The position numbers and the translations under genes are program-made. From Candidatus Falkowbacteria bacterium (GTDB taxonomy: Bacteria > Patescibacteriota > Patescibacteriia > XYB2-FULL-38-15): 60,671 nt of DNA. The DNA is taken from the NCBI GenBank assembly GCA_016214745.1, contig JACRNW010000009.1, forward strand, positions 1 to 60,671, read 5' to 3'. The notes under the pieces were generated by a model. It was given only the letters and a program-made list of their open reading frames with translations. It was not told where the DNA came from and made no database searches. Numbering within the stretch: the stretch's first letter is position 1; the number at the start of each line of letters is the position of its first letter. This document shows, one piece after another, positions 1 through 60,671 of the stretch.

Positions 1-10
1 AAACAAATAA

Positions 11-123
11 CCCCGCACCAAGCCTTAGTACAAATAATACTTCAACGCAACGGGAGCCGCAGGCGTTTCCGTGATTTATATTTTTTATTATGGTCCATCA
101 TTCTTCGGGCTTTGGTGCTGGGG
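11..123. repeat. long imperfect hairpin element; arms CCCCGCACCAAGCC (11..24) and GGCTTTGGTGCTGGGG (108..123)
   Basis: The arms are reverse-complementary apart from two bulged A. The G/C clamp resembles the CCCCCAC hairpin family seen elsewhere in the window. Confidence 0.55.
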
Positions 124-141
124 TTTCTACCTTAAACCAGC

Positions 142-176
142 AAAAAAAAGACCGGGCTTTGTTTATTACCCAGTCT
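142..176 (-). terminator. intrinsic terminator after the 190..468 ORF
   Basis: The minus strand reads AAGACTGGG..CCCGGTCTTTTTTTT: a stem with one mismatch followed by a T-run. Confidence 0.55.
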
Positions 177-189
177 TGTCCTCCTTTTG

Positions 190-468
190 TCACTTCTTCG
201 CACACTTCTTGGCGCGTTTCTCCGTGAGAAACTGGCGCAAACCCCCGCAGGTCGCAACCTCCTTCGGAACGTCGTCGTGCCATCCGCAACAGTCGCAGAT
301 CACGGTCCAACCGGCGGCCACCGCGTAGGAATGGATCATGCCCGTGCAATCGCCCCACTCATGACGGCCGAGCACCCCGTCAGCCGGAAGCGGACTCTCT
401 TCGGCGAGATCCGACCCTTCCGGAAAGATGAGCGTCTCGCCCGTCTCGTTCAGTTTGATCGGCTTCAT
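190..468 (-). CDS. small Cys/His-containing protein (92 aa), paralog of 468..737, no recognised family
   Basis: It starts MKPIKLNETGET, preceded by AAGGAGA. Its ATG overlaps the upstream stop as TGATG. It is GC-rich and contains an ICDCCG motif. Confidence 0.65.
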   Translation of the reverse strand: MKPIKLNETGETLIFPEGSDLAEESPLPADGVLGRHEWGDCTGMIHSYAVAAGWTVICDCCGWHDDVPKEVATCGGLRQFLTEKRAKKCAKK

Positions 469-737
469 CAGCGTCTCCTTCTTCGCGAACTCTTGACGCT
501 CTTCACGTGAGCGCGCAGCCGGCCCATGGTGTTCACATTGGACGGAACGGCGATGAGCCGTCCGCAATCCGCGCAGTTCACCGAGAGCATCTCCTCCGAG
601 ATCCGGACGACGTGGACTGCTCCCCCACAGAGGCGGTGAATCCCGAAGAAGACATGGACGGACCACTCTTCGCAAAAGGCTTTGCCATCGGGCCGGCAGA
701 TCGTGTCTCCCTCTTCGTTCAAACGGATCGGTTTCAT
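468..737 (-). CDS. small Cys/His-containing protein (89 aa), paralog of 190..468
   Basis: An internal start gives MKPIRLNEEGDT, preceded by AAGGAGGAG. It contains an NCADCG motif and has a TGA stop at 468..470. Confidence 0.65.
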   Translation of the reverse strand: MKPIRLNEEGDTICRPDGKAFCEEWSVHVFFGIHRLCGGAVHVVRISEEMLSVNCADCGRLIAVPSNVNTMGRLRAHVKSVKSSRRRRR

Positions 738-760
738 CTTCTCCTCCTTTTCTGCCAAAA

Positions 761-789
761 ATTTAACACTTAAAAATTAAAATGTCAAG
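761..789 (-). promoter_or_regulatory. sigma70-like promoter, TTGACA-N17-TAAATT (minus strand)
   Basis: The hexamers read directly on the reverse complement. The same module occurs at 19531..19559. Confidence 0.5.
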
Positions 790-861
790 CCCATCCCGCT
801 CTTACGAAACGCTCTTTGATAAGGTATAATAAATAATAAAGATAAAAAATAATTTTAAAAT

Positions 862-3273
862 ATGACTAATCAAATCGGACTGACTTCAAATGAGGCGAAA
901 TCTAAACTCGCCGAATTCGGCCCAAACCAGATTTACAAACCCACCGGGGTCAATTTTTGGACTATTGCCCGCCAAGAAGTGACTGAACCTATGATTCTGC
1001 TTCTTCTTGTCGTGGGATTTTTTTATAGTCTCTGGGGAAAATTGGAAGACGCCATCACAATTTTTGTCGTAATTTTTCTTTTGGTCCTGGCCGAGGTTTG
1101 GAATGAATTCCGGGCGAAACGTGCCATCGCCGCGCTGGAAAAACTCGCCGCGCCAAAAACAAAAGTTTTTCGCGACGGCGCGATAACGGAAATTAATTCC
1201 GAAGAAGTCGTGCCCGGTGATATTTTAATTTTAACGGTGGGCACAAAAATCGCCGCCGACGCCAAAATAAAAAAATCTCTCGGGCTTGCGCTTGACGAGT
1301 CAGCCCTGACCGGCGAATCTTTTCCTAAAGAAAAAAAGCTGGACGAAGAAATTTTTGCCGGCACGACGGTAGTCGCGGGCGTTGCGGAGGCCGAGGTCAC
1401 AAAAACCGGCAAAATGACGCGCCTGGGCGAACTCGCCGCCGCCGCCAAAATCATCAAGCCGCCGAAAACCGCCCTGCAGCTGGCCATGAAATCTTTGTCT
1501 AAAAAAATGGTTTACGTGGCCGTCTTTTTTTCCGTTTTAATTCCCACGATCGGTATTTTGCGCGGCGAAGATCTCCGGACCATGATTTTAACCGGCCTTT
1601 CTTTGTCCTTTGCCACGATCCCCGAAGAATTGCCGATTATTATTACCATGATTTTGGGATTGGGCGCTTATACCCTTTCCAAAAATAATTTTTTAGTCAA
1701 AAAAATAAAAGTAGCGGAAACCTTGGGCAATGCCACGGTAATTGTGACGGACAAAACCGGCACCATCACTGAAAATAAATTAAAAATTGCCGCGGCGATT
1801 CCGGCGGGCAAGGAAAAAAATATTTTAGAAACGGCTCTGGCCGCGATGAGCGAATTTTCTCTTTTCCCGCTTGACCAGGCGATTGAAGACAATGCTAAAG
1901 AGCTTGGAATTTCGACGCCGGGAAAATTATTTCATCAAAGAGATCTTGGCGACGGAAGAAAAACCAAATCAGCCGTCCGGAAAACCGGCGACGGCTTTGA
2001 ACTTTTTGCTTCCGGCGCGCCGGAAGAAATTCTCGCCATGTGCCGAGCCGATAGCGCGGGCATCGCGGCGGAACTTCTGCGCCAAACCGGCCTTGGAAGA
2101 CGGGTAATCGCCGTGGCTAAAAAAACTCTCGCGCCGGGCGAGGAAAATTTTGACTTTATAAAATTGGAAAAAGAAATGAATTTTGTCGGCCTTTTAAGTT
2201 TTGAAGATCCACCCCGCGCCGGCGTTCGAGAAACTATCCTTCAGGCGGCCCGGGCCGGCGTCCGGACAATTATGGTAACCGGCGACCATCCTTTAACCGC
2301 CATTTTTATCGCCAAATCCGTCGGCATCACGGGCAACGGAAAAGTTTTGACTGGCGCGGAATTGGATAAATTAAACGATGCGGGACTTCAAGAAACCGTT
2401 AAAACTGTTTTTGTTTTTGCCCGCACCACGCCGGAACATAAATACCGCCTGGTCCAGGCCTTGCAAAAAAACGGCGAGGTGGTAGCTGTTACCGGCGACG
2501 GAATTAATGACGCGCTAGCGCTCCGAGGCGCGGACATTGGCATTGCTATGGGAAAACGCGGTACGGACGTAGCCAAAGAAGCCGCCGAAGTGGTCCTCGC
2601 CGACGATAATTACGTCACTATTGCCCAAGGAATTTTTGAAGGCAGAAAATTTTTTGATAATTTGAGCAAAGGCATTAAATATTATCTTTCAGTTAAAGTC
2701 GCGCTTGTCCTTATTTTTCTTCTGCCCGTAATTTTAGGTATACCGACGCCCATGTCGCCAATCCAAATTATTATTTTGGAATTATTTATGGATCTCGCCG
2801 CCTCAGCCGGTTTCATTTCCGAACCGAAAGAAAAAAATATTTACGCTCGGCCGCCGCGCGACCCAAAAGAAAAGGTTTTCAACGCTCGTGCCCTCCGCGA
2901 CATTATCTTGAAGGGACTGACGCTTTTTGCTTCGGTCACAATCGTGTATTTTTACGCCCGCTCCAAAAATTTTGAACTTCATGAAGCGCAAACTTTTGCC
3001 TTCACGGCCTGGATTTTTGGACACATTATTTTGGCCTTTGTTTCGCGAAGCGACCGGGAACCGCTTTTTTCTCTGGGATTTTTTACCAACAAAATTATTA
3101 ATTTTTGGGCTGTCGCCGCCATTGCTTTTCTCTTTTTTGCAATCTTCCTGTCGCCGCTCGGCGCGCGGTTTAATCTTGCTCCGATTAATTTGTCGCAAAT
3201 ATTTTTAATCGCTCTCGTGCCGCTCGTGATTATACTCCCGCTCGAAATTAGAAAATTATTTTACTCGCGATAG
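862..3273 (+). CDS. P-type cation-transporting ATPase (P2-type-like)
   Basis: It contains the DKTGTITENK phosphorylation motif, TGDHPLTA and VTGDGINDALAL, with multiple TM segments at the N- and C-terminal ends. Confidence 0.95.
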   Translation: MTNQIGLTSNEAKSKLAEFGPNQIYKPTGVNFWTIARQEVTEPMILLLLVVGFFYSLWGKLEDAITIFVVIFLLVLAEVWNEFRAKRAIAALEKLAAPKTKVFRDGAITEINSEEVVPGDILILTVGTKIAADAKIKKSLGLALDESALTGESFPKEKKLDEEIFAGTTVVAGVAEAEVTKTGKMTRLGELAAAAKIIKPPKTALQLAMKSLSKKMVYVAVFFSVLIPTIGILRGEDLRTMILTGLSLSFATIPEELPIIITMILGLGAYTLSKNNFLVKKIKVAETLGNATVIVTDKTGTITENKLKIAAAIPAGKEKNILETALAAMSEFSLFPLDQAIEDNAKELGISTPGKLFHQRDLGDGRKTKSAVRKTGDGFELFASGAPEEILAMCRADSAGIAAELLRQTGLGRRVIAVAKKTLAPGEENFDFIKLEKEMNFVGLLSFEDPPRAGVRETILQAARAGVRTIMVTGDHPLTAIFIAKSVGITGNGKVLTGAELDKLNDAGLQETVKTVFVFARTTPEHKYRLVQALQKNGEVVAVTGDGINDALALRGADIGIAMGKRGTDVAKEAAEVVLADDNYVTIAQGIFEGRKFFDNLSKGIKYYLSVKVALVLIFLLPVILGIPTPMSPIQIIILELFMDLAASAGFISEPKEKNIYARPPRDPKEKVFNARALRDIILKGLTLFASVTIVYFYARSKNFELHEAQTFAFTAWIFGHIILAFVSRSDREPLFSLGFFTNKIINFWAVAAIAFLFFAIFLSPLGARFNLAPINLSQIFLIALVPLVIILPLEIRKLFYSR

Positions 3274-3340
3274 AAATACTCCGTGTTCTCTGCGCTCGCT
3301 CGTCCCGCCCTGGCGGGATCTCACTCGTTTGATAATAAAA
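3274..3340. repeat. copy 1 of a 3-copy conserved element with a variable central hairpin
   Basis: The sequence is AAATACTCCGTGTTCTCTGCGCTCGCTCG, then TCCCGCC-CT-GGCGGGA, then TCTCACTCGTTTGATAATAAA. It aligns to 24033..24099 and 58251..58324. Confidence 0.85.
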
Positions 3341-3371
3341 AAAGCGCCGAAAGCAGTGATGCTCGCGGCGC
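3337..3371 (-). terminator. intrinsic terminator of the Cys-rich ORF
   Basis: The minus strand reads GCGCCG...CGGCGC followed by TTTTTTT. Confidence 0.55.
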
Positions 3372-3481
3372 CCGACACGACAAGTCGGACTTGTGTCTTC
3401 CCTCCCTACTTCTTCCTATCGGAAACTTCCGGCACCTAGTGCAGGAGCAAAAACGCTCGGCCGACGCAGCGCAGGCAGCCG

Positions 3482-3733
3482 CTACGCGGCGCGGCTCATC
3501 CTCTTTGCCCGCTTCTTCGGCTGCCGAGCCAAGAGCGCCGCGCCATCCGCGGTCGCCTCGCCCAGCATCCAGGGCTCGAGTTCCACCTTGGGCAAGAACT
3601 GCATGCCGCCGCACTTGCCGCAGACCCCGCCATGCTGAATGCAAGCGCAACATCCGCACTTCCCGCTGCACCCACAGTGGTCGCAGGGAATTCCCTTGGC
3701 CGCGACTTCTCCAAGTATTCTCCTCGTCGACAT
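3482..3733 (-). CDS. Cys-rich small protein (83 aa), unknown family
   Basis: GGAGAGAGGAGAG lies upstream of the ATG. The protein has a CDHCGCSGKCGCCACIQHGGVCGKCGG core, and the ORF sits in a GC-rich island. Confidence 0.6.
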   Translation of the reverse strand: MSTRRILGEVAAKGIPCDHCGCSGKCGCCACIQHGGVCGKCGGMQFLPKVELEPWMLGEATADGAALLARQPKKRAKRMSRAA

Positions 3734-3804
3734 TCTCTCCTCTCTCCTTCCCTTTCCCCCGGGTTAACACTGGTTCCCGATCCCGTGCCAAACACAATAT
3801 CAAT

Positions 3805-3833
3805 AAATTATCACTCTGAAAATTTTTTGTCAA
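3805..3833 (-). promoter_or_regulatory. sigma70-like promoter (TTGACA, then an AT-rich -10 within GTGATAATTT)
   Basis: The hexamers read on the reverse complement upstream of 3482..3733. Confidence 0.4.
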
Positions 3834-3844
3834 GATAAATTTGA

Positions 3845-3874
3845 AAAAGCCTGCCGTAAGAGCAGGCTTTTTTG
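3845..3874. terminator. bidirectional hairpin terminator
   Basis: The sequence is AAAAAGCCTGC-cgtaaga-GCAGGCTTTTTT. It lies directly downstream of the minus-strand gene ending at 3914. Confidence 0.7.
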
Positions 3875-3913
3875 CTTTTTATTTTTAGATGATATTTTAC
3901 TTCGCCAACCTGT

Positions 3914-5107
3914 TTATTGACCAACTTCTTCCGCAAGCAATTCTTTCCCCTTACCGGCCCATTCCTCTTCTCCATAATACTCCATTTCAAGAATGTAGTC
4001 GGCAATAACGCTTTCACGCTGATCTTTTTCGGAGAGCGACAATAAATATTTCGTGAGAAATTCGTACTGGACGGCTAATCTTTTTTCATCATCTTCTATT
4101 TGGAGCCAAAGATTATTTTCAAATGCCCATAAGACAAACTCTGAATCATTTTTCTTTTCATCAATTATTTCCAAAAGTTTTTCCTGCGCCGCCCCTTCCG
4201 TTACTCCCGAATAATCATCTTTTGAAAGAAGACCTTTGATGGGGTTAATCATTTTATCAAGATACTCGCCAAGATATTCTTCGGCGTACGAAATATCTTG
4301 CACGGTGTAGGCCGGCCGCATCACGAGACGAATTCGCTCCGGATGATCGGTAAAATCCATGGCGGAAAGCGCGTCAGTGAGCGCCTGCACTTCAGTAAAA
4401 GACAAATCTGTTTTAACTGTTTTATACAATATATATTGCAACGCCACGTCTGTTACTGAACTTTTCTTCGGTATAAACTTTATCATCATCTGTTTTATAA
4501 AAGTTGAATGGTTGTGCGCCCGCTGCGGTTCGCCGATAGCGTACCCTTGGCGCTGCCGGAGCCACTCTAACGTTTCCGCGGTCGGAAGATCTAAATTACG
4601 AAAAATTCCGAGCGCCTCGGAAAAACCTAAAACCACAAGATAATCCGCCTTTGCCCCAAGAATTTTTTCTATCTGCCCGATACCATATTCAAGTCCGCCG
4701 ATGGAGCACGCTTTTGATACGTAATAATCCGAAGACAAATATTTGCCTCCGGGCGGCAACGGAGAATAAGTGCCGCGCGGCACGGCCGTGATAGTTACTT
4801 CCTGTTTTTCCCGGTCAATCGTAATCAGCTGAATGGCGTCGCAATGTCCATCAACTTGGCCAACCCGCCGGTCAAGCCCGATTACAAGCACACGAGCGAT
4901 TTCATCTTTGCCAAAGGGATCGGCCGGCTCGCTTTTTTCCCTTTCATCGCGGCGTGAATCAAGAAACTGCTCAATTTCTTTATTTAAAAATTCTGTTTTT
5001 TCCCGTTCCGCCGACTGCGCCCGATACGAAGACAACCCGTACACTGCAAACCAAGTGCCGAGACCGATAATCAATATTGCTAAAATAATTAAAATTATTC
5101 TTTTCAT
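3914..5107 (-). CDS. LytR-CpsA-Psr (LCP) family envelope glycopolymer transferase-like protein
   Basis: It has an N-terminal TM anchor. The segment VLVIGLDRR..DGHCDAIQLITID..VTITAVPRGT fits the LCP domain pattern. Confidence 0.7.
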   Translation of the reverse strand: MKRIILIILAILIIGLGTWFAVYGLSSYRAQSAEREKTEFLNKEIEQFLDSRRDEREKSEPADPFGKDEIARVLVIGLDRRVGQVDGHCDAIQLITIDREKQEVTITAVPRGTYSPLPPGGKYLSSDYYVSKACSIGGLEYGIGQIEKILGAKADYLVVLGFSEALGIFRNLDLPTAETLEWLRQRQGYAIGEPQRAHNHSTFIKQMMIKFIPKKSSVTDVALQYILYKTVKTDLSFTEVQALTDALSAMDFTDHPERIRLVMRPAYTVQDISYAEEYLGEYLDKMINPIKGLLSKDDYSGVTEGAAQEKLLEIIDEKKNDSEFVLWAFENNLWLQIEDDEKRLAVQYEFLTKYLLSLSEKDQRESVIADYILEMEYYGEEEWAGKGKELLAEEVGQ

Positions 5108-5228
5108 GTTATTTCATTTTACCTCGCCAAGCGAAAAAAAACTACAAACGGTCAAGGGATAACAAAAACCGCCTCGACGGCAGGCAAAATTTTCAAATGG
5201 TGTTTGTTGAAAAAAGTCAGAACACATT

Positions 5229-5256
5229 TTGAACAAAATCCCGAATGTGGTACAAT
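5229..5256 (+). promoter_or_regulatory. candidate promoter TTGAAC-N16-TACAAT with an upstream TG
   Basis: It is read directly and lies about 160 nt upstream of the giant ORF. Confidence 0.45.
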
Positions 5257-5324
5257 ACAAATGTAAAAATCCTCTTATGCAAAGCCAAAAACACACAAAT
5301 AAACCAAGTCAGCGGCGCGACACC

Positions 5325-5345
5325 GAGAGAGAGAGAGAGAGAGAG
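5325..5345. repeat. (GA)10 dinucleotide microsatellite
   Basis: The sequence is GAGAGAGAGAGAGAGAGAGAG, about 70 nt upstream of the ATG at 5417. Confidence 0.95.
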
Positions 5346-5416
5346 TAAACCGCGCGCCACGAATTTTCAAACTTGTATATTTAGCACGCTTGGCGTGCTT
5401 TTTTATATTTTAAATT

Positions 5417-8400
5417 ATGCCGCTTCTTAATCAAGAACAAAATAAAGCTCACAACTCACACGCGCTCAATTTGCGGCAGACAGAGCGGAAAAAGGCGCAG
5501 AAAGAGCAAAAACGACGTTTGGCTTGCAAAGACCTGCAATGTTATTTAGGCGTTCATTGCTCAAATGCCCACCCGATATTAAAAATATTTAAAAAATTTT
5601 GGCATTGTTTAAAGTGGGCGATAAAACTTCTCGTGCCTGATTTTTTGATTGGCCATCCGAATTTATGGGATAACCTCAAAACCCTCCGCAAACATCCGCA
5701 ATTCAAGCCCCTGCGCATGGCGCTCGTGGCTTGGCTGATTTTTTTCTTGACCACCGGCTCTTTGTGGGGAATTTTTATTTTTAGAACTTATGCTGCCGCC
5801 GGATCAGGAGCGTTCAAGAATTGTGAATCCCAGGGTGCTTGCACTGGCGGCGGCACGCCGAGCGCAAACGACCCGGATGGAAACACAACATTGAGCACTG
5901 AACGAGTATGGTTAAGAACCACCCACAATACCAACACCGTAGATCCTGGCTTCAGTTATTCAGGCGGGGGCGAAGGGTCGGGAAACAGTATTGAGGTGTG
6001 GCTTTCCACTTCTTTGGCTACAGGGCATGCCACGTGGGCACCAAACGTTACCGTAACCGTACAATATTCTACTGATAACGGCGGAAGTTGGAGTAATGTC
6101 ACTGGCTTTCCTCAAACAGTTACTCCCACTTGGGCCGACGCCCTTGCGCAAACCAGCAACAGAGTGCAAATAACCGCTACTCTTCCCACGAGCGGCGATA
6201 TTGATAAATATAGGTTTAAGGCGGAATCAACAGAAATGGGGAGCAGCGACCCCATCAGCGTAACCCAAGATCCAGCGCAGTCAAATTTAAAGTTTGCCGT
6301 TTCTCCCACGACTGACTCGTCAAATTATAATCCCACGGCAACAATAAATGGCGTAACTACTACGGTTACGGTTACCGGCACTCTTACTTATGACTGGGGC
6401 GCCACGCCGGCTGATTACGGAGGAACCGGCGAAACAGTAACAGCCACTGTTAAAGATCAAAACAACGCCACCCAGCAGTCCCCCACTGGAACCATCAACG
6501 CCGACGGCACATTTTCTATACCTTTCAACTTGCCCAACGCGGCCGAGTTTGGTCAATGGACAGTGCTTGTTGATTACAGTCACAACCAAGACGCAGTCAC
6601 ACAAGGCAACGACACCTTTCTCGTCAATCTCGCCTTTTCCGATGTAACCTATCAGGTTTTTCAAAACGATGTGTCTGGCGGCACAAAAGAATCCAACAAC
6701 ACTGGCACCGCCAATATGGGCGTGCCGATTTTCATTACTGCCACACCATTTAACAATCCCGACAATGACAGCTTAACCGGTGTACAAATCCACTGGAATG
6801 TGTCTTCCCCGCCGGCAAATCAAACTTTTGCCGCCTGCACGACCTCCTGTACCAAAGAAATTACCGTGCCCACCGGCGCCGGAAATGCCGGAGCCGCAGA
6901 AATTGAAATCACCGGCACTGAACAAAACGGCAGTAACCCGGCCGCGACAGTTTCATCATCAATTTCAGGCTTTTCCGACCGCGCCATCACTCTTTCTACG
7001 GCTTGGAAATACTCAACCGTAAATACATCAATTGATAACGGCATTACCACAGATCATGATGTTTATAATCTTGGTGAAACGGTTAATTCTAACTTTTATC
7101 TCTACAATGTTCGCGACCAATTAGTTAAAGGCGAGGCAGCCGGCTCTTTAACTTTGGAAATTATTAAAGCGTCCGGAGGAAATGACACGTCTGTGGCGGG
7201 CGAGACCGTTGATGCCAATGGCTATGTTGCATGGAGTTATCTAACTTCTTCAAGCCATCAATACGCAAATGATGCGGTTGGCAGTACAAAACAGTTAAAA
7301 ACCATCGACGCCGACGGAAATACCGTAACTAGCGGAAACGAATGGGCGCTTTCCTCACTTTTGACCGTTGATAACATCTGGCACTCTAAATTGACTTCCG
7401 ACCCGTCTGAAGCAACCCAGTTTTTTATTGGCGCGGACAATATGCAGGTGAAAACGCACGTGTTGAATGTTCGGAACGAAAATAAGTCAGGCGCCGATGT
7501 CGCCCATGAAGTGCGCGACCCGGACAACAACCTCAACACTTCCTGGACAAATGCTACGGGGGCGGACGGCTGGACCGCTTTTCAAAAAGTTGTGCCTGAA
7601 GCGCCGGCTGGCGCTTGGTCGCTTAAAGCCACTGCCTCTGACGCGAGCGGCAATTCCTCGGCAACCGCCACGGAAAGTATTTCTTATGTCAGCGCCTATA
7701 CCGCAAAATACGGCATTCGCACAGTTGGCTGGAATCAGGAATATCACAAGGGTGATACTGCGACCTTCACTATTCAACTCTTGGAAAAAGACTCAAATGA
7801 TGATTGGTCCGCGGTTAATCCTGATACCGGCACAACGCCGTACTATGAAATTCAGTATTGGACAGGAAGCGCGTGGTCTTCGGTAGTGGGTCGAACCAAT
7901 ATGGATGAAAAAATTGCAAGTTCAACATGGGAGAAAAGTTACGCTATTCCTAACAGCGACACAGTCATCGGCAGAAAATATTCCATCACCTTTAATGCCA
8001 AGCTAGGCGGCGCGCAAATCGCCCAACTAAAAGAATTTGCTGTTGTGCAGCTAAGAGCCGGCGATCCGATGACCGTTGCCGCCTCGCCAGTACGAGCAGC
8101 CCCAAATGATACAGTAAAAGTAACAATTCGCGAAGCAAACCTTGATGCTACCGTACTTACCGGCAACGCGGCGAACACTTTTATTTATATTTACGATTCC
8201 AATAACACCTTACAAGTGAACGGCGCAAATCCCACAGAATTAGCAAATGGCGCTTATTATTACGATTATACTTTAGGCGCCTCGCCGATGAGCGGTGTTT
8301 GGCAAGCAGTGGTAAAAGTTACCATTGGCGGCAGCGATTATGCCGCGGCAACCAATTTTCAGATTGATTATCAATTGGCGAAAGAAACAACTGCACAAGA

Positions 8401-11400
8401 AATTAAAACTAAGACAGACACGATTGACTGGACTGACGTAACTACCATCAAGAACAACGTGGCGACTCTGATTTCCGAGATCGGCACTGGCAACATCAGC
8501 GCCATCAAAACCAAAACCGACACGATTGCATGGGGCGATATTACCGGTCTTGTAACCACGAGCGGCCAAATAAAGGCCAAGACTGACACGATCGCCTGGA
8601 CTGATGTTTCGGCGATTAAAACGAAGACGGACACGATTGTATGGAGCGACGTCACCGGCATTGATACAAAGGTGACATCGTTGCAATCCGATATGGCGAC
8701 TCTGATTTCCGAAATCGGCACAGGCAACATCAGCGCCATCAAAACCAAAACCGACACCATCAATTGGGCCAATGTCACGAGCATTTTGACGGACACCGGC
8801 GCCATCAAAACCAAAACCGACACCATCGCTTGGACTGACATTGCGGCAATAAAAACCCAAACTGATACCATTGTTTGGGGCGATGTGACGGGAATTAAAC
8901 TGAAAACCGACACCATTGTCTGGGGTGACATTACTGATATCAAAACTAATGTTGCTGCCCTTATTACCGAAGTTGGCACAGGCAACATCAGCGCCATCAA
9001 AACCAAAACCGACACCATCAATTGGGCCAATGTCACGAGCATTTTGACGGACACCGGCGCCATCAAATTAAAAACCGATACCATTGATTGGACTCATGTT
9101 ACGGCTATCAAAACTAAAACCGATACGATTAGTTGGGACGATGTTACCGGAATTAAACTGAAAACCGACACCATCAATTGGTCGGATGTCACTACCATTA
9201 AAAATAACGTTGATACCATAAATACTAACGTGAACACCATTAATGCGAATGTGGATATTTTAATTGGCGCATTTATTGTAACCCAATCAACGGTCAACGA
9301 CGCTTCGCCTTCTGTCACTTCCTTTATCACCTCTCTCACCAATTCTACTGATGATTTTTACAAAAATTCAGTACTGACTTTCACTTCCGGCGCCCTAAAC
9401 GGACAGGTGCGCCGAATTTCGGCTTACAACGGCACAACAAAAAGTATTACTCTTGACCCGGCTTTAACTTCTGCGCCAGCCAATGGCGACGCCTTCACCA
9501 TTGCCAAACAAAATGTCCGAGTGGAAGAACAAGTAAGCAATGTTCAAAGCGATGTGACAACAATTAAAAGTGATACGGCTTACATCAGAACAAAAGCAGA
9601 TAGTATTTATAGTTTATTGCAAACGGTTGACACAAATTTAAGCAGTGTAGAGACAATAGTCACCGCGCTTCGCACTTCCCAACAAACAGCATACAGTGCC
9701 AAACTTTCTAATGTTTCAGAAATTCAGGCCGGCAATACTTACAGAGCCAAACTGACACTGCTTGATTTTGAATCAGAACCGGTGGACGCGGCAAGCACTC
9801 CCACTATCACTATTTATGATTCAACGCGCGCCGTAGCAGTTGCCAGCACCACAATGACAAAACTTTCTCCCGGCGTATACGAGTACACTTACGCCTTATC
9901 TTCATCCGCCACTACCGGGCTTTGGGAGGCAATCGTGAACGCGGCAGCGGGCAGTTCCGGCACGCAGACGCTTAACGATTATTTTCAGGTAACTGGGTCA
10001 CCGGCGCAAGTGGTGATTAACTCAATGTCTGATTTAACCGTACCGTCAATTGCGGCCGATACCACTATCACCAACGAAGGCGGCGGCGCGTTTGAATATC
10101 AGTACGAATGGTGTGTGGTTTCCTCAGAGGAAAATCCGTGCGGCGGCGCTGATGATGTGTATTACGCCTCAGCCGCGAAATTAATTCAGGCCGGCGACAG
10201 TTTTAATACACAACTCACCGCCACCGTGCCGAATACTGGGGACTATTGGTTCAAAGTAGTGGTTTATTTCGGCACGCAGGCTTCTGGCGCTTCGCGAACC
10301 TTTACCGCAACCACAGAAACGGCAGTACCCTCTGGCGGCGGGGGACCGCCTGCTCCGAGCGTTACACCCGCTCCAGAAGAAATTTCGCATAACACGATAT
10401 ACAGCGAAGTGGTGAAAGTAAAAAAGATGTTGGAACTTGAATCAATACGAATCGGCAGAATGCTTGATACGCTCGGAATTATTAATCCCGACATTAAACA
10501 ACTGTTAATAATGAATGAAGCCCAGTTAACCGATTTAAAGAGCGTGCAGAATAAACTTGCAGATATTAAAGCCGTGTCCTCGGTTACGCGGCGGATTGTG
10601 GAAGAAGGCGCCGTCCAACCCGTCATTGAAACATATATGACGTTCAATTCAGTGGAAATACATTTTCTTATCACCAATCCCGCGAACACAGAGCAAACAA
10701 TTAAGTTTAAATCATTTTTGCCAGAGGAAGTCAGGCCGGAACATATTCTTGATTCAAACGGACTCAAGGTTGATTTTGACGCCGGGGCGAGCGTGTACTT
10801 TGTTTCCGGAGACATTGCCTTGGGTCCCAAACAAACTGTGACCAGAAAAGTGGAACTAAAGGACATCTGGGTTTTCCCTGAAGAAGAAATTATTTCGCTC
10901 GGCCGGCAAAGCACGGATTTGGCCGCGGCGCTTCGTGATACCCAGTACGACGCCCAAGGCACGATATTAAAAAATGACATAGATTCCGCGCTTGAAATAG
11001 TTCTGCAAAAACAAAAAGATGGCTATGCATCTCCTCAAGATCATATTGTGGCTTTTCGCGAGAATAAATTACGGATGGAAAAAGTTGAAAAAAATTTGGA
11101 AAAATTAAAAGATCTGGTGGTGCAAGCCGGCGCTTCGCAAGGGTTGGTGGGTAAGGTTGGCGGCATTCAAACTTTTGCCACTTGGGGAATAGTTTTGGCG
11201 ATTGTGTTTGGTTTTGGACTTTTGGCGGCCGTTATTTTTGCGATGTGGCGACACCAGATGGCACTTGCCGCCATAACAATGGGAATGTCGCGGAGAGAAG
11301 TTATGGAAAAATTCGGCGGATTTGGCGCAAGACAAAGAACCCGCAAAATCACCAAAGTTAAAAAAGTTTCACCCTTGATGCGTCGAGCGACACGGCGTCT

Positions 11401-11854
11401 CCCATGGAAGAAAATTTTGATTGGCCTCGTGACAGTTGGACTACTTTCGGGTCTGCCACTTTTGGCAATAAAATTTTTGCCGAGTTTGCTTGGAGACGAG
11501 AAATTGAAACCCGAAAATCAAGAAAGTTCCTCGCTTTTGCCAGAAGATTCCGCAACGCCGGAAACAGCTAGTTTCTCGGCAATCCCGGAAATGCAAACAT
11601 CAAATATAAATTACGACTTGAAATTTAAGGACGAAGAATTTACGCCGGCTAATCCTAAATTGAAAATAAGCGATACTCTAACCAATTGGATAAATGTTCG
11701 TGACAGAGCTTCACGCGAAGGAAAGATCGTTGCGAGGGCGTACCCCGGCAAAGAATACGAATACATTAATAAAAATGGCGGGTGGTATGAGATTAAATTA
11801 TCGGATGACAAGACGGGATGGATTTTGGGACAATACGCCAAACCGATTCAGTAA
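5417..11854 (+). CDS. giant (2145 aa) membrane-anchored, Thr/Ser/Asn-rich surface protein with a C-terminal SH3b-like domain
   Basis: This is a single uninterrupted ORF. It has an N-terminal TM segment (MALVAWLIFFLTTGSLWGIFIF) and two TM segments near 11170..11470. Its C-terminus WINVRDRASREGKIVARAYPGKEYEY..GWYEIKL..GWILGQY is SH3_3-like. The start codon is uncertain (5417 versus 5716). Confidence 0.9.
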   Translation: MPLLNQEQNKAHNSHALNLRQTERKKAQKEQKRRLACKDLQCYLGVHCSNAHPILKIFKKFWHCLKWAIKLLVPDFLIGHPNLWDNLKTLRKHPQFKPLRMALVAWLIFFLTTGSLWGIFIFRTYAAAGSGAFKNCESQGACTGGGTPSANDPDGNTTLSTERVWLRTTHNTNTVDPGFSYSGGGEGSGNSIEVWLSTSLATGHATWAPNVTVTVQYSTDNGGSWSNVTGFPQTVTPTWADALAQTSNRVQITATLPTSGDIDKYRFKAESTEMGSSDPISVTQDPAQSNLKFAVSPTTDSSNYNPTATINGVTTTVTVTGTLTYDWGATPADYGGTGETVTATVKDQNNATQQSPTGTINADGTFSIPFNLPNAAEFGQWTVLVDYSHNQDAVTQGNDTFLVNLAFSDVTYQVFQNDVSGGTKESNNTGTANMGVPIFITATPFNNPDNDSLTGVQIHWNVSSPPANQTFAACTTSCTKEITVPTGAGNAGAAEIEITGTEQNGSNPAATVSSSISGFSDRAITLSTAWKYSTVNTSIDNGITTDHDVYNLGETVNSNFYLYNVRDQLVKGEAAGSLTLEIIKASGGNDTSVAGETVDANGYVAWSYLTSSSHQYANDAVGSTKQLKTIDADGNTVTSGNEWALSSLLTVDNIWHSKLTSDPSEATQFFIGADNMQVKTHVLNVRNENKSGADVAHEVRDPDNNLNTSWTNATGADGWTAFQKVVPEAPAGAWSLKATASDASGNSSATATESISYVSAYTAKYGIRTVGWNQEYHKGDTATFTIQLLEKDSNDDWSAVNPDTGTTPYYEIQYWTGSAWSSVVGRTNMDEKIASSTWEKSYAIPNSDTVIGRKYSITFNAKLGGAQIAQLKEFAVVQLRAGDPMTVAASPVRAAPNDTVKVTIREANLDATVLTGNAANTFIYIYDSNNTLQVNGANPTELANGAYYYDYTLGASPMSGVWQAVVKVTIGGSDYAAATNFQIDYQLAKETTAQEIKTKTDTIDWTDVTTIKNNVATLISEIGTGNISAIKTKTDTIAWGDITGLVTTSGQIKAKTDTIAWTDVSAIKTKTDTIVWSDVTGIDTKVTSLQSDMATLISEIGTGNISAIKTKTDTINWANVTSILTDTGAIKTKTDTIAWTDIAAIKTQTDTIVWGDVTGIKLKTDTIVWGDITDIKTNVAALITEVGTGNISAIKTKTDTINWANVTSILTDTGAIKLKTDTIDWTHVTAIKTKTDTISWDDVTGIKLKTDTINWSDVTTIKNNVDTINTNVNTINANVDILIGAFIVTQSTVNDASPSVTSFITSLTNSTDDFYKNSVLTFTSGALNGQVRRISAYNGTTKSITLDPALTSAPANGDAFTIAKQNVRVEEQVSNVQSDVTTIKSDTAYIRTKADSIYSLLQTVDTNLSSVETIVTALRTSQQTAYSAKLSNVSEIQAGNTYRAKLTLLDFESEPVDAASTPTITIYDSTRAVAVASTTMTKLSPGVYEYTYALSSSATTGLWEAIVNAAAGSSGTQTLNDYFQVTGSPAQVVINSMSDLTVPSIAADTTITNEGGGAFEYQYEWCVVSSEENPCGGADDVYYASAAKLIQAGDSFNTQLTATVPNTGDYWFKVVVYFGTQASGASRTFTATTETAVPSGGGGPPAPSVTPAPEEISHNTIYSEVVKVKKMLELESIRIGRMLDTLGIINPDIKQLLIMNEAQLTDLKSVQNKLADIKAVSSVTRRIVEEGAVQPVIETYMTFNSVEIHFLITNPANTEQTIKFKSFLPEEVRPEHILDSNGLKVDFDAGASVYFVSGDIALGPKQTVTRKVELKDIWVFPEEEIISLGRQSTDLAAALRDTQYDAQGTILKNDIDSALEIVLQKQKDGYASPQDHIVAFRENKLRMEKVEKNLEKLKDLVVQAGASQGLVGKVGGIQTFATWGIVLAIVFGFGLLAAVIFAMWRHQMALAAITMGMSRREVMEKFGGFGARQRTRKITKVKKVSPLMRRATRRLPWKKILIGLVTVGLLSGLPLLAIKFLPSLLGDEKLKPENQESSSLLPEDSATPETASFSAIPEMQTSNINYDLKFKDEEFTPANPKLKISDTLTNWINVRDRASREGKIVARAYPGKEYEYINKNGGWYEIKLSDDKTGWILGQYAKPIQ
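8398..9260 (+). repeat. intragenic tandem repeats (K-T/L-K-T-D-T-I-x-W-x-D/N-V-T, about 14-15 aa units, about 20 units)
   Basis: This is read from the translation. A perfect 93-nt duplication links 8717..8809 and 8975..9067. Confidence 0.9.
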
Positions 11855-11856
11855 AT

Positions 11857-12315
11857 ATGCAAAAAGTAAACGTAGAAATTATGCCGTCGTTTTCCAATAT
11901 TACGTACGGCATTTTAATTGCAGTGGCCGGACTGATTTTGCCCGCTCTTTTGATTCCCTTAGTAAAGTTCGCGGGCTACTCAGAAATTTTTGAGGAAATT
12001 GCTAAAGCGTTGGTGATATTGTTTTTAATTTTTAAACTACCAACGCATAAAGCCCAAATTCTGGCTGCCGGCGCGTTTGGATTTCTCTTTGGTTTGTCGG
12101 AAAATATTTTTTATCTTACAAATGTCTTTGCGCTTGGCGATTTTAATATTTTTTGGCAAAGATTTTTATTGACGGTTCCAATGCACATTATCACTGTTTT
12201 AGTAATGGTATTCGCAGGCTTGGCAAGGAAATATCTTTTAATTTTAGGGCTAGTTGGAGCCGTAGTTTTACATATTTTGTTTAATGGAATTATAATAGAT
12301 TTTTTAATGCGATAG
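11857..12315 (+). CDS. PrsW-like intramembrane protease family protein
   Basis: It is polytopic, with FEEIAKA, FGLSEN and HILFN motifs in TM segments. The ATG lies 2 nt after the upstream stop. Confidence 0.55.
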   Translation: MQKVNVEIMPSFSNITYGILIAVAGLILPALLIPLVKFAGYSEIFEEIAKALVILFLIFKLPTHKAQILAAGAFGFLFGLSENIFYLTNVFALGDFNIFWQRFLLTVPMHIITVLVMVFAGLARKYLLILGLVGAVVLHILFNGIIIDFLMR

Positions 12316-12354
12316 AATAAAAAAAGAGATTGGGTTAACAACCTATAACGGATA

Positions 12355-12382
12355 CAAAAAATCCGAGATACTCGGATTTTTT
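12355..12382. terminator. bidirectional terminator
   Basis: The sequence is AAAAAATCCGAG-ata-CTCGGATTTTTT, between a plus-strand CDS and the minus-strand tRNA-Ala. Confidence 0.7.
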
Positions 12383-12394
12383 GATTGGACCGTG

Positions 12395-12431
12395 GGAGAA
12401 TCTCCGCCAAAGGCGGATGCGCCTCTGGCGC
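12395..12431. repeat. array of three short GC hairpins, including TCCGCC-N3-GGCGGA
   Basis: The hairpins are GGAGA-a-TCTCC, TCCGCC-aaa-GGCGGA and GCGCC-tct-GGCGC. Related arrays occur at 43379..43407 and 60571..60629. Confidence 0.5.
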
Positions 12432-12453
12432 AGAACTATCACAGCGCCAAGGG

Positions 12454-12524
12454 TGGACCTAGCGGGAATCGAACCCGCGTCTCTCGGATGCAAACCGAGT
12501 GCTCTGCCCCTAAGCTATAGGCCC
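12454..12524 (-). tRNA. tRNA-Ala(UGC)
   Basis: It folds by hand as a cloverleaf: acceptor GGGCCTA/TAGGTCC with G3:U70, anticodon loop TTTGCAT, T-loop TTCGATT. No CCA is encoded. Confidence 0.9.
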
Positions 12525-12588
12525 ACCTTCGGCGCCGTCAAATAAAAACGGCCCAGGTTATAAATTATGGTATAATGATTTAAGGCTT

Positions 12589-13413
12589 ATGTCAATCAAA
12601 CTTACAATCTTGGGCTCGGGACCGGCGATCGCTATTCCGCGGCCGGGACATACTGACAAAACTTGCCGCGAAGCACGAAAACCCGGCAGCCGTTCGCGCC
12701 GAATGAGAAGTTCTATTCTCATTGAAAACCGCTGTCGGTATCTTTTAATTGACGCCGGGCCGGATATTTTAGAGCAACTTGAACTGGCTAAAATAAGAAG
12801 ACCTGACGCCGTATTTTTAACCCATGCCCATTCCGACGCGGCGGGCGGCGTTGACGACTTGGCTTTATTTTTACGCGGGACAAAAACCAAACCAATGCCG
12901 CTCTACGCCGAAGCGTCCGTGCTGCGGCGCATCACTAAAATTTCCGCCCTTTTTCACGCCCGGCCAAAAACAATTTTAAAAACCGTAAACCCAAAAATCA
13001 TTCATCTATATCAAGCCGTATCGTCTTTCGGGTTAAAAATTATCCCGCTAAAAGTAGAACACGCCCTCACTCCCGGTTTTCCGACGGTCGGGTATCTTTT
13101 TCCTAAAAAATTTGCTTACCTTTCCGATTTCGCCTCAATCCCGCCGCGATCGTTAAAACTTCTCAAAAAAATTAATATTTTATTTTTGGATGCCGCGATG
13201 TGGTTTGGCACAAAAATGGCGGCGCACCAAAACACGGCTCAAGCGATAGAAATCGGCCGCCAACTCGGAGTAAAAAAACTTTATCTCACCCAGATCGGCC
13301 ACAACTATCCGCCGCACAAAATCGCTCAAAAAGAAATAAGCAATTATTGCCGAAAAAATAAAATTAAATTTCCGGTAATCCTGGCCTACGACGGCTTAAA
13401 AATCAAAATTTAA
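12589..13413 (+). CDS. metallo-beta-lactamase-fold hydrolase (PhnP-like)
   Basis: It has the LTHAHSDAAGG motif and a size typical of small MBL-fold proteins. Confidence 0.65.
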   Translation: MSIKLTILGSGPAIAIPRPGHTDKTCREARKPGSRSRRMRSSILIENRCRYLLIDAGPDILEQLELAKIRRPDAVFLTHAHSDAAGGVDDLALFLRGTKTKPMPLYAEASVLRRITKISALFHARPKTILKTVNPKIIHLYQAVSSFGLKIIPLKVEHALTPGFPTVGYLFPKKFAYLSDFASIPPRSLKLLKKINILFLDAAMWFGTKMAAHQNTAQAIEIGRQLGVKKLYLTQIGHNYPPHKIAQKEISNYCRKNKIKFPVILAYDGLKIKI

Positions 13414-13431
13414 TAATCGCCTCGCTTCATC

Positions 13432-13461
13432 AAAAACTCCTTGCTTAATCGGGAGTTTTTT
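13432..13461 (+). terminator. intrinsic terminator
   Basis: The sequence is AAAAACTCC..GGGAGTTTTTT. Confidence 0.55.
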
Positions 13462-13488
13462 GCTATGATAAACATAAATCTTAATTTA

Positions 13489-13590
13489 CCCCCACACCTA
13501 AAAATGTACTTTGTATGGGTAGCCCGTGTGGGGAGTTAAATCTTTATAGCTAATCCGTTTTGTTCTGCATAAAAGGATTAGGTGTGGGGG
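13489..13590. repeat. CCCCCAC-clamped long hairpin (CCCCCACACCTAA ... TTAGGTGTGGGGG) in the ileS upstream region
   Basis: The 13-nt arms are perfectly complementary. An inner hairpin is CTAATCC..GGATTAG, and an alternative partner GTGTGGGG lies at 13526..13533. Confidence 0.7.
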
Positions 13591-13625
13591 TTTAATTTTA
13601 ATCCTCAAAATATCATAAATTTTTT

Positions 13626-16547
13626 ATGGCCGCAATGAATTTCCCCAAAATGGAAGAAGAAATCCTAAAATTTTGGGAAGATAATAAAATTTTTGAAAAA
13701 TCAGTCAATAAAAAGGCGCCGCATGGCGACTATGTTTTTTATGACGGTCCGCCTTTCGCCACGGGCACGCCGCACTACGGCCATATCGTTGCGAGCTTGA
13801 TGAAAGATGCCGTACCGAGATATTTCACGATGCAAGGCTACCGCGTCGAGCGCCGCTGGGGTTGGGATTGCCACGGCCTGCCAATTGAAAATATTGTTGA
13901 GCAAGAATTAAATGTCACAAGCAAAAAAGATATTGAAGAAAAAATCGGCGTGGATAAATTCAACGAACTTTGCCGCAGTAAAGTTTTAATGTTTGCCGAC
14001 GTTTGGAAAAAATTTATTCCCCGCATCGGCCGCTGGGTTGACATGGAACACGCCTACAAAACCATGGACTTGGATTATATGGAAAGTATTTGGTGGGTTT
14101 TCAAACAACTTTGGGACAAGGGACTAATTTACGAAGGGCACAAATCAATGCACATCTGCCCGCGCTGCGAAACCACTCTTTCTCAATCGGAAGTGAGTCA
14201 GGGGTATAAAGACACCGAAGACTTAGCTGTAGTTGTAAAATTTGCTTTGACCGACGAACCAAATACTTTTGTTTTGGCCTGGACAACCACGCCCTGGACC
14301 CTACCCGGAAATGTCGCTCTGGCGGTGAGCGAGGATATTGATTATTCAATCTGGGAAATAACTCACACAGACACTAATAAAAAAGAAAAAATTATTTTAG
14401 CAAGTAAAACATCAACCAACACATTAAAACTACCAGTGGACACTCGCGATCTTGTCGTGGGCGCGGAAAGTGTTGTTGGTCCCCCCTCACACCCTCCAAC
14501 AAAATATAAACTACTCAAAGAAATCAAAGGCAAAGATCTGATTGGCAAACCTTACGAGCCACTTTTCCCATATTTTGACAGTCCGGAAAACAGAGAAAGA
14601 GGTTTTAAAATTTATGCGGGAGATTTTGTCGCGACTGAAGAAGGAACTGGTGTGGTTCATATTGCTCCGGCTTTTGGTGAAGACGATTTGAAGCTTGGAA
14701 AAAAAGAAAATCTTCCTTTTATCCAACACGTTGATTTTTCCGGCCGCTTCACTTTGGGAGTTAAAGATTTCGCCGGCGATCTTGTAAAACCGGCCGCCAA
14801 CCCGTGGATCACCGATAAAAAAATTGTGCAATGGCTTGAAGAACGCGGCAAACTTTTTTCGCAAGAAAAGCACACGCACAGCTATCCGTTTTGCTGGCGT
14901 TGCGACACTCCTCTTCTAAATTATTCTACTTCATCGTGGTTTGTTAAGGTAACAGCTATAAAAGAAAAAATCTTAAAATTGGCGGAAAAAATTAATTGGG
15001 TTCCGGAACATATTAAAGAAGGCCGTTTCGGAAAATGGTTGGAAGGTGCGGAAGATTGGTCAATTTCCCGCCAACGATATTGGGGTTCAGTTTTGCCTAT
15101 CTGGAAATGTAAATGCGGCGAATTTCATGTTTTGGGAAGCCGCGAAGAGTTGGAAAAACTTTCCGGCCAAAAGGTGGACGACTTGCATAAACACTCAGTT
15201 GACAAATTAATTTTAAAATGTGAAAAATGCGGCGGCGAAATGCGGCGTGTTCCCGATGTTTTGGATTGCTGGTTTGAATCCGGTTCAATGCCTTACGCCC
15301 AAATGCATTATCCATTTGAAAATAAGAAAAAATTTGAAGAAAATTTTCCGGCTAAATTTATCGCTGAAGGCGTTGACCAAACTCGCTGCTGGTTTTATTA
15401 TCTTCATGTTTTGTCCACGGCCATCATGAACGACGTCGCCTTTTTAAATGTCATCGCGAATGGCATTGTCCTTGCCGAAAGCGGACAAAAAATGTCCAAA
15501 CGTTTAAAAAATTATCCTGATCCGACTGAAGTCATTGACCGTTACGGCGCCGACGCTCTCCGCTATTATTTGCTCACCTCGCCGGTAATGAAAGCTGACA
15601 CGCTTAATTTTTCCGTAAAAGGCGTTGATGAAATGTTCAAAAAATTAATAATGATTTTATGGAACGTCTTTTCTTTTTACGAGATGTACGCCGCGGATGA
15701 AATAAAACCCGTAACAAAATCAAAAAATATCTTGGACCAATGGATTGTCTCAAAATTACAGATTTTACTTCAGACCGTGACTGAAAAAATGAACGCATAC
15801 GATTTAGTCGCGGCTAACCGGCCGATAACGGATTTTGTAAATGATCTTTCCACTTGGTATCTCCGCCGAAGCAGAGATCGTTTTAAGGGAGATAATGAAA
15901 AAGATAAGAAAGCGGCGCTCGGAACGCTAAAATATGTTTTACTGACATTAAGTAAAATCATCGCGCCGTCAATTCCTTTTATCGCGGAAAAAATCTATCA
16001 GGAACTTAAAGGACCGGAAGAATCTGTCCATCTTGAAACTTGGCCTAAATTTGAAAAAAAATTAGTTGACCAAAAAATCTTGGATCAAATGGATTTGGCT
16101 AAAAAAATCGTGGAGGCCGGACTCGCGGCGCGCGCCTCAGCCGGAATAAAAATCAGGCAGCCGCTCGCTTCTTATTCTACGGCGCTGACTAAAACGCTTG
16201 ACCATGAATACGCAAGACTTGTTAAAGAAGAATTAAATATTTTGGATTTAAAATTTGGCGAGGATAAATTGGACACGGAACTGACCGAAGAATTAAAAGC
16301 CCAGGGTTTGATTCGTGAAATTGTCCGCACGGTTAACGCTCTCCGAAAAGACGCCGGCCTTTCAATTGCTGACCGCATTACCTTAAATTTTGAAACTACT
16401 GATCCACAAACGGAAAAAATAATACGTGATTTTGAAGATAAAATTAAAAAAGAAACTTTAAGCGATAAAATAGAAAAAGGAAAAACTGAGACGCCGCATC
16501 AAAAAGAAATTGAAGGCGGTCTTTGGCTCGGTGTTAAAAAAATATAA
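13626..16547 (+). CDS. ileS: isoleucine--tRNA ligase
   Basis: It has the PHYGHIV (HIGH) and KMSKRLKN (KMSKS) motifs, and its 973-aa length and overall pattern fit. Confidence 0.95.
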   Translation: MAAMNFPKMEEEILKFWEDNKIFEKSVNKKAPHGDYVFYDGPPFATGTPHYGHIVASLMKDAVPRYFTMQGYRVERRWGWDCHGLPIENIVEQELNVTSKKDIEEKIGVDKFNELCRSKVLMFADVWKKFIPRIGRWVDMEHAYKTMDLDYMESIWWVFKQLWDKGLIYEGHKSMHICPRCETTLSQSEVSQGYKDTEDLAVVVKFALTDEPNTFVLAWTTTPWTLPGNVALAVSEDIDYSIWEITHTDTNKKEKIILASKTSTNTLKLPVDTRDLVVGAESVVGPPSHPPTKYKLLKEIKGKDLIGKPYEPLFPYFDSPENRERGFKIYAGDFVATEEGTGVVHIAPAFGEDDLKLGKKENLPFIQHVDFSGRFTLGVKDFAGDLVKPAANPWITDKKIVQWLEERGKLFSQEKHTHSYPFCWRCDTPLLNYSTSSWFVKVTAIKEKILKLAEKINWVPEHIKEGRFGKWLEGAEDWSISRQRYWGSVLPIWKCKCGEFHVLGSREELEKLSGQKVDDLHKHSVDKLILKCEKCGGEMRRVPDVLDCWFESGSMPYAQMHYPFENKKKFEENFPAKFIAEGVDQTRCWFYYLHVLSTAIMNDVAFLNVIANGIVLAESGQKMSKRLKNYPDPTEVIDRYGADALRYYLLTSPVMKADTLNFSVKGVDEMFKKLIMILWNVFSFYEMYAADEIKPVTKSKNILDQWIVSKLQILLQTVTEKMNAYDLVAANRPITDFVNDLSTWYLRRSRDRFKGDNEKDKKAALGTLKYVLLTLSKIIAPSIPFIAEKIYQELKGPEESVHLETWPKFEKKLVDQKILDQMDLAKKIVEAGLAARASAGIKIRQPLASYSTALTKTLDHEYARLVKEELNILDLKFGEDKLDTELTEELKAQGLIREIVRTVNALRKDAGLSIADRITLNFETTDPQTEKIIRDFEDKIKKETLSDKIEKGKTETPHQKEIEGGLWLGVKKI

Positions 16548-16558
16548 CTCTGAAATTT

Positions 16559-17512
16559 ATGAACATAAAACAAATTTTTGATCTGGCGATAAAAATGGGA
16601 ACCGATTCTGACTTGCGCGGCGCCTCGGCGGTTTCCAAAATGTTAAAAAGAAAAAAAGAACAGTACGAAAAATTAAATAAAGAACAAAAAGAAGAGTTTG
16701 ATCTTGAAGCGCTTACCAATCCTTATTTGGACAGTCGGATTCATTTTGATTCCGGAAAAAATCCAATTAAAAAAATCTTGGCTGGAATTGATATGGAAAG
16801 CGGCGAAGTTCTTCTGGCCGACAGGCTCGGCAACATTGATTTGGTTTTGGCTCATCATCCCCGCGGAAAGGCGCTTACTGATTTAGCTGACGTGATGCAT
16901 CTTCAGGCCGAAGTCTACGCTCAATATGGAGTCCCAATTAATGTAGCCGAAGCAATCCAAAAAACCCGAATTGAAGAAGTGGCTCGCGGCGTAAATCCCG
17001 TCAACCATTACCGCCCGATTGATACTGCTCGTCTCATCGGCAAAAGTTATATCAATGTCCACACGCCCTGCGATAATTTGGTCGCCAATTTTTTGAAGAA
17101 AAAAATCACCGCGGCCAAACCGGAATATGTCAACGACATCTTAAAATTATTGAAAGAAATTCCTGAATATAAAGAGGCAATAAAACTCGGCGCCGGACCG
17201 CGGCTTTTTGCCGGCCATCCGGATAATCATTGCGGCAAAGTGGCTGTCACGGAAATTACCGGCGGAACCGAACCTTCGGCAAAAATTTATGAAAAACTAT
17301 CTCTTGCTGGCGTTGGCACGATTATTGGCATGCACCAATCGGAAGAACATAAAAAAGAAGCCGAAGCCGCCCACATCAACGTCATCATCGCCGGACATAT
17401 GTCCTCCGATTCTATCGGCATGAATTTATTTTTAGATGAGCTTGAAAAAAAAGGAATTGAAATTATTCCCTGTTCAGGTTTAATCCGCGTCAAAAGATTT
17501 AAGAAAAAATAA
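16559..17512 (+). CDS. NIF3 (DUF34) family dinuclear-metal protein
   Basis: It has the LAHHP, HTPCDN and AGHMSSDS motifs. Confidence 0.6.
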   Translation: MNIKQIFDLAIKMGTDSDLRGASAVSKMLKRKKEQYEKLNKEQKEEFDLEALTNPYLDSRIHFDSGKNPIKKILAGIDMESGEVLLADRLGNIDLVLAHHPRGKALTDLADVMHLQAEVYAQYGVPINVAEAIQKTRIEEVARGVNPVNHYRPIDTARLIGKSYINVHTPCDNLVANFLKKKITAAKPEYVNDILKLLKEIPEYKEAIKLGAGPRLFAGHPDNHCGKVAVTEITGGTEPSAKIYEKLSLAGVGTIIGMHQSEEHKKEAEAAHINVIIAGHMSSDSIGMNLFLDELEKKGIEIIPCSGLIRVKRFKKK

Positions 17513-17584
17513 TCTACAAATTACAAATCAACTACAAATATACAAATTTGTATATTCGTAAAAAATTTGTAATTCGTAGGATGT

Positions 17585-18139
17585 ATGATTTCCTATCTCA
17601 AAGGAAAAATTATTTACAAAGGCGACCATTTCGCTATTCTGGAAACCGGCGGCATCGGTTATCAGGTTTTTCTGCCCGAGGCATATCTCTTAAAATACAA
17701 AACCGGCGAAGTAGTGGAAATTTTTACCCACGAGTACGCGCGCGAAGACAGCCGGGAACTCTACGGCTTTGGCACAGTGGAAGAATTAAAATTTTTCTGG
17801 CAATTAATCGGCATCTCCGGCGTCGGTCCGAAAATGGCCCATAAAATAATTTCCGCCTATAAATTAGAAAAGTTGGAAAAAGCAATTTCTGATGGCGACC
17901 TCGCAATTCTCGGAACTATTCCTGGCGTCGGTAAAAAAACCGCCCAAAAAATAATTCTGGAACTGAAAGGAAAACTTGTAACCGGAAAAACCGTTTCCGC
18001 CGATAATGAAATCGTGGACGCGCTGGTCCGTCTCGGCTACTCAAAAAATGAAGCGCATGAAGCTGTCGGAAAAATTGCCGAAGGGACGGAAGGCGCGGAA
18101 AATAAAATCAAAGCCGCTTTGAAAAATTTAGGAAAGTAA
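17585..18139 (+). CDS. ruvA: Holliday junction branch migration complex subunit RuvA
   Basis: It begins MISYLKGKI...GGIGYQVFLP and contains the helix-hairpin-helix segment GISGVGPKMA. Confidence 0.9.
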   Translation: MISYLKGKIIYKGDHFAILETGGIGYQVFLPEAYLLKYKTGEVVEIFTHEYAREDSRELYGFGTVEELKFFWQLIGISGVGPKMAHKIISAYKLEKLEKAISDGDLAILGTIPGVGKKTAQKIILELKGKLVTGKTVSADNEIVDALVRLGYSKNEAHEAVGKIAEGTEGAENKIKAALKNLGK

Positions 18140-18140
18140 A

Positions 18141-19130
18141 ATGTTTGAAGTTAAAAAAATAGACGACAAAATAAGGTGGAATAATTTTTTATTGAACCAG
18201 CCAACTCAGACTGGGATTTTTTTACAGAGTGCCGAGTGGCTTGATTTTCAGGAAATAATAAGACACAAAACCTTGCGGCTTGGTCTGGTCGATGAAAGTG
18301 ACGCGCTTCAGGCCGTCTCAGGCATTGTTGAAAATATTCTGCCACTTAGCAAAAAGTATTTTTATATCCCACGCGGCCCAGTAATGAATTACGAATTAGG
18401 CATTAAAAATTATGAATTTTTGATTGAAGAAATTTTAAAAATCGCCAAAAAAGAAAAGACATTTTTTTTGAGAATCGAACCAATCAATCAAAATCTGAAA
18501 TCTGAAATCTTAAATCTTTAATCTAAAAAAATAACTCACGTCCAGCCCGAGCACACGCTCATTTTGGATCTCACCAAATCCGAAGACGAACTTCTCGCCG
18601 CCATGCACGAAAAAACTCGTTATAATATCCGCCTGGCGGAGAAAAAAAATTTGGCTCTAAAAACCGGAACTGTTGATGATTTCTGGAAATTAATGGAAGA
18701 AACGACAAAACGCGATGAGTTCCGTGCCCATCCCAAAAAATATTACGAAAAAATGTTCGAAAAACTCGCGGACGGCGAAAAAAATAAAATGCGAGGGGAA
18801 TTAAAAATTGTTTATCAAGGCATTGCGCCGCTTGCCGCCGCGATCATCGGATATTTTGGCGACACAGTTACTTATCTTCACGGTGCGTCGTCTTACGAGT
18901 ATCGGAATTTAATGGCGCCGTATCTTTTACACTGGGAAATCATTAAAGAAGCAAAAAAACTCGGCTATAAATTTTATGACTTCTGGGGAATTGATGAAAA
19001 AAAATGGCCGGGCGTGACCCGTTTTAAAAAAGGCTTCGGCGGCTTCGAAATAAATTACCCCGGCACCTTTGACTTGCCAATCAATAAACTCTGGTATAAA
19101 ATTTACAATCTGGCAAAAAAAATATTATAA
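18141..19130 (+). pseudogene. FemAB/MurM-family peptidoglycan branch aminoacyltransferase interrupted by one in-frame TAA (18519..18521)
   Basis: ORFs 18141..18521 and 18564..19130 are in the same frame. The read-through translation continues ..SKKITHVQPEHTLILDLTKSEDELLAAMHEKTRYNIR, typical of the family. The combined length is about 329 aa. Confidence 0.65.
18491..18524. repeat. heptanucleotide tandem repeat AAATCTG AAATCTG AAATCTT AAATCTT TAATCT
   Basis: This is read directly. The in-frame stop is the T of the last, degenerate unit. Confidence 0.9.
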
Positions 19131-19147
19131 AATCGCGTTAAACTTTT

Positions 19148-19219
19148 GCTCCCATAGCTCAATGGATAGAGCGCAGGCCTCCGAAGCCTGAAATGGCTGT
19201 TCGAATCAGCCTGGGAGCA
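19148..19219 (+). tRNA. tRNA-Arg(CCG)
   Basis: The acceptor is GCTCCCA/TGGGAGC, the anticodon loop CTCCGAA and the T-loop TTCGAAT. No CCA is encoded. It is followed by the terminator AAAAAACCGCGGTTTTTTT. Confidence 0.9.
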
Positions 19220-19245
19220 GTAAAAAACCGCGGTTTTTTTATAGT

Positions 19246-19273
19246 AAAAAAAGAGTGGGCCATTGGTCCACTC
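19246..19273 (-). terminator. intrinsic terminator of the 19291..19509 ORF
   Basis: The minus strand reads GAGTGGACC-aat-GGCCCACTCTTTTTTT. Its sequence is related to the terminator at 59630..59661. Confidence 0.55.
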
Positions 19274-19290
19274 GCCCCCCGCTCTGCGCT

Positions 19291-19509
19291 TCAGTGATGT
19301 TGTCTGGGATCGTAAAAGCCGCCCGGCGGCCACGGCATGATGCTGGCCACACTTCCTTTCTTGTTCTCCTGCCACTCATTCCACCAGTGCGAAAACGTCT
19401 GCCAGACGAAATCGGCCAACGCACCCGGCAGCCGAACTGGCATGAGCGCCAAGTTGACGACACTGCCGAACATCTTCCGGAGTTCCTCTACCCCTTTTCC
19501 CAAATCCAT
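19291..19509 (-). CDS. small Trp-rich protein (72 aa), unknown family
   Basis: A strong GGAGGAGG lies 6 nt upstream of the ATG. The ORF is GC-rich and has its own promoter and terminator. Confidence 0.6.
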   Translation of the reverse strand: MDLGKGVEELRKMFGSVVNLALMPVRLPGALADFVWQTFSHWWNEWQENKKGSVASIMPWPPGGFYDPRQHH

Positions 19510-19530
19510 CTTCCTCCTCCTTCTGCCATA

Positions 19531-19559
19531 AATTTAATTTAAAATCTTAAAATTGTCAA
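19531..19559 (-). promoter_or_regulatory. sigma70-like promoter TTGACA-N17-TAAATT (minus strand)
   Basis: It has the same hexamers, spacing and TGGCAGAA..GGAGGAG leader as 761..789. Confidence 0.5.
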
Positions 19560-19608
19560 CTCAAAACCCGCCTCATCGGCGGGTTTTGTCTTTTATTACC
19601 TTAACATT

Positions 19609-21654
19609 TTATCTCACAATTCCCTTTCCTTCAGCCGCCGGGTCACCGTCAAGATTAGAAGTCAGGGCGTCGCGATTTATCGTAATTGTGCCGCTGGTTG
19701 TTTTATCGGTCGCTTGCAAATTAGTGTCTAAAATCAGAGTTAAAAGTTTTCCCTTCTCTCCTGCGGCGGGCGTGACCGTAATTTCAAAATCAGCGCCTAA
19801 ACTTTTTACATCAAGCGGCATCCGGTTCAGAGTCCAGGTCACTTCGCGAGTCGCCTCATCAAATTTTAATTCTCCAGCTGCGATCTCATACTTACCGGAC
19901 CAATTAATATTTCCCGGAAGAGTGGCACTCACTTTTAAATTTTCCACTTCATGTAAAGAATTTGTTACCCCCCAAAAAATTCTGTAAGCCGTGACTTCCC
20001 CGACTTTCGGCGGAAGCGGCCCGCTCCCCACCGCGATATTATCATCGTTAAAATATCTGGCTTCGGCCGTTAGGGCAAGGTCACTATTTATTTTTAAATT
20101 AATGGTATTGCTTTCAATTGTTTCCTCTTCGGTCCCATTTCCGTTCTTGCCGATTTTTACGCTGACAAAACTTTTAACATTAAAATCTTTGGTATTCCAC
20201 GACTGAAATTCCAAAAATGGTTTTACTTTTATCTGAAAATTAATTGTCCCTTCCGCTCCGGGCGCGAGTTTAGCGAGAGCCGGAATTTGCCGTTTTGTCC
20301 AGGTAATAGTTCCCTGCCGCACTTCAGGCGTTAGCTGAGTGCCGAGCACCACGCCATTCGCATCATCTTTCAGGGTCGCCCAATCTAAAATCATTTTATT
20401 ATTGCGCGAAGTTGATTCAAAAATCATTTTTATCTCAACGTCGGACAAATCTGTCTTATCTTTATTCTGGTAGACAACGGCGTAATTCAACGTGCTGCCA
20501 AAACTTACTGTCCGGTCTTTTGGATCGCCATTTAAAATGAGCGTCGGCATTATCGCTCCGACTAAAACATTTGTCTTAAAAATATTTTCTTTTTGCAAAT
20601 AAAATTTATCTCCGTTCGCAAAACCGATTTGCGCCTTGAACTCCCGTTCTCCCTCGGCCGCCGGACCGAAAGAACCGGCGAACTCAATTTCTTTCTCCTC
20701 GCCCGGCGCCGCTTCGGCGATTTCCCAACTTGCCGCATCTCGCACTCCGGGCCGTTCCTTAAAAGAAAAATCCTCTGGTCCGATTACGGAAATTTTTATG
20801 CCCTGAAGCGGTTCGCTCCCGACATTTTTATATTTTATTTTAAAATTTATTTCTTTATTGGCTAAAATTCTCTCCGGGCCGGAGAGGGCCACATCCAAAA
20901 ATGAACTTTGTATTTTTGTCACGGCCGTGGCCACTTTTTGAAATTCGGAATTAAAATCAGCCGGCTTATAAGTTAACACTGCCTGAAGCGTCGCGAGAGA
21001 TTCTTGCTCTCCGTATAATATTCCTCTTATTTTTATCTCGCCACTCTTGCTGGCCGCGATACTTCCGATTTTCCAAACACTTTGCCCTTCCGCGATAACC
21101 GGATCTGTTTCACTTAAAACAAAATTTTCCGGCAATCTGATGTTAATCTCAGCCTGACCGAGGGGAACTGTCTCGTTGTTTTCATATTTTATTGTATATT
21201 CTACTTTCTCTCCGCCAGCCACCGTGTCGGGCGAGGTTATCTCCAAATTTACTTTTTCTCCGCTAAACGCCCGACCGCGGCCAAAAAAGAAAAACCCAGC
21301 CCAGGAAAGCGCCGCCGCAAAAATACAAAAAATAAGCGCGCCAACCATAAATCTTTTTACTCTATTTTTTTTCTTATGGTAAATTTTTGACATATCGGAA
21401 ATTTTTCCGTCCTGATCTTCGTAAATTTCTCTTAATTCTTTATCTATTTCTTTTTTCCCGAGACGTTTTTCTTTCCTGGGCGGCGCACCAGCCGGCTTTT
21501 TGCCGGAAAGCATTTTTTCTTCCTCTTTTGGCGGGAGTTCAACCATTTCTTCTGCCGCTTTTAACATTTTTACCTCATCCTTCCCGCTTACTTCGGCCTT
21601 ACGAACTGCCCGGCCTCGCGCTACTTTTTTCTTTTTTTCTTTTGTCCCTGCCAT
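19609..21654 (-). CDS. membrane-anchored surface protein with a Lys-rich N-terminus, unknown function
   Basis: It is a 681-aa ORF with one TM segment (FMVGALIFCIFAAALSWAGFFFF) and repeated beta-rich segments. Confidence 0.75.
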   Translation of the reverse strand: MAGTKEKKKKVARGRAVRKAEVSGKDEVKMLKAAEEMVELPPKEEEKMLSGKKPAGAPPRKEKRLGKKEIDKELREIYEDQDGKISDMSKIYHKKKNRVKRFMVGALIFCIFAAALSWAGFFFFGRGRAFSGEKVNLEITSPDTVAGGEKVEYTIKYENNETVPLGQAEINIRLPENFVLSETDPVIAEGQSVWKIGSIAASKSGEIKIRGILYGEQESLATLQAVLTYKPADFNSEFQKVATAVTKIQSSFLDVALSGPERILANKEINFKIKYKNVGSEPLQGIKISVIGPEDFSFKERPGVRDAASWEIAEAAPGEEKEIEFAGSFGPAAEGEREFKAQIGFANGDKFYLQKENIFKTNVLVGAIMPTLILNGDPKDRTVSFGSTLNYAVVYQNKDKTDLSDVEIKMIFESTSRNNKMILDWATLKDDANGVVLGTQLTPEVRQGTITWTKRQIPALAKLAPGAEGTINFQIKVKPFLEFQSWNTKDFNVKSFVSVKIGKNGNGTEEETIESNTINLKINSDLALTAEARYFNDDNIAVGSGPLPPKVGEVTAYRIFWGVTNSLHEVENLKVSATLPGNINWSGKYEIAAGELKFDEATREVTWTLNRMPLDVKSLGADFEITVTPAAGEKGKLLTLILDTNLQATDKTTSGTITINRDALTSNLDGDPAAEGKGIVR

Positions 21655-21662
21655 ATTATTGA

Positions 21663-24011
21663 TTATTGACTTATGAAATTAACTAAATAAAAAGTATCTC
21701 TGTCAATTTGATTGCTGGATTTAACTTCGGCCGCGCTAATCGTGAGATTGTCGCCGTACTGCCAAGCCGCTTGCCAATTTTTTGGAAAAACAAGACTGCT
21801 TGAAAAAGCGGATGCTACGCCCGGCTGTTTTTGAACTAATAATTGATAAGAAATTCCCGGGCTCTTCTCGGACGTGAATTTTTCTGAAAAATTATCCCAC
21901 CAATTTTTTTCAACTACTGGCATGGAAAGTTTGAAGGGCAGCAAATATTCAAAACTAACCGTCACTTCTTCGCCCGGATCAACTTGAACCCAATTCCCAA
22001 AAACCGTTTTGCCAAATTCATTCGTTATCGTTGTGCCACTTGCCGCGTGAACTGTCGCTCCGCTTTCGCTATTTTTTAAATCCGGATCAATCTTATAATC
22101 GCTTTCCGGTTTTTCAAAAAGATTTTCCGGCGGAGCTTCAAAACCTTCGGCGGAAAGCAGAGTGCTGCCAGGGGGAACATACGCTCGGAGATAATCTACA
22201 TTTCGGACGCCGGTAAAAAGTTCTCTTTTAATTCCCTCGTGCGTTCTCGTAATAGTTAATTTATTTTTGATATAGCCGTCTTCGGTGATATTCGTCTGAA
22301 GATCAATTTTTTGTTTAACCACCCGGTCGGTTTTTCCGCCAGCGATATTTGTATTTATAACGGCTAAATAATCGGTCTTTTCGGGAACCGATTTCATTTC
22401 CCCGCCCCAGTCAAAATTTTTAATTTCATGCTCTATTCCCGGAAAAACAGAATAGAGTAAAACGTCTTTTTTCGACAAGGCTCGCAAAAGAACTGTTAAA
22501 ATTTGTCCAAACTGCTTCGGGTCGGCCGAAGTTATTTTCGCGATTAATTTTGGAGCCATGTCGCTGATTATTTTTTTCGGCTTATTTTCTTGTTTGTCAT
22601 ATTCTATTTCCACCGCCTTCTGGATTTCATCAATAAAATTTTCTTTGCTCAAAATTTTTCCGTATTCCGGCATTTCAATCGGCCCAACGACCGCTAAAAG
22701 ATCGGCGACCAAATCGGCATTCACGGCAATCACGCCGTCCACGGTCGGCCCGCCGCTTTTTTCATAAAACCATTTTATTTTCTCGGCTGAAGCGGGAAAA
22801 TCGGGAAACCAATTCGCGTCCTGCAGCTGCCATCTGTCTGCGATTAACTGCAGCGGTTCGGGAGGAACAATGCGTTCTTTAAGCGATCCCTTAAAATCAT
22901 AAGGCCCGCCGCCCGGCACTTCCATTTTTTTAATTTCTCCGCGGTCAAAATCAACCAAGGCCAAACTTCCCATAAAGCCGCCCGTTGGCCGGATTTCTCC
23001 GGGATTTTGAAAAACCACCAAATATCTCTTGCTTGTTTCATCACCCAAAAACTTTATCATTAAATCGGAAACTGAAATCAAATTTTTGATACTTGAGACA
23101 AGCTGTGGCATTTTACCTTGTAAAATTCCAAAAACTTCCTGCTTGTCTTCGGGAACGGCTTGAATTTTTACGGTGTAAATTTTATCCGAGGCCGCCGCTA
23201 CTTCCGGTAAAATCACGACCAGTCGATTGCGTAAAATTTTTATTTTTTCCGTCAACTTTTTTTCGCTGCCCGGCGCGGAAAAATCGGCTAAACTTTTAAG
23301 AACGCCCTCTACGGCCCATGAAAGTTTCTCGCCGGCAAAAAGTAGCGCCTCGCCAGCTTCTAATTTTTCTCCCCCGACCGGCATGGCCCGAATGAGATTT
23401 AAAACAGAAGAATTAATCCGACCGATTTCCTCGCTGGAACGGACAAAGGCATCGGACGCCTGGCCAAAACTTTCGGCCGCGCCGGAAAAATCAGCCTGCG
23501 AAAATTTAAGACTGCCGGCCGATAAATTAAGGTACGCTTCTTCAGCGCTGATCGTTGCCGTCCGTTCGGTATTTTTCAAAGATTCATAATAAGAAAAAGT
23601 CTGAAGCGGTAAAATAAAAAGAAAAGCTACGGCTCCAAAACTCATCAACTTTTTACAATCAGCAAAAGCAAAACTTAAAAACTTAAAAAATCTTGGAACA
23701 GCTCGCGCGGCGAGAATAAAATTCCAAAATAATTTTTGCGGGCCGTGGAATAAAAAAGAAAAAAAATTTCTGATATTTCTCACTAAGGAAATTCTAAAGC
23801 GAACAAAAGCCAGCCTTGATATTCCACCGCGCTTCATTTCAATTTTTGGCACTTTTAATTTGGCTGGCGCGATCTCCACCTTTTTTGCCTCTGATTTTTC
23901 CGCCATCACTTTATTCAAATCTAAAATATGGGGCGACGGATGCACGCCAAAAGTTGGCTCGGTCCTCCCAACCTCAAAAACTTTTTCGGTTTTTTTAATT
24001 TTTGGCGACAT
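21663..24011 (-). CDS. DUF4012-like envelope protein
   Basis: It has an NPGEIRPTGGFMGS motif and an N-terminal TM segment. The longest ORF extends to 24080, but that part translates the repeat element. The start MSPKIKK at 24011 is preferred. Confidence 0.7.
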   Translation of the reverse strand: MSPKIKKTEKVFEVGRTEPTFGVHPSPHILDLNKVMAEKSEAKKVEIAPAKLKVPKIEMKRGGISRLAFVRFRISLVRNIRNFFSFLFHGPQKLFWNFILAARAVPRFFKFLSFAFADCKKLMSFGAVAFLFILPLQTFSYYESLKNTERTATISAEEAYLNLSAGSLKFSQADFSGAAESFGQASDAFVRSSEEIGRINSSVLNLIRAMPVGGEKLEAGEALLFAGEKLSWAVEGVLKSLADFSAPGSEKKLTEKIKILRNRLVVILPEVAAASDKIYTVKIQAVPEDKQEVFGILQGKMPQLVSSIKNLISVSDLMIKFLGDETSKRYLVVFQNPGEIRPTGGFMGSLALVDFDRGEIKKMEVPGGGPYDFKGSLKERIVPPEPLQLIADRWQLQDANWFPDFPASAEKIKWFYEKSGGPTVDGVIAVNADLVADLLAVVGPIEMPEYGKILSKENFIDEIQKAVEIEYDKQENKPKKIISDMAPKLIAKITSADPKQFGQILTVLLRALSKKDVLLYSVFPGIEHEIKNFDWGGEMKSVPEKTDYLAVINTNIAGGKTDRVVKQKIDLQTNITEDGYIKNKLTITRTHEGIKRELFTGVRNVDYLRAYVPPGSTLLSAEGFEAPPENLFEKPESDYKIDPDLKNSESGATVHAASGTTITNEFGKTVFGNWVQVDPGEEVTVSFEYLLPFKLSMPVVEKNWWDNFSEKFTSEKSPGISYQLLVQKQPGVASAFSSSLVFPKNWQAAWQYGDNLTISAAEVKSSNQIDRDTFYLVNFISQ

Positions 24012-24032
24012 TTTGAGAAAGGGTTTTAAACC

Positions 24033-24099
24033 CTGTGTTATCTGCGCTCGCTCGGAAAAGTAAATAAATTTACTTTTCACTCACTCGCTTGATAATAAA
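24033..24099. repeat. copy 2 of the 3-copy conserved element
   Basis: The sequence is CTGTGTTATCTGCGCTCGCTCG, then GAAAAGTAAAT-AA-ATTTACTTTTC, then ACTCACTCGCTTGATAATAAA. Its right end overlaps the stop of the GT4 gene. Confidence 0.85.
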
Positions 24100-25303
24100 T
24101 TTGTAAAGTTTTTTCGGCTAAATTTTGCCAACTGTATTTTTTGACCTGTTCTAAACCCAATTTTATAAGATTTTGCCTTGTCGGCTCATCGCTCCAGACA
24201 AATTTTATTTTTTCTATCATGTCTTGTTCGTCTTTCGGGTCAAAATAAACCGCAGCGTCGCCATAAATTTCCGGAAGGCATGAAGAATTTGAAGCCGCGA
24301 GTGGCAAACCATAACTCATGGCTTCAAGGCCTGGCAGGCCAAATCCTTCAACAAACGACGGGAAAACGTAGACTCGCGCGTTGCGGTAAAGATCGGCGAG
24401 GATTGCTTCGGAAACAAAGTCGGTGAAAATTATATTCTTCTCATTCGGCGTTCCTTTAATTTCCTCCTTCATCCTTTTATAAAAATAGTCTTCACGACCG
24501 ACCAATACTAACTGACAATCTAAATTTAATTTAGGAAAAATTTTTATTAGTCCTTCCAAATTTTTATGCGGATAGGCGTTGCCGACGTAAAGAAGATACG
24601 GCTTCGTGATTCCGAACTTGGCCAGATTTTTTTTCTCCGGCATTTTTAACTGACCATATTCCACGCCGTCACAGGCCTCATAGGTGACCGCGATTTTTTC
24701 CGGATTAATTTTGAAAAATTTTACTAATTCTTTTTTGGTGCACTCGGAAACGGTAATAACTTTTTTCGCCCGCCGGAGGCCGAGACCAATCACGAGTCGA
24801 TAACCAAAATATTTTATTTTGTAAAGTAGTGGACCGAGCGTTGTCGCCCGCGGGGTTGGAAACTGTAACAAAATTAAATCATGAATTGTCGCGACAAATT
24901 TTGCCGGACAAAAAATGGGAATGTTAAAGTGCGGAAAATGGACAAGATCAAGCTTCTCTTGCCGAATTTTCCAGGGCATCATTATTTGCTCTTTCAGACT
25001 ATACCACGGGTAATCGGCTAAAACTTTTTTGAAATTGGAAACTTTGGGAGTGTAATAATCCCAATTTTCTTTTCGTAAAAAAATTATGTATTCATTTTGG
25101 GGACCTGCCCCGTACGAAGTAGAGGTATTTTTTTTCTCCTCAACACCCCTCTCACCTTGCGTTTGTTGCTCCGCCGAGTTCATCGGTTCGCTGAAACTTC
25201 GTATGGGGTCAAGTTTTTCCAGATTTTCCACCAACCGCTCCACATATCTGCCCAAACCCTTGCCCACCGGCCCAAAAAACCTCGCATCAATACCTATTTT
25301 CAT
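24077..25303 (-). CDS. glycosyltransferase family 4
   Basis: It has the EGFGLPGLEAMSYGLPL..PEIYGDAAVYFDP motif and carries an about 100-nt hairpin insert near the N-terminus. Confidence 0.85.
   Translation of the reverse strand: MKIGIDARFFGPVGKGLGRYVERLVENLEKLDPIRSFSEPMNSAEQQTQGERGVEEKKNTSTSYGAGPQNEYIIFLRKENWDYYTPKVSNFKKVLADYPWYSLKEQIMMPWKIRQEKLDLVHFPHFNIPIFCPAKFVATIHDLILLQFPTPRATTLGPLLYKIKYFGYRLVIGLGLRRAKKVITVSECTKKELVKFFKINPEKIAVTYEACDGVEYGQLKMPEKKNLAKFGITKPYLLYVGNAYPHKNLEGLIKIFPKLNLDCQLVLVGREDYFYKRMKEEIKGTPNEKNIIFTDFVSEAILADLYRNARVYVFPSFVEGFGLPGLEAMSYGLPLAASNSSCLPEIYGDAAVYFDPKDEQDMIEKIKFVWSDEPTRQNLIKLGLEQVKKYSWQNLAEKTLQIYYQASE
25108..25208. repeat. long hairpin element inside a GT4 ORF (CCCCGTACGAAGT ... 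ACTTCGTATGGGG)
   Basis: The 13-nt arms are complementary with one G:T pair. The arms resemble the element at 36453..36556. Confidence 0.6.
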
Positions 25304-25340
25304 AGATTAATTATAGCAAAAAACCACACATAAGTAAAAA

Positions 25341-25362
25341 GAGGGCTCATCTGGCCCTCTGG
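25341..25362 (-). terminator. intrinsic terminator
   Basis: The minus strand reads AGAGGGCC-agatga-GCCCTCTTTTT. Confidence 0.55.
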
Positions 25363-25382
25363 ATGTTTGTTTTATTTATCAA

Positions 25383-26675
25383 TTACTGTCTAATTAGCGA
25401 CAAAAACTCATTCGCGGTATTTATCAAACTGAATTTTTCCGCTTGTTTTTTGCCTTTTTCAACTAAACTTTTCCGCAAATTTTCATCAGTCAAACATTCG
25501 GCCATTGCTTTTGCCATTTCAGCCGGATTATACGGATCAACCATTAACGCCGCCTCACCCATTACCTCAGGTAGGGAAGAATTTGTGCTTACGATAACCG
25601 GCGTTCCGACTTGAGCTGCCTCTAACGGAGGAAAACCAAATCCTTCGTAAAAAGAAGGATAAACAAAAAGCCGCGCCAATTTATAAAAAGCAAATTTTTC
25701 TTCGGGAGAAATATAATTTATAAATTTTATGTCATCGCGTACCGGACTTTTTTCCGCCCGCGCCAAGATTCTTTTACAAAGCCACCCGCGCGGACCGACG
25801 ATGACTAACTTATAACTTATAACTTGGAACTTAGAACTTTGTTTGAAAATTTCAAAAGCTCTAATCAATCCCTTAATATTTTTTCTCGGCTCAAGCGTCC
25901 CCAAAAATAAAATAAAATTCTCCGGCAAATTATATTTTTTCTTAACTTCCTCAAGCCCCCTCACCCCCGCCTGCCACGCTAGCGCTGGCGTTGCGGGCAG
26001 GCCAACCCTCTCCCCGCTGGGGCGAGGGAGATTTTCCGCAATTTCCTCTCCCCTTGGGGGAGAGGCTAGGTGAGGGGTGACGCCGGAGCAAATGACACCG
26101 ACTTTTTCTGACACCACTTTGTATAACTCAACCAAATCTCTCTTCGTATTTTCCGAAACGGCAATGATTTTGTCCGCGCCGCGAATTAATTTTTGTGGAT
26201 TTACAAACCGATGCCACAGCCGCCGCTTCCAAGAAAAAAATCTCGGGTAGCGCAGAAAGGACAAATCGTGGATAGTGATAATCTTTTTCACGCCGCGCGA
26301 TACGGCAAGAAAATTGAGATTGGGAATAAAAAATAAATTCAGTTTCCCCTCACCCTTCCCTCTCCCCGACGGGGAGAGGGGCACCATGAACCATGAACTA
26401 TGAACTATCAACCGATCGATTTTCGGCCACCGCAAAAATTTAAAACAAAAATTCAATAATTTATTTGGCCACCTAAACCCGCAAAAATGAACGTTTTGAT
26501 ATTTTTTCCACTCTACTAAAAAATTATCTTCAACCTTTTTAAAAGAATTATAAAAAAGATAATATTGATTTTCTTTATCAATATCAAAAATGGCGTTCAA
26601 GAGTTCATATGTATACTCCCCAACGCCACTCCGCTCTTTTTCGAGCAATGACCTTATGTCAATCCCGATATTCAT
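25383..26675 (-). CDS. glycosyltransferase family 4 with in-frame palindromic insertions
   Basis: It has the EGFGFPPLEAAQVGTPVIVS motif. At 430 aa it is longer than its neighbours because of inserted segments. Confidence 0.85.
   Translation of the reverse strand: MNIGIDIRSLLEKERSGVGEYTYELLNAIFDIDKENQYYLFYNSFKKVEDNFLVEWKKYQNVHFCGFRWPNKLLNFCFKFLRWPKIDRLIVHSSWFMVPLSPSGRGKGEGKLNLFFIPNLNFLAVSRGVKKIITIHDLSFLRYPRFFSWKRRLWHRFVNPQKLIRGADKIIAVSENTKRDLVELYKVVSEKVGVICSGVTPHLASPPRGEEIAENLPRPSGERVGLPATPALAWQAGVRGLEEVKKKYNLPENFILFLGTLEPRKNIKGLIRAFEIFKQSSKFQVISYKLVIVGPRGWLCKRILARAEKSPVRDDIKFINYISPEEKFAFYKLARLFVYPSFYEGFGFPPLEAAQVGTPVIVSTNSSLPEVMGEAALMVDPYNPAEMAKAMAECLTDENLRKSLVEKGKKQAEKFSLINTANEFLSLIRQ
25807..25841. 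repeat. heptanucleotide tandem repeat AACTTAT AACTTAT AACTTGG AACTTAG AACTTTG (inside an ORF)
   Basis: This is read directly. Confidence 0.85.
25957..26077. repeat. compound G/C-rich palindromic element inside the GT4 ORF
   Basis: The outer pairing is CCCCTCACC...GGTGAGGGG. It encloses CCTGCC..GGCAGG, CCCTCTCCCC-gct-GGGGCGAGGG and CCTCTCCCC-tt-GGGGGAGAGG. Confidence 0.8.
26346..26381. repeat. G/C-rich palindromic element (CCCCTCACCC + CCCTCTCCCC-gac-GGGGAGAGGG) inside the GT4 ORF
   Basis: This is read directly. It is followed by the heptamer repeat CATGAAC x2 / TATGAAC / TATCAAC at 26385..26412. Confidence 0.8.
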
Positions 26676-26676
26676 A

Positions 26677-27777
26677 TTATTTATTCTGAAATTCCTGCCA
26701 GCTTTTTTCTATATAATTTTTTATTTTTTCTTTGAAAGCGCCCGTGTCAAACTGCGCCGCGTGCGCCCGGATTTCTTCCGGCTTATATTCTTCCGGCTTA
26801 AATCTAATAATTGTATGCGCGAGCGACTCCCAATTTTGATCCGGAAAAAATTTTCCCGTTTTCCCTTCCACTACGGTTTCCATCGCTCCGCCTTTCGGAT
26901 AAGCAATGACCGGACGGCCGGAGGCCATGGCCTCAACCGCCATCAAACCAAAATCTTCTTCCTGCGGATGAATAAAGGCCAAACATTTTCCGTATAACTC
27001 TTTTTTTTCTTCGTCTGAAATTTTTCCCAAAAATTTAATATTAGGCTTGGCCATGGCTTTTAATTTTTGAAGTTCCGGTCCTTCACCAAAAATTTTTAAA
27101 GGAATGCCGAGCTTATTAAAAGCTTGGACCACCAGATCAAACCGTTTGTAAGGCACGAGCCGCCCTCCGGCCAAATAATAATTTTCCTGAGCCGGAAAAA
27201 TTTTAAACCCGGAAACATCAACCGGCGGATAAATCACTTCGCTTTCCCGGCCATAATATTTAGAAATTCTTTTTTGCACGGTTTTTGAGTTGGCGACAAA
27301 TTTATCCACGCGCTCGGCCGCCATTCTGTCCCAAATCCGCAGACGCGGCAACATGAGAGATACCGCCTTTTTGACGAGCGATCCATGCGACAACTCTTTT
27401 ATATAAAGATGCGTATCGGTCCACAAATATCGGGTCGGCGTATGACAATAACAAATATGAAAACTGTCCGGCCGGGTAATAACGCCCTTTGACAGGGCGC
27501 TTGAGTTGGAAAGCACCACGTCAAAATTATCCAATTCATGTTTTTCCGTAGCGAGCGGCATCAAGGGTAAAAACCATTTAAATTTTTTTACTCCACCGGG
27601 AATTTTTTGGATAAAAGATGTTTTAATATTTTTTCCATCAAACTCCTTACCCATTTTTTTCTTATCATAAACTAAGGCATAAACCGGAGCCTCCGGAAAA
27701 ATCTCCCGGAAAACCCGAAGCACCCTTTCCGCCCCTCCGTCTTGAGTTAGATGATCATGAACTAAAGCAATCTTCAT
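26677..27777 (-). CDS. glycosyltransferase family 4
   Basis: It has the MKIALVHDHLTQDGGAERV N-terminus and the EDFGLMAVEAMASGRPVIAY motif. Confidence 0.85.
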   Translation of the reverse strand: MKIALVHDHLTQDGGAERVLRVFREIFPEAPVYALVYDKKKMGKEFDGKNIKTSFIQKIPGGVKKFKWFLPLMPLATEKHELDNFDVVLSNSSALSKGVITRPDSFHICYCHTPTRYLWTDTHLYIKELSHGSLVKKAVSLMLPRLRIWDRMAAERVDKFVANSKTVQKRISKYYGRESEVIYPPVDVSGFKIFPAQENYYLAGGRLVPYKRFDLVVQAFNKLGIPLKIFGEGPELQKLKAMAKPNIKFLGKISDEEKKELYGKCLAFIHPQEEDFGLMAVEAMASGRPVIAYPKGGAMETVVEGKTGKFFPDQNWESLAHTIIRFKPEEYKPEEIRAHAAQFDTGAFKEKIKNYIEKSWQEFQNK

Positions 27778-27801
27778 AACAACTTTTATTTCACGCTAAT
27801 T

Positions 27802-29214
27802 TTATTTTGCGCCCTTTCCAAACAAAACAACAAACGGCGTTTTAAACAAAATATATAAATCAAGTTTTAGCGACCAATTCTCAATATAGTAAACGTCAAT
27901 TTTTACTTCCTCTTCAAAATCTAAATCGGCGCGACCGGAAATTTGAGCCAAACCAGTAATCCCCGGCTTCACAATCAAAACTTTTTTGTGGTGTTTTTTA
28001 TATTTAGCGACTTCTTCGGGCAAATGCGGCCGCGGACCGACCAAACTCATTTTGCCGGTAAGCACCAAAAAAAATTCCGGCAATTCATCAATGCTAAAAC
28101 GCCGAATAAATTTTCCCACGCGCGTTATCCGCGGATCATCTTTTATTTTAACAAGCGGACCTTTCCTCGTATCTTGCTCGGCAAGTTCAGTATAACGCAA
28201 ATTATGCGTTCCGGGTTTCATCGAACGAAATTTAAAATAATGAAATAACTCACCATGCTGGCCAACGCGCTTTACTTCGCTTCCGTCGTCCAAACGGCTC
28301 CAAAAAACCGGACCGCGCGAATCCAATTTAATGGCAATCGCCGTAAGAATCATAATCGGCGACACGATGATTATCAAAATCAAAGAACCGACAATATCAA
28401 AAATTCTTTTGTAAATTCTTCCCCATCCTTCAAGGCGAGTTCTTTTAATTTCCGCCACTGGCACGCCGGCATAGTCGCGAATATCAATTTTCGCCGCCTG
28501 AACGGAAAAAAGATCGGCTGAATATTTAAAAACAATGTGACGCTCGTTGCAAAAATCTATAAGGCCAAGCGTTTCTTCCCGGCTCGCGCCACTCTGGGCC
28601 TGGATTACTTCATCAACTCCGACTGTTTGATAAAGTTCCCCAATTTCTTTTGCCGCTTCGTCATCAAATTTTCTATATCGCTTAATAACTTTCAGACCCA
28701 GCCCTTGATTTTTATAAAATTCATTAACCAAAACATCAGCCGCTTCATCTTCTCCGATGATTACAACCCGATGAACCCCAACGCCCCGCCGGAAAAGCGC
28801 CCGTTGGATAAAACGGGTAGTCAGTCGCCCAAAACTTACAAAAATAATGGCAAAAATCCAGGCGGCGAGAATTATAAAACGGGATGAAAATAAATCCCGA
28901 TTAAAAAAAATCAAAACGATGATAACGGCTAAACCGGCGGAACAGGCCAGAAAAATCTTGGCGAGTTCGTCCAAAATTCGCCGCGTGCCGCCAATAGTGT
29001 AAAGTCCCGACAGGGCAAAAATTAAAAGCCAAATCAGACCCGTGAACGCCGCGATATTTAAAAATTCCCCGAAAGGCATTTCATAAATAATCGGCCGCAG
29101 AGCGGCGAACGTCGCGAATCTTAAAAAATACGCGGCCAGAGCTGCCGCGACGAGCATTAAAAAATCCAAGGGAACCAAGATCGCTGAAAAAATTAGTTCT
29201 GACTTTTTGAGCAT
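27802..29214 (-). CDS. polyprenyl-phosphate sugar phosphotransferase (WbaP/EpsB-type bacterial sugar transferase)
   Basis: It has multiple N-terminal TM segments. The C-terminal domain contains KFRSM and DELPEFFLVLTGKMSLVGPRP. Confidence 0.9.
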   Translation of the reverse strand: MLKKSELIFSAILVPLDFLMLVAAALAAYFLRFATFAALRPIIYEMPFGEFLNIAAFTGLIWLLIFALSGLYTIGGTRRILDELAKIFLACSAGLAVIIVLIFFNRDLFSSRFIILAAWIFAIIFVSFGRLTTRFIQRALFRRGVGVHRVVIIGEDEAADVLVNEFYKNQGLGLKVIKRYRKFDDEAAKEIGELYQTVGVDEVIQAQSGASREETLGLIDFCNERHIVFKYSADLFSVQAAKIDIRDYAGVPVAEIKRTRLEGWGRIYKRIFDIVGSLILIIIVSPIMILTAIAIKLDSRGPVFWSRLDDGSEVKRVGQHGELFHYFKFRSMKPGTHNLRYTELAEQDTRKGPLVKIKDDPRITRVGKFIRRFSIDELPEFFLVLTGKMSLVGPRPHLPEEVAKYKKHHKKVLIVKPGITGLAQISGRADLDFEEEVKIDVYYIENWSLKLDLYILFKTPFVVLFGKGAK

Positions 29215-29444
29215 ATATATTAGGTAATAAAGATGATGCCCTAAAATTTATCCGAGTAACTGTAAGCCGGATTCTGTGCCTTGCCCAACTTTTGATTGGG
29301 CAAGCGGTAGTCATCTATCTAGGATTTTGATTGCTCAAAACCTCAAGCGGCTGTTTTTGGCCTTGCACCGGATAGGTGTTTTCCCCAGCGCCCGTCACCG
29401 GGCTGTCCTGCGTGAGCTCTTACCTCACGATTTAACCCTTGCCT

Positions 29445-29520
29445 CCCCCACTTACCTTGGCATAAATCTCTCGCATTTTTATCTACCATCAAAACCAATT
29501 CATGCCAAAGTAAGTGGGGG
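29445..29520. repeat. CCCCCACTTAC-clamped hairpin at the P12 position of rnpB
   Basis: The arms are CCCCCACTTACCTTGGCAT...ATGCCAAAGTAAGTGGGGG. Confidence 0.8.
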
Positions 29521-29660
29521 ATCGGCGGTATGTTTCTGTTGCACTGTCCGTGGGCTTGGTCACTTGATGTTCGATTAAAGCTGCACCTTCCGCGTAAACG
29601 GAAGACACAACACACAAACAGAAATGCTTACTCCCCGTCGCTGTTAGCGACTATCTCTCT

Positions 29661-29714
29661 CCCCCACTTACTTTGACATAAATTATCGACGATTAATGTC
29701 AAGGTAAGTGGGGG
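29661..29714. repeat. CCCCCACTTAC-clamped hairpin inside rnpB
   Basis: The arms are CCCCCACTTACTTTGACAT...ATGTCAAGGTAAGTGGGGG. Confidence 0.8.
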
Positions 29715-29733
29715 ACGGTGTCCGGACTTTCCT

Positions 29734-30028
29734 CCCCCCACTTATTAAGCCTCATTCAAACTATGTCTCAATCTTTCCCTGATTCTGCGATAACCCTGTT
29801 TAAACATCTTTAATTTCCGCTCCCTGTCCCGTGCGTCTTTTGATGATTTATATGCTTCATAATAAACCAACTCAAATGGAGCACCGCTCTTCGTGGATTT
29901 AGATTGTTTCTTGTTATGTTCTTCTAGCCGCCTTCTCAAATCAGAAGTAAAACCAATATATAATTTTCCATTAATTTTACTTCTAAGAATGTAGCAATAA
30001 TGCATAACAAGGCTTAATAAGTGGGGGG
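29734..30028. repeat. CCCCCCACTTATTAAGCC-clamped hairpin at the P3 position of rnpB, enclosing the GIY-YIG ORF
   Basis: The 18-nt arms at 29734..29751 and 30011..30028 are perfectly complementary. Confidence 0.85.
29745..30005 (-). CDS. GIY-YIG nuclease superfamily protein (UPF0213/YhbQ-like, 86 aa)
   Basis: The protein reads MHYCYILRS..GKLYIGFTSDLRRRLEEHN...YYEAY.S..DARDRERKLK. It has the same orientation as rnpB, and its stop codon lies within the hairpin arm. Confidence 0.8.
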   Translation of the reverse strand: MHYCYILRSKINGKLYIGFTSDLRRRLEEHNKKQSKSTKSGAPFELVYYEAYKSSKDARDRERKLKMFKQGYRRIRERLRHSLNEA

Positions 30029-30074
30029 TAACTACCCATTACTCGGATAAATTTTAAGGTACCAAAATATCCTT

Positions 30075-30104
30075 TAAAATACCACAAATTTATAATTTTG
30101 TCAA
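30075..30104 (-). promoter_or_regulatory. candidate rnpB promoter TTGACA-N18-TATTTT
   Basis: It reads on the reverse complement immediately after the trpS stop. Confidence 0.4.
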
Positions 30105-30106
30105 CC

Positions 30107-31087
30107 CTAGCCCAACCCGGTTTTCTTTTTCACTTCAGCCAAAGTTTCGGAGGCCAATTGTCTTGCTTTTTCCGCGCCGACTCGCAAAATTTTCTGAACC
30201 CTCTCCGGATCTTTTTCCAACTCTTTTCTTTTCTTTCTAAAATCTTCAAATTCATCGGCAATATTTTTTGCCAAAATCTTTTTACACTCAAGACAACCGA
30301 ATTTCGCGTGGCGGCAAGAGTCAGCGACCATTTTAATTTGTTCCGGCAGCGACATTATTTTATGCAAACTATAAATGTTACAGATTTCAGGATTACCCGG
30401 ATCATTAATTGTTTTTCTTGCGGGATCAGTCACAGCCGGAGCTAATTTTTTCCAAATCTCTTCCGGCGTGTCGGAAAGTAAAATTCCCCCGCCGCCGGTC
30501 TTGCTCATTTTTTTCGTCGGATCATCCAAAGACATTATTCTCGCGCCTTTCGTCAGCGCCTCTTTGGGCAAAGGAAAAGTTTTACCAAACATTTTGTTAA
30601 AACGCCCGGCGATTTCCCGCGCGAGTTCAATATGCGGCAGTTGATCTTCGCCGACCGGGACAATATCTGATTTATAAATCAAAATATCCGCGGCCATCAA
30701 AACCGGATAAGACAAAAGTCCGAGATTAATATATTCCGGATGCAGCGCCACTTTTTCTTTGTAAGTCGGCACGCGCTCCAGCCATGACACCGGCGTGATC
30801 GTTCCCAAAATCCAGGCGAGTTCCGTGTGCTCCGGCACTTGCGATTGGATAATCAGAGTACTTTTTTTCGGATCAATTCCGGCAGCCAGATAATCCAAAA
30901 CCACTTCGTATTTTTCCTTCATCATTTCTTTTGGATCGTAGGGAGTTGTCATGCCATGATAATCAACCACGGCAAAAATACAGTCAGCTTCATCCTGAAG
31001 TTTTAACCAATTTTCAATCGCACCAAAATAGTTGCCGATGTGCAATCTTCCCGATGGCCTAATTCCTGAAAAAACGCGTGGTTTCAT
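30107..31087 (-). CDS. trpS: tryptophan--tRNA ligase
   Basis: It has the GRLHIGNYFGA (HIGH-type) and KMSKTGGG (KMSKS) motifs. Confidence 0.95.
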   Translation of the reverse strand: MKPRVFSGIRPSGRLHIGNYFGAIENWLKLQDEADCIFAVVDYHGMTTPYDPKEMMKEKYEVVLDYLAAGIDPKKSTLIIQSQVPEHTELAWILGTITPVSWLERVPTYKEKVALHPEYINLGLLSYPVLMAADILIYKSDIVPVGEDQLPHIELAREIAGRFNKMFGKTFPLPKEALTKGARIMSLDDPTKKMSKTGGGGILLSDTPEEIWKKLAPAVTDPARKTINDPGNPEICNIYSLHKIMSLPEQIKMVADSCRHAKFGCLECKKILAKNIADEFEDFRKKRKELEKDPERVQKILRVGAEKARQLASETLAEVKKKTGLG

Positions 31088-31117
31088 AGTCTAACCACAT
31101 TAAAAATTATTGAAAAC

Positions 31118-32200
31118 TTAAAACCTTTCAAAGTTAAACCAACAATCTTGAGGCATATCGGGCGGACTGTCTTGTGGCTGCCACCACGCAAGCAAATCTC
31201 CATTTTTTAAATGCAAGATGATTTGTGGCTTACTCAACATTTCACCCGATGGCAATTTATCATACGCTGCTTGAGTGTAAATTGAGTATTCGCCCCACGC
31301 GGGGAACTCTGTTCCCCAAACTTTTGACCCCGGCGCAAAGATTCCGTAACTTTTTATTGAATTTTCGGAAGATTCCATTATTTTAACATCGTAATAATCT
31401 GCGCAAGATTTTGTCGTACCGGTAATTCTAAAATTATATGTATCATCCTGGAAGAGAAGATATTCTTCAATTTTTTTCTCGGTCGGGGTTATGGTTCCGG
31501 AGGAAAGCTGATAGCGTATATCTGTTAATGTTTGTTCACAAAGGGCTAACGCAGCCATTTTTTCTACATAGCCAGGCTCTTCAGGTTCCGGCGCCGCTCC
31601 GCCAGTGCCACACCCGCCTACCCAAAGTAATTTATCAGAATACGCACGCAGTGGGGAAAAACCGCCAACATTGCAGAAAGCAGTATTGTCATTACCAAAA
31701 CCAACAAATTTTTCGTTGGTCCAGCTGTTATAATTTGGCGTGACAACTAAAATTACACCATATAAATTTAAAGTTTTTCTACTCCCACTATTTGCTTGAT
31801 CAAGAAAACTATTAAACTCCTGATTACTACACTTCCCTGACCCAACCTGCACGCCGGTATTTTCTTGATAAAGAGACCAATTTTCAACCTGATCCGCGAC
31901 AGGAGCAACACATTTTCCTTTATCGCAAACGAAATCTCCCAAACATGGTTCCGCCGTGCTACACTCCGGAGATTCTAATCGCGCCGTTAAATCATCTATT
32001 TGCTGTTGCAAAGATTGCTTCGCGTTCGTTAAATTTTCCTCTGCAGTTTGTAATTGCAGGTTTTGCCAGAAATAAACTCCACCGCCCGCGATAGCAGCCG
32101 TCGCTATTACGGAAATTATTACTGCCAGAACAGTATGACCTTTTTTCGGTTTTGGTATGTCTAAAACCGGCTGGTTTTCTACAATCGGTTGATTTTCCAT
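31118..32200 (-). CDS. membrane-anchored hypothetical protein
   Basis: It is a 360-aa ORF with a single TM segment (VLAVIISVIATAAIAGGGVYFW) and a coiled segment followed by a Cys-containing ectodomain. Confidence 0.7.
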   Translation of the reverse strand: MENQPIVENQPVLDIPKPKKGHTVLAVIISVIATAAIAGGGVYFWQNLQLQTAEENLTNAKQSLQQQIDDLTARLESPECSTAEPCLGDFVCDKGKCVAPVADQVENWSLYQENTGVQVGSGKCSNQEFNSFLDQANSGSRKTLNLYGVILVVTPNYNSWTNEKFVGFGNDNTAFCNVGGFSPLRAYSDKLLWVGGCGTGGAAPEPEEPGYVEKMAALALCEQTLTDIRYQLSSGTITPTEKKIEEYLLFQDDTYNFRITGTTKSCADYYDVKIMESSENSIKSYGIFAPGSKVWGTEFPAWGEYSIYTQAAYDKLPSGEMLSKPQIILHLKNGDLLAWWQPQDSPPDMPQDCWFNFERF

Positions 32201-32232
32201 AATGAGTTTATAAATTATTAACTATAATATCA

Positions 32233-33984
32233 TTATACCTCAATTATGACCGGGAGCACCATTGGCCGGCGTTCGGTTTTGGTAAAGAGGAATTGACCAA
32301 TATTGTCGCGGATTTTATTTTTGATGAAAACATTGTCCGCCGCCGATTTCGGATCGCGGTCGGAAATTAATTTTTTCACTTTAGCGCGAACTTGCTCAAT
32401 CAATTCTTTGCTCTCGCGCATATAAACAAAACCGCGGGAAATAATATCCGGACTGCCAATCAAATAACCTGTCTTCGTGTCAACCGTCACGATAATCACA
32501 ATCATGCCATCCTCGGCCATCATCTTTCGATCGCGAAGCACGACTTGGCTCACGTCACCCACGCCCAAACCATCAACCATTACATAATCCGATTGAACGC
32601 GTTGCGGCGTTAGTCGTCCCGCCGCGCCATACGGTTCTTTAGCCGCGGCCTGAAACTCTATTATCTGACCATTATCCGCGACAAAAATATTTTTGGGATC
32701 AAGGCCAATACTCTCCGCGATTTTGGCGTTCATCCGCAAATGCGAATGGCTGCCTTCAATCGGAATAAAATATTTTGGATTGACCAAACGAATCATCAAT
32801 TTAATGTCTTCTGCTTTAGCGTGACCGCCGGCGTGAATGTCCATCATTTTATAATGAACAACCTCGGCGCCTTTGCGATAGAGCGTATCTTTTAATCTTT
32901 GAATTGTTCGTTCATTACCCGGGACAACCGACGAAGAAAAGACAACCGTATCTTTCGGTTCAATTCTGATAAAACGATGCTCTTCATTTGCGATCCGCAT
33001 CAAAACCGCCCGCTCTTCGCCCTGGGCACCGGTGCAAACAATAATTATTTTTTCCTGAGGAAAATTATGGACGTCGGCAATATCAATCAGCGTCCCCTGT
33101 TTTACTTTAAGATAGCCGAGCACTTTTATAATTTCCACGTTGGTCTTCATGCTGAAACCGTCAACCGCGACTTTTTTCCCCATCTCTTCCGCGATACGAA
33201 TAATCTGTTCAACTCTTGAAAGAAGCGAAGAAAAAGTTCCAATAATAATTCTGCCCGGCGCTTTTTCAATCAAGGTTTTTAAATTTTTTCCGATTTCCTG
33301 TTCGGAAATTTGGTGACCTTCTTCCGGAGCATTCGTACTGTCAGACATTAATGCCAAAACTCCTTTTCGTCCGACTTCGGAAATTTTCGCGAAATCGGCC
33401 GGCCGTTCATCAACCGGAGTATAATCAAATTTCCAATCGCCGGTATGCATAATCGTGCCGACCGGAGTATGAACCACTACCGCGACGGAATCGGGAATAT
33501 TGTGATTCACGTGAATAAATTCCACTCCAAATTTTCCCAGAGCCAAAACGTCGTCGGTTTTTACCACGGCTAAATTTAATTTTGTGCTCTTGTAATCCTC
33601 TTGGCGTTTTTTAATAATGGCCAAAGTCAATTGCGTGCCATAAATCGTAGGGTTGCCAAGCCGCGGCACAAGATGCGGAATGGCGCCAATATGATCGTAA
33701 TGGCCGTGGGTAATAATCACGCCGCGAATATTTTTTTCTTTTCCTTTAAGATATGAAACATTTGGGATGATATAATCAATTCCCGGCATGTCTTCTTCCG
33801 GAAATTGCAAACCCATATCAATCAAAATGATATCGTTTTCATATTCCAAAAGAGTCATGTTCCGGCCGACCTCTTCAAGGCCGCCGAGCACGATCACTTT
33901 TAATCTCGGCGTGCCCACGCTTTTTTGATGATACCTCTGGCCGCCGTGTGTTTTTTGTTTTGTTGATTTTTTATAAAACATCAT
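32233..33984 (-). CDS. rnj: ribonuclease J
   Basis: It has the MBL motif ITHGHYDHIGAIPHL and beta-CASP-like architecture, and its 583-aa length fits. Confidence 0.9.
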   Translation of the reverse strand: MMFYKKSTKQKTHGGQRYHQKSVGTPRLKVIVLGGLEEVGRNMTLLEYENDIILIDMGLQFPEEDMPGIDYIIPNVSYLKGKEKNIRGVIITHGHYDHIGAIPHLVPRLGNPTIYGTQLTLAIIKKRQEDYKSTKLNLAVVKTDDVLALGKFGVEFIHVNHNIPDSVAVVVHTPVGTIMHTGDWKFDYTPVDERPADFAKISEVGRKGVLALMSDSTNAPEEGHQISEQEIGKNLKTLIEKAPGRIIIGTFSSLLSRVEQIIRIAEEMGKKVAVDGFSMKTNVEIIKVLGYLKVKQGTLIDIADVHNFPQEKIIIVCTGAQGEERAVLMRIANEEHRFIRIEPKDTVVFSSSVVPGNERTIQRLKDTLYRKGAEVVHYKMMDIHAGGHAKAEDIKLMIRLVNPKYFIPIEGSHSHLRMNAKIAESIGLDPKNIFVADNGQIIEFQAAAKEPYGAAGRLTPQRVQSDYVMVDGLGVGDVSQVVLRDRKMMAEDGMIVIIVTVDTKTGYLIGSPDIISRGFVYMRESKELIEQVRAKVKKLISDRDPKSAADNVFIKNKIRDNIGQFLFTKTERRPMVLPVIIEV

Positions 33985-34079
33985 AAATAAATAAAATTAA
34001 ACTATTATAAATTAAATGCCGGAGGGGAGAGTTGAACTCCCATGGCCTTGCGGCCACACGGCTCTGAACCGTGCGCCTG

Positions 34080-34187
34080 CCCCCACACCAATGCCGCGGG
34101 TGGGAGTTGAACCCACATGACCTTGCGGCCACACGGCTCTGAACCGTGCGTGTATACCATTTCACCACCGCGGCATTGGTGTGGGGG
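34080..34187. repeat. CCCCCACACCAAT ... ATTGGTGTGGGGG hairpin element carrying a complete tRNA
   Basis: The 13-nt arms stack continuously on the acceptor stem of the inner tRNA, giving a perfect 20-bp helix. Confidence 0.8.
34092..34174 (-). tRNA. tRNA-Leu(CAG), class II with a long variable arm
   Basis: The acceptor is GCCGCGG/CCGCGGC, the anticodon loop TTCAGAG, the variable arm TGGCCGCAAGGTCAT and the T-arm GTGGG-TTCAACT-CCCAC. No CCA is encoded. Confidence 0.9.
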
Positions 34188-34313
34188 TGAATATACCATT
34201 TCACCACCCCGGCATGAGGTTTGCGGTATGAGGAAAATCTGGTTTACGCCAACCGCGCGCTTGCGCAAAGACGTAAACCAATTTCAAAAAATAGAAGTTA
34301 AAATTTTTTTAAT

Positions 34314-36110
34314 CTACTTCCACTGCCTCTTGGTTTTTTTATACCAATCAGAAATTCCGGCGAAACGGTCGCTCGGAACATTGATGCGCAAGACGTCGAC
34401 TCCCCGGACATCGGTGCTCACAACATAAATGTAGCGGGGGCTATAGAGAAAAATAGCCGGGAGATTGTCAGCTAAAATATTTTGAAACTCAAGATATTTT
34501 TTTGCTCTCTCTTCCGCGTTATCGGTTTGCCTTGCCTCTTCAAGCAATTTATCCGCGTTACGGTTCGCATAAAGAGAAAGGTTCAAACCGGGATCTTCAA
34601 CTTGCGAAGAATGCCAAAACGGAAAAGGATCAGAATCAAAACCAACAATTGTCCCGAGCATCAACGCTTCATAAGTGCGTGAACGGATTATTTCTCTTTG
34701 AATTCTTGTGGCAGGAATCATCTGCAGTTCAACTTGAACGCCGATCACCTCCCAACTTGTCTTAACGATTTCTCCAGCTCTCGCGTATTCGGGTCGGTCA
34801 ACCGTTGTTAGAACTATTTTTAAAACTTTATCACCTTTTTTTCTCACAGTTTCGCCTTCGGCCAGTTTAAACCCGGCCTTTTCAAGCGTCTCGGCGGCTA
34901 AAGCTTGATCAAAAACATTTTTTTTGATTTCCGACGAATAACCGACATAACCGGGAAAAATCGGACCGTCAATCGCCTCGCCCTTGCCTCCCAGAGCTTC
35001 TTCTATAATTTTATTTTTCGGAATGCTTATAGCCAAGGCTTTACGCACCGCGTCATCTTTTAAAAATTCATTATTTTTCTGGTCAAAAAAAATGGCTGTA
35101 TATTGAGGCAAACTTAAAAAATATTTTGTAAGTTTTTTGCTTTGGAGAGTGCTTTCCATTTCCTCGGGCAGAAAACTCACGCCTTCAATATTCTTGTTTT
35201 GAAGCGCCGCGAGAGCAGATTCGTAATCCGGATAGAATTTAAAAATTAATTTTTCAAGATGTGGTTTTTGGCCGTAAAAATTCTCATTTCTAACCAAAGT
35301 ATAAATTTTAATGCTGCCGCTTTTATCTTTTGTCAAAGATTTAAATTCAAAAGGGCCGGAACCAACCGGTTTGATATTATACTCGGCCAAATTCGCGCTT
35401 TGCGCCGGAATGTTGTACCAAAGATGTTCGGGCAAAATGCCGAAAGTCAACATGCCCAAAAATGGCGCGTAAGCTTCATTCAAAGTAAACTTTATTGTTT
35501 TGTCATCAATTTTTTCTACTGCAACTCCGCGGAAACCGGAATAAAGCGGACTTTTAAAAAGCGGGTCTTTTATGAGCGATGCGGTGAAAGTAACATCTGA
35601 AGCGGTTAATTTCTCGTCGTCGTGCCATGATAAATTTTCTCGGAGAAAAATTGTATAAACTTTTTTATCTTCACTCACTTCAAATTTTTCCGCCAAATCG
35701 GGCACCAATTCAAGTTTTTCATTATATTTAAAAAGTCCGGAAAAAATAAGGTGAGACAAATCCATGTCCACATCATTTGTCTGCGCCAAAATCGGATTAA
35801 CGTATTGCGGCGCGCCAACCAAACCTTCAACGTATTCTCCTCCCGAAGCCGGCACTTGTTCCATTCTTGTCAAAAAAAATCTAGCCGCGAAGAAGACGGT
35901 GCTGGCTATTAAGACAAAAAAGAGCCCCGCAAGAACACATTTTTCGGAACGACACAAATATTTGGGAAGATATTTTAACTGCCCAAAAGTCGGCACTCTT
36001 GATTTTGACAAAGAGAGGACCAACTTTTTATCTAGTTCCGTTTGCCGTCCGATGGATAAGGGTTCAGTTTTTCTTTCCTTTTTAGAACGATCGAAAAAAA
36101 ATTTAATCAT
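34314..36110 (-). CDS. ABC transporter substrate-binding protein, family 5 (peptide/nickel type), membrane-anchored
   Basis: Its 598-aa length, N-terminal TM anchor and overall SBP_bac_5-like pattern fit. Confidence 0.7.
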   Translation of the reverse strand: MIKFFFDRSKKERKTEPLSIGRQTELDKKLVLSLSKSRVPTFGQLKYLPKYLCRSEKCVLAGLFFVLIASTVFFAARFFLTRMEQVPASGGEYVEGLVGAPQYVNPILAQTNDVDMDLSHLIFSGLFKYNEKLELVPDLAEKFEVSEDKKVYTIFLRENLSWHDDEKLTASDVTFTASLIKDPLFKSPLYSGFRGVAVEKIDDKTIKFTLNEAYAPFLGMLTFGILPEHLWYNIPAQSANLAEYNIKPVGSGPFEFKSLTKDKSGSIKIYTLVRNENFYGQKPHLEKLIFKFYPDYESALAALQNKNIEGVSFLPEEMESTLQSKKLTKYFLSLPQYTAIFFDQKNNEFLKDDAVRKALAISIPKNKIIEEALGGKGEAIDGPIFPGYVGYSSEIKKNVFDQALAAETLEKAGFKLAEGETVRKKGDKVLKIVLTTVDRPEYARAGEIVKTSWEVIGVQVELQMIPATRIQREIIRSRTYEALMLGTIVGFDSDPFPFWHSSQVEDPGLNLSLYANRNADKLLEEARQTDNAEERAKKYLEFQNILADNLPAIFLYSPRYIYVVSTDVRGVDVLRINVPSDRFAGISDWYKKTKRQWK

Positions 36111-36179
36111 TAGATTTACTAATCTTAAACGGCGACTTACTTTAGAGTCGCTTCGCCGAAATGGAGTTCGGACCTGCCT

Positions 36180-36392
36180 TTAGAGAAAAAAATTCGCTAG
36201 GGCAGCGCCAAAAAATATAATTGAGAGAATAATAGTCGCGATATACAGTTTTTTTTCAAGACCTCTTTTTGTCTGATAAACTGCTCCTTCGCCACCGAAA
36301 ACTCCGCCCACACTCGCTCCTCGGCTCTGAAGAAGAATTACTACCATGAGCAATACTGCCGCGGCAATTTGAATGATATTGATGTATTTCAT
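36180..36392 (-). CDS. secG: preprotein translocase subunit SecG
   Basis: It is 70 aa with two TM segments flanking LLQSRGASVGGVFGG. Confidence 0.85.
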   Translation of the reverse strand: MKYINIIQIAAAVLLMVVILLQSRGASVGGVFGGEGAVYQTKRGLEKKLYIATIILSIIFFGAALANFFL

Positions 36393-36452
36393 ATAGATTT
36401 AGAGGAAATTCTTTATTATTAGAATAATACCAAATCCGCCCCATTTTGTCAA

Positions 36453-36556
36453 CCACGTCCGAAGTTAAGGTTCATTGATATACTCAGTAAAAAATCAACA
36501 TTTAAACCTTAATCACTCTGCCGGGCACGCGAATTAACCTTTACTTCGGATGTGGT
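36453..36556. repeat. long hairpin element (CCACGTCCGAAGTTAAGGTT ... AACCTTTACTTCGGATGTGG)
   Basis: The 20-nt arms are complementary with one G:T pair and one mismatch. The arms resemble those at 25108..25208. Confidence 0.65.
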
Positions 36557-36878
36557 CAATTTCTACCCTTTTTACTGATTAATTCCCTTAATTTTAAAAC
36601 TCCGCGGCCGCTGACCTTGATTCGCCGGCGTTTTTTCTTTTCACGCCTCGCCCGCTCTTTTTCTAATTTTTTTTCCCATTCTTCGGAACCCCGTTCGAGG
36701 TAAAGGTTCTTAGACATAAATTTTTTAATAATTAACCCACAAATACCGTCGCCCCGCCGAGTTTTTTCGCTGACTTAAACCTCAAATGGGGTAATACCCC
36801 ATATCAATATTTTATGGTATACTTTTATTGTAGCACATTTAAACGAGAAACGGATTTTTGCTATTCATTAAATATTTT

Positions 36879-37625
36879 ATGGAAGAAAACTTCGCAGAAG
36901 AAATTTCTAAAAAATGGTATAAAAAATGGTGGGGCGCTCTGTTGATTATCGTTGGCGGTCTGATTTTAAGCTTTATCATTATAATCGCCGGTCAGGTTTA
37001 TTTTTATTACCGCCAAATCAAAAGCGGCGATCTCCCTTTGCCCGGAAAAATTATGTTCCAGGAATCCGGCACGGCGGCGGCCGCGAGCGGCGCGAACAAT
37101 CTTACAAATATAAACCCAGCCAATGAGCCGGCCTCAGCTCCCAATTCGCCGATTACCATTGTCGGTTTTTTTGATTTTGAATGTCCTTACTCACGCGAAG
37201 GCAATGCCGCGATGCGCGCGACGAAAACCGTTTACGGCGACAAGGTTAATTTTGTTTTTCGCAACTTTCCTCTGACTGATATCCACCAAAACTCGATGTT
37301 TGCGGCGATCGCCGGCGAATGCGCCCACGCCCAAAATAAATTTTGGCTGATGAGTGATAAACTTTTCAGCGATTCAAATCTTAGCAGAGAAAAAATAGAA
37401 CTTTACGCAACCGAAATCGGTCTGGATGCAGAACAATTCACAAAATGCCTGGACGGCTATCAAGGCCGGGGCGCGGTTTTGAAAGATGTTTTGGACGGCC
37501 AGGCCGCGGGCATTCGCGGAACCCCGACTTGGTTTATTGACGGCGAAAAAATTGAGGGCGTGCTCTCTGTTTCTGATTTTAAAAAAATCATTGATTATCT
37601 TTTAGCTAAAAAAGAAACTCAATAA
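36879..37625 (+). CDS. DsbA-family thioredoxin-fold protein with a CPYS active-site variant
   Basis: It has an N-terminal TM segment. FFDFECPYSRE occupies the position of the CxxC motif, and GECAHAQNKFW lies downstream. The longest ORF starts at 36858. Confidence 0.7.
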   Translation: MEENFAEEISKKWYKKWWGALLIIVGGLILSFIIIIAGQVYFYYRQIKSGDLPLPGKIMFQESGTAAAASGANNLTNINPANEPASAPNSPITIVGFFDFECPYSREGNAAMRATKTVYGDKVNFVFRNFPLTDIHQNSMFAAIAGECAHAQNKFWLMSDKLFSDSNLSREKIELYATEIGLDAEQFTKCLDGYQGRGAVLKDVLDGQAAGIRGTPTWFIDGEKIEGVLSVSDFKKIIDYLLAKKETQ

Positions 37626-37627
37626 AT

Positions 37628-38245
37628 ATGATTGAAATACGCTTGCACGGCCGGGGCGGCCAAGGCACGGTCACGGCGGCCGAATTGATTGCCGAAGCGG
37701 CTTTCCAGGACGGGAAATTTTCTCAAGCTTTTCCTTCTTTTGGCATTGAACGGCGTGGCGCGCCAGTCGAAGCCTTTGCCCGGATTTCCGATAAACCAAT
37801 TACTTTACATTCAAAAATATACGAACCGGATTATTTGATTATCCAAGACTCAACGCTCATTAATTTAGATCTTGTCCGGCAAGGAGTCGGCCCAAAAACC
37901 TTTATCATTATTAATACTGAAAAGAGCGCCGCTGATTTTAAAAAAATCTTTGAAAAAAATACTATTCAAACTATTCCGGCGACGCAAATCGCGCTCGCGA
38001 TTTTAGGAAAACCTATTATTAACACCATTTTGCTTGGCGCTTTTGCGGGCGTTTGCGGTTTGCTTAATCCCGCCTCTTTAACCTCGGCCATCTCGGCCCG
38101 TTTTAAAAAAGAAATTGCCGAAAAAAATATCAAGGCCATGAATACCGCCTATTGCCACTGCAGCTCAAATTCCGAGTATTGTTTCACGGCGGAAAAATGT
38201 ACGATAGCCGTAGACGGCGGGCAAAAATTTTCCGTCACTTGCTGA
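37628..38245 (+). CDS. porG: pyruvate/2-oxoacid:ferredoxin oxidoreductase gamma subunit
   Basis: It has the HGRGGQGTVTAAELIAEAAF motif. Confidence 0.9.
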   Translation: MIEIRLHGRGGQGTVTAAELIAEAAFQDGKFSQAFPSFGIERRGAPVEAFARISDKPITLHSKIYEPDYLIIQDSTLINLDLVRQGVGPKTFIIINTEKSAADFKKIFEKNTIQTIPATQIALAILGKPIINTILLGAFAGVCGLLNPASLTSAISARFKKEIAEKNIKAMNTAYCHCSSNSEYCFTAEKCTIAVDGGQKFSVTC

Positions 38246-38294
38246 TCCTAAGGATCCTGAGGATCGTAAGGATCTTAAAGATCCTGAGGATAAT
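38244..38294. repeat. 9-bp-periodic array GATCCTAAG GATCCTGAG GATCGTAAG GATCTTAAA GATCCTGAG GATAAT
   Basis: This is read directly between the porG stop and the porD start. It contains five GATC sites at exact 9-bp spacing. Confidence 0.9.
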
Positions 38295-38302
38295 ATTCTA
38301 TC

Positions 38303-38587
38303 ATGAAAATCGCTAAAAAAAATGAATTGTTTACCAAACCGGGGACGACCATCGTCAACAAAACTGGCGCCTGGCGGGTTTATTATCCAATTGTTGATCA
38401 CGAAATTTGCATTGGCTGCGGCACCTGCGACCGCGTCTGTCCAGAAGGAGTTTGTTTTAAAACAGACCAAAAAAATTCCAAAGGCCTGACTTTTTACGAC
38501 CGCGACCTGGATTTTTGCAAAGGCTGCGGTCTTTGCGCCAAAGAATGCCCGGTAAAAGCTATTTCCATGCACTTTGAAGAAAAATGA
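38303..38587 (+). CDS. porD: pyruvate:ferredoxin oxidoreductase delta subunit (2x[4Fe-4S])
   Basis: It has the CIGCGTCDRVCP and CKGCGLCAKECP motifs. Confidence 0.9.
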   Translation: MKIAKKNELFTKPGTTIVNKTGAWRVYYPIVDHEICIGCGTCDRVCPEGVCFKTDQKNSKGLTFYDRDLDFCKGCGLCAKECPVKAISMHFEEK

Positions 38588-38635
38588 TCTTTTGATAAGA
38601 TCTTTAAGATAGTTAAGATTTTTAGGATTTTTAAG
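38588..38635. repeat. degenerate 9-bp-periodic array (TAAGATCTT TAAGATAGT TAAGATTTT TAGGATTTT TAAG)
   Basis: This is read directly. Confidence 0.75.
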
Positions 38636-39004
38636 ATGGATAATTCTTACTCAAAAACTTTTCGACAATTAGTAGTTTGGCAAGAAGCAAAAAAGTTATG
38701 CTTAAATATTTATAGAATAACAAAAAATTTCCCTCAAGAAGAAGTATACGCCCTGGTTTCCCAACTAAGAAGATCTGCCTATTCTGTCTTGGCAAACATC
38801 GCCGAGGGCAATGAGCGCAAGGGTATTAAAGACCGTCTAAATTTTTTTAATATTGCGAGGGGTTCATTGGTGGAATTAGATTGTCTCTTAGAATTATCAT
38901 TTGACCTCAATTATTTAAATGAAAAGGATTATAAAAATTTGTTAGAAAAAATAAATAAAGTGGCATATCTATTAAATAAATTCATCGTCGCTCAAAAATC
39001 CTAA
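38636..39004 (+). CDS. four-helix-bundle protein of the 23S rRNA intervening-sequence protein (S23p/Avd-like) family
   Basis: The pattern is FRQLVVWQEAKKL...VSQLRRSAYSVLANIAEGNER...FFNIARGSLVELDCLLE. Confidence 0.8.
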   Translation: MDNSYSKTFRQLVVWQEAKKLCLNIYRITKNFPQEEVYALVSQLRRSAYSVLANIAEGNERKGIKDRLNFFNIARGSLVELDCLLELSFDLNYLNEKDYKNLLEKINKVAYLLNKFIVAQKS

Positions 39005-39038
39005 GTATCGTAAATATCTTAAAAATCGTAAAGATCCT
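39002..39038. repeat. degenerate 9-bp-periodic array (TAAGTATCG TAAATATCT TAAAAATCG TAAAGATCC)
   Basis: This is read directly, just upstream of the porA ATG. Confidence 0.75.
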
Positions 39039-40187
39039 ATGCTAAAATTCATGGAAGGCTCGCGCGCCATCGCCGAAACCGTGAAACTCTGCCGCCCCGA
39101 CGTGGTCGCCGCCTATCCAATTACTCCCCAAACTCATATCTTGGAAAATCTGGCCGAATTTAAGGCGGAGGGCCAGGCTAATTTTGAATACTTAAAAACG
39201 GAAAGCGAAATGGCCGCGGCTTCAGCCGTGCTGGGAGCAAGCGCCGCGGGCGCGAGAGTTTACACAGCCTCGGCCTCACAGGGATTGCTTTTGATGACCG
39301 AAGTTTTATTTAACATTGCCGGTATGCGTTTGCCGGTTGTGATGACTTGCGCTAACCGCGCCGTTTCCGCTCCGATAAATATTTGGAACGACGAACAAGA
39401 CGCGATGACGCTTCGGGACGCCGGCTGGATGATGTTTTTCGCCGAGGACAATCAAGAAGCGGCCGATCTTCATATTCTCTCTTACAAAATTGCCGAGGCG
39501 ACAAATCTTCCCGTTATGGTTTGTATGGATGGTTTTAGTCTGACTCACACTTTTGAACCGGTGGAAATTCGCGATCAAAAATTAGTTGATAAATTTTTGC
39601 CTCGGCGCAAACTGATTTCCGGCCAATATTTAAATCCCCAGAATCCAATAACCCTGGGCGGAATTTCTTCGCCGGAAAATTATATGCCCGCGCGGGAAAA
39701 ATTACATCAAGACCTAATAGACAGTAAAAAAATGATTCAAAAATTTTTTACTGAATTTAATAAATTATTTATAAAAAGAAAAAATTACAACGGCTTTATT
39801 GAATATTCCGGACCGCGTAACCCCAAACTGATGATTATTGCCATGGGTTCGGTTCTGGGAACCGCGAAAACTATTCTAAACAAAGAAAAACTTTCCGATA
39901 AAGTCGGCGTTTTAAAAATTAAATGTTTCCGCCCCTTTCCCGACGCCGAAATTTCAAAAATAATTTTGAGTATCAGGCCAAAACACATCGCCGTAGTTGA
40001 CCGAGCTGTTTCCTTGGGGCAAGGCGGAATTTTAGCCGGCGAAATAAAAAATCTTTGCCCCATCGGTATGGTTTCAAATTTCATTGTGGGTCTTGGCGGC
40101 AGAGATATTACTCCGGAACATATTGAAAAAATTGTAAAACTAAGTCTAAATGATAAAGCTTGCACGACGCGGTTTTATGATAAATAA
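39039..40187 (+). CDS. porA: pyruvate:ferredoxin oxidoreductase alpha subunit
   Basis: It has the AAYPITPQTHILE motif, and its 382-aa length fits. Confidence 0.9.
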   Translation: MLKFMEGSRAIAETVKLCRPDVVAAYPITPQTHILENLAEFKAEGQANFEYLKTESEMAAASAVLGASAAGARVYTASASQGLLLMTEVLFNIAGMRLPVVMTCANRAVSAPINIWNDEQDAMTLRDAGWMMFFAEDNQEAADLHILSYKIAEATNLPVMVCMDGFSLTHTFEPVEIRDQKLVDKFLPRRKLISGQYLNPQNPITLGGISSPENYMPAREKLHQDLIDSKKMIQKFFTEFNKLFIKRKNYNGFIEYSGPRNPKLMIIAMGSVLGTAKTILNKEKLSDKVGVLKIKCFRPFPDAEISKIILSIRPKHIAVVDRAVSLGQGGILAGEIKNLCPIGMVSNFIVGLGGRDITPEHIEKIVKLSLNDKACTTRFYDK

Positions 40188-40188
40188 T

Positions 40189-40218
40189 TTTTCATTTTTC
40201 ATTTTTAACTTTTAATTT
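40189..40218. repeat. heptanucleotide tandem repeat TTTTCAT TTTTCAT TTTTAAC TTTTAAT
   Basis: This is read directly after the porA stop. Confidence 0.8.
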
Positions 40219-40231
40219 AAGCGCAGCGCAT

Positions 40232-40360
40232 ATGCCCAACCTCGACAAAGTCCTCCAAGTTTTACCAAAAATATTTTTGGGAGTTTTGGTCACACTTTTT
40301 GTTCTCCAAGTTGTCGGATTTTTCGTCATCTTTTATTTATCAAGTCAATCTTTAAAATAA
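40232..40360 (+). CDS. possible 42-aa single-TM miniprotein
   Basis: The protein is MPNLDKVLQVLPKIFLGVLVTLFVLQVVGFFVIFYLSSQSLK. Its stop lies 2 nt before the next ATG. It falls below the ORF-track cutoff. Confidence 0.4.
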   Translation: MPNLDKVLQVLPKIFLGVLVTLFVLQVVGFFVIFYLSSQSLK

Positions 40361-40362
40361 AT

Positions 40363-42252
40363 ATGGCGCAAAGATTTGTAAAATTTTTATTTCTACTGAC
40401 CTTATTTTTTTCTCTGCCTCTTTTTGCTTCAGCCCAAACGGAGGCGAGCGCCCAATGCTGGTCAAAATCTGACTGCATGAGAAAAACCGGAAACTGCCAG
40501 GCTTGTTTTGAATTGCAAACAGTTACCTGCGGCGAAAACCGCGGCTTCTGCTATGCCAAACCCGTACCGGCGACTTTGGAAATTTCTTTGGGCGGCTTGA
40601 GTTCAGTTTCCGACCCGGCCCAATATATTTCCCAACTTTACCAATGGACAATTTCTATCACGGGCATCTTGGCCGGCATTATGATTATGATCGGCGGCCT
40701 TCTCTATCTCACGGCCGGCGGCTCGCCCGAACGGCTTTCAAATGCTAAAGACTATATCAGCAACGCCCTGGTCGGTTTAATTTTAGCTTTGACTTCTTAT
40801 TTTTTATTGCAAACCGTAAACCCCGCGCTTTTATCTTTAAAATTTCCTAAAGTTCCTTTAGTCGCTCCTGCAGTTCAATTTACTCAATTTTGTGAAGATC
40901 TTGAAGAAGCAGGAATTGAAGTGGAACCAGAGGGAGGAGGTAAAATGTGCGGTGATTTGGGTATTCCGAAACCTTCCGACGAAAATGCCGACGTGCCTTC
41001 AAAATGTACTTACAAAAAATGCCAAAATGCCAACGAAGGCTGCTTACCCTGCACCGACCCAGATCCCCTGGCTTGCGCAAAAACGGCCGATTGTTTCCCT
41101 TGCGGGGGAACGAGAGTTGATGGCGTACTATCCGCAATCAAACCCGGCGTTTTGGGAAATCCTTCTGACGTTCAAACGCCGCGCCGCGCTGCCGGTAAAG
41201 AATTTTGCGCCAAAATCGATGTTTTGGACGAAGGCGGCATAGATTATCGCTGCGAATTTGGAGACACCACGACTCTTATGGGCGGAGGTGTCTGGGAGTC
41301 GTTTAAATCTTTTGCCGGCGATTTTGCCACTGGCGCTGGCTTCACTTTCACCACCCTGCCGGTGACAGGAGGACTACTCGGAAAAGTGGAAAGTTTCGGC
41401 ACGGCTGCCCAAGTTGGCGGCGCGGCTACGGGCCGGACGGGTTTGGGAGTAGCCGGCGAAACCGCCGAATTTGCCGCGAATACTGTTGCGGTTGTAAAAC
41501 ACGGTGCCACAGCCGCTATGATTCCAATTTCAGCCATTGGCGGCGGAGCTTTTGTTGCTTTGAAAGAATTTTTTAATGTGGCCAACGCCTCCGTAAATCC
41601 TGAACAATATTTTGGCGTAAATGGCGTTTGCGCCTTAGTAAAATTAGACTGCAGCAAAATCAGCAGTTGTCAGGACTATGAAAATATTGTTTTCAAGGGG
41701 CAAAAAGATTCAACTTTAAGTGAGGTAATCCGTGAATCATACGGCGTGTCGGGATTTCTTACTGATAGTGAATCCTTGGTCCGAGAATACTGCGTAAATG
41801 ACCCCTGCCAATTACCAATCAATTGCGCGCCGACTCAACAAGAGTTTTATTATTGGTCTCCGATCGGCGGACGGCCTGATCCGATTAGCACGACAAGTAC
41901 CGTTGACGCTGGCGGCAGAATTAAGTGCGTAGCCGTGGAAATGGTTGACTCATATAGTACTCACGACAAATTTTCCGAAATTTCTCCGACCGGTCAAAAT
42001 GTTACCGGCGCGGCCCTGCTCTCGCGCGGGATTTCGGCTGATAAAATTTATCCGATCGTCCGGCCTTTTAGCCCCGGCGCGCAAAAAAGAGGCCAATTTT
42101 GCCATGAAAATATTGATTGCGCTTCGGGATCGTGCAGCGGCACGGGCGTTGTCTATCTTGGCGTAAAAATTTATGAAACAAACCCTTTCATAACAACTAC
42201 CGACCAAACGCCTCGCGATCTTCCCTATGATTATTTTAAACGCTGTCTATAG
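40363..42252 (+). CDS. secreted Cys-rich protein with an N-terminal two-TM pilin-like (TrbC/VirB2-like) module
   Basis: It has a signal peptide (LFFSLPLFASAQ). The hydrophobic hairpin ITGILAGIMIMIGGLLYLTAGGSPERLSNAKDYISNALVGLILALTSYFLL is followed by an about 450-aa Cys/Gly-rich region. Confidence 0.7.
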   Translation: MAQRFVKFLFLLTLFFSLPLFASAQTEASAQCWSKSDCMRKTGNCQACFELQTVTCGENRGFCYAKPVPATLEISLGGLSSVSDPAQYISQLYQWTISITGILAGIMIMIGGLLYLTAGGSPERLSNAKDYISNALVGLILALTSYFLLQTVNPALLSLKFPKVPLVAPAVQFTQFCEDLEEAGIEVEPEGGGKMCGDLGIPKPSDENADVPSKCTYKKCQNANEGCLPCTDPDPLACAKTADCFPCGGTRVDGVLSAIKPGVLGNPSDVQTPRRAAGKEFCAKIDVLDEGGIDYRCEFGDTTTLMGGGVWESFKSFAGDFATGAGFTFTTLPVTGGLLGKVESFGTAAQVGGAATGRTGLGVAGETAEFAANTVAVVKHGATAAMIPISAIGGGAFVALKEFFNVANASVNPEQYFGVNGVCALVKLDCSKISSCQDYENIVFKGQKDSTLSEVIRESYGVSGFLTDSESLVREYCVNDPCQLPINCAPTQQEFYYWSPIGGRPDPISTTSTVDAGGRIKCVAVEMVDSYSTHDKFSEISPTGQNVTGAALLSRGISADKIYPIVRPFSPGAQKRGQFCHENIDCASGSCSGTGVVYLGVKIYETNPFITTTDQTPRDLPYDYFKRCL

Positions 42253-42264
42253 ATAACATGGATT

Positions 42265-43194
42265 ATGAACCAAAAATACAAAAATCCTTTTAATCATCTT
42301 CTCGCTCCGGGTCATCGCGGCTGTGCTGGCTGCGGCGAACTTTTAGCCGCGCGGCACGTAATTAACGCTCTCGGGAAAGATACGATTGTTGTTTGCGCCA
42401 CCGGCTGTCTTGAAGTGACGACTACTCCCTCGCCCGAATCTTCCTGGAAAATTCCCTGGATTCATTCGCTGTTTGAAAACGCTCCATCAGTCGCCTCCGG
42501 CATTTTAGCAGCCCTGCATACCAAAAATCATAAAAATCTTAAAGATCATAACAATCCTAAAAATCCTATCAACGTTGCGGTCTTCGGCGGCGATGGTTCA
42601 ACTTTTGATATTGGCTTTGGCGCTCTTTCCGGCCTTTGGACGCGGCGGGAAAATATTATTTATGTCTGCTTTGATAATGAAGCCTACATGAATACTGGCA
42701 ATCAATATTCGGCGGCGACGCCATTTGGCGCGGCCACCACGACTTCTCCTTCAGACACGACCATTTTTGGCAATGATTTTTTTAAAAAAGATCTCCCGGC
42801 GATCGCCGCCGCCCACGGCGTTTCCTATATCGCGACTTCAACTATCGGTTTTCCTGAAGACATCACGGCCAAAATTAAAAAGGCCTTGACTTTTTCCGGT
42901 CCAAAATATATCCAAATTCTTGTCGGCTGCGTACCAGGCTGGGGGTATGAATCAGAATTAACCGTTTCGCTTTGCCGCCTGGCCGCCCAATCCGGCCACT
43001 ATCCGGTTTTTGAAATGGAAAATGGAAAAATCACCAAGACCATGAAAATCCCGCAAAATAAACCCCCGGTTGAAGAATATTTAAAACTGCAAAAAAGATT
43101 TTCCCATCTTTTTAAAACTGATGAAGGCAAAAAACGAATTGCCTCCTTACAAAGAATGGCTGAAGAAAATATTAAAAAATACCAATTGAAGTAA
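42265..43194 (+). CDS. porB: pyruvate:ferredoxin oxidoreductase beta subunit (TPP-binding)
   Basis: It has GHRGCAGCGE and GGDGSTFDIGF motifs. An in-frame 9-nt repeat insert lies at 42522..42570. Confidence 0.9.
   Translation: MNQKYKNPFNHLLAPGHRGCAGCGELLAARHVINALGKDTIVVCATGCLEVTTTPSPESSWKIPWIHSLFENAPSVASGILAALHTKNHKNLKDHNNPKNPINVAVFGGDGSTFDIGFGALSGLWTRRENIIYVCFDNEAYMNTGNQYSAATPFGAATTTSPSDTTIFGNDFFKKDLPAIAAAHGVSYIATSTIGFPEDITAKIKKALTFSGPKYIQILVGCVPGWGYESELTVSLCRLAAQSGHYPVFEMENGKITKTMKIPQNKPPVEEYLKLQKRFSHLFKTDEGKKRIASLQRMAEENIKKYQLK
42522..42570. repeat. 9-nt-periodic repeat inside porB (CAAAAATCA TAAAAATCT TAAAGATCA TAACAATCC TAAAAATCC)
   Basis: It encodes KNHKNLKDHNNPKNP. The unit is the same as in the intergenic arrays. 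Confidence 0.75.
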
Positions 43195-43226
43195 TTGGTA
43201 ATTAGTAATTGGTAATTAGTAAAATC
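43192..43226. repeat. heptanucleotide tandem repeat TAATTGG TAATTAG TAATTGG TAATTAG TAAAATC
   Basis: It starts at the porB stop codon. The 21-mer TTAGTAATTGGTAATTAGTAA recurs in reverse complement at 51188..51208. Confidence 0.85.
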
Positions 43227-43319
43227 GGGATTAGCCCGATTTTTAATTTTGGATTTTTAATTGTAATTTTTCATTTTGCCTTTTTAATTTTTAATTAATT
43301 TATCCCCAATCGAAAGGAC

Positions 43320-43348
43320 TTGACCCTTTTTACTATTTGGTGTATACT
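43320..43348 (+). promoter_or_regulatory. candidate uvrA promoter TTGACC-N17-TATACT
   Basis: The hexamers are read directly. Confidence 0.5.
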
Positions 43349-43378
43349 AACTTTTAACAAATTCTAAATTCTACTTTT

Positions 43379-43407
43379 CCGCCATGGGCGGATCCGCCTT
43401 TGGCGGA
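43379..43407. repeat. tandem GC hairpins CCGCC-atg-GGCGG and TCCGCC-ttt-GGCGGA in the uvrA leader
   Basis: This is read directly and belongs to the same family as 12395..12431. Confidence 0.55.
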
Positions 43408-43430
43408 CTATATTCTACATAATACAAATT

Positions 43431-46259
43431 ATGCCAAACAAAATTGTAATAACCGGCGCCCGGGTCCACAACCTAAAAAATGTCAACGTTGAAATCCCTA
43501 AAAATAAATTTGTCGTTATCACCGGCCTTTCCGGATCGGGAAAATCTTCTTTGGCTTTTGATACAATTTACGCCGAAGGCCAACGCCGCTACGCGGAAAG
43601 TCTTTCTTCGTACGCCCGGCAATTTTTGGGCGTGATGGATAAACCGGCGGTTGATGAAATTACTGGCCTTTCTCCGACGATTGCCATTGATCAGCGGACC
43701 GTTTCTCACAATCCTCGTTCCACGGTCGGAACAATCACGGAAATCTATGATTATTTGCGGCTGCTTTACGCTACCGCCGGCACGCCTCACTGCCCAAAAT
43801 GCGGCGTGGAACTTATAAAACAAACCTCAAAACAAATTTCGGAAAAAATTCTGTCCCTTTTTCCGGGCAAAGAAATTTTGATTATCGCTCCCCTGAAAGA
43901 CGCTCTTAAAAATTTAAAGACAACTCTGGAAAAAATTGAACGCGCCGGCTATGCGCGCGTCAGGGTTGATGGAACTTTTTACGACCTCGCGGCCATAAAA
44001 CATCAAAATTTCGGTGATAAAAAAATAAATTTGGAAGTTGTTATTGACAGACTGGTGGTAGATTCCAATCGAAAACAATTGACTGCGACAGTTGATACTG
44101 CCTTAGAGCTCGGCGATGGCGTCGTGGTTATTTTTTCTCCGGCTGCCGAACGCGATCTCGTTTTCAGCCAAATTTTTATTTGTCCAAAATGCGGTTATGA
44201 ACTGAAGGAACTGGAACTTCGAAGTTTTTCTTTTAATAGTCCCTATGGCGCCTGCCCTACCTGCTCGGGGTTGGGCACAACTTCAAAAATTGATCCGGCA
44301 CTTGTCATTCCAAATCCCAGACTGACTCTCGCTGAGGGAGCCGTGAAGCCGTGGATAAAAATTTCCGGCGGCGCTTCCGGCCAACTTAAAATCCTCGGCC
44401 TTCTCGCTCCTAAATATGGTTTTTCTTTGGATACGCCGATCAAAGATTTAACTAAAGATCAGATTAATCTTGTTCTTTATGGCGAATCCGAAAAATCAAC
44501 CTCTGATTTAAATCTAAAATATGAAGGTGTTATCCCAAATTTAGAAAAAAAATATAAAGAAACTGATTCTGATTATGTCAGAAAAGAAATTGAAAATTAC
44601 ATGCGCACCGAAATCTGTCCATCGTGTCATGGCGCGCGGTTGAAACCGGAAGTTCTGGCCGTAACCTTTGCCGGAAAATCAATCGCTGAACTCGCCGCCA
44701 TGTCCATCGGACAAATAGATAATTTTTTAATCAATATCAACAAACAAAAGCCTTCCCAATCTGCCGGCAAACAAGGACTTTCACCTCGCGAAATAAAAAT
44801 TTCTTTTCCCATCATTAAAGAAATCACGAGTCGAATTAAAAATATTGCCAATGTCGGTTTGGGATATCTAACCCTTGACCGGGCGGTTGCCACTCTTTCC
44901 GGCGGTGAAGCTCAACGGTTGCGATTGGCCAGCCAAATCGGCTCTTCGCTTTCCGGCATTATTTATGTTTTGGACGAGCCGTCAATCGGCCTTCATTCGC
45001 GAGACAACACAAAGCTCATTGAAACACTGCAAAAATTAAAGGCGCTTGATAATACTATAATTGTCGTGGAACACGACGAGGCGACAATTCTCGCGGCTGA
45101 TTATGTTTTAGATATCGGCCCCGGAGCCGGCGAATACGGAGGCGAGGTGGTGGGTCGCGGTACGCCGGCGGAAATTAAAAAAAATAAAAAATCTCTGACC
45201 GGACTTTATCTTTCCGGAAAACAAAAAATCGAAACTCCAAAAAATTATCGCAAGGGAAACGGAAAATTTTTAACTATCGTCGGCGCCGCCGAACATAATT
45301 TAAAAAATATTGACGTAAAAATTCCCTTGGGAAAATTCGTTTGCGTGACGGGCGTATCTGGATCGGGAAAATCAACATTAATCACGGAAATTTTGAGTAA
45401 AGCTTTGACCCGCACCTTTTATCACACCAAAGATTTACCCGGAAAACATAAAGAAGTTCGGGGCGTGAATTTATTGGACAAAGTTATTACCATTGACCAA
45501 TCGCCCATCGGCCGCACGCCTCGCTCAAATCCGGCGACTTACACCGGCGTCTTCACTTACATCCGCGATCTTTTTACCCAAAATCAAGAAGCAAAAATGA
45601 AAGGTTACGACGCAGGAAAATTCAGTTTCAACGTTAAGGGCGGAGGACGCTGCGAAACATGCGGCGGCGAAGGAGCCGTAAAAATTGAAATGCAATTTTT
45701 GCCGGATGTTTATGTTGAATGCGAAGAATGCCACGGCGCGCGCTACAATGCCGAGGCTCTGGAAATACATTATAAGGGAAAAAATATTGCCGATATTTTG
45801 GATATGACCGTTGAAGAATCACGACAATTTTTTAAAGATGTTCCGACTGTTTATGAAAAACTTCAAATTCTCCACAACGTCGGCTTGGGCTACATGCGCC
45901 TTGGACAAGCGGCCACAACTCTCTCCGGCGGCGAAGCGCAAAGAATTAAATTGGCTACGGAACTTTCACGGCGGGCAACCGGTAAAACTCTTTACATTCT
46001 TGACGAACCGACAACCGGCCTCCACTTTGACGACATCAAAAAACTCCTGGCCGTTTTAAACCAATTAGTTGATAAAGGAAACAGTGTTTTGATTATTGAA
46101 CATAATCTTGACGTTATTAAATGTTCCGACTGGGTTATTGATCTTGGTCCGGAAGGCGGCGAGGGTGGCGGATATCTCGTAGCTGAAGGCACGCCTCGGG
46201 AAATTGCTAAATCAAAAAAATCTTACACTGGACAATATCTCAAAAAATCAAAAATCTAA
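43431..46259 (+). CDS. uvrA: excinuclease ABC subunit A
   Basis: It has the [23 protein letters not shown] motif, two ABC modules and zinc-finger CxxC pairs, and its 942-aa length fits. Confidence 0.95.
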
Positions 46260-46275
46260 AGCTACTACAAAAACA

Positions 46276-46306
46276 AAAATACTCCGCCCTGACGCGGAGT
46301 ATTTTT
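46276..46306. terminator. bidirectional terminator between uvrA and rplS
   Basis: The sequence is AAAAATACTCCGC-cctga-GCGGAGTATTTTT. Confidence 0.7.
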
Positions 46307-46318
46307 AATCTTTTAAAT

Positions 46319-46708
46319 TTATGCGGCCACTTCTTTCATGCGCTTGCCATAGCTGCGGAGAAAATAGAGCTTTGATTTTCTGACTTTTGCTTGTTTCACC
46401 GGCTCAATTTTAACAATAGTCGGAAGATTGACTGGGAAAATTTTTTCCACCCCCACCCCGTTTGAAATTTTTCTAACGGTGATGGTGGCGCTTTGCCCCG
46501 TGCCGCTTTTCTTGAGAATAACCCCTTCAAAAATCTGAACTCTTTTTCTTTCTTTGGCCTTGGTCTTGCCCTTTTCTTCGGTCATTTCAACTTCCTTAAT
46601 TTGCTGATGAACGCGGATAGTCTGGCCTGGTTTTAATTCAGGCAATTCGGCCTTCTTTAACTCTTCTTTTGGCGCTTCTGACGCCTCATTTTGTTTTTGC
46701 TCTTCCAT
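46319..46708 (-). CDS. rplS: 50S ribosomal protein L19 with an acidic N-terminal extension
   Basis: The pattern is RVQIFEGVILKKSG.GQSATITVRKISNGVGVEKIFPVN.P. Confidence 0.9.
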   Translation of the reverse strand: MEEQKQNEASEAPKEELKKAELPELKPGQTIRVHQQIKEVEMTEEKGKTKAKERKRVQIFEGVILKKSGTGQSATITVRKISNGVGVEKIFPVNLPTIVKIEPVKQAKVRKSKLYFLRSYGKRMKEVAA

Positions 46709-47238
46709 ATTTTTAGTTCAGTGATAATTTTATCTACCACCTGACTGATTGTTAAATTAGTTGTATTAATGACCAAATCATAGCATTCCTCGCAAAAACA
46801 GTCAACCCCATAATACCTTTTATATCTTTTTTGGCTTTCCGCCATCCTCTTTCGAACCATAGATAGAACACCCCGAATGGTCTTTTGAGCTTCTTCGTCT
46901 GGCCTCTGATTTTTGAAAATTCTCTTTGCTGCGGCCTCGGGATTAACATCTAAAAAAACCTTAAAAGAATAGGGAATAAAATAAAAAGAAAGCCATCCTT
47001 CAATGATAAAATGATTTTCCTGTTTTCCTAATTTTTTTTGAAATTCATCAACCTCTTTGTCAGTCCAAATTTCTTTCTTGCCTATTTCGTTAAGTTCATC
47101 AATCGTCATTCCGCGTTCCATGGCCATCTTACCGCGCAAATCACCCATGGAATAAAACTTGTAACCTAATTCGGAAGATAGTTTGCGAGCGACCGATGTT
47201 TTTCCGGCTCCCGAACGTCCGCCGACAGTAATAATCAT
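46657..47238 (-). CDS. P-loop nucleoside-monophosphate kinase (archaeal-type cytidylate kinase-like)
   Basis: It has the GRSGAGKTSVARKLS P-loop. Its 3' end overlaps the rplS start by 52 nt. Confidence 0.6.
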   Translation of the reverse strand: MIITVGGRSGAGKTSVARKLSSELGYKFYSMGDLRGKMAMERGMTIDELNEIGKKEIWTDKEVDEFQKKLGKQENHFIIEGWLSFYFIPYSFKVFLDVNPEAAAKRIFKNQRPDEEAQKTIRGVLSMVRKRMAESQKRYKRYYGVDCFCEECYDLVINTTNLTISQVVDKIITELKIWKSKNKMRRQKRQKKS

Positions 47239-47924
47239 AAATTATTCAAAAAATCTTTTAATTCTTCGGGCAAGTCACTTTGGAATTCTCTCCACGTGCC
47301 ATCAAGATCGCTAAAACCAATTTTGGACGCGTGGAGGAACAATCGCGGCAAAAGCGGCTCCTTGGTTTTTTTAGATCGATAAAGTTTATCGCCAACCACC
47401 GGATAGCCAAGGGCAAAAAAGTGTACCCTGATTTGGTGCGTCCGTCCGGTTTTAATTCGCGCCGAAAGTAGAGTAAAATTTTTAAATCTTTTTGTGACTT
47501 CATATTCAGTAATCGCGAGGCGGCCACTTTCCGACCCCAGAGGTAGAGCGGCAAAACGGCCCGAGTTGGCGCGAGCAATAGGAAATTCAATTACGCCTTC
47601 ATCCTGCGAGACCTCGCCATGCACCAAAACCGTGTATTCTTTTTTTATTGTTCTTTCTTTAAATTGTTTGGAGAGATGTTCAAAAGCCGCTTCAGTTTTT
47701 GCCACTACCAAAAGTCCCGAGGCATTTTTGTCTAGGCGGTGCAGAACCCCCGGCCGCGCCGGATCAGGACCGACTTTCACAATATTTGGATAATTAGAAA
47801 CTAACCAATCAACCAAAGTCGGCTCATCCGTTTTTACTTCCGCGGCAGTTTCAAGACCGGCGGGTTTGTCAATCACCAAAAAGTTGCCATCTTCGTAAAT
47901 TTTTTTTATTTCCGTATTTATCAT
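47235..47924 (-). CDS. RluA-family pseudouridine synthase
   Basis: It has the HRLDKNASGLLVVAKT catalytic motif and the GRTHQIRVH motif. Confidence 0.85.
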   Translation of the reverse strand: MINTEIKKIYEDGNFLVIDKPAGLETAAEVKTDEPTLVDWLVSNYPNIVKVGPDPARPGVLHRLDKNASGLLVVAKTEAAFEHLSKQFKERTIKKEYTVLVHGEVSQDEGVIEFPIARANSGRFAALPLGSESGRLAITEYEVTKRFKNFTLLSARIKTGRTHQIRVHFFALGYPVVGDKLYRSKKTKEPLLPRLFLHASKIGFSDLDGTWREFQSDLPEELKDFLNNL

Positions 47925-48080
47925 ATTTTAACCTTTCATCTCAATGCCCACATAATAAAATTCCAAATCACAAATTCCAAATAAATTCAAAATTCCAATT
48001 TTCAAATTTTCAAAACAAGTTTTAGATTTTGGTTATTGAGATTTATTTGGGATTTGGTGCTTGTTATTTGGCGCTTTAAC

Positions 48081-49670
48081 TTATTTACTCTCCAAATATT
48101 TTTCTAATATCTTAAAGCCCTTTTTCTTTCTCTCTTTAATAGGATCGTCCTCTGCACCAACCTCGCCCGAAAGCTGGGCCTCGCGCAAAACTTTAATTAA
48201 TTCTCCCACTTTCGGGTCTGGCTTCAATTTAAATCGCTTCATAATTTCATCGCCGCTCAAAATTGGCTTCGGTAATCTATTTTTTTCTTTAACCAAAGAT
48301 TTTAGTCCTTCAATCCTTTTGACCATTGTGTAAAAATTTTCTAAATCCGGCTCGCCAACTTTGGGAATTGTTGCTAAAGCGTCGGCAAAAGTTAATTGCA
48401 ATAATCCATCCCCGGGAAAATTGGGGTTGAAAAAATATTTTTCAATCGTGCTTGGTTTCATGCCCTCAATTTCACCCTGCAGGAGAAGCATGTGTTTGCC
48501 AATCATCTGCTCCACTCTTTTAGGATCAACTCTGATGGGCGATCCTTCGGGCAAACTATCCAACTTTAAACGGCGACAAATTTTTCCGGCCGCTTCAGCG
48601 CCGGCCACGTCGTGCCCATCAAAACGAATGCGGTCAGTGCCGTCGCGTTCTGGAGTTTTTAAAGTCAACGGCTTGCCCAAATCATGAAACAACACAGCCA
48701 TCACCACTTCCGCGCTCGGCCGCTCTTCACCAAACTGTTTTTTAAATCTTTCGGAATAAAGATTGGCTAAAGCCATTTTGGTATGAGTCCAAACATCCCC
48801 TTCAGAATGAAAATTAGGCGGTTGTTCGCAACCACGAAGAGAAAATAATTCCGGCATCAATTCATAAAGCGCGCCGCTTGATTCATATAATTCCAGAGCT
48901 CGGACCGGATCACGCCAAAAAGCTTTTAACAATTCTTTGGCAATTGTTTCATAAGGAACCACTCTTTCTTTTTTCCCGCCTCGCTGCCGTTCATCATTTA
49001 TATTTTTAATCATGTCCTGAATGGCTAAAAAAGTTTTTCCTTCAATTGTAAAACCGAACTGCGCGGCAAAACGCAATGCCCGAAGCATTCTGGAATAATC
49101 CTCTTTAAATCTTTCTTGCGGCTCGCCCACGGCCCGAAGAACTTTCGCGTCTAAATCTTCCAAACCGTGGAAAGGATCAACTAATTTTCCATCTTTTAAA
49201 TCTAATGCCATGGTGTTCACCGTAAAATCGCGACGTCCCAAATCCTCTTCCATAGTCATTTTTGGGTCAGATTGAACTTTAAAATCGCGATACCCGCCGC
49301 CCGCGCCGAGCGAGTGTTCGGTGCGCGGTAGAGCGATATCAAACGCCTCTTCGAGCTTAAAATCTTTCGGCACAAATTTATAAACTCCGAAATTTCTTCC
49401 GACCAAAACGACTTCGCCGCGTTCTTTTAAAAATTTTTCTAGAGTCTCGGGCAAAACATTTCTGACAACAAAATCGTAATCCTTTTGTTTTTTTTCTCCC
49501 AACGCGGCGTCGCGCACCGCTCCCCCGACAAGATATATCTCGCTTTGAGGAAAAGCCGACAATAATTCTTTAGCAAAACCAAGACTTGGGTCTTGTTCCA
49601 TTTTTTCACGGAATTCCCCGAGTCTTGTTTCATAAATTGCTGTTCGATTTTTTTTCATATTTTCTGTCAT
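48081..49670 (-). CDS. cca: CCA-adding tRNA nucleotidyltransferase with an HD domain
   Basis: It has the YLVGGAVRDAALG, DFTVNTMA and LFHDLGKP motifs. Confidence 0.85.
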   Translation of the reverse strand: MTENMKKNRTAIYETRLGEFREKMEQDPSLGFAKELLSAFPQSEIYLVGGAVRDAALGEKKQKDYDFVVRNVLPETLEKFLKERGEVVLVGRNFGVYKFVPKDFKLEEAFDIALPRTEHSLGAGGGYRDFKVQSDPKMTMEEDLGRRDFTVNTMALDLKDGKLVDPFHGLEDLDAKVLRAVGEPQERFKEDYSRMLRALRFAAQFGFTIEGKTFLAIQDMIKNINDERQRGGKKERVVPYETIAKELLKAFWRDPVRALELYESSGALYELMPELFSLRGCEQPPNFHSEGDVWTHTKMALANLYSERFKKQFGEERPSAEVVMAVLFHDLGKPLTLKTPERDGTDRIRFDGHDVAGAEAAGKICRRLKLDSLPEGSPIRVDPKRVEQMIGKHMLLLQGEIEGMKPSTIEKYFFNPNFPGDGLLQLTFADALATIPKVGEPDLENFYTMVKRIEGLKSLVKEKNRLPKPILSGDEIMKRFKLKPDPKVGELIKVLREAQLSGEVGAEDDPIKERKKKGFKILEKYLESK

Positions 49671-49673
49671 AAT

Positions 49674-51131
49674 TTACTCTCCTTTTACTACGGCCAGCGG
49701 CACGAGCCGCGCCACTTTTTTCGCGAGCCCCGCCCGGTCAACCACATCCACAACTTCATTAATATCTTTATACGCCAGCGGCGCTTCTTCAGTCAAACCG
49801 CTCATCGACGCGCAGCGAACAATAATTCCTTGCGCTTCTAATTCTTTTTTTAAAGTTTGGCCGCTGATACGCCGCCGCGACTCAGCTCGCGACATTCTCC
49901 GACCGGCTCCATGACAAGTTGAACCAAATGACTCGGCCATCGCCGTCTCGGTTCCAACCAAAACATACGACGCCGTTCCCATACTTCCGGGAATTAAAAC
50001 TGGCTGGCCGACCGCACGATAAATTTCCGGCAATTCCACGCGACCAGGACCGAAAGCTCTCGTCGCGCCTTTTCGGTGCAAACAGACTTTTACTTTTTTG
50101 CCGTCAATTTCATGCTCTTCAAATTTCGCGATATTGTGAGCCACGTCATAAACCAAATCCAAATTGTATTTGCCGCTCGTTTTATGGCTCAAAACTCTTT
50201 CCCAGGCTTGCCGAACTAAATTTGTAATCATCTGGCGATTAGCCCAGGCGAAATTAGCTGCCGCGGCCATGGCTTTAAAATACCTTTGTCCTTCGTCCGA
50301 GTCAAGCGGCGCCGACGCCAATTCCCGATCCGGCAATTTAATATTCCATGACGGCAATTTTTCATTCATTAATCTAACATAATCTGTGCAAACCTGATGC
50401 CCAAGTCCGCGTGAACCGGTGTGAATCATCACCGTAATTTGATTTTCGCGCATGCCAAAAATTTTGGCTACCTCCGGCAGAAAAATTTTTTCTATCCGCT
50501 GAATTTCCAAAAAATGATTGCCTGAACCGAGAGTGCCAAGCTGGTCTCGGCCGCGCTGTTTAGCGTGGTCTGAAACAAGCGAGGCGTCGGCGTTTAAAAG
50601 ACACCCGCCTTCTTCCGATTTTTCCAAATCTTCCTTCACACCATAACCCTGCGCAACCATTCGCCCCGCTCCACCCAAAAGTACGGCATCCAAATCTTTC
50701 TCGTTCAAAACCATTCTCCCGCCGCGCCCGACGCCCGACGGCACGTCGCGAGCAATTTGGTTAGCGAGATCAACCAAATACGGCGCGAGTTCGCTATGCA
50801 AAAAACTGCTCGTCAAAAGTCTGACGCCGCAGTTGATGTCATAACCCACGCCGCCCGGAGAAATTACTCCTCGTTTCGCGTCCATCGCCGCCACGCCGCC
50901 GATCGGAAAACCATAACCCTCATGAATATCGGGCATAGCCAAGGCATATTTTAAAATTCCCGGCAGAGTTGCAATATTAACCAGTTGCTCAAGCGACCGA
51001 TCTTCCTGAATTTCTTCAAGCATTTTTTCACTCGCGTAAATCCTCGCCGGCACCCGCATGTCAGAACGAAAAGATTGGGGAATTTCCCACAACTGGTTGC
51101 TGATTTTTTTAAATATTTCTTTTGCAAACAT
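49674..51131 (-). CDS. rtcB: RNA-splicing ligase RtcB
   Basis: It has PDIHEGYGFPIGGVAA, HTGSRGLGHQV and TCHGAGR motifs. Confidence 0.95.
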   Translation of the reverse strand: MFAKEIFKKISNQLWEIPQSFRSDMRVPARIYASEKMLEEIQEDRSLEQLVNIATLPGILKYALAMPDIHEGYGFPIGGVAAMDAKRGVISPGGVGYDINCGVRLLTSSFLHSELAPYLVDLANQIARDVPSGVGRGGRMVLNEKDLDAVLLGGAGRMVAQGYGVKEDLEKSEEGGCLLNADASLVSDHAKQRGRDQLGTLGSGNHFLEIQRIEKIFLPEVAKIFGMRENQITVMIHTGSRGLGHQVCTDYVRLMNEKLPSWNIKLPDRELASAPLDSDEGQRYFKAMAAAANFAWANRQMITNLVRQAWERVLSHKTSGKYNLDLVYDVAHNIAKFEEHEIDGKKVKVCLHRKGATRAFGPGRVELPEIYRAVGQPVLIPGSMGTASYVLVGTETAMAESFGSTCHGAGRRMSRAESRRRISGQTLKKELEAQGIIVRCASMSGLTEEAPLAYKDINEVVDVVDRAGLAKKVARLVPLAVVKGE

Positions 51132-51187
51132 AAAATTAATTCAAAAGACAAAATGCAAAATGCAAAATTATAATTCAAAATTTAAAA

Positions 51188-51229
51188 TTACTAATTACCA
51201 ATTACTAATTACTCGTTACGCGTTACTAT
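51188..51229. repeat. heptanucleotide tandem repeat TTACTAA TTACCAA TTACTAA TTACTCG TTACGCG TTACTAT
   Basis: It is the reverse complement of the array at 43192..43226. It lies just downstream of the archease stop on the minus strand. Confidence 0.85.
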
Positions 51230-51232
51230 TTT

Positions 51233-51706
51233 CTAAATGTCAAAAAGAACCGTCGCCTCCCAGCCGCCGTCAGTTTTTTTAATCTCCAGCCCGTGATAAG
51301 TCACGGCCTTTATTTCCGTGCTAAAACTTTTAACTGGAGCTCCAAAAATTTCCGCCTCGAGTTCTGTCTCAGTCAATTTTTCAAATTCCACTTCAAAATA
51401 AGCTTCATTATTTATATCACTCAAAGTTAACGCTTCACTCAAAAAGTCTACGAGCAAACTCTGCTCGTCCGCCGACTTGATATTAATCTTTCTCGTCCGG
51501 ATTCCCCTCCTTTTCAAGGAGGGGCTAGGGGTGGTTAAAATTTTTGGCTTCACACTTTCAAACATGCCTTTTAACATATTCAAAAACAACTCCTCTTTTG
51601 TTTTACCAAAAGCTCTAATTTTTAGATCTGTGGTGTGTTCCAAAATTTCGTATTTTTTCATAAACAAAAGATGTCTTTTCTTTATTTTATCACACTTTCC
51701 GGCCAA
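51233..51706 (-). CDS. archease (RtcB activator)
   Basis: The pattern is YEILEHTTDLKIRAFG...IKAVTYHGLEI...W.ATVLFDI. It carries an in-frame palindromic insert at 51504..51534. Confidence 0.85.
   Translation of the reverse strand: MAGKCDKIKKRHLLFMKKYEILEHTTDLKIRAFGKTKEELFLNMLKGMFESVKPKILTTPSPSLKRRGIRTRKINIKSADEQSLLVDFLSEALTLSDINNEAYFEVEFEKLTETELEAEIFGAPVKSFSTEIKAVTYHGLEIKKTDGGWEATVLFDI
51504..51534. repeat. G/C-rich palindromic element CCCCTCCTT-ttc-AAGGAGGGG + CTAGGGGTGG inside archease
   Basis: This is read directly. It encodes TTPSPSLKRRG. Confidence 0.75.
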
Positions 51707-51733
51707 AACCTACAATTTTTATCAATTACAAAA

Positions 51734-51807
51734 TGGGCGTGGATGGACTCGAACCATCGACCCCGGCTTTATAAGAGCCGTGCTCTAACCAGCTGAGCTA
51801 CACGCCC
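51734..51807 (-). tRNA. tRNA-Ile(UAU)
   Basis: The acceptor is GGGCGTG/CACGCCC, the anticodon loop CTTATAA and the T-loop TTCGAGT. No CCA is encoded. Confidence 0.85.
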
Positions 51808-52040
51808 ACAATTTGTTTTTTAAAGCATAACGGAAAAGGATGATTTTTTCAAGACCATAAAATTATCCACTTAATATTTTAATTTCGGAAAAATATAAAA
51901 TAAAAAAAATAAAAGTTATCCACATTTTGCTTGTTGACATCGAAAAAAAGGTTTATAATTAAATAATGATGATGTTATAAAATTTTATTTTAAAAAATTT
52001 TATTCTCATTTTATCTTTTGTAAAAAGGAGGTGAACCAAC

Positions 52041-52112
52041 ATGGCAAAAAAGAAAGCGAAAAAGAGAGTCGCGAAAAAACGAAAAGCGACTAAAAAGAAA
52101 AAACGAAGATAA
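52041..52112 (+). CDS. 23-aa Lys/Arg-rich peptide MAKKKAKKRVAKKRKATKKKKRR
   Basis: AAGGAGGTG lies 7 nt upstream of the ATG. A strong terminator at 52118..52155 lies immediately downstream. It falls below the ORF-track cutoff. Confidence 0.5.
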   Translation: MAKKKAKKRVAKKRKATKKKKRR

Positions 52113-52117
52113 CGTTT

Positions 52118-52155
52118 AAAAAACTTCTCCTGCGTGCGCACGGAGAAGTTTTTTT
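52118..52155 (+). terminator. intrinsic terminator
   Basis: The sequence is AAAAAACTTCTCC-tgcgtgcgcac-GGAGAAGTTTTTTT. Confidence 0.7.
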
Positions 52156-52177
52156 ACTGAAAATTTTTCTTAAAAAA

Positions 52178-53449
52178 TTAAAACAAACTTTCCTGCTTTA
52201 TCTTTTTCTTTTCTTTATCATTAAAAAGTCTCACGGTCCCATAAACGCCGTCGTAACCCGGCTCAATTTTTACTTTTCCCTCGCGATTCCGGCGAATGGC
52301 TTCTACAATTTCAGGCAAGGTAATTTTGGCTAATTCTTCATAAGATAAATCCAAAAGCACCCGGAATTCACTGCCGCCTTTTGCGATTAAATTATCGTAC
52401 TCGCGCGTTACGGCCTTAGTCCGCCGGCCGAAAACTCCGAGCGCCTCGGCAATCGCATCATCCAAACCCACTAAACTTTTATAATCAATCGCGTTTCCCG
52501 GCCGCTCGCCTTCCGGACGATCTGCCAATTCTTCCACTCGGTTTAACACGCCGACAGTTACCGGCCGGCCGCAAACCGGACAAATCCCTTTTCGTTTTCG
52601 CGTCTCTTCCGGCGTCATTCTGATTTTGCAAGCTCGATGGCCGTCAAAATGATACATTCCCTCTTCGGGATAAAACTCAACTGTGTATAAAAATTTTTTC
52701 TTATCCTTCTCTTTAATAATCCGGCAAATTTCATCGTAAAAATTTTTCACGCCATCGCCAATTTCAAAAGCGTCTGCTTCTCTTCCGATATTTTCCGGCG
52801 AATGCGCGTCTGAATGAGAAACCAAAGTAATCTTGTCCAATTTTTTTAATCGCCAATTCATTGCCGGATCTGAAGAGAGCCCGGTTTCCACGGCATAAAT
52901 TTTTGGCGTAAGCTCATCAAAACATTCTTCAAGCGAGTCAAATCCTGATTTTGAACCAAACACCGCAAACCACGGCGTCCAAGCGTGCGCCGGAATTATC
53001 ATACATCGCTCATCAATTTCAAAAACAACCTCCGCAAGTTTTTTAGCATCCAATCCCAAAATTGGCCGGCCATCAGAAGCCAATTTTCCTAACGCTCCTA
53101 ATTTCTCGTTAATTTTCGCCGCAACCTCAAGCGTTGGTGCGAAAATTAAAATATGGAGGCGCCTGCACCGACCGCCTTTTGAATAAATACAACTTACCTC
53201 GGTAGAAATAAAAAAATAAACTGGCCGCGTAGCCTGTTCTTTATCTTCCGCCAATTCGTACAAACCGTTCGCCGCCAATTTTAATTTGCTTTTGAGTTCG
53301 GCAAACCACTTCGGGTGAGTGAAGTCGGCGCAAGAAACAATGTCCACGCCTTTTTTCCGGCACCAATCAACAATAATTTCCGGCACAAGGCGCGGCGAAC
53401 AAGCGCGAGAATATTTTGAGTGAATATGTAAATCGCTGATGTAGCGCAT
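52178..53449 (-). CDS. endonuclease Q-like PHP-domain protein
   Basis: It has the N-terminal DLHIHSKYSRACS motif, a PHP-type His/Asp pattern and a CPVCGRP zinc-knuckle. Confidence 0.6.
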   Translation of the reverse strand: MRYISDLHIHSKYSRACSPRLVPEIIVDWCRKKGVDIVSCADFTHPKWFAELKSKLKLAANGLYELAEDKEQATRPVYFFISTEVSCIYSKGGRCRRLHILIFAPTLEVAAKINEKLGALGKLASDGRPILGLDAKKLAEVVFEIDERCMIIPAHAWTPWFAVFGSKSGFDSLEECFDELTPKIYAVETGLSSDPAMNWRLKKLDKITLVSHSDAHSPENIGREADAFEIGDGVKNFYDEICRIIKEKDKKKFLYTVEFYPEEGMYHFDGHRACKIRMTPEETRKRKGICPVCGRPVTVGVLNRVEELADRPEGERPGNAIDYKSLVGLDDAIAEALGVFGRRTKAVTREYDNLIAKGGSEFRVLLDLSYEELAKITLPEIVEAIRRNREGKVKIEPGYDGVYGTVRLFNDKEKKKIKQESLF

Positions 53450-53459
53450 AAATGAATTT

Positions 53460-53510
53460 AAAGGATCCTAAAGATCTTAAAGATCTTAAAGATCGTAATG
53501 ATCCTCAGAA
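53460..53510. repeat. 9-bp-periodic array AAGGATCC TAAAGATCT TAAAGATCT TAAAGATCG TAATGATCC
   Basis: This is read directly between two minus-strand genes. It contains five GATC sites at 9-bp spacing. Confidence 0.9.
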
Positions 53511-53522
53511 TGGGCTGTTATC

Positions 53523-54260
53523 TTAAATTAAACTTTTTGCCAGACTTAACTGCTCCGGAGTATTAACTCCCACCGCCTCGGTCGGATTGTCGGTGACTAA
53601 AGTTTCTACTTTACAATTTTCTGAAATCGCAAGCTTAACTAAATCAGTCAAATAAAATTCTCCTTGAGCATTATCGCAATTAATTTTTGCTAGATTATCC
53701 CACAGCCACTCCGACTCAAAACAGAAAAAAGACGGATTAACTTCTGATATTTGTAATTGCTCCGGCGTGGCGTCTTTTTTTTCCACGATCGCAATAATTT
53801 CCCCTGACTCATTTCTCATAATCCGGCCAAAATCATAAAACACTTCGCGCCATTCATTAAAATCCGGCAAACGAAGCGTAGCTAAAGTAAGCACGGCTTG
53901 TTTTTTCTCATGCGCCGCGACAAGTTTTATTAAAGTCTCCGGCCGGAGAAACGGCGTATCGCCATTTACCACGACAACATTATCGGCGTCGTGCACAAAA
54001 TCTTTGGTGCAAGAAACAGCATGAGCCGTGCCCAACTGTTCCGCTTGCAAAACATAGCTGCATTTTGTCCCCACATATTTTTTAATAATTTCCGTGCCAT
54101 AACCAATAACAACCACTGGCCTCTTTGTCACGCCCGACTCCAAAACCGAGTCCACCACTCTTTCAATCATGGTTTTTCCGCCGACTTCCCGCAAAACTTT
54201 CGGCAAACCGGCGCCCATCCTTTTTCCTTTTCCAGCGGCTAAGATAACGACTTGAGTCAT
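53523..54260 (-). CDS. sugar-1-phosphate nucleotidyltransferase (GlmU N-terminal-domain-like, no acetyltransferase domain)
   Basis: It has the VILAAGKGKRM motif, and its 245-aa length fits. Confidence 0.8.
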   Translation of the reverse strand: MTQVVILAAGKGKRMGAGLPKVLREVGGKTMIERVVDSVLESGVTKRPVVVIGYGTEIIKKYVGTKCSYVLQAEQLGTAHAVSCTKDFVHDADNVVVVNGDTPFLRPETLIKLVAAHEKKQAVLTLATLRLPDFNEWREVFYDFGRIMRNESGEIIAIVEKKDATPEQLQISEVNPSFFCFESEWLWDNLAKINCDNAQGEFYLTDLVKLAISENCKVETLVTDNPTEAVGVNTPEQLSLAKSLI

Positions 54261-54336
54261 ATAATTTATTACAAAAAACTCTTTAAGGTAAGATTACCCG
54301 AATAAACCAATTTTTTCAAGATGCAAAAGGAAAAAC

Positions 54337-54370
54337 AAAAAGCCGTCCGCTGAATCGGCGGACGACTTTT
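54337..54370 (-). terminator. terminator of the rRNA unit
   Basis: The minus strand reads AAAAGTCGTCCGCC-gattca-GCGGACGGCTTTTT. Confidence 0.65.
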
Positions 54371-54386
54371 ACATTTTTAACTTGAA

Positions 54387-54495
54387 AACCCGGCACTGTC
54401 CTACTTTCCCCAAAGAGTATCATCGGGGCTGAGGTGCTTAACTTCTGTGTTCGGGATGGGAACAGGTGTGGCCACCTCGCTAGTAGCACCGGGAT
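54387..54495 (-). rRNA. rrf: 5S rRNA
   Basis: The reverse complement contains CCCATCCCGAACACAGAAGTTAAGC and paired CCCGGTG/CGCCGGG-like termini. Confidence 0.9.
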
Positions 54496-54665
54496 TTCAA
54501 GCTAAAAATGCTTGAAATTTTTTGTATGTTTGTATGTTTGAACAATTCTTGTGGTTAGAATCGACCTATTAGTACGGCTCGGCTCAAATCCTTACGGACC
54601 TTACACCTGCCGCCTATCAACCTTGTGTTCTTCAAGGGGTCTAAACGAAATTTAATCTTGAAACC

Positions 54666-54700
<35 letters not shown>

Positions 54701-54822
54701 TGCCGAACGTAGCTACCCAGCTATGCCCTTGGTAGGACAACTGGTACACTAGAGGTTCGTCCTTCCCGGTCCTCTCGTACTAGGGAAGAGTTTTCTCAAA
54801 TTTCCGCGCCCACGACAGATAG

Positions 54823-54874
<52 letters not shown>

Positions 54875-54887
54875 TGGCGAACAGCCA

Positions 54888-54957
<70 letters not shown>

Positions 54958-55671
54958 ATGGACTCTTGGGGGAGATCAGCCTGTTATCCCCGGAGTAGCT
55001 TTTATCCGTTGAGCTTCGACCATCCTATATTGGATCGTCGGATCACTAAGTTATGCTTTCGCAACTCAGCGACTTGTAAGTCTTTGAGTAAAGCTGGCTT
55101 GTGCCTTTACGCGTCCAGCCCGGTTTCCATCCGGGCTAAGCCAACCTTTGTAAACGCCTCCGTTACTTTTTAGGAGGCAACCGCCCCAGTTAAACTACCC
55201 ACCAGACACTGTCTCCCAAACCGGATTACGGTCTCGGATTAGAATTAAAATTAAACAAGGGTGGTGTCTCATTGGCGCCTTGCGGCTCCCACCTACGCTG
55301 AACATGTTTAGTCTTAATCCAATATCAAGTTGTAGTAAAGCTTCACGGGGTCTTTTCGTCTAGCCGTGGGTAAAGGGCATCTTCACCCCTCTTGCAATTT
55401 CACCGAGTCCCTCGTTAAGACAGTTCTCAAGTTGTTATGCCATTCGTGCGGGTCGGAACTCACCCGACAAGGGATTTCGCTACCTTAGGACGATTATAGT
55501 TATCGCCGGCGTTCATCAGCGCTTAAGTTCAAGGCTGCCCCGTCTTGCGACGGATGACCTCTCCCCTTAACGTTCTGACACTGGCCAGGCATCAGCCCCT
55601 ATACGTTGCCTTACGGCTTTGCAGGGACCTGTGTTTTTGGTAAACAGTCACTTGAGATATTTTTATTGCAA

Positions 55672-55802
55672 CCCCCCACATAACTTTCGATGCAAGTATT
55701 AAGATACTTGCCAAATCTTTGAAAGATTTTTCCGCGATTTATTCCGGAAACACTATAAATTTCACACTTTCTCTTTTCTTTTCTCGAAAGTTATGTGGGG
55801 GG
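55672..55802. repeat. CCCCCCACATAACTTTCGA ... TCGAAAGTTATGTGGGGGG hairpin expansion in 23S (helix 63 region)
   Basis: The 19-nt arms are perfect. The element lies between GGGATAAGCCTTG and TTGCAATAAAAATATCTCAAGTGACTGTTTACC on the rRNA strand. Confidence 0.8.
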
Positions 55803-57000
55803 CAAGGCTTATCCCGAAGTTACGCCTAGTTTTTTTGCTTAGTTCCTAAACGAGGGTTCTCTCGTACACCTTAGGCTTCCCGCCTTGTCCACCTGTGTCG
55901 GTTTACGGTACGGTCTCCGTATCTTTAGCGCCCATAAGATTTTCTAGGCCCCTACTTTGCAAGAATCGGCTCCACCTTGCGGCTTCACCTGCGAACCGTC
56001 CACGATAAATCGGAACGGCCCAAGCGCATAACCAAATCGCTCTCTTACCACATAGAAGCGCACTTACGGACAAAAATACGGAGGTGCAGGAATATTAACC
56101 TGCTCTTCCATCGGCTACGCCTTTCGGCCTCGCCTTAGGATCGACTAACCCTGGGTCGATTTGCGTTGCCCAGGAAACCTTAGACTATCGGTGCTCTGAG
56201 TTTTCATCAGAGTTTTTGTTACTTATGCCAACATTCTCACTTCTCAAGCCTCCACCGCTCCTTACGGATACGACTTCGCTGACTTGAGAAAGCTCCCCTA
56301 CCGCTCTCCGATAAATCGGAGAACCCGTGCCTTCGGTACCGAATTTAGTCCCGATTATTTTCGACGCAGAAAAACTCGACTAGTGAGCTGTTACGCTTTC
56401 TTTAAAGGATGGCTGCTTCTAAGCCAACCTCCTAGTTGTTTGAGTCTTTCCACCACCTTTAACACTTAATTCGGATTTAGGGACCTTAAGCGACGATCTG
56501 GGCTGTTTCCCTTTTGACTAGTGAAGCTTAGCCCTCACAGTCTGACTCCCGGACTAAAAACATAGTATTCGGAGTTTGATTGGTGCAATCGACTTTCGCC
56601 GAATTGAACCATTCAGTGCTCTACCCCTATATTGTATATCCGAGGCTAGCCCTACAGCTATTTCGGGGAGAACCAGCTATTACCGAGTTCGATTGGAATT
56701 TCACCTCTAGCCACAACTCATCCCCATGTGTTGCACAGCATGTGGGTTCGGGCCTCCAGTCCGATTTCTCGGACCTTCACCCTGGTCATGGCTAGCTCAC
56801 CCGGTTTCGGGTCTCGTGTGCGCGACAAACGCCCTATTAAGGCTCGCTTTCACTTCGGCTTCCTCTCCATGGGAGATTAACCAAGCCACGCACAGCAAAC
56901 TCGTTGGCTCATTCTTCAATAGGAACGCTGCAACCCTTGCGGGCCGCAACTCCTTGTAAGCGTATGGTTTCAGGTACTTTTCATCGGCCTAACCGGCCTG

Positions 57001-57037
<37 letters not shown>

Positions 57038-57400
57038 ATCACTAAAAAATATTTAGTCTTGGCACATAGTCGTGCCGGATTCCCACGGGATTTCACGAGG
57101 CCCGTGGTACTTAAGTCAATCACAGCAAGATTACAGCTCCTTTTGAGTACAGGACTTTCACCTTCTCTGGTCCCTGTTTCCACAGGAGTTCTTCTAGGAA
57201 AGCTGTCCCGATTGCTCGGGCTTTTCCCTTGCCTGTCTTATTGGGAAGACAACGCGACTGACTCGCGTATCCTTGTTAGCAACGGCCCAAACCTTTAATT
57301 AGCAGCGGCCGAGAAGTCTTGCGACCCCCCGACCATCCGCTAAAACACTAACAAGGTTTTCGACTTTTCCCCGTTCGCTCGCCACTACTTGGGGAATGGG

Positions 57401-57496
57401 CTAGTTAATAAGTTTATAAGTTCATCAGCCAGTAAATAAATACCGACCAACTTAAGTTCCGCAAAACGGAACGAAACTTATAAACTTAAAAACTAG
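57401..57496. repeat. AT-rich hairpin expansion in 23S domain I
   Basis: The arms are CTAGTTAATAAGTTTATAAGTT...AACTTATAAACTTAAAAACTAG. It is inserted between GGAAAAGAAACAAAG and ATTCCCCAAGTAGTGGCGAGCGAAC on the rRNA strand. Confidence 0.75.
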
Positions 57497-58250
57497 TCTT
57501 TGTTTCTTTTCCTCCGGTTACTGAGATGTTTCACTTCACCGGGTTGCCTTCGCTACCCTATGAATTCAGATAGCGATGATCCGATCTTCAATCGGACCGG
57601 GTTACCCCATTCGGAAATCTCCGGATCAAAGGTTGCTTGCCACCTCCCCGAAGCTTATCGCAGGCTACTACGTCCTTCATCGTTTTTTAGTGTCTAGGCA
57701 TCCACCATACGCCCTTATATCTAACCACAAGAATTGTTAAAACATACATTTTACAATTCTCATTTTTATGTTGGCTCTCTTTACTTTGTTGTTGGGTATA
57801 TAAGATGCTCTTTTATTCAATTGTTAATGAACAATTTTTTTCTGTTTCTCGCCTCTCGTTTTATTTAGAAACCAGAGGCGGGAGCAAAAAATAATTTTTT
57901 GAAAAAGGACTAAAAAACCGCTCTTTTCGAGCGGCTTGGTACGACCAAAAAATGGGTTAACCGCTCGGGAACTTAAAAGTTAAAACTTGTTTTACCATAT
58001 TTTGCCCAATATCAGAGGAAAATCGTCAGATGTAGTTCTGGATAAAATGTGGACAACTTCCTCTGTTTTCTTAGTACATTAGTATTTTAATACCATCTAA
58101 AAAAGCTGTCAACCCCGTTAGAAATCTGTTTAATATTTTACAAAGTTATTTTAAAAAGTCAAGCCGGGATTAATATTCTCAATCTGCACAAAAAAATTTT
58201 ATTTAAAATTTTTTCTCAAAGATTTCTAACGGGGTCAAGAGGATTTAAAT

Positions 58251-58324
58251 AAATACTCCGTGTTATCTGCGCTCGCTCGAAAATGAAATTAAAATTTCAT
58301 TTCTCTCACTCGCTTGATAATAAA
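58251..58324. repeat. copy 3 of the 3-copy conserved element
   Basis: The sequence is AAATACTCCGTGTTATCTGCGCTCGCTCG, then AAAATGAAATT-AA-AATTTCATTT, then CTCTCACTCGCTTGATAATAAA. Confidence 0.85.
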
Positions 58325-58369
58325 AAAGAACCGGCAGGATCGTCGCTTTCTAAGCAACTTTCCTGCCGG
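58322..58369 (-). terminator. intrinsic terminator of 58390..59325
   Basis: The minus strand reads CCGGCAGGA...TCCTGCCGG followed by TTCTTTTTT. Confidence 0.55.
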
Positions 58370-58389
58370 CGTTCTCTACCTCCTTCGGG

Positions 58390-59325
58390 CTATCCCCCGG
58401 CGCCGCACACCCGTCCGACGATCTCGCAAGCCGCAGGCTGGGTGAGCGTCTCGCGTGCGCCGAACATCGTGCCCGGAGCGCCCACCGGAGCCATGGCGGC
58501 AAGCCGACCGCTCAGCCACTTACGGATTGCTTGCGCCTGATCGGATTTGATGAAGCGCTTCGTGGCATCGATGCGTCCGATCGCCTCCGCGATCACCGAA
58601 AGCGCGTCTTCCCTCTGCCGACATGCCGTCTTCCACTTGCCCTCAAGCTCCTCGGCCCGCTTCTTCGCCTCGTCGCGCTCGGCCATGAGTCGCTTGATGT
58701 CCACGAGCATCACACTAGCCCGCAAGATCCACTCGTACACACGGTCGTCAATGAAGTAATACTCGCAGAAGTCGAGGGCGGTTCCGATGTCAGGCGTAAT
58801 CGAGTGGTTCTCGGCGTCAACGAGCGTCACGTGCGGAGAAAGGGCGTTCCGCCAAGGGTCCGATGGAAGCCTGACTTTCCAACCCTGAGCTTGGCCCACC
58901 TCGTTGAAGCGATGACGGTACACACAGCCCCAGGAGTTGAACCAACCGCCGAGCGGAACCTTGATGACCGGACACTTCAGGAAAACGGCGTACTCGTCCT
59001 CTTTCTCGCCACGCCGCGTGAATGAGACTTGGATCTTCTGCTCTTCGTCGCGCCAGTACCAGGCGTTGTAGCCCTTGACGTTCCGCCACCAGTAGTCGCG
59101 GAGCCATCTGATCGGGTGTCGAACACCGATGATCTCAGCCAACATCAGGATGGTTACAAGACCCAGGATGATGCCCCCGCGCATTACCCACTTCTCTTTG
59201 TCCAGGTCATAATGGACAATGACCCAGAGCACCGTCGCGCTCAGCAGGAACAGCAAAGGGAAAACCAACAACTTCAGCCCGCCCTTGGGAATCGGCCGAT
59301 ACTTCTGGACTTCCTGCAGATCCAT
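58390..59325 (-). CDS. membrane protein (311 aa; two N-terminal TM segments, Trp-rich region, C-terminal coiled coil), unknown family
   Basis: The start MDLQEVQKYRP is preceded by AAGGAGA. The ORF is GC-rich, and the longest ORF extends to 59397. Confidence 0.65.
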   Translation of the reverse strand: MDLQEVQKYRPIPKGGLKLLVFPLLFLLSATVLWVIVHYDLDKEKWVMRGGIILGLVTILMLAEIIGVRHPIRWLRDYWWRNVKGYNAWYWRDEEQKIQVSFTRRGEKEDEYAVFLKCPVIKVPLGGWFNSWGCVYRHRFNEVGQAQGWKVRLPSDPWRNALSPHVTLVDAENHSITPDIGTALDFCEYYFIDDRVYEWILRASVMLVDIKRLMAERDEAKKRAEELEGKWKTACRQREDALSVIAEAIGRIDATKRFIKSDQAQAIRKWLSGRLAAMAPVGAPGTMFGARETLTQPAACEIVGRVCGAGG

Positions 59326-59390
59326 GACTCGTTCTCCTTTCCGATCCCGACACTCTGGTCGTGGATGGGTGGCGCGGCGGGACAACCTTT

Positions 59391-59414
59391 CCCCCACTTA
59401 CTAGTAAGTGGGGG
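59391..59414. repeat. perfect 24-nt palindrome CCCCCACTTAC-TA-GTAAGTGGGGG
   Basis: It is identical to the stem sequence of the rnpB hairpins. It lies in the leader of 58390..59325. Confidence 0.9.
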
Positions 59415-59524
59415 ACTATTTGTCCGGACCGCCAAAGAGATATGCCAGGCCCATCCTGGCCACGTTTTTAATTTTTAATTTTGATAAAAAAGTCAAGGCC
59501 AAAATCCCCTGGCGCTTCGCGCTG

Positions 59525-59583
59525 CCCCCTTTGCAAAAGGGGGAAAAATTCTCTCCCTTTTCTAAAGGGAGAGTTAGAGAGGG
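59525..59583. repeat. G/C-rich palindromic elements CCCCCTTTGC-AAAAGGGGG and CTCTCCCTTT-tct-AAAGGGAGAG + TTAGAGAGGG
   Basis: This is read directly. The architecture matches 25957..26077 and 51504..51534. Confidence 0.7.
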
Positions 59584-59629
59584 ATTTTTGTTTTTTGTAT
59601 ATTTGTAATTAATTTGTAATTTGTAGAAT

Positions 59630-59661
59630 AAAAAAAGTGGGCCACCCCGAAGGTTTCCCAC
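59630..59661 (-). terminator. intrinsic terminator of the three-gene unit
   Basis: The minus strand reads GTGGGAAACC-ttcg-GGGTGGCCCAC followed by TTTTTTT. Confidence 0.55.
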
Positions 59662-59711
59662 TATGTCCCTCCCTCCTCGCTTTTTGATTGGCTCTAAGGC
59701 CAAGAGACTTA

Positions 59712-59921
59712 TTATTGCCGGCAGATCCACTTGCTCCTGACCCAGGCCAAGAGAGCCACGACTGCGAGCGCCACCGTGACGGCGAGGCCAAGGGCAAAGG
59801 CGATCTGGTCCTCTGCCCCAAGGATGAACGCGAAGACAATCGCAGCCACTCCTCCAAGAAGCGCGATAGTCGCGTCCTTCCCGCCCGCCGATCGTTCCTT
59901 CCAAAACCGGATGAACCCCAT
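59712..59921 (-). CDS. two-TM miniprotein (69 aa)
   Basis: GGGAGGA lies upstream. The TM segments are IALLGGVAAIVFAFILGA and FALGLAVTVALAVVALLAWV. Confidence 0.6.
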   Translation of the reverse strand: MGFIRFWKERSAGGKDATIALLGGVAAIVFAFILGAEDQIAFALGLAVTVALAVVALLAWVRSKWICRQ

Positions 59922-59955
59922 CAGCTGTCCTCCCTAACCATCACCGCGGGTTGCG

Positions 59956-60135
59956 TTACTCTTCGTAGCGCTTCTTCGCGTCGCGCCAAGCGAACACGAT
60001 CGCCGCCGTGATGAAGACGAGAAAGAGAACGACGAGCGGAATGCCGCCCGACAGCTCGAGCTTGACGCGCGGCAGACCGGCGGCGATACAAATCGCCGCG
60101 AGGACGAGACAGATCACCGACAGAACTTTTTCCAT
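59956..60135 (-). CDS. two-TM miniprotein (59 aa)
   Basis: AAGGAGGGG lies upstream. Its ATG overlaps the upstream TAA as TAATG. Confidence 0.6.
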   Translation of the reverse strand: MEKVLSVICLVLAAICIAAGLPRVKLELSGGIPLVVLFLVFITAAIVFAWRDAKKRYEE

Positions 60136-60434
60136 TACCCGCCCCTCCTTGCCCTCACGGCTCCCCAGTTCTGATCGCGCCAGTTCTTGAGCGCTTCGCC
60201 ATGCTCCCAAAACCGGAACAGAGCGATCATCACATGGGCGACTTGAGAATTCGAAACTCGCAAGATCGGATCGTCGATTGTTTTCTCGACGATATCCTCC
60301 AGTCGCAATCCTTGGTTGAGCTTCGCTTCCATCCGGTCTGCCCATCGTTCCGCGTAGTTCAGGAGACGAAGCTCGTATCTCCCGGAATTTGCCGCGCGAA
60401 ACCTCTGCCAGAACACCCCATCTTTCACTTTCAT
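60135..60434 (-). CDS. soluble 99-aa protein, unknown family
   Basis: AGAGGAGG lies upstream of the ATG. It is the first gene after the promoter at 60466..60494. Confidence 0.6.
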   Translation of the reverse strand: MKVKDGVFWQRFRAANSGRYELRLLNYAERWADRMEAKLNQGLRLEDIVEKTIDDPILRVSNSQVAHVMIALFRFWEHGEALKNWRDQNWGAVRARRGG

Positions 60435-60465
60435 CTCTTACCTCCTCTTACTCCGGTAATCAAAA

Positions 60466-60494
60466 ATGTTAATACTATTTTTATTAAAAGTCAA
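60466..60494 (-). promoter_or_regulatory. sigma70-like promoter TTGACT-N17-TAACAT (minus strand)
   Basis: The hexamers read on the reverse complement. Confidence 0.45.
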
Positions 60495-60503
60495 GAGACA
60501 AAC

Positions 60504-60534
60504 AAAAAACAGAAATTTTTAGTTTCTGTTTTTT
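60504..60534. terminator. bidirectional terminator
   Basis: The sequence is AAAAAACAGAAA-tttttag-TTTCTGTTTTTT. Confidence 0.65.
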
Positions 60535-60570
60535 GGTGCAGAAATATTAACCTTTGCGCGAACCTTTTTC

Positions 60571-60629
60571 CAATCGCGGAGCGATTGACTTTCCGCCAGA
60601 GGCGGACAGGCACACGCGCCGAGCGCGTG
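60571..60629. repeat. array of three GC hairpins including TCCGCC-aga-GGCGGA
   Basis: The hairpins are CAATCGC-gga-GCGATTG, TCCGCC-aga-GGCGGA and CACGCGC-cga-GCGCGTG. Confidence 0.5.
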
Positions 60630-60671
60630 GTGGCTTGAAACCCAATCGTACGCGCGGAGTATCTGCCAACG

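Follow-up and report, generated by a model that had tools for sequence, protein, structure and literature searches.

The window, a 60,671-nucleotide stretch of a Candidatus Falkowbacteria contig analysed over its whole length, contains three copies of a hairpin repeat, at 3275-3339, 24017-24099 and 58252-58324, with exact flanks in common. Copy 1 ends one nucleotide from the stop codon of a P-type ATPase gene (3271-3273), copy 2 overlaps the end of a glycosyltransferase gene, and copy 3 lies upstream of the promoters of a 23S-5S rRNA operon. The initial annotation had located these three copies and described their flanks as near-identical. All three were found again by direct reading, and the flanks matched exactly: the right flank, CTCACTCGYTTGATAATAAA, occurs three times in the window (0.02 occurrences expected from shuffles, which never attained three), and the left flank, TCTGCGCTCGCTCG, occurs three times with no mismatches. 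A repeat search of the window also retrieved the families of these copies (D5, D10 and D17).

The strand that carries the informative sequence is the minus strand of the window. With ^ marking the junction, the layout on this strand is TTTATT^ATC-AAGCGAG(Y)GAG-(P2 hairpin)-CGAGCGAGCGC-N-GAT-AAC-AC-(P3 hairpin)-TTATT. Type A copies have P3 followed by TTATT. Type B copies, among them copies 1 and 3, are without P3 and end in ..ACGGAGTATT. The features at the three places are as follows.

3275-3339, minus strand: copy 1, P3-less type B, degraded (covariance-model match 3285-3339, minus strand, 45.3 bits, E 2e-9)
3303-3319, no strand assigned: P2 hairpin of copy 1, a 7-bp GC-rich module, TCCCGCC/GGCGGGA
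3340-3371, minus strand: terminator hairpin and T-run of GC-rich island 1, supplying the hairpin-TTTTTTTATT target (read directly)
3482-3733, minus strand: island-1 gene for an 83-aa Cys-rich protein of the CxxCxGxG type, 65% GC (open reading frame; context, not element)
24017-24099, minus strand: copy 2, complete type A (covariance-model match 24037-24099, minus strand, 89.9 bits)
24020-24034, minus strand: P3 hairpin of copy 2 (from the fold; P3 covaries across the family)
24055-24078, minus strand: P2 hairpin of copy 2 (read directly and from the fold)
24077-24099, minus strand: overlap of copy 2 with the 3' end of the glycosyltransferase gene, 24077-25303 (open reading frame translation; GT4 domains)
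54549-57728, minus strand: 23S rRNA gene (Rfam scan at the gathering threshold)
58084-58162, minus strand: pair of sigma-70-type promoters for the 23S-5S operon, lying downstream of copy 3 (11/12 and 10/12 matches)
58252-58324, minus strand: copy 3, intact type B (covariance-model match 58262-58324, minus strand, 89.1 bits)
58325-58372, minus strand: terminator hairpin and T-run of the island-3 operon, target of copy 3 (fold -18.5 kcal/mol)
58390-60434, minus strand: GC-rich operon of island 3 (context only)
58390-59325, minus strand: 311-aa protein of island 3 (12 homologues; the sole two with an organism name given by the source are Patescibacteria)
59712-59921 and 59956-60135, minus strand: two small membrane proteins of island 3
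60135-60434, minus strand: Tad4-like gene of island 3 (Pfam Tad4, E 7e-19)

Copy 1 reads TTTATT^ATCAAACGAGTGAG-(TCCCGCC CAG GGCGGGA)-CGAGCGAGCGCAGAGAAC-ACGGAGTATT. In it the outer stem is interrupted (GAGAA in place of GATAA), the 5' core carries a G>A change, and it scored 45 bits with the covariance model, compared with 89-90 bits for the other two copies. Copy 2 runs from TTTATT^ATC through P1/P2 to GATAAC-AC-(P3, AGGGTTTAAAACCCT)-TTTCTC, and supplies the final residues, Y-Q-A-S-E, and the stop codon of the glycosyltransferase. Copy 3 reads TTTATT^ATCAAGCGAGTGAG-A-(GAAATGAAAT..ATTTCATTTT)-CGAGCGAGCGCAGATAAC-ACGGAGTATT.

Fold and covariation

On the minus strand the repeat folds into a rod, in which a 5-bp outer stem (P1) leads to a purine-rich helix and then to the variable hairpin P2. 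In the purine-rich helix, G-C and U·G pairs alternate with two tandem G·A motifs (5'-YGAG-3' facing 5'-CGAG-3'). The helix can form on the minus strand only, and minimum-energy folding yields it; for copy 2, the minimum-energy fold gives P1, the tandem-GA helix, P2 and P3 (z = -4.2). Two registers of the helix fit, of which the tandem 5'-GA-3'/3'-AG-5' register is slightly better on the larger set and is also that of minimum energy. The CTCG/CTCA tetranucleotides on both sides of the hairpin had been taken for iterons. They make better sense as the two strands of this one irregular helix, with tandem G·A in CGAG/CGAG on the minus strand, than as direct repeats bound by a protein. The conserved double tandem-G·A helix offers a well-defined natural model for work on how proteins recognise non-canonical helices.

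Compensatory changes were found in all three stems. Double changes affect four of the five P1 pairs (TTATC/GATAA, TTTGT/ACAAA, TTGCC/GGCAA, TTGAT/ATCAA), and P3 occurs as AGGGT/ACCCT, GGGGT/ACCCC, AGGGC/GCCCT and AGAGT/ACTCT. The 5' half was set in advance by the search pattern used on the metagenomes, and the model served as the template of the large alignment, which inflates apparent conservation and pairing; with this bias, both sides had changed in 10 of the 11 P2 pairs (117 distinct copies), 96% of cells were paired (32-58% with the partners slid), the G·A positions were >87% invariant, and the pair U13-G4' was UG in 73 cases, CG in 21 and UA in 15.

Among the window copies, the central hairpin is TCCCGCC-CTG-GGCGGGA in copy 1, a 10-bp stem with a TAAA loop in copy 2 and a 9-10-bp stem in copy 3. 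The earlier description of a hairpin that keeps its structure and not its sequence was borne out as far as variability and compensated changes are concerned. It went too far in stating that the sequence differs entirely, since the hairpins of copies 2 and 3 have most stem positions in common, with the differences compensated. The GC-rich P2 module of copy 1 recurs in other loci (L011, L059, L085, L001, L073 and L046), where it caps or replaces P2.

Several readings of the sequence were rejected. TATTAT as a -10 box is incompatible with the variants, as TTATT alone is kept when P1 varies and no -35 box is conserved. A small peptide (MLSALARK-stop) has neither a conserved start nor a conserved frame. 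DnaA boxes, dif sites and attC sites were dismissed on sequence.

Spread, target site and genomic neighbourhood

The family to which the three copies belong, hairpin-forming DNA repeats of 65-90 bases, appears to be uncatalogued, and literature searches found no account of it. An exact-pattern scan of GTDB species genomes gave 19 loci and an 18-mer scan of JGI metagenomes gave 86. A covariance model (R1), a check suggested in the initial annotation, brought the family, together with the pattern scans, to 128 strongly covarying copies, 117 of them distinct, in ~100 metagenome and MAG loci. Numerous Patescibacteria from groundwater carry the family, as do some Elusimicrobiota, and it was met in dozens of metagenomes from groundwater and digesters. 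Copies from the two phyla are near-identical in sequence, and the element may be useful for detecting DNA that co-resident phyla have recently exchanged. The unit is ~72 nt plus one TTTATT, with variants from ~55 to >160 nt. Density is about one copy per 20 kb in the window, where copies lie 20-34 kb apart, and reaches six copies in 6 kb in locus L106. Mobile elements are regarded as scarce in the tiny genomes of Patescibacteria (CPR); the abundance found here, several copies per 10 kb in some contigs, contrasts with that view.

New copies are inserted directly 3' of TTTATT. The site is typically one of three kinds: a T-run/ATT behind the hairpin of an intrinsic terminator, the TTATT behind P3 of a resident copy, and AATAAA/ATTTAT within or ending a gene. 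Insertion behind a resident P3 leads to tandem arrays, in which units differing in P1 sequence have one TTATT junction in common. The unit is bordered by TTTATT left and right, which fits a duplication of a 6-bp target as well as a single target copy together with a copy borne by the element. There is no complementarity between the unit ends, ATCAAGCGAG.. and ..ACAGGGTTAATACCC, i.e. no terminal inverted repeats. Of 95 copies with genes on both sides, 87 touch one gene 3' end or more, and copies were also found within coding sequence on the antisense strand.

Filled and empty versions of the same site were found. One orthologous terminator carries the element in the window and in L124 and is empty in L123, where the site reads GGCGCTTTTTTATT^TATTTC. 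Loci L004 and L012 are syntenic, with the element at different ends. In the pdxA gene of three Elusimicrobiota there is a 78-nt in-frame insertion, adding 26 aa to PdxA, which six homologues are without; the empty site AAGAAT-GAG-AAAGTT becomes AAGAATAAA-(72 nt)-AATAAAAAAGTT. The ending ..(I/V)YYQASE-stop is found in three distant GT4 genes, that of the window and those of L018 and L048, the last two being glycosyltransferases only 27-31% identical and ending as the window's does. The likeness to transposon ends noted at the outset was well founded, as the element behaves as a transposon-type sequence in its empty sites, its in-frame insertion in pdxA and its YYQASE-stop endings. Judged from these sequence comparisons, the hairpin repeat family is mobile. 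For genome annotation there is a warning: the element supplies stop codons and C-terminal residues (YYQASE-stop, LLSSE-stop), 26 residues within PdxA, and spurious ORFs.

Orthologous copies exceed their surroundings in conservation, with 77 of 78 element positions identical compared with 87-92% in pdxA. Such conservation is higher than a decaying selfish insert should show, and so counts against a simple insertion element; it may reflect selection acting on the copies, or gene conversion among them.

Copies 1 and 3 each adjoin the T-run of a GC-rich hairpin that closes a block of 60-70% GC (window ~44%). The 41 nt upstream of copy 1 fold with -20.0 kcal/mol. A simple terminator scan missed both island terminators because their loops exceed its limit, and the calls rest on direct reading and fold energies. 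The island-1 gene has its own promoter at ~3800-3835; promoter and gene have homologues in L049, L098, L123 and L124, and the 83-aa product had no Pfam match. The gene order of island 3 recurs upstream of the 23S rRNA gene in L125-L128, and its terminator hairpin is conserved in L125 and L127. At the site orthologous to that of copy 3, L127 has a near-identical type B copy and L125 a divergent variant. An origin of the islands as recent foreign DNA or as retro-copied mRNAs was rejected: of the few homologues, those with a name are from Patescibacteria only and the operon is syntenic across relatives. By homology and gene order, the GC-rich blocks are conserved syntenic operons confined to Patescibacteria.

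It had been proposed that copies flank compositional islands, and that copies 1 and 3 sit between host-like DNA and an island terminator. The association is statistically real and one-sided: the 300 nt upstream are GC-rich in 10 of 17 type B copies and in 10 of 99 others (Fisher p = 2e-5), and the downstream side in 1 of 16 and 3 of 93, respectively, so it concerns one side of the element only, and chiefly type B, which has no P3. Copies 1 and 3 are indeed adjacent to the T-run, but the blocks behind it are not foreign. The element stands behind GC-rich blocks because a strong hairpin followed by a T-run and ATT is its insertion target. An association that arises from target choice is no evidence that the element delimits foreign DNA.

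Candidate explanations and known systems

The conserved fold raises the possibility of a structured RNA, i.e. a multi-copy small RNA or a cis-acting module (protein-binding, processing, insulator or terminator) transcribed from the minus strand with P3 and UUAUU as its own terminator, whose copies were duplicated and kept for host use. Covariation in three stems, conservation of the internal loop, extra stems that come and go at set positions, and G·U wobbles confined to one strand would suit such an RNA, as would the weak-terminator look of P3 followed by TTATT, the higher conservation of orthologous copies and their retention between operon terminator and rRNA promoter in the window and L127 (the L125 variant being divergent). 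However, nothing is conserved upstream of TTTATT, so the copies share no promoter, and many stand directly behind a strong terminator, which would block read-through. Their orientation to neighbouring genes is near random, without co-orientation in tandem contexts (33 vs 26), and some lie antisense inside coding sequence. Nor does the element belong to a known RNA family in Rfam 15: a scan of the whole window at the gathering threshold gave rRNA, RNase P and tRNAs alone, and relaxed scans around the copies (E up to 1 for copies 1 and 3, up to 10 for copy 2) gave noise only. Duplication alone also leaves the strict TTTATT junctions and the empty sites unexplained, and we regard an RNA as an unlikely primary explanation.

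Two recombination or replication systems were weighed as well. An attC-like site of integron-like gene capture, where GC-rich cassettes of promoter, gene and terminator would each be followed by the element and a recombinase would act on the folded single strand, is quite improbable. The paired outer box with a conserved AAC triplet, the unpaired or non-canonical centre and the variable terminal hairpin do resemble a folded attC, but core sites of the RYYYAAC...GTTRRRY kind are missing; the element reads ATTNNN...NNNAAC, with TT/AA pairs at the outer and not the inner end of the stem. Arrays of alternating cassettes and elements exist (e.g. L047), the space between RF1 and the next gene is a hotspot with different GC-rich content in L004 and L012, and the element is always at the 3' end of a GC-rich unit. 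Yet ~80% of copies have no GC-rich neighbour, many GC-rich cassettes are without the element (e.g. L039 and L098), solo insertions occur within genes, and the cassettes are conserved, syntenic operons seen only in Patescibacteria and not shuffled foreign genes; the window encodes no integrase, and its copies are tens of kilobases apart.

The double-stranded origin or nick site of an HUH Rep protein, from a rolling-circle plasmid, a phage or an AAV-type replicon, with GAGC/CTCG iterons bound as a duplex beside the hairpin, is disfavoured and in our view highly improbable. Three resemblances count for it. The (GAGC)n repeats beside a hairpin recall what we take to be the AAV Rep-binding element, CTTGATA recalls the presumed nick site of the pC194/phiX174 family, and the unit junction ..(A/T)GTATT^A.. 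recalls TAnTATT^AC, presumably the nick site of CRESS-DNA Reps. CTTGATA was rejected as a nick site of that type: the string is lost in covaried P1 stems (e.g. TTTGT/ACAAA) and is therefore not conserved. The copies are numerous, scattered and chromosomal, in genomes of two phyla. Comparison by BLAST with 72,556 plasmids and 50,697 phages gave sub-significant fragments only, and in IMG/VR the full pattern and the 3' half had no match and the 5' 15-mer had 17 chance matches without further similarity. As first noted, the window has no Rep gene or transposase, and its 45 ORFs include no integrase or reverse transcriptase either. The proposed link to HUH/Rep remains an analogy: neither the window nor the surroundings of >100 other copies yielded a gene for an HUH or Rep protein. 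The element behaves as a small mobile element rather than as a replication origin.

The copies are probably best read as small, non-autonomous mobile insertion elements with TTTATT as target, similar to REP or IS200/IS605-derived elements and mobilised in trans via a single-stranded intermediate. The sequences show the anatomy, the covariation, the target site, the presence/absence polymorphism and the spread across phyla; for the mechanism we infer that an enzyme provided in trans would recognise the conserved fold. The intermediate of transposition would be the folded single strand, most likely as ssDNA in the HUH style of IS200/IS605 TnpA or RAYT. Against this reading, no gene for a transposase, Rep or integrase was found in the window or in ~780 kb of flanking DNA. 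Two IS200/IS605 TnpA query sequences gave nothing below E = 0.4 in these flanks, and clustering of neighbouring ORFs for a recurrent transposase gave housekeeping families only, glycosyltransferases being commonest. The model R1 and the TTTATT target together form a precise signature with which the mobilising enzyme could be traced by phylogenetic profiling. More tentatively, the family might represent a new class of structure-guided, TTTATT-specific hairpin transposable elements that crosses phyla (Patescibacteria and Elusimicrobiota), has the tandem-G·A rod as recognition motif and owes its movement to an enzyme that, in these streamlined genomes, has yet to be classed as a transposase. Its copies might then be selected after insertion, e.g. 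for a role as movable terminators or insulators downstream of GC-rich operons with high expression and upstream of rRNA promoters.

Among known systems, the REP/BIME-RAYT sequences of Proteobacteria are likewise short, extragenic, imperfect palindromes after a short conserved motif (GTAG in REP, TTATT here), most frequent at the 3' ends of genes and in the gaps between convergent ones, numerous, without their own transposase and able to cluster. In contrast to them, the element has a longer, composite fold (P1, tandem-GA helix, P2, optional P3), is near-identical across Patescibacteria lineages and Elusimicrobiota whereas REPs are species-specific, occurs singly or in direct tandem and not in the inverted pairs typical of BIMEs, and has no RAYT-like gene beside it in >100 loci.

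IS200/IS605 elements and their ORF-less derivatives (PATEs) share with it the subterminal hairpins without terminal inverted repeats, insertion directly 3' of a short sequence (TTAC or TTGAT there, TTTATT here) and a strand-specific structure, which implies a single-stranded intermediate in both. Unlike their ends, which are usually alike, P1/P2 and P3 differ in sequence and size, and type B has no P3. The element's central hairpin varies freely in sequence, its unit has TTTATT on both sides, and no TnpA was detected (window, and the flanks with the two query sequences). The strong replication-strand bias of IS200/IS605 is weak here: orientation relative to local GC skew was 75 vs 52 (p = 0.05; not significant at stricter thresholds), and orientations are mixed within single loci.

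Rickettsia palindromic elements (RPE) are also palindromic and translated in frame within protein genes, as are the 26 aa in PdxA, but the element is mostly intergenic, has a defined target site and has no sequence relationship with them. Integron attC sites, often at the 3' end of a gene cassette, act as a folded single strand, as the element may do, and have a conserved structure with a variable terminal hairpin. Unlike them, the element has no core sites and a highly conserved central primary sequence; most copies are not beside cassettes, and no IntI was found. MITEs with terminal inverted repeats (Correia, ERIC, RUP) are similarly small, non-autonomous, intergenic and hairpin-folding, but the element is without such repeats, and beyond the 5-bp P1 its two sides are direct purine-rich repeats. 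A classical MITE of the terminal-inverted-repeat type is also present in the window, at 58113-58234.

Copies in the window and their minus-strand fold

The three copies reported by the initial annotation were confirmed by reading the sequence (minus strand, 3275-3339, 24017-24099 and 58252-58324), and the covariance model of the family found only these three in the window. Exactly three occurrences of the 20-nt right flank (0.02 expected from shuffles), and three of the 14-nt left flank with no mismatch, bear out the shared flanks. A hairpin is present at every centre; it had been described as wholly different in each copy, but copies 2 and 3 have related hairpins, set apart by compensated changes. 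Copy 1 has a different, GC-rich hairpin module and is degraded, with a broken outer stem and a family-model score of 45 bits, versus ~89-90 bits for copies 2 and 3.

The minus strand is the informative one, and copies 1 and 3 each follow the terminator of a gene on that strand. On it the full unit reads (T)TTATT / ATC-AAGCGAG(T/C)GAG - N - (P2 hairpin) - CGAGCGAGCGC - N - GAT-AAC - AC - (P3 hairpin) - TTATT, the slash following the junction sequence. The outer stem, P1, pairs TTATC with GATAA; P2 is the variable hairpin. The second hairpin, P3, is present in copy 2 (type A) and absent from copies 1 and 3, which end in ..AACACGGAGTATT (type B). Between P1 and P2, a purine-rich helix is possible (G8-C9', C9-G8', G10·A7', A11·G6', G12-C5', U13·G4', G14·A3', A15·G2', G16-C1'), consisting of two 5'-YGAG-3'/5'-CGAG-3' blocks with tandem G·A pairs. 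The ViennaRNA minus-strand fold of copies 2 and 3 was exactly this scheme of P1, purine-rich helix and P2. The plus strand can form P1, P2 and P3 only, because the positions equivalent to the helix are C/T mismatches. The CTCG/CTCA repeats, previously taken for iterons, are therefore most simply read as the sequence complementary to the helix. The 3' strand accommodates additional hairpins at several positions, and P2 and P3 can take up large inserts.

Distribution and covariation of the family

The exact two-part pattern was found at 19 loci among 185,579 species genomes, most of them in Patescibacteria MAGs; some of the bins bear the name Elusimicrobiota or Gammaproteobacteria. An 18-mer from the 5' half gave 86 metagenome loci. 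The covariance-model search that the initial annotation had proposed (model built from 50 cores, E < 1e-3, 98 sources, 718 kb) yielded 128 copies, 117 of them distinct, with compensatory stem changes; the densest example was a contig with six copies in 6 kb (L106). Because 31 of the copies lack the search 17-mer (ATTATCAAGCGAGTGAG), the 5' half does vary. The family is spread over two phyla. At least one contig binned as Gammaproteobacteria (L012) shares synteny and 70-80% nucleotide identity with a Patescibacteria contig, so its label is unreliable. The Elusimicrobiota assignment of another (L007) holds as judged from its pdxA, whose homologues include a long run of Elusimicrobiota names, at 40-80% identity. 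No family matching the copies was found in Rfam, no counterpart in viral, phage and plasmid collections, and no prior description in literature searches or Rfam.

The fold is strand-specific and covaries around an invariant purine-rich core. Across the 117 distinct copies, 96% of cells were paired (84% in shuffles, 32-58% with partners slid), 206 cells were doubly changed versus 38 expected, U13-G4' was UG in 73 copies, CG in 21, UA in 15 and mismatched in 4, and the four G·A positions were 87-97% invariant, figures qualified by two points: the large alignment was fitted to the model, and for most copies the search word had set the 5' half beforehand. Double changes affected four of the five P1 pairs (TTTGT/ACAAA, TTGCC/GGCAA, TTTTC/GAAAA, TTGAT/ATCAA, TTAGC/GCTAA) and 10 of the 11 P2 pairs. 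P3 varied as AGGGT/ACCCT, GGGGT/ACCCC, AGGGC/GCCCT and AGAGT/ACTCT, plus longer A-U extensions; its U·G wobble (AGGGT/GCCCT) is permitted on the minus strand only.

Divergent relatives that keep the TTATT borders and the CGAG-rich strands in another stem arrangement lie at L125 7047-7135, a variant missed by the family model, and at L044 1617-1749, where the pair scored weakly (~34 bits). The family probably belongs to a larger superfamily.

Target site, mobility and mechanism

Sites are polymorphic for presence and absence of the element, and the junction is fixed as TTTATT. A close relative (L123, 81% identical in the ATPase orthologue) has the same GC-rich terminator and an empty site, GGCGCTTTTTTATT/TATTTC, and a 78% relative (L124) has a type A copy at the ATPase site, which in the window is occupied by copy 1, a degraded type B unit. 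In the syntenic contigs L004 and L012, the element lies at opposite ends of the spacer between RF1 and the next gene, with matching empty sites (TTTTTTTATGT..). In pdxA of three Elusimicrobiota, the unit is in frame and antisense to the gene, adding NKGYKPCVISARSEMKTKFHFTHSLD; it is absent from six homologues. The empty DNA reads AAGAAT-GAG-AAAGTT versus AAGAATAAA(72 nt)AATAAAAAAGTT when filled, with AATAAA (= TTTATT) on both sides of the unit. Three GT4 glycosyltransferases with no more than 27-31% identity share the C-terminal ..(I/V)YYQASE: conserved Ile-Tyr codons (ATT TAT) make the target, and the element encodes the five terminal residues (Y-Q-A-S-E) plus the stop codon. Insertions are also nested and in tandem. 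Adjoining units of tandem arrays have different P1 sequences and a single TTATT in common; the arrays arose as one unit after another inserted behind the P3-TTATT of a copy already in place. Between two ORFs, 33 copies were co-oriented with both, 26 were anti-oriented to both, 28 lay between convergent genes and only 8 between divergent ones: the element avoids promoter-only spacers, and its orientation does not track transcription.

We lean towards a non-autonomous hairpin element mobilised in trans via a single-stranded intermediate. The fold would serve a trans-acting enzyme as its recognition site, and the element would move by way of the folded single strand; for steric reasons, a duplex circle of 78 bp is implausible. 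The logic of a structure plus a short target is known from HUH Y1 systems (IS200/IS605, REP/RAYT). Within this reading, an HUH enzyme specifically is rather unlikely. Against the mechanism stand the weak bias in orientation relative to the replication strand (75:52), the unlike end structures and the lack of any candidate gene. The 45 window ORFs include no Rep or transposase, as the initial annotation had noted, and no integrase or reverse transcriptase either. No recurring protein family was found beside the copies, and two TnpA query sequences gave no match in about 780 kb of flanking DNA. A reading as an RNA or as a host function is improbable, and is kept alive by the unusual conservation of orthologous copies, which are 77/78 identical inside a pdxA that is 87-92% identical. 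Pure selfishness does not explain this conservation; it comes either from gene conversion between copies or from selection on them.

Among known systems, REP/RAYT and the IS200/IS605-derived PATEs are closest to the element in working. RPEs likewise tolerate in-frame residence in genes, and attC is likewise a folded single-strand site. IS200/IS605 membership is unproven, one feature being present and one absent. The element fails the defining tests of attC (core sites absent), of TIR-MITEs (terminal inverted repeats absent) and of Rep origins. Neither a conserved promoter nor a conserved peptide was present, and a promoter or small-peptide reading was rejected. We rate the element as a kind of small structured non-autonomous repeat, of interest for its breadth, defined target, unusual tandem-G·A core and missing enzyme.

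GC-rich blocks and neighbouring features

Copies 1 and 3 had been placed at the borders of GC-rich islands. Both islands are protein-coding on the minus strand, each with an AT-rich sigma-70-type promoter and a GC-rich terminator. Island 1, next to copy 1, encodes an 83-aa CxxCxGxG-type protein, whose gene and promoter recur in L049, L098, L123 and L124. Island 3, next to copy 3, is an operon with a first gene of the Tad4 family (Pfam E 7e-19); its 311-aa protein has only 12 homologues, of which two carry an organism name from the source, both Patescibacteria. Relatives carry the whole operon upstream of the 23S rRNA gene. This makes the blocks conserved operons, specific to the lineage and unusual in composition, rather than recently acquired foreign islands. 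Their association with the element is real but confined to one side. On the TTTATT side, the adjacent 300 nt were GC-rich in 10/17 type B versus 10/99 other copies (Fisher p = 2e-5); on the opposite side, 1/16 and 3/93 were, respectively. Almost every type B copy has a strong hairpin and a T-run ahead of it. Target choice (hairpin + T-run + ATT) explains the association most simply, and type B copies, without a P3 of their own, may depend on the upstream hairpin. At the rRNA-proximal site, L127 has an almost identical type B copy and the closer relative L125 a divergent variant, TTATT/CTTCGAGTGAAG...CGAACAATGATATT, which suggests that this site was replaced or repeatedly targeted.

Blocks of this kind, of 58-72% GC and transcription-unit size, occur in genomes of 40-44% GC (window 3340-3835, 58325-60670 and possibly 190-675; also L039, L047, L037 and L004). 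The GC-rich stretch spans about transcription start to terminator hairpin, and promoters and inter-block spacers are sharply AT-rich. Their genes encode small secreted, membrane or Cys-rich proteins found in Patescibacteria only, and some contigs have at least 7 kb of such cassettes in both orientations.

Other features of the window
60135-60434, minus strand: Tad4-like protein, 99 aa, first gene of its operon (Pfam Tad4, type I Thoeris inhibitor, E 7e-19)
58101-58246 (core 58113-58234): MITE-like insertion, 15-nt perfect inverted ends CCCCGTTAGAAATCT / AGATTTCTAACGGGG
54388-57728, minus strand: 23S-5S operon, no 16S gene within 2.9 kb upstream
49674-51706, minus strand: RtcB and archease genes, adjoining tRNA-Ile(UAU)
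38245-38291, 38980-39044, 42509-42582 and 53447-53511: runs of a 9-nt tandem repeat (GATCNTAAR-like)
34015-34075 versus 34090-34150: 61-nt stretch, 89% identical to part of tRNA-Leu(CAG), directly beside that tRNA gene
29745-30005, minus strand: small GIY-YIG protein gene, adjoining the RNase P RNA gene
8457-9206: three tandem 258-nt repeats, 66-83% identical, in ORF 5417-11854 (plus strand)
862-3273, plus strand: P-type ATPase gene, 47% GC, above most of the window

In several Patescibacteria the operon headed by the Tad4-like gene is chromosomal and conserved and lies upstream of the 23S rRNA gene, a strange location for a family of phage anti-defence proteins. The MITE-like insertion, with GTCAA duplicated on both sides (TTGAC on the minus strand), lies in the -35 region of the 23S rRNA promoter, adjoins copy 3 and has its own promoter-like site. 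It is absent from the same place in L125 and L127; its end motif is present in L106 and L123, and also flanks a second in-frame insert (48 nt) in the L007 pdxA. A 23S_rRNA_IVP / bAvd-like gene (38636-39004, plus strand), wedged between pyruvate:ferredoxin oxidoreductase subunit genes, is flanked by runs of the 9-nt repeat, which also occurs at two further window sites; the arrangement may be another small mobile cassette. The tRNA-Leu-like stretch, not called as a tRNA, could be a fragment left by integration or a decayed second gene. The ORF with the 258-nt repeats encodes a 2145-aa MG2/SH3-domain surface protein. Past two close relatives, the best named homologues of the P-type ATPase (~69% identity) include many from the archaeal Candidatus Methanoperedens, which, together with its higher GC, suggests inter-domain transfer.

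Follow-up and report, generated by a model that had tools for sequence, protein, structure and literature searches.

An RNase P RNA gene of a Candidatus Falkowbacteria bacterium hosts three hairpins of an apparently undescribed element family, one of which carries a GIY-YIG nuclease gene

Spacers excised by RNase III interrupt the 23S rRNA of Salmonella, Leptospira and Coxiella, and to our knowledge such intervening sequences (IVSs) are known only in rRNA, at fixed sites, with no ORF-less family sharing their termini. GIY-YIG open reading frames (ORFs) in the rRNA insertions of CPR bacteria were reportedly first noted by Brown et al. in 2015. Among palindromic elements, REP/REPIN sequences and RAYT transposases have reportedly been described by Nunvar (2010), Bertels and Rainey (2011) and Ton-Hoang (2012). 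Rickettsia palindromic elements are short palindromes kept in permissive places of essential genes, mostly in frame in protein genes and with no associated nuclease gene, and MITEs are deletion derivatives of a parent element with target-site duplications. GIY-YIG enzymes hydrolyse DNA and are not capable of strand transfer by themselves; we know of no established function for the UPF0213/YhbQ family and of no activity for this nuclease subfamily.

The 23S rRNA IVS of Coxiella burnetii is located in helix 45, encodes the protein S23p and is excised by RNase III, and its ORF is decaying and apparently not translated (PMC4990558). Tsurumaki et al. (2024) described GIY-YIG ORFs in non-intron insertions of CPR rRNA genes that do not look like cases of homing (PMC11270868); a term search of that paper returned no mention of hairpins, inverted repeats, palindromes or RNase P. 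Here we analysed a 60,671-nt stretch of DNA from a Candidatus Falkowbacteria bacterium (GenBank assembly GCA_016214745.1, contig JACRNW010000009.1), called the window below, in which three members of a widespread and apparently undescribed element family lie within rnpB, the RNase P RNA gene (Table 1).

Table 1. Coordinates of rnpB, its inserts and the other hairpins of the window
Feature	Position	Strand	Details
RNase P RNA gene rnpB, type A core	29247..30051	minus	RF00010; P1-P4 read by hand
Sigma-70-like rnpB promoter	30076..30104	minus	TTGACA, 17 nt, TG-TATTTT; conserved in relatives
ORF-bearing hairpin replacing P3, 295 nt	29734..30028	minus	19-bp perfect stem CCCCCCACTTATTAAGCCT
GIY-YIG nuclease ORF, 86 aa, UPF0213/YhbQ type	29745..30005	minus	PF01541, E = 3.6e-18
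ORF-less hairpin, 54 nt, P5.1 position (J5/7, between P5 and P7)	29661..29714	minus	-28.6 kcal/mol, z = -7.7
ORF-less hairpin, 76 nt, replacing P12	29445..29520	minus	-40.9 kcal/mol, z = -8.0
ORF-less hairpin at 23S rRNA helix H63, 131 nt	55672..55802	minus	19-bp stem CCCCCCACATAACTTTCGA
Clamp hairpin with tRNA cargo	34080..34187	minus	20-bp stem CCCCCACACCAATGCCGCGG; -69.1 kcal/mol
Inner complete tRNA-Leu(CAG)	34175..34091	minus	Enclosed by clamp stem
Outer tRNA-Leu(CAG), D-loop region interrupted by clamp	34017..34213	minus	ARAGORN call once clamp removed
ORF-less hairpin, 102 nt	13489..13590		Stem CCCCCACACCTAA; z = -4.7
Minimal palindrome	59391..59414		CCCCCACTTAC-TAG-TAAGTGGGGG; terminus as in the three rnpB copies
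Degenerate hairpin	11..123		CCCCGCACCAAGCC...GGCTTTGGTGCTGGGG; two stem bulges, z = -3.0

An earlier note, made from the DNA letters without database searches, had assigned this gene to rnpB, and the assignment was borne out. RF00010 matched positions 29726..29247 of the minus strand with 123 bits (Rfam gathering score 100), and the Rfam alignment mistook the second hairpin (29661..29714) for P3. Reading by hand gave an extent of about 30051 to 29247, with the pairings P1 (UUUAUCCGAGUAA/UUACUCGGAUAAA) and P2 (GGUAGU/ACUACC) and with P4, whose 5' strand AGGAAAGUCCGGAC follows P3 and whose 3' strand is ACAGAAUCCGGCUUA. A type A RNase P RNA (RF00010) is recognised by the P4 pseudoknot strands (GGAAAGUCCGG and ACAGAAnCCGGCUUA), P1/P2 closure and conserved P8-P11 and P13/P14 modules; the Rfam score, the hand-read P1-P4 and the likeness of the core to that of relatives place the gene in this family. 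The minimum free energy fold recovered P1, P3 and all three hairpins (z = -8.7). The core was ~90% identical to that of four close relatives without inserts (alignment with L090, L092, L093 and L095); P16/P17 and the L15 GGU motif are absent from the window gene and likewise from the relatives, and an extra 75 nt in P9, common to the relatives, is a lineage feature. With ~805 nt versus ~450 nt in these relatives, the gene is about twice the normal length, as had been noticed before.

All three rnpB hairpins are closed by CCCCCACTTA/TAAGTGGGGG stems and lie at the positions first proposed for them. The arms of the P3 element occupy 30028..30010 and 29752..29734, and the 24-nt stem of the P12 copy is 92% like that of the J5/7 copy, a hairpin that the earlier note had left without a helix name and that is now placed at the P5.1 position. 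CCCCCACTTA with at most one mismatch occurred 10 times versus 2.8 expected, a number reached in none of 100 shuffles, and CCCCCAC occurred 17 times versus 4.6 expected. Folding z-scores of the hairpins ranged from -4.7 to -8.7. The stems at rnpB P3, J5/7 and P12 and at 23S H63 are 19-25 bp long, and these four inserts share with IVSs the location in a peripheral helix of a stable RNA and the closure by an extended duplex.

The P3 hairpin contains an intact ORF that is co-oriented with rnpB and ends with a TAA stop inside the 3' arm of the stem, in agreement with the original description of a 295-nt P3 copy with a GIY-YIG gene. GIY-YIG nucleases are defined by the GIY and YIG motifs, an Arg, a His/Tyr, a metal-binding Glu and a three-stranded sheet with flanking helices, and the PF01541 match, the conserved residues and the fold place the product in the UPF0213/YhbQ branch of this superfamily. 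Residues Y3, Y5, Y16, G18, R26, H30 and E50 were invariant or nearly so across 40 homologues, and the AlphaFold2 model (pLDDT 92) showed the order strand-strand-helix-strand-helix. The best fold matches in the PDB were the UPF0213 proteins BH0048 and EF2693, with the Slx1 nuclease domain also among the nearest; the TM-score on the query was 0.63-0.67 for UPF0213/Slx1 versus 0.42-0.48 for I-TevI, and both the sequence and the modelled fold are closer to UPF0213 and Slx1 than to I-TevI. I-TevI and the Seg enzymes resemble the present case in the GIY-YIG catalytic domain, the insertion in an essential gene and a start codon in or beside a hairpin of the host transcript. However, in I-TevI (245 aa) a linker and DNA-binding domain confer site specificity, whereas the whole 86-aa product is a catalytic domain with no DNA-binding domain, and the elements have no ribozyme and many unrelated insertion sites. 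The ORF thus lacks the combination of catalytic and sequence-specific DNA-binding domains of an I-TevI-type homing endonuclease, and a single cognate homing site is argued against because the insertion sites are many and unrelated. NCBIfam TIGR01453 (group I intron endonuclease) scored 30.6 bits, below its cut-off of 56.05.

The rnpB promoter is the sole promoter-like site placed to drive the GIY-YIG ORF. No internal promoter was found within the P3 element, and there is no space for one because the ATG follows the 5' arm after only 4 nt. Group I and group II intron families gave no match across the window at the Rfam gathering score, so that the absence of an intron core around the ORF, also seen in the earlier note, holds; a group I or II intron is rejected on this result and on the lack of room for a ribozyme.

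Comparison with L090, L092, L093 and L095, which have the same gene order and an adjoining sugar transferase 84-90% identical, revealed the filled and empty states of the three sites. In these relatives, the 450-nt rnpB carries short, unrelated native hairpins at P3 (36 nt, CTCTCATTTTTCC...GGGGAAAAGAGAG), J5/7 (TTCGGCATAAAGCCGAA) and P12 (CCGCCGAAAGGCGG). Because the native hairpins occupy exactly these sites, the window hairpins are flush replacements and not lineage helices; lineage-conserved helices are rejected by insert-free orthologues with native hairpins at the same three junctions. An ORF within rnpB was present at only 5 of 63 syntenic loci. The rnpB of this clade is highly variable at P3, P5.1, P9, P12 and P19, and L094 and L151 have AT-rich rnpB expansions in which a scan for CCC(N0-2)CAC hairpins found none.

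The wider survey comprised 88 loci from other CPR genomes with 95 homologous ORF copies, and ORF-bearing copies are over-represented in it because the sample was seeded with the protein. Perfect inverted repeats of 12-30 bp with the ends CCCC(N)CAC/GTG(N)GGGG enclosed 70 of the 95 copies (66 distinct elements), and a hairpin scan of 401 kb detected 78 such hairpins, whereas control motifs with the opposite polarity gave 2 and 0. A full-length element measures ~275-355 nt and consists of a single 80-90-aa GIY-YIG gene inside the inverted repeat, with only ~5-35 non-coding nt in between. The ATG lies a few nt past the 5' arm or inside it (median gap 6 nt), and the stop codon falls within the 3' arm in 49 of the 66 elements. 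The same architecture was found on independent contigs from many samples and phyla. The earlier note had named two outcomes that would speak against its idea, namely conserved helices without presence/absence polymorphism, and an ORF degraded elsewhere with the stem confined to rnpB; instead, the sites are empty in four relatives, and dozens of CPR genomes have an intact ORF whose catalytic residues are invariant and which accompanies such stems in other RNAs.

The ORF-bearing copies were hosted by rnpB (P3, J5/7, P12 and P15-17), 16S and 23S rRNA, tRNA 5' ends, where the element is located in the tRNA leader, a T-box leader and operon spacers. Ten of the 66 distinct elements were at rnpB P3 and four more at other rnpB sites, in several CPR phyla. 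Rfam missed rnpB in several loci and also missed the apparent T-box whose leader contains one ORF copy (L004). All tool-called host RNAs (31 of 31) were on the ORF strand, and operon neighbours were mostly co-oriented with the ORF. The closest homologue (69% identity) has a stem of this kind and interrupts a 23S rRNA gene, where it is flanked by CCCCCCACTTATTAGGAC and GTCCTAATAAGTGGGGGG, and a 62%-identical ORF resides in the rnpB P3 of another lineage. Several copies can share one host: the rnpB of L028 has ORF-less copies in P3 and J5/7 and an ORF copy in P15-17, that of L046 combines an ORF copy in P3 with an ORF-less one in P12, and L015 has tandem copies at one tRNA. Insertion into protein-coding sequence was rejected, as 31 copies classed as 'other' are intergenic, often 0-11 nt past a stop codon; a search of 20 such loci at the Rfam gathering score, which leaders or riboswitches broken by an insert could escape, revealed no hidden host RNA at the element positions. 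No target-site duplication was found outside tRNA hosts, and the sole flanking direct repeat is a 10-13-nt repeat of tRNA nucleotides 1-11 at tRNA hosts.

The element also has shorter relatives: hairpins of 50-215 nt that lack the ORF, and bare palindromes of 24-38 nt, the latter located beside ORF copies in L026, L044, L050, L051 and L085. Alignments showed that ORF-less copies share just their termini with the ORF copy of the same genome, the interiors being unrelated; only contiguous blocks were considered, as cheap gap extension by the aligner makes identity figures uninformative. Because only the termini are common, ORF-less copies are not simple deletion derivatives, and a MITE-like origin by deletion was rejected, with L046 as a possible exception. 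The terminus of an ORF-less copy shared a mean run of 6.3 nt with the resident ORF copy, versus 1.4 nt with copies of other genomes. In addition, protein identity correlated with the arm variant (0 of 2000 Mantel permutations reached the observed correlation), and these comparisons of sequence indicate that ORF and termini are inherited together. Since the interiors are unrelated, shared termini could also result from convergent GC-clamp selection or gene conversion and not from mobilisation in trans.

Elsewhere in the window, the 23S rRNA hairpin, the 102-nt hairpin and the minimal palindrome were all recovered where the earlier note had placed them. The 23S copy is a 108-nt insert at LSU model positions ~1762, and the equivalent site is occupied by a copy without an ORF in L001 and by one with an ORF in L068. 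The 102-nt hairpin belongs to the 5' leader of a gene for a class I aminoacyl-tRNA synthetase (13626..16547, tRNA-synt_1 match). The palindrome lies between two minus-strand ORFs; 16S rRNA was rejected as its host, as there is no SSU match and the region consists of ORFs without Pfam hits. The clamp near the start of the window is present but degenerate, with 1 of 200 shuffles folding equally well, and its assignment to the family is weak. At the tRNA-Leu locus, the predicted clamp exists, but it is not an insert in one tRNA: it encloses a complete tRNA-Leu(CAG) and itself lies inside an outer one. The outer tRNA has intact acceptor and T stems, and compensatory changes distinguish it from the inner tRNA; relatives have one plain tRNA-Leu, or a different nesting, at this site. 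The termini of the 102-nt hairpin, the tRNA clamp and the 23S copy differ from those of the resident ORF copy beyond CAC, and no cognate nuclease for these three is visible in the 60-kb window.

Taken together, these results are best explained by a mobile, REPIN/RAYT-like family of palindrome-bounded hairpins in CPR/Patescibacteria that exploits stable-RNA transcription, a reading to which we give a probability of roughly 0.7. Mobility is suggested because filled and empty states differ at the rnpB sites among close relatives, because the same cassette is found in different hosts (23S rRNA, rnpB P3 and a T-box leader) and because the same rnpB sites are used repeatedly (L028 and L046). It is weakened because target-site duplications are lacking outside tRNA hosts and because hydrolytic GIY-YIG enzymes without strand transfer do not by themselves account for insertion. 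The original proposal of a hairpin family colonising helix tips is supported as to the family but not as to the tips, since the elements take the place of whole helices, flush with the base, and roughly half of them lie in operon spacers, not in structured RNAs.

REP/REPIN-RAYT systems likewise combine a small nuclease gene within inverted palindromic repeats with dispersed non-coding hairpins or palindromes, whose sequence matches the flanks of the resident nuclease and differs between genomes, and this combination of a repeat-flanked nuclease gene and dispersed matching hairpins was found here. However, RAYTs are HUH/Y1 enzymes with covalent single-stranded DNA intermediates, whereas the enzyme here is a hydrolytic GIY-YIG domain and no HUH/Y1 (IS200/IS605-like) transposase; and REPINs lie between protein genes, whereas the present elements also lie inside ribozyme, rRNA and tRNA genes. 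Because the protein is GIY-YIG, the likeness concerns a possible mode of working and not membership. Rickettsia elements and MITE-like hairpins are similar as short palindromic inserts at structurally permissive places; of the features of MITEs and DNA transposons, inverted repeats are present, and target-site duplications and deletion-derived copies are not.

The window elements sit where one stable peripheral helix can be swapped for another, and rnpB keeps an intact catalytic core; a likely effect of the GC clamp is to shield the fold of the host RNA from the insert. Because the element lacks its own promoter and always lies co-oriented within a strongly transcribed unit, the primary transcript of the host is presumably the mRNA precursor of the nuclease. 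The long perfect duplex would be a substrate of RNase III, and excision of the element, demonstrated for the Coxiella IVS, is likely here. Such a cut would free the ORF segment as a near-leaderless mRNA, and the RNase P RNA would then exist as fragments joined through P1, P2 and the P3 stump, or else intact with a giant P3. The nuclease may act structure-specifically on DNA hairpins or cruciforms into which the conserved termini fold, an action that would spread its own cassette and, in trans, the ORF-less hairpins, as RAYT does for REP/REPIN; the ORF copy may be the autonomous member.

A more specific version is that the family represents a new class of mobile element for stable-RNA genes, in which an Slx1-like nuclease recognises hairpin or cruciform DNA and drives a 'helix swap' flush at the base without target-site duplication. 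We regard this as possible but put it below even odds. If it is true, the primary transcript of RNase P RNA doubles as a nuclease mRNA, and variants landing in an indispensable tRNA survive by carrying a replacement tRNA, a cargo that would account for the tRNA-Leu(CAG) genes nested one inside another both in the window and in L152.

Alternatively, the elements could be fixed, no longer mobile IVSs excised by RNase III, with the GIY-YIG gene either carried along as a passenger or kept as a domesticated repair nuclease under a borrowed strong promoter; we consider this unlikely. The long perfect stems have the length of RNase III substrates, the 23S copy is located at a variable helix, ORF-bearing IVSs excised by RNase III are known (PMC4990558), and short CPR rRNA insertions at known IVS sites have been so interpreted (PMC11270868). 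The Coxiella-type IVS is also a selfish-looking insert closed by a long stem at a peripheral helix, with a small ORF transcribed with the host RNA, and it is tolerated where fragmentation or extension is harmless; its S23p, however, is a four-helix protein and not a GIY-YIG nuclease. Against fixation, the filled state differs from the empty one among close relatives at three sites of one gene, the same ORF-plus-stem cassette is found in unrelated hosts, copies are in tandem at one tRNA (L015), and the termini track the resident nuclease. Furthermore, the catalytic residues are strongly conserved in dozens of copies, unlike a decaying passenger such as the eroding Coxiella S23p ORF. This alternative agrees with the RNA-processing half of the preferred explanation and differs from it on mobility only.

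The hairpins could also be a new kind of spliced intron, removed with religation of the flanks either by a host endonuclease together with a ligase (RtcB, for example) or by a ribozyme that has escaped recognition, so that RNase P RNA, rRNA and the outer tRNA-Leu become continuous again. The outer tRNA-Leu halves, intact around the clamp, would make sense if repaired as RNA, and CPR rRNA insertions were reportedly missing from mature rRNA in the work of Brown et al. in 2015. We nevertheless regard this reading as unlikely, because the window has no group I/II core (Rfam, gathering score), ~5-35 non-coding nt per element are too few for a ribozyme, the ORF-less interiors are unrelated, the stems pair perfectly and show no bulge-helix-bulge motif, and elements in tRNA hosts lie in the leader, which RNase P removes without any need of splicing. 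Ordinary helix expansion in this lineage, or a metagenome assembly artefact with a coincidental likeness of stems, is scarcely credible: the clade rnpB does vary at P3, P5.1, P9, P12 and P19, with AT-rich expansions in L094 and L151 and the extra P9 segment common to relatives, but motif counts are far above shuffles, control motifs gave 2 and 0 hits against 78 hairpins, the architecture is seen again on independent contigs that come from many samples and phyla, and close relatives lack the hairpins.

The mobile family that we favour overlaps with the CPR rRNA insertions already described (PMC11270868), which come from the same clade and carry the same protein family, and the 23S H63 hairpin of the window belongs to that phenomenon, as do loci L001, L024, L041, L043, L068 and L087. 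Beyond it are the inverted repeat with CCCC(N)CAC ends, the ORF-less and palindromic relatives, and the hosts other than rRNA, namely rnpB (four or five sites), tRNA 5' ends, a T-box leader and operon spacers. In the searchable literature, subscription journals lying outside its coverage, we found no report of a bacterial RNase P RNA with a protein-coding gene inside it and, beyond PMC11270868, none of hairpin-bounded GIY-YIG elements, of rnpB or tRNA hosts in CPR, or of a tRNA-cargo variant.

The rnpB inserts bear on whether a ribozyme precursor can serve as mRNA, on RNase P RNA working in pieces in vivo and on the origin of the non-intron inserts of CPR bacteria. A structure-specific cleavage of palindromic DNA is a candidate activity for the UPF0213/YhbQ family. 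The elements defeat annotation by covariance models, and insert-aware models would improve the annotation of CPR genomes. A single architecture with a conserved terminus would unite the GIY-YIG ORFs of CPR rRNA inserts, the oversized structural RNAs and the abundant 'GIY-YIG family protein' annotations of these bacteria.

The RNase P RNA gene (rnpB) of the window matched Rfam RF00010 with 123 bits over 29726..29247 only, because the second hairpin was taken for P3, and its helices were then assigned by direct reading. The results confirmed the three hairpins with near-identical stems that the earlier note had described, including the one in P3 with an intact, co-oriented 86-aa GIY-YIG ORF, whose ATG lies 4 nt past the 5' arm and whose TAA falls within the 3' arm. 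At up to one mismatch, the window has 10 copies of the decamer CCCCCACTTA versus 2.8 expected, a count reached by no shuffle, and the folding z-scores of the three hairpins were -7.7 to -8.7. A TTGACA-17-TGnTATTTT promoter is located immediately 5' of P1; the P3 element has no promoter of its own, as no promoter-like site was found inside it.

Features of the window with their positions and the basis of assignment
Feature	Position	Strand	Description	Basis
rnpB	30051..29247	minus	RNase P RNA gene, type A	Rfam RF00010 and direct reading
rnpB P1		minus	UUUAUCCGAGUAA / UUACUCGGAUAAA	direct reading
rnpB P2		minus	GGUAGU / ACUACC	direct reading
rnpB P3		minus	295 nt, between P2 and P4 5' strand	direct reading
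rnpB P4		minus	5' strand AGGAAAGUCCGGAC; 3' strand ACAGAAUCCGGCUUA, last in order	direct reading
rnpB P5		minus	ACCG / CGGU, then hairpin in J5/7	direct reading
rnpB P7 and P8		minus	UCGCUAACAGCGA, 3' of J5/7 hairpin	direct reading
rnpB P9, P10/11, P12		minus	P9 with 75 extra nt, then P10/11; hairpin at P12	direct reading
rnpB 3' part		minus	P13, P14, minimal P15 without P16/17, P18, P19-like hairpin	direct reading
Hairpin at P3	29734..30028	minus	closed by CCCCCACTTA / TAAGTGGGGG
Hairpin in J5/7	29661..29714	minus	closed by CCCCCACTTA / TAAGTGGGGG
Hairpin at P12	29445..29520	minus	closed by CCCCCACTTA / TAAGTGGGGG
GIY-YIG ORF	30005..29745	minus	86 aa, intact, co-oriented with rnpB	Pfam GIY-YIG, E = 3.6e-18
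Clamped hairpin	55672..55802		23S helix H63	scan of window
Clamped hairpin	13489..13590		leader of class I aminoacyl-tRNA synthetase gene	scan of window
Clamped hairpin	34080..34187	minus	with tRNA-Leu(CAG)	tRNA reading
Bare palindrome	59391..59414		between two minus-strand ORFs in 57729..60671
Degenerate hairpin copy	11..123			scan of window

We compared the window with 63 syntenic metagenomic loci, which were retrieved with the sugar-transferase gene that follows rnpB. In four close relatives (L090, L092, L093 and L095), whose sugar-transferase is 84-90% identical to that of the window, rnpB measures ~450 nt with a core ~90% identical, and no CCC(N0-2)CAC-type hairpin was found in it. Their short native hairpins fall at exactly the window's three junctions: CTCTCATTTTTCC-GTTTAAAATC-GGGGAAAAGAGAG at P3, TTCGGC-ATAAA-GCCGAA in J5/7 (P5.1-like) and CCGCC-GAAA-GGCGG at P12. 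In the window, each of these dispensable helices has been swapped out in full, flush at its base. The junction flanks are identical or nearly so (5' ...ACACCGT with 3' A(A/G)AGAGATAG; 5' ...CCGCCGAT with 3' AGG(T/C)AAGG), and 2-3 bases differ on the 5' side of the P3 junction. The comparison thus revealed filled and empty sites among close relatives, and the reading of the hairpins as lineage-conserved helices, which the earlier note had named as refuting its proposal, did not hold, since these four relatives lack them. Its proposed colonisation of helix tips stood as to insertion at helices and failed as to position, because the native hairpins are replaced at the base. The GIY-YIG ORF was present in rnpB at only 5 of these 63 loci.

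The extra 75 nt of P9, the absent P16/P17 and L15 GGU motif, and the P19-like hairpin (29540..29640 for P9, and 29275..29330) are all common to insert-free relatives and are therefore lineage features outside this finding. The rnpB genes of two fairly close relatives (L094, 1000..2000; L151, 1200..2000) show a different type of expansion, with long AT-rich hairpins and short tandem repeats (e.g. GAACTTAAGAACTTAAAAC) at P3, P5.1, P9, P12 and P19, which place the P4 strands up to 570-760 nt apart without an ORF. A scan of both found no CCC(N0-2)CAC hairpin; P3 of L094 closes with CCCCTAC.../...GGGG. A ~195-aa gene with no Pfam hit on record lies between rnpB and the sugar-transferase gene in some close relatives (L092, 1400..2000; L093, 1065..1660; L154, 7929..8516) and is absent from the window.

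The elements form a family that moves between hosts, and homologues of the ORF belong overwhelmingly to CPR/Patescibacteria. A scan of one genome per GTDB species returned at least 597 relatives; the best 80 loci were kept, and element counts were drawn from 88 loci with 95 ORF copies. A perfect inverted repeat of 12-30 bp brackets 70 of the 95 copies (66 distinct elements), with the outer end (N)CCCC(N)CAC, in which CAC is conserved, and its complement at the opposite end. The elements are 275-354 nt long (median 299), the ATG follows the 5' arm by a median of 6 nt, and the stop codon lies within the 3' arm in 49 of 66. Hairpins of this polarity numbered 78 in 401 kb versus 2 and 0 for control motifs. 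The closest homologue (69% identity) is located within a 23S rRNA gene and flanked by CCCCCCACTTATTAGGAC and GTCCTAATAAGTGGGGGG, its stem being that of the window with compensatory changes in the inner part. A 62%-identical copy forms P3 of rnpB in a more distant lineage with ordinary J5/7 and P12, and a 53%-identical copy, with AGAAAGTAGGGTGGCACCGCG after the 3' arm, lies in an apparent T-box leader that precedes a gene for a class II aminoacyl-tRNA synthetase.

Hosts, assigned by tool call or flanking motif, were rnpB P3 (the window and 9 loci), J5/7 (L058), the P12 region (L084) and P15-17 (L028, L088); 16S rRNA (L024, L043); 23S rRNA (L001/L002, L041/L060, L068, L087); T-box leaders (L004-L006); the 5' ends of tRNA-Ala, -Lys, -Val and -Pro (13 loci); and operon spacers (31 loci), often 0-11 nt past a stop codon. 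Wherever a tool called the host RNA, the ORF lay on the same strand (31/31), so the element is co-oriented with its transcribed hosts. In L004 (Pacebacteria, GCA_017991395.1; 2880..3300), the GIY-YIG hairpin occupies the apparent T-box leader before a class II aminoacyl-tRNA synthetase gene; this T-box went uncalled by Rfam, presumably owing to the 276-nt insert.

In tRNA hosts, the element is flanked on either side by the initial 10-13 nt of the tRNA at 11 of 13 loci. Because the tRNA begins 2-4 nt into the 3' arm, its sequence is restored intact and the element becomes part of its leader. Duplicated starts of tRNA-Ala, -Lys, -Val and -Pro were recorded in L013, L015 (two tandem copies), L017, L018, L022, L026, L034, L036, L039, L040, L045 and L049, mostly at ~2480-2770, and the upstream repeat and 5' arm can fold as a small alternative hairpin, GGGGC-CCGTA-GCCCC. 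The CCCCCAC clamp noted earlier in a tRNA-Leu of the window was confirmed, the single tRNA-Leu was not: the clamp (CCCCCACACCAAT plus acceptor stem) encloses a complete tRNA-Leu(CAG) lying in the D-loop region of an outer tRNA-Leu(CAG) (34017..34213, minus), and the acceptor and T stems of the two differ by compensatory changes. At that site, L154 (4346..4431) and L155 (4356..4441) have just one plain tRNA-Leu(CAG), which belongs to a third sequence type. In the closest relative (L152, 3817..4090), a tRNA of this third type is nested inside a TCCCGCC/GGCGGGA clamp and takes the place of the anticodon arm in a copy of the inner tRNA type of the window. The pattern suggests that a tRNA has been serially replaced by copies of itself carried on hairpins. 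The tRNA genes encountered here lack an encoded CCA. At 51733..51808 there is a tRNA-Ile whose anticodon, UAU, is uncommon in bacteria.

Near ORF copies there are also hairpins of 50-215 nt that lack an ORF and bare palindromes of 24-38 nt, all ending in this type of terminus. In 18 comparisons, one of which (L051) may involve the ORF copy's own arm, the mean identical run past the C-tract was 6.3 nt against the ORF copy of the same genome versus 1.4 nt against those of other genomes. The ORF-less copies are not simple deletion derivatives, because their interiors are unrelated to ORF copies. The arrangement seen in the window recurs in other genomes: L028 carries ORF-less copies at P3 and J5/7 and an ORF copy at P15-17; L046 has the ORF at P3 and an ORF-less copy at P12; and at 23S H63, L068 has an ORF-bearing copy where the window and L001 each have an ORF-less one. 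Terminus variants correlated with protein identity, to a degree that none of 2000 Mantel permutations reached, indicating that the ORF and its termini are inherited together. Subfamilies also show site preference, e.g. the GCCCCTCAC clade at tRNA 5' ends. The variants CACACC and CACATA also occur in the window.

The PF01541 search and sequence matches to BH0048 (E = 2e-14) and EF2693 (E = 1.4e-09) place the ORF product in the UPF0213 branch of the GIY-YIG superfamily. GIY, YIG, Arg26, His30 and Glu50 show no or almost no variation across 40 homologues, demonstrating conservation of the catalytic residues. The confident AlphaFold2 model (pLDDT 92) resembled Slx1 nuclease domains (TM-score on query 0.60-0.67; rmsd 1.4-4.2 Å) more closely than the I-TevI catalytic domain (0.42-0.48). 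An I-TevI-type homing endonuclease was rejected, as the 86-aa product has no DNA-binding domain and scored 30.6 bits against the NCBIfam group I intron endonuclease cut-off of 56.

Several other features of the window were recorded. The 23S rRNA gene (54549..57728, minus) is 3180 nt versus the 2925-nt model, with inserts beyond the H63 hairpin: ~104 nt near model position 225 (AT-rich 22-bp stem, 57401..57496) and roughly 100-150 nt near position 312. The 5S gene lies downstream (54388..54493), and no 16S gene was found 5' of 23S within the window. Region 57729..60671 has a GC content of ~52% versus ~42% elsewhere and may be acquired DNA; its minus-strand ORFs (335, 162 and 129 aa) had no Pfam match, and the one of 335 aa seems to encode a genuine membrane or coiled-coil protein. 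Three 21-23-nt GC-rich palindromes, CCCTCTCCCC-N3-GGGGAGAGGG (26006..26029, 26045..26067, 26357..26380), adjoined by CCCCTCACC and GGTGAGGGG motifs, fall within a family 4 glycosyltransferase coding region (25383..26675, minus; 430 aa versus 366 aa for its neighbour) and are reminiscent of in-frame palindromic elements. Short AT-rich repeat arrays (TAAGATCTTTAAGAT...) at 38245..39039, forming long imperfect inverted repeats around ORFs at 38.3-39.0 kb, and a 33-nt palindrome at 17514..17579 are unrelated to the CCCCCAC family.

GIY-YIG ORFs have been described in CPR rRNA insertions that are not introns and do not agree with homing (PMC11270868); hairpins, inverted repeats, palindromes and RNase P did not come up when that paper was searched by term. 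Our searches of the literature outside subscription journals found no other report of rnpB inserts in CPR or of hairpin-bounded GIY-YIG elements. The features that appear to be new are the conserved architecture, its ORF-less satellites, the presence of a protein gene within the RNase P RNA of bacteria from many CPR lineages, the flush exchange of helices and the tRNA-cargo form. The host primary transcript would serve as precursor of the nuclease mRNA: RNase III may cut the 19-25-bp perfect duplexes, as in rRNA intervening sequences (PMC4990558, PMC11270868), which would free an mRNA almost devoid of a leader, with the RNase P RNA left fragmented or bearing a stump. The flush exchange shows no target-site duplication. 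The nuclease, a hydrolytic enzyme, may act on DNA that the termini fold into a hairpin or cruciform, and would thereby help its own cassette to spread, along with ORF-less hairpins whose termini match. Such a mode of working would resemble REPIN/RAYT, but its enzyme is of another family, so the element does not belong to that system.

Follow-up and report, generated by a model that had tools for sequence, protein, structure and literature searches.

An intact 83-nt tRNA-Leu(CAG) gene was found inside a second tRNA-Leu(CAG) gene, which it splits in two (Table 1), in the 60,671-nt stretch of DNA analyzed here (called the window throughout). Very probably, the inner gene is the functional copy and the outer gene the relic of a derived insertion. 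The 108-nt piece that carries the inner gene is likely an IVS/MITE-like mobile cassette with a tRNA as cargo, so that its insertion would rescue itself. We also favor, with less assurance, the view that the cassette is mobile and belongs to a family of GIY-YIG-associated hairpins.

Structure of the nested tRNA-Leu(CAG) locus

Read on the minus strand from 34213 to 34017, the locus consists of the outer tRNA-Leu(CAG) 5' part (26 nt), an insert of 108 nt (CCCCCACACCAAT, the intact tRNA, and TTGGTGTGGGGG), and the outer 3' part (63 nt). The insert lies at the D-loop edge, contains no ORF, and is composed of the 83-nt tRNA and a 25-nt clamp. In the outer 5' part we identified the acceptor strand GCCGGGG, UG, the D-stem strand GUG, and the D loop AAAUGGUAUA, followed by a terminal TTCA (34188 to 34191) that is absent from L016, an orthologue with no interruption (see below). 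The outer 3' part comprises CAGGC, G26, the anticodon, variable, and T arms, the acceptor strand CTCCGGC, and discriminator A. Together, the clamp and the inner acceptor stem form a 20-nt inverted repeat with 100% complementarity (34080 to 34099 and 34168 to 34187), in which the inner discriminator A pairs with the final T of the clamp 5' arm. Within a limit of 450 nt, the window has 6 perfect inverted repeats of 16 bp or more versus 0.05 in 40 dinucleotide shuffles, and the longest repeat in the shuffles reached 16 bp, compared to 20 bp here. The predicted fold of the 197 nt (−111.5 kcal/mol; z = −6.2) is a cloverleaf with an extra arm, as drawn in an earlier sequence-only reading. That reading had also described the tRNA-in-tRNA layout, the perfect 20-bp helix of clamp and acceptor stem, and D loops and anticodon arms identical between the two genes; all of these were reproduced exactly in coordinates and sequence.

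Table 1. Features of the nested tRNA-Leu(CAG) locus and of the CCC-rich hairpin family in the window
Feature	Position	Strand	Basis or remark
Outer tRNA-Leu(CAG), 5' part (probable relic)	34188..34213	-	Sequence; alignment to uninterrupted orthologue L016
Clamp 5' arm/terminal inverted repeat CCCCCACACCAAT	34175..34187	-	20-nt perfect inverted repeat with inner acceptor stem
Inner tRNA-Leu(CAG), intact, presumed working gene	34092..34174	-	ARAGORN; Rfam tRNA, 54.5 bits; helix pairing in homologues
Clamp 3' arm TTGGTGTGGGGG	34080..34091	-	Sequence and inverted repeat
Outer tRNA-Leu(CAG), 3' part (probable relic)	34017..34079	-	Final 59 nt 100% identical to L016 tRNA-Leu
Hairpin CCCCCACTTATTAAGCCT...AGGCTTAATAAGTGGGGG, 293 nt, RNase P RNA helix P3	29735..30027	-	Carries GIY-YIG ORF
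GIY-YIG ORF, 86 aa, in P3 hairpin	29745..30005	-	Pfam PF01541, E = 3.6e-18
Hairpin, 54 nt, RNase P RNA between P5 and P7 (P5.1-like position)	29661..29714	-	
Hairpin, 76 nt, RNase P RNA helix P12	29445..29520	-	
Hairpin, 129 nt, 23S rRNA, after CUUCGGGAUAAGCCUUGC	55673..55801	-	Perfect 18-19-bp stem
Minimal family member, 24-nt perfect palindrome CCCCCACTTACTAGTAAGTGGGGG	59391..59414		
Intergenic family member, 102 nt, arms CCCCCACACCTAA/TTAGGTGTGGGGG	13489..13590		

ARAGORN called a single tRNA-Leu(CAG) at the locus (34091 to 34175, minus strand), and its Rfam counterpart was the sole match there at the gathering threshold. Inner and outer copies share direct repeats of 61 nt (89% identity) and 24 nt (96% identity), with the same D loop (AAATGGTATA) and anticodon arm (CACGG TTCAGAG CCGTG). 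Their acceptor stems (inner GCCGCGG/CCGCGGC versus outer GCCGGGG/CTCCGGC) and T stems (inner GTGGG/CCCAC versus outer GGGAG/CTCCC) differ. A lineage-specific variable arm (TGGCCGCAAGG[T/C]CAT) and an unusual, likewise lineage-specific T loop (TTCAACT) are common to the inner gene and the local outer gene, suggesting that the inner tRNA was partly homogenized with the resident gene or derived locally rather than simply imported.

In six clamp-flanked homologues, all four helices of the inner tRNA were 100% paired with compensatory changes, and the stems of the anticodon, variable, and T arms each have double-sided ones; the inner gene is under selection and conserved as a tRNA. The clamp is imperfectly conserved (5 unpaired cells in the 6 sequences; degenerate in L054), and its complementarity is partly kept across lineages (one A-U pair changed to U-A, and one coordinated indel). 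Arms homologous to the clamp 5' arm are present in L037, L049, L054, L069, and L096. All stems of the window's outer copy are intact, its sole sign of decay being the change of A6 to G, which gives a G6·U67 pair.

Neither the inner tRNA nor the other tRNAs of the window encode CCA. We dropped a missing CCA as a sign of decay in the outer copy, since the clean gene of L118 has an identical CCA-less 3' flank. The idea that the clamp 5' arm (..CACCA..) is left over from the 3' end of an upstream tRNA suited the window on visual inspection but was rejected because L037, L046, and L096 do not fit it. A promoter and terminator scan of 33900 to 34400 gave no signal exceeding background.

The outer gene is uninterrupted in one relative and decayed in others

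The sequence-only reading had proposed a comparison with the orthologous locus in related genomes, which proved informative. Locus L016 is syntenic with the window (SBP_bac_5 gene, tRNA-Leu, and RNase J) and has an unbroken outer gene (GCCGGAG...TATA/CAC/GCACGG...CTCCGGCA) that matches the window's outer 3' part (Table 1), which shows the hairpin with its inner tRNA to have been inserted later, as a derived state. The junctions TATATTCA-CCCC[C/T]ACACCAAT ... CA[G/A]GCGCAC recur in L069 and L054, two independent JGI metagenome contigs. L069 carries the window's insert together with a hairpin (CCCGCCCGC...GCGGGCGGG) in the outer D loop, and its outer anticodon arm contains the palindrome CCTGCCTGCCGGCAGGCAGG, the loop now reading TAGAGAG. 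L054 has the palindrome site of L069 and has lost the variable arm, T arm, and acceptor of the outer gene. In both, the inner tRNA is intact while the outer gene is wrecked or truncated, which makes the outer copy very probably a relic; it is dispensable and decays in relatives. The window's own outer copy, with all stems intact, could formally still function. Identity of the SBP C terminus within the clade is 73 to 81%, the empty L016 being nearest to the filled L069; filled (window, L054, and L069) and empty (L016) states vary inside one clade. A metagenome pattern scan returned 54 matches, about 45 of them by chance in protein-coding genes.

We asked whether tandem or allelic tRNA-Leu genes could have collapsed into a chimera during assembly, as the contig is of metagenome type, the repeats are short enough to mislead assemblers, and a related locus, L018, has a suspect contig end (see below). 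However, the same junctions occur in L069 and L054, independent assemblies from other samples with their private differences, and analogous nests occur in many NCBI, JGI, ENA, and Logan assemblies. Compensatory substitutions in the acceptor and T stems also separate the inner from the outer gene, and the earlier claim that the two are distinct paralogs and not an assembly stutter held up. We therefore consider an assembly artefact extremely unlikely.

Insertion point, deletion tests, and intron searches

The break had previously been placed at the D-stem/anticodon-stem junction. Comparison with L016 moved it slightly, to between the last D-loop base and the D-stem 3' strand (TATA/CAC), where a replacement CAC comes from the insert. 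When precisely the 108 nt were deleted, 4 extra nucleotides remained, as predicted, and ARAGORN called no tRNA; additional removal of CAGG restored the canonical junction of L016 (...UCAC G CACGG). Most other deletion boundaries did give an ARAGORN tRNA (77 artificial deletions), reflecting the leniency of ARAGORN, by which a unique splice is not definable. At related nested loci, the intron option of ARAGORN still yielded no more than one tRNA per locus, the intact inner one.

These data bear on whether the outer tRNA is still functional, either by splicing of an unconventional intron or as a Nanoarchaeum-like split tRNA held together by the 12-bp clamp. In the split version, RNase P and RNase Z would free the inner tRNA and the outer halves would remain associated. 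The intact outer stems, the cloverleaf fold with its extra arm, and a clamp that brings the halves together and whose complementarity is partly kept are all consistent with function. However, no bulge-helix-bulge (BHB) motif (two 3-nt bulges, 4 bp apart) was found at the boundaries in either register by hand; the flanks TTCA and CAGG are unable to pair into an outer helix or bulges, and the helix is perfect over 20 bp. Nor did Rfam match any ribozyme or intron family at the locus, and exact excision failed to yield a recognizable tRNA. Moreover, the outer anticodon loop or 3' half has been lost in L069 and L054 with the locus retained, outer copies are broken in L037, L046, L107, and L108 too, and a single clean gene suffices in relatives. 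A functional outer tRNA is accordingly very improbable. Of the two fates that the sequence-only reading had offered for the outer gene, death and replacement by the inner copy gained support from the empty L016 and the decay in L069 and L054, whereas non-canonical processing lost support with the missing BHB motif and ribozyme.

The insert also differs from established tRNA insertions. Group I introns of bacterial tRNA-Leu have a ribozyme core (P1 to P9) of about 200 nt or more and lie in the anticodon loop, whereas the insert is 108 nt long and sits at the D-loop edge. With BHB introns and split tRNAs, the interrupted tRNA is conserved as functional in relatives, whereas the outer gene is broken in L069 and L054. 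Integrase islands are large integrase-encoding elements flanked by direct repeats of the tRNA 3' end, whereas the termini here are inverted and there is no ORF. The flanks contained no consistent target-site duplication; the left end has TTCA in both the window and L110.

Recurrent nesting at the tRNA-Leu(CAG) locus

We compared loci of close relatives in which RNase J is 90 to 95% identical to that of the window. Among genomes with an adjacent RNase J at least 90% identical, the locus holds 4 tRNA-Leu(CAG) sequence types and is either clean or nested up to 3 levels deep, always with exactly one intact gene. In L107 and L108, the window's inner type (GCCGCGG) is itself present as a relic, interrupted after CACG by a cassette (TCCCGCC...GGCGGGA) that holds an intact GCCCAGG-type tRNA-Leu(CAG). 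The GCCCAGG-type gene is clean in L109, L118, L119, and L120. In L110, a GCTGGGA-type tRNA with a CCCCGCAC clamp lies within the anticodon loop of a relic. More distant nests occur in L037, L049, L009, L018, L046, and L096, and ARAGORN found one intact tRNA-Leu(CAG) per nested locus. The contig end at the L018 locus carries a suspicious 85-nt tandem repeat. Taken together, these comparisons indicate repeated insertion at the syntenic locus, at several tRNA sites, with several tRNA sequence types, and up to three levels deep. Nesting at this locus is thus both recurrent and recursive in Patescibacteria, the tRNA gene being replaced by one invasion after another. None of about 20 other tRNAs in the examined loci, a sample of only that size, was clamp flanked. 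Literature searches on nested tRNA genes of CPR/Patescibacteria returned nothing relevant.

A CCC-rich hairpin family occupies RNA genes and is associated with GIY-YIG ORFs

The clamp belongs to a family of hairpins whose terminal inverted repeats are CCC-rich. CCCCCAC occurs 17 times in the window versus 4.6 expected, mostly as inverted pairs, and there are 7 CCCCCAC...GTGGGGG hairpins in the 60.7 kb. Besides the clamp, family members lie in RNase P RNA, in 23S rRNA (at a position that we take, from E. coli 23S rRNA, to be the helix-63 region), and between genes (Table 1). In the window they take the place of three hairpins of RNase P RNA and one of 23S rRNA. The arms of the 102-nt intergenic member are the family sequence nearest to the tRNA clamp. 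The flanks of the 24-nt palindrome, GGACAA and TTGTCC, pair with each other, and the palindrome has no Rfam family match; searches of its region and of the RNase P region at an e-value threshold returned only spurious miRNA-type hairpin matches. Perfect inverted repeats reach 20 bp at the tRNA, 19 bp at RNase P P3, and 19 bp in 23S rRNA. Rfam misses the true 5' end of the window's RNase P RNA.

At each of the three RNase P RNA sites with family copies in the window, relatives L109 and L110 have a native hairpin instead: a short P3, a native 15-nt hairpin between P5 and P7, and AUCCCGCC...GGCGGGAU at P12. Long stem-forming inverted repeats bound inserts in structural RNA genes, as in IVS, with sporadic presence and absence at one site in close relatives (tRNA site and RNase P RNA). 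As in MITE/TIR transposons, multiple copies share terminal inverted repeats in one genome.

The sole ORF associated with the family encodes a GIY-YIG nuclease. The 86-aa protein in the P3 hairpin consists of the catalytic domain only, with no evident DNA-binding domain. ORFs of this kind (80 to 90 aa) were bracketed by 17- to 27-bp inverted repeats in all 8 distinct contexts examined, the repeats starting CCCCCCAC, CCCCTCAC, CCCGCC, CCCCGCC, or CCCAGCAC; in five of these contexts the surrounding gene is that of 23S rRNA or RNase P RNA, with which the ORF is always co-oriented. Terminus variants around the GIY-YIG genes also flank tRNA cassettes. The P3 site is filled in the window, L104, and L119/L120 and empty in L109 and L110, which gives, as in homing elements, a nuclease ORF in a conserved-gene insertion with filled and empty alleles; the tRNA cassette itself is ORF-less. 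GIY-YIG nucleases are not known as a prokaryotic transposase family. The shared termini of 7 to 8 nt, the architecture, and the co-occurrence suggest a link between tRNA cassettes and the nuclease.

The family distribution also bears on whether the nest arose by local rearrangement without a mobile element, through template switching or a fold-back duplication, with quasi-palindrome correction perfecting the clamp. Quasi-palindrome correction is a known route to perfect inverted repeats, and the shared variable arm and TTCAACT T loop of the inner and outer genes, along with their identical D and anticodon arms, would be expected of a local origin. However, the window's clamp and GCCGCGG acceptor are homologous to cassettes of distant lineages with different outer genes (L037, L049, and L096), and the clamp termini also bracket GIY-YIG genes and hairpins of other RNA genes. 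In addition, close relatives hold different cassettes, tRNA types, and sites, and filled and empty states are polymorphic in one clade, with the empty L016 nearest to the filled L069. Local rearrangement therefore seems unlikely, and a mobile cassette remains our preferred reading.

DISCUSSION

How a mobile cassette might have entered, been processed, and spread can be sketched only tentatively. A cassette with CCC-rich termini would have entered the D-loop edge of a resident tRNA-Leu(CAG) in the same orientation. Transcription would initiate upstream of the relic, the halves of which would form leader and trailer. The 20-bp helix would serve as a processing stem, with RNase III the probable cutter; RNase P, a 3' nuclease, and the CCA-adding enzyme would then free the inner tRNA, and the relic halves would stay unjoined. 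An essential tRNA gene that is presumably single copy would tolerate insertion only through the cassette's own replacement copy. As the target is present again in that copy, further invasion would be possible, building up Russian-doll nests. Spread may occur through a GIY-YIG nuclease acting in trans, homologous recombination via conserved tRNA flanks after DNA uptake, or both.

Intervening sequences (IVS) of bacterial 23S rRNA (Salmonella, Leptospira, Coxiella, and others) are excised by RNase III without ligation, and some carry an ORF. The elements described here resemble them in their position at hairpin tips of structural RNAs, their long terminal inverted repeats forming a stem, their sporadic distribution, and their ORF-bearing form. 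In contrast to IVS, the cassettes at this locus sit in a tRNA gene, which is intolerant of fragmentation, carry that gene in full as their cargo, and insert recursively; furthermore, the ORF encodes a GIY-YIG nuclease and not a member of the S23p/IVP family, and cleavage by RNase III is a proposal here.

Palindromic MITE-like elements include the Rickettsia palindromic elements and the Correia elements of Neisseria, which are cut by RNase III. The family described here is like them in being short and multicopy, with terminal inverted repeats, RNA hairpins, and tolerated positions in functional molecules. However, we saw neither a DDE-type partner transposase nor regular duplication of target sites, a functional tRNA gene is carried, and hairpin loops of RNA genes are the preferred targets. 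Disrupted archaeal tRNAs (with noncanonical BHB introns, split, or permuted) likewise have a noncanonical break and halves joined by a GC-rich helix, but the present case is bacterial and has no BHB, the interrupted gene decays, and the "intron" is a working tRNA. By supplying replacement sequence, integrative elements directed at tRNA genes also render insertion into an essential tRNA harmless. Those elements span kilobases, encode an integrase, and duplicate only the 3' part between direct repeats (attL/attR), whereas the 108-nt cassette has inverted termini and supplies the whole gene.

The same organisms, protein family, and non-intron status characterize the GIY-YIG insertions reported for rRNA genes of CPR (Tsurumaki et al. 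2024, PMC11270868); that paper states that they belong to neither the group I nor the group II introns and suggests that CPR rRNA genes hold IVS. A term search of its main text for tRNA genes, inverted repeats, and palindromes found none mentioned. We found GIY-YIG insertions inside 23S rRNA in L102 and L117. Unlike the insertions in rRNA, the form with tRNA cargo is ORF-less.

For annotation, our findings mean that tRNA finders call only the inner gene, that relic halves may be mistaken for split or intron-containing tRNAs, and that RNase P RNA and rRNA models misplace boundaries. They also tie the non-intron GIY-YIG insertions of CPR rRNA to CCC-rich inverted termini at hairpin tips and extend this architecture to the genes for RNase P RNA and tRNA. 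It is possible, if by no means assured, that hairpin-ended cassettes carrying tRNAs are an unrecognized selfish element, mobilized by GIY-YIG nucleases that share their termini, which replaces tRNA-Leu(CAG) serially across Patescibacteria by a "break-and-rescue" drive, with RNase P RNA and rRNA hairpins remodeled as well. An essential and presumably single-copy tRNA gene can, on this evidence, be overwritten in place repeatedly. If the mobilization model is true, the cassettes would constitute a natural bacterial break-and-rescue gene drive and a candidate for a new mechanism of transposition or homing aimed at hairpin-forming DNA.

Table. Features of the nested tRNA locus, the hairpin family and neighboring RNA genes. 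Coordinates refer to the window unless a homologous locus is named (L-numbers).
Feature	Coordinates	Strand	Length	Context or basis
Outer tRNA 5' part	34188-34213	-	26 nt	GCCGGGG UG GUG AAAUGGUAUA, then UUCA
Clamp 5' arm		-	13 nt	CCCCCACACCAAU
Inner tRNA-Leu(CAG)	34092-34174	-	83 nt	ARAGORN, Rfam
Clamp 3' arm		-	12 nt	UUGGUGUGGGGG
Outer tRNA 3' part	34017-34079	-	63 nt	Sequence
Family hairpin	34080-34187		108 nt	tRNA site
Family hairpin	29735-30027		293 nt	RNase P RNA, P3
Family hairpin	29661-29714		54 nt	RNase P RNA, between P5 and P7, P5.1-like position
Family hairpin	29445-29520		76 nt	RNase P RNA, P12
Family hairpin	55673-55801		129 nt	23S rRNA
Family hairpin	59391-59414		24 nt	Perfect palindrome, structured leader-like region
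Family hairpin	13489-13590		102 nt	Intergenic
RNase P RNA gene	29247-30050	-	~800 nt
23S rRNA gene	54388-57728		~3180 nt	Region of the 23S and 5S rRNAs; the length is that of the 23S, against a 2925-nt model
tRNA-Ile (TAT)	51733-51808	-		ARAGORN
CCTGCC N4 GGCAGG palindrome	L069 1081-1104
CCTGCC N4 GGCAGG palindrome	L054 2749-2770
CCTGCC N4 GGCAGG palindrome	L037 363-382			Oriented segment
CCTGCC N4 GGCAGG palindrome	L018 408-428			Oriented segment

An intact tRNA gene lies within a disrupted one

The sequence-only reading had described an intact tRNA-Leu(CAG) carried on a hairpin that splits a second tRNA-Leu(CAG), and its coordinates, clamp helix, inner/outer likeness and four extra nucleotides were borne out by the sequence, ARAGORN, Rfam and the predicted fold. 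On the minus strand, 34213 to 34017 resolves into five pieces (Table), and the inner gene is the only tRNA called at the locus by either tool. Together with the inner acceptor stem, the clamp (the inverted-repeat arms around the inner tRNA) forms a perfect inverted repeat of 20 nt. The window holds 6 perfect inverted repeats that are 16 bp or longer within 450 nt, versus 0.05 in dinucleotide shuffles, and the longest in any shuffle was not above 16 bp. The two tRNAs have the D loop and anticodon arm in common, and paired changes in the acceptor stem and the T stem set them apart. The 197 nt are predicted to fold into a cloverleaf with a tRNA-tipped arm (z = -6.2); cutting out the 108 nt exactly leaves 4 surplus nucleotides and gives no tRNA by ARAGORN. 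None of the tRNA genes of the window encodes CCA. Elsewhere in the window lies a tRNA-Ile with a UAU anticodon, which is uncommon among bacteria.

The cassette is a derived insertion with a relic outer copy and a conserved inner gene

GTDB species genomes were scanned with the anticodon-arm sequence, yielding 47 loci, mostly from Patescibacteria; in many of them, as in the window, tRNA-Leu(CAG) is flanked by an SBP_bac_5 gene and RNase J. At one such locus, L016, both flanks can be aligned to the window and the tRNA is uninterrupted (...GGTATA/CAC/GCACGG...CTCCGGCA), its last 59 nt being identical to the outer 3' part of the window. Given this uninterrupted gene and the 59-nt identity, the outer gene is the former resident and the hairpin with its inner tRNA is the insertion. 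Across the junction, TATA-CAC in L016 becomes TATA-TTCA(108 nt)CAGGC in the window, and no regular target-site duplication was seen at the insertions.

A metagenome scan with the clamp/inner junction recovered two close relatives, L069 and L054, with the same insertion and junctions. In L069, the outer D loop has an additional CCCGCCCGC...GCGGGCGGG hairpin and the outer anticodon arm holds the perfect palindrome CCTGCCTGCCGGCAGGCAGG, so that the loop now reads UAGAGAG. L054 has the same palindrome in the same place, has lost the outer variable arm, T arm and acceptor, and has a degenerate clamp. The inner tRNA is intact in both. These decayed outer copies, together with the uninterrupted L016, support the earlier proposal that the outer copy is dead and the inner one replaces it. 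Among six clamp-flanked homologues (n = 6), pairing is 100% in all inner tRNA helices, and three stems have double-sided changes; the clamp has a single A-U to U-A swap, one coordinated indel and five unpaired cells. From these alignments, selection acts on the inner gene, and the outer copy is a relic, least decayed in the window. The inner tRNA has the same variable arm and T loop as the local resident gene, and is therefore partly homogenized or of local origin. Very short GC-rich palindromes of the form CCTGCC N4 GGCAGG, such as the one in L069, make up a second family in tRNA relics and nearby spacers of several genomes (Table).

The locus has been invaded recurrently

Related tRNA-Leu loci were fetched through RNase J homologues (identities are relative to the window RNase J). 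L016 (90%) has a clean GCCGGAG-type gene, and the window, L069 and L054 have a GCCGCGG-type gene inside a GCCGGRG relic. In L107 and L108 (95% and 93%), the GCCGCGG-type gene is itself the relic, interrupted after CACG by a TCCCGCC...GGCGGGA cassette carrying an intact GCCCAGG-type tRNA-Leu(CAG), and its T loop has another hairpin. L110 (92%) has a GCTGGGA-type tRNA with a CCCCGCAC clamp within the anticodon loop of a relic, after which come more 3' relics and a TTGGTGTGGGG arm that is left over. A single clean GCCCAGG-type gene is found in L109, L118 and L119/L120 (91 to 93%). Among more distant lineages, L037 and L049 have a CCCCTCACCAAT clamp, the nests of L018 and L046 are three levels deep, L009 combines a nest with an anticodon-loop hairpin in the relic, and L008 has stacked 5' units only. 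Filled and empty states are polymorphic within one clade, the empty L016 being closest to the filled L069. By ARAGORN, every locus has one intact tRNA-Leu(CAG) and no more, and the inner gene always has the orientation of the relic.

At the contig end of L018 (1-200), an 85-nt unit (tRNA 3' part plus clamp arm TAGGCATAGGCGCTGGCAGGCGGG) occurs three times, which may be a true 3'-relic array or an assembly loop. The two closest relatives have a CutA1-family gene (L107 4612-4938; L108 4651-4977) that separates the tRNA-Leu locus from RNase J; the window lacks this gene.

A hairpin family with shared termini occupies other RNA genes

The motif CCCCCAC occurs 17 times in the window (4.6 expected), nearly always paired as inverted repeats that form the family hairpins (Table). 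The P3, P5.1-like and P12 placements are our reading of the Rfam alignment, and the helix names in RNase P RNA and 23S rRNA our reading of alignments against E. coli, rather than tool output. The 5' end that Rfam gives for RNase P RNA is 29726; strands P1 and P2 (UAUCCGAGUAA, GGUAGUUA) are located at ~30050-30028, upstream of the P3 hairpin, and the true 5' end is therefore near 30050. The gene contains another ~75-nt expansion besides its three family hairpins. L109 and L110 (RNase J 92 to 93% identical) have short native hairpins at all three positions, so that the CCCCCAC hairpins are recent, lineage-specific replacements of hairpin tips.

The 24-nt palindrome tips a longer paired region (59330-59480; GGACAA/TTGTCC, CGTGGATGGG/CCCATCCTGGCCACG) just upstream of a minus-strand ORF starting near 59326; the region resembles a structured leader or a small RNA and matched no Rfam family. 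The intergenic hairpin, with a 76-nt interior, lies ~35 nt upstream of an ORF starting at 13627, and the tRNA clamp is matched most closely by its arms (CCCCCACACCTAA). Two more long perfect inverted repeats, at 58112-58235 and 57409-57488, may be diverged family members or processing stems; one (16 bp, ACCCCGTTAGAAATCT) is just upstream of the 23S gene and the other (14 bp) inside it. A 5S rRNA follows the 23S gene, and no 16S rRNA was detected in the ~2.9 kb upstream (57729-60671), so the rRNA genes may be unlinked.

One form of the family carries a GIY-YIG gene

The P3 hairpin holds an 86-aa GIY-YIG ORF (PF01541, E = 3.6e-18), the only one in the window. Its 103 homologues besides itself are mostly 70 to 100 aa and, where the source names an organism, mostly from Patescibacteria. 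In eight of eight distinct contexts (window, L102/L103, L104, L105, L111, L114, L117 and L119/L120), the ORF is tightly bracketed by 17- to 27-bp inverted repeats starting CCCCCCAC, CCCCTCAC, CCCGCC, CCCCGCC or CCCAGCAC. Five of these contexts are within 23S rRNA or at RNase P RNA helix P3, and ORFs in RNA genes always have the orientation of the RNA gene. These terminus variants also flank the tRNA cassettes, an association by which the tRNA cassette would be part of the GIY-YIG-associated family.

In L102 (1-3104), one 23S rRNA gene contains two LAGLIDADG ORFs along with a GIY-YIG ORF that is bracketed by a hairpin and is 69% identical to that of the window. In L042 (~6760-7003), the stop codon of a GIY-YIG-like ORF identified by eye (...LYAGKTDDLTRRYKEH...) directly abuts an uninterrupted tRNA-Leu(CAG) at its 5' end. 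A survey of CPR rRNA insertions placed all its GIY-YIG genes in insertions other than group I/II introns and suggested that CPR have RNase III-type intervening sequences (IVS); in a term search, its main text gave no hit for tRNA genes or for inverted repeats (PMC11270868). Literature searches returned nothing on nested tRNA genes in Patescibacteria/CPR.

Proposed mechanism and significance

In the model we propose, the resident promoter, which a promoter scan at the tRNA locus did not locate, would drive transcription of the cassette. The 20-bp stem, plausible as a substrate for RNase III, would work as the processing stems of rRNA do; the inner tRNA would then be matured by RNase P, a 3' nuclease and the CCA-adding enzyme, and the relic halves discarded. 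Hairpins in RNase P RNA and 23S rRNA replace native hairpins and do not interrupt strands, and so would probably be retained, or trimmed as in IVS, rather than spliced. A tRNA gene could not tolerate insertion in that way, and only cassettes with a working copy would survive there; nests would arise because that copy recreates the target. Movement may occur by nuclease-assisted homing, by plain recombination, following DNA uptake, via tRNA flanks that are very conserved, or by both, and crossovers between cassette tRNA and resident would likewise account for the 5'-only (L008) and 3'-only (L018) arrays.

The element is best filed among the IVS/MITE-like palindromic insertions, as a hairpin-ended cassette that carries a tRNA as cargo and is nested in the gene being replaced. 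The GIY-YIG-associated hairpin family to which it would belong remodels rRNA as well as RNase P RNA in Patescibacteria.
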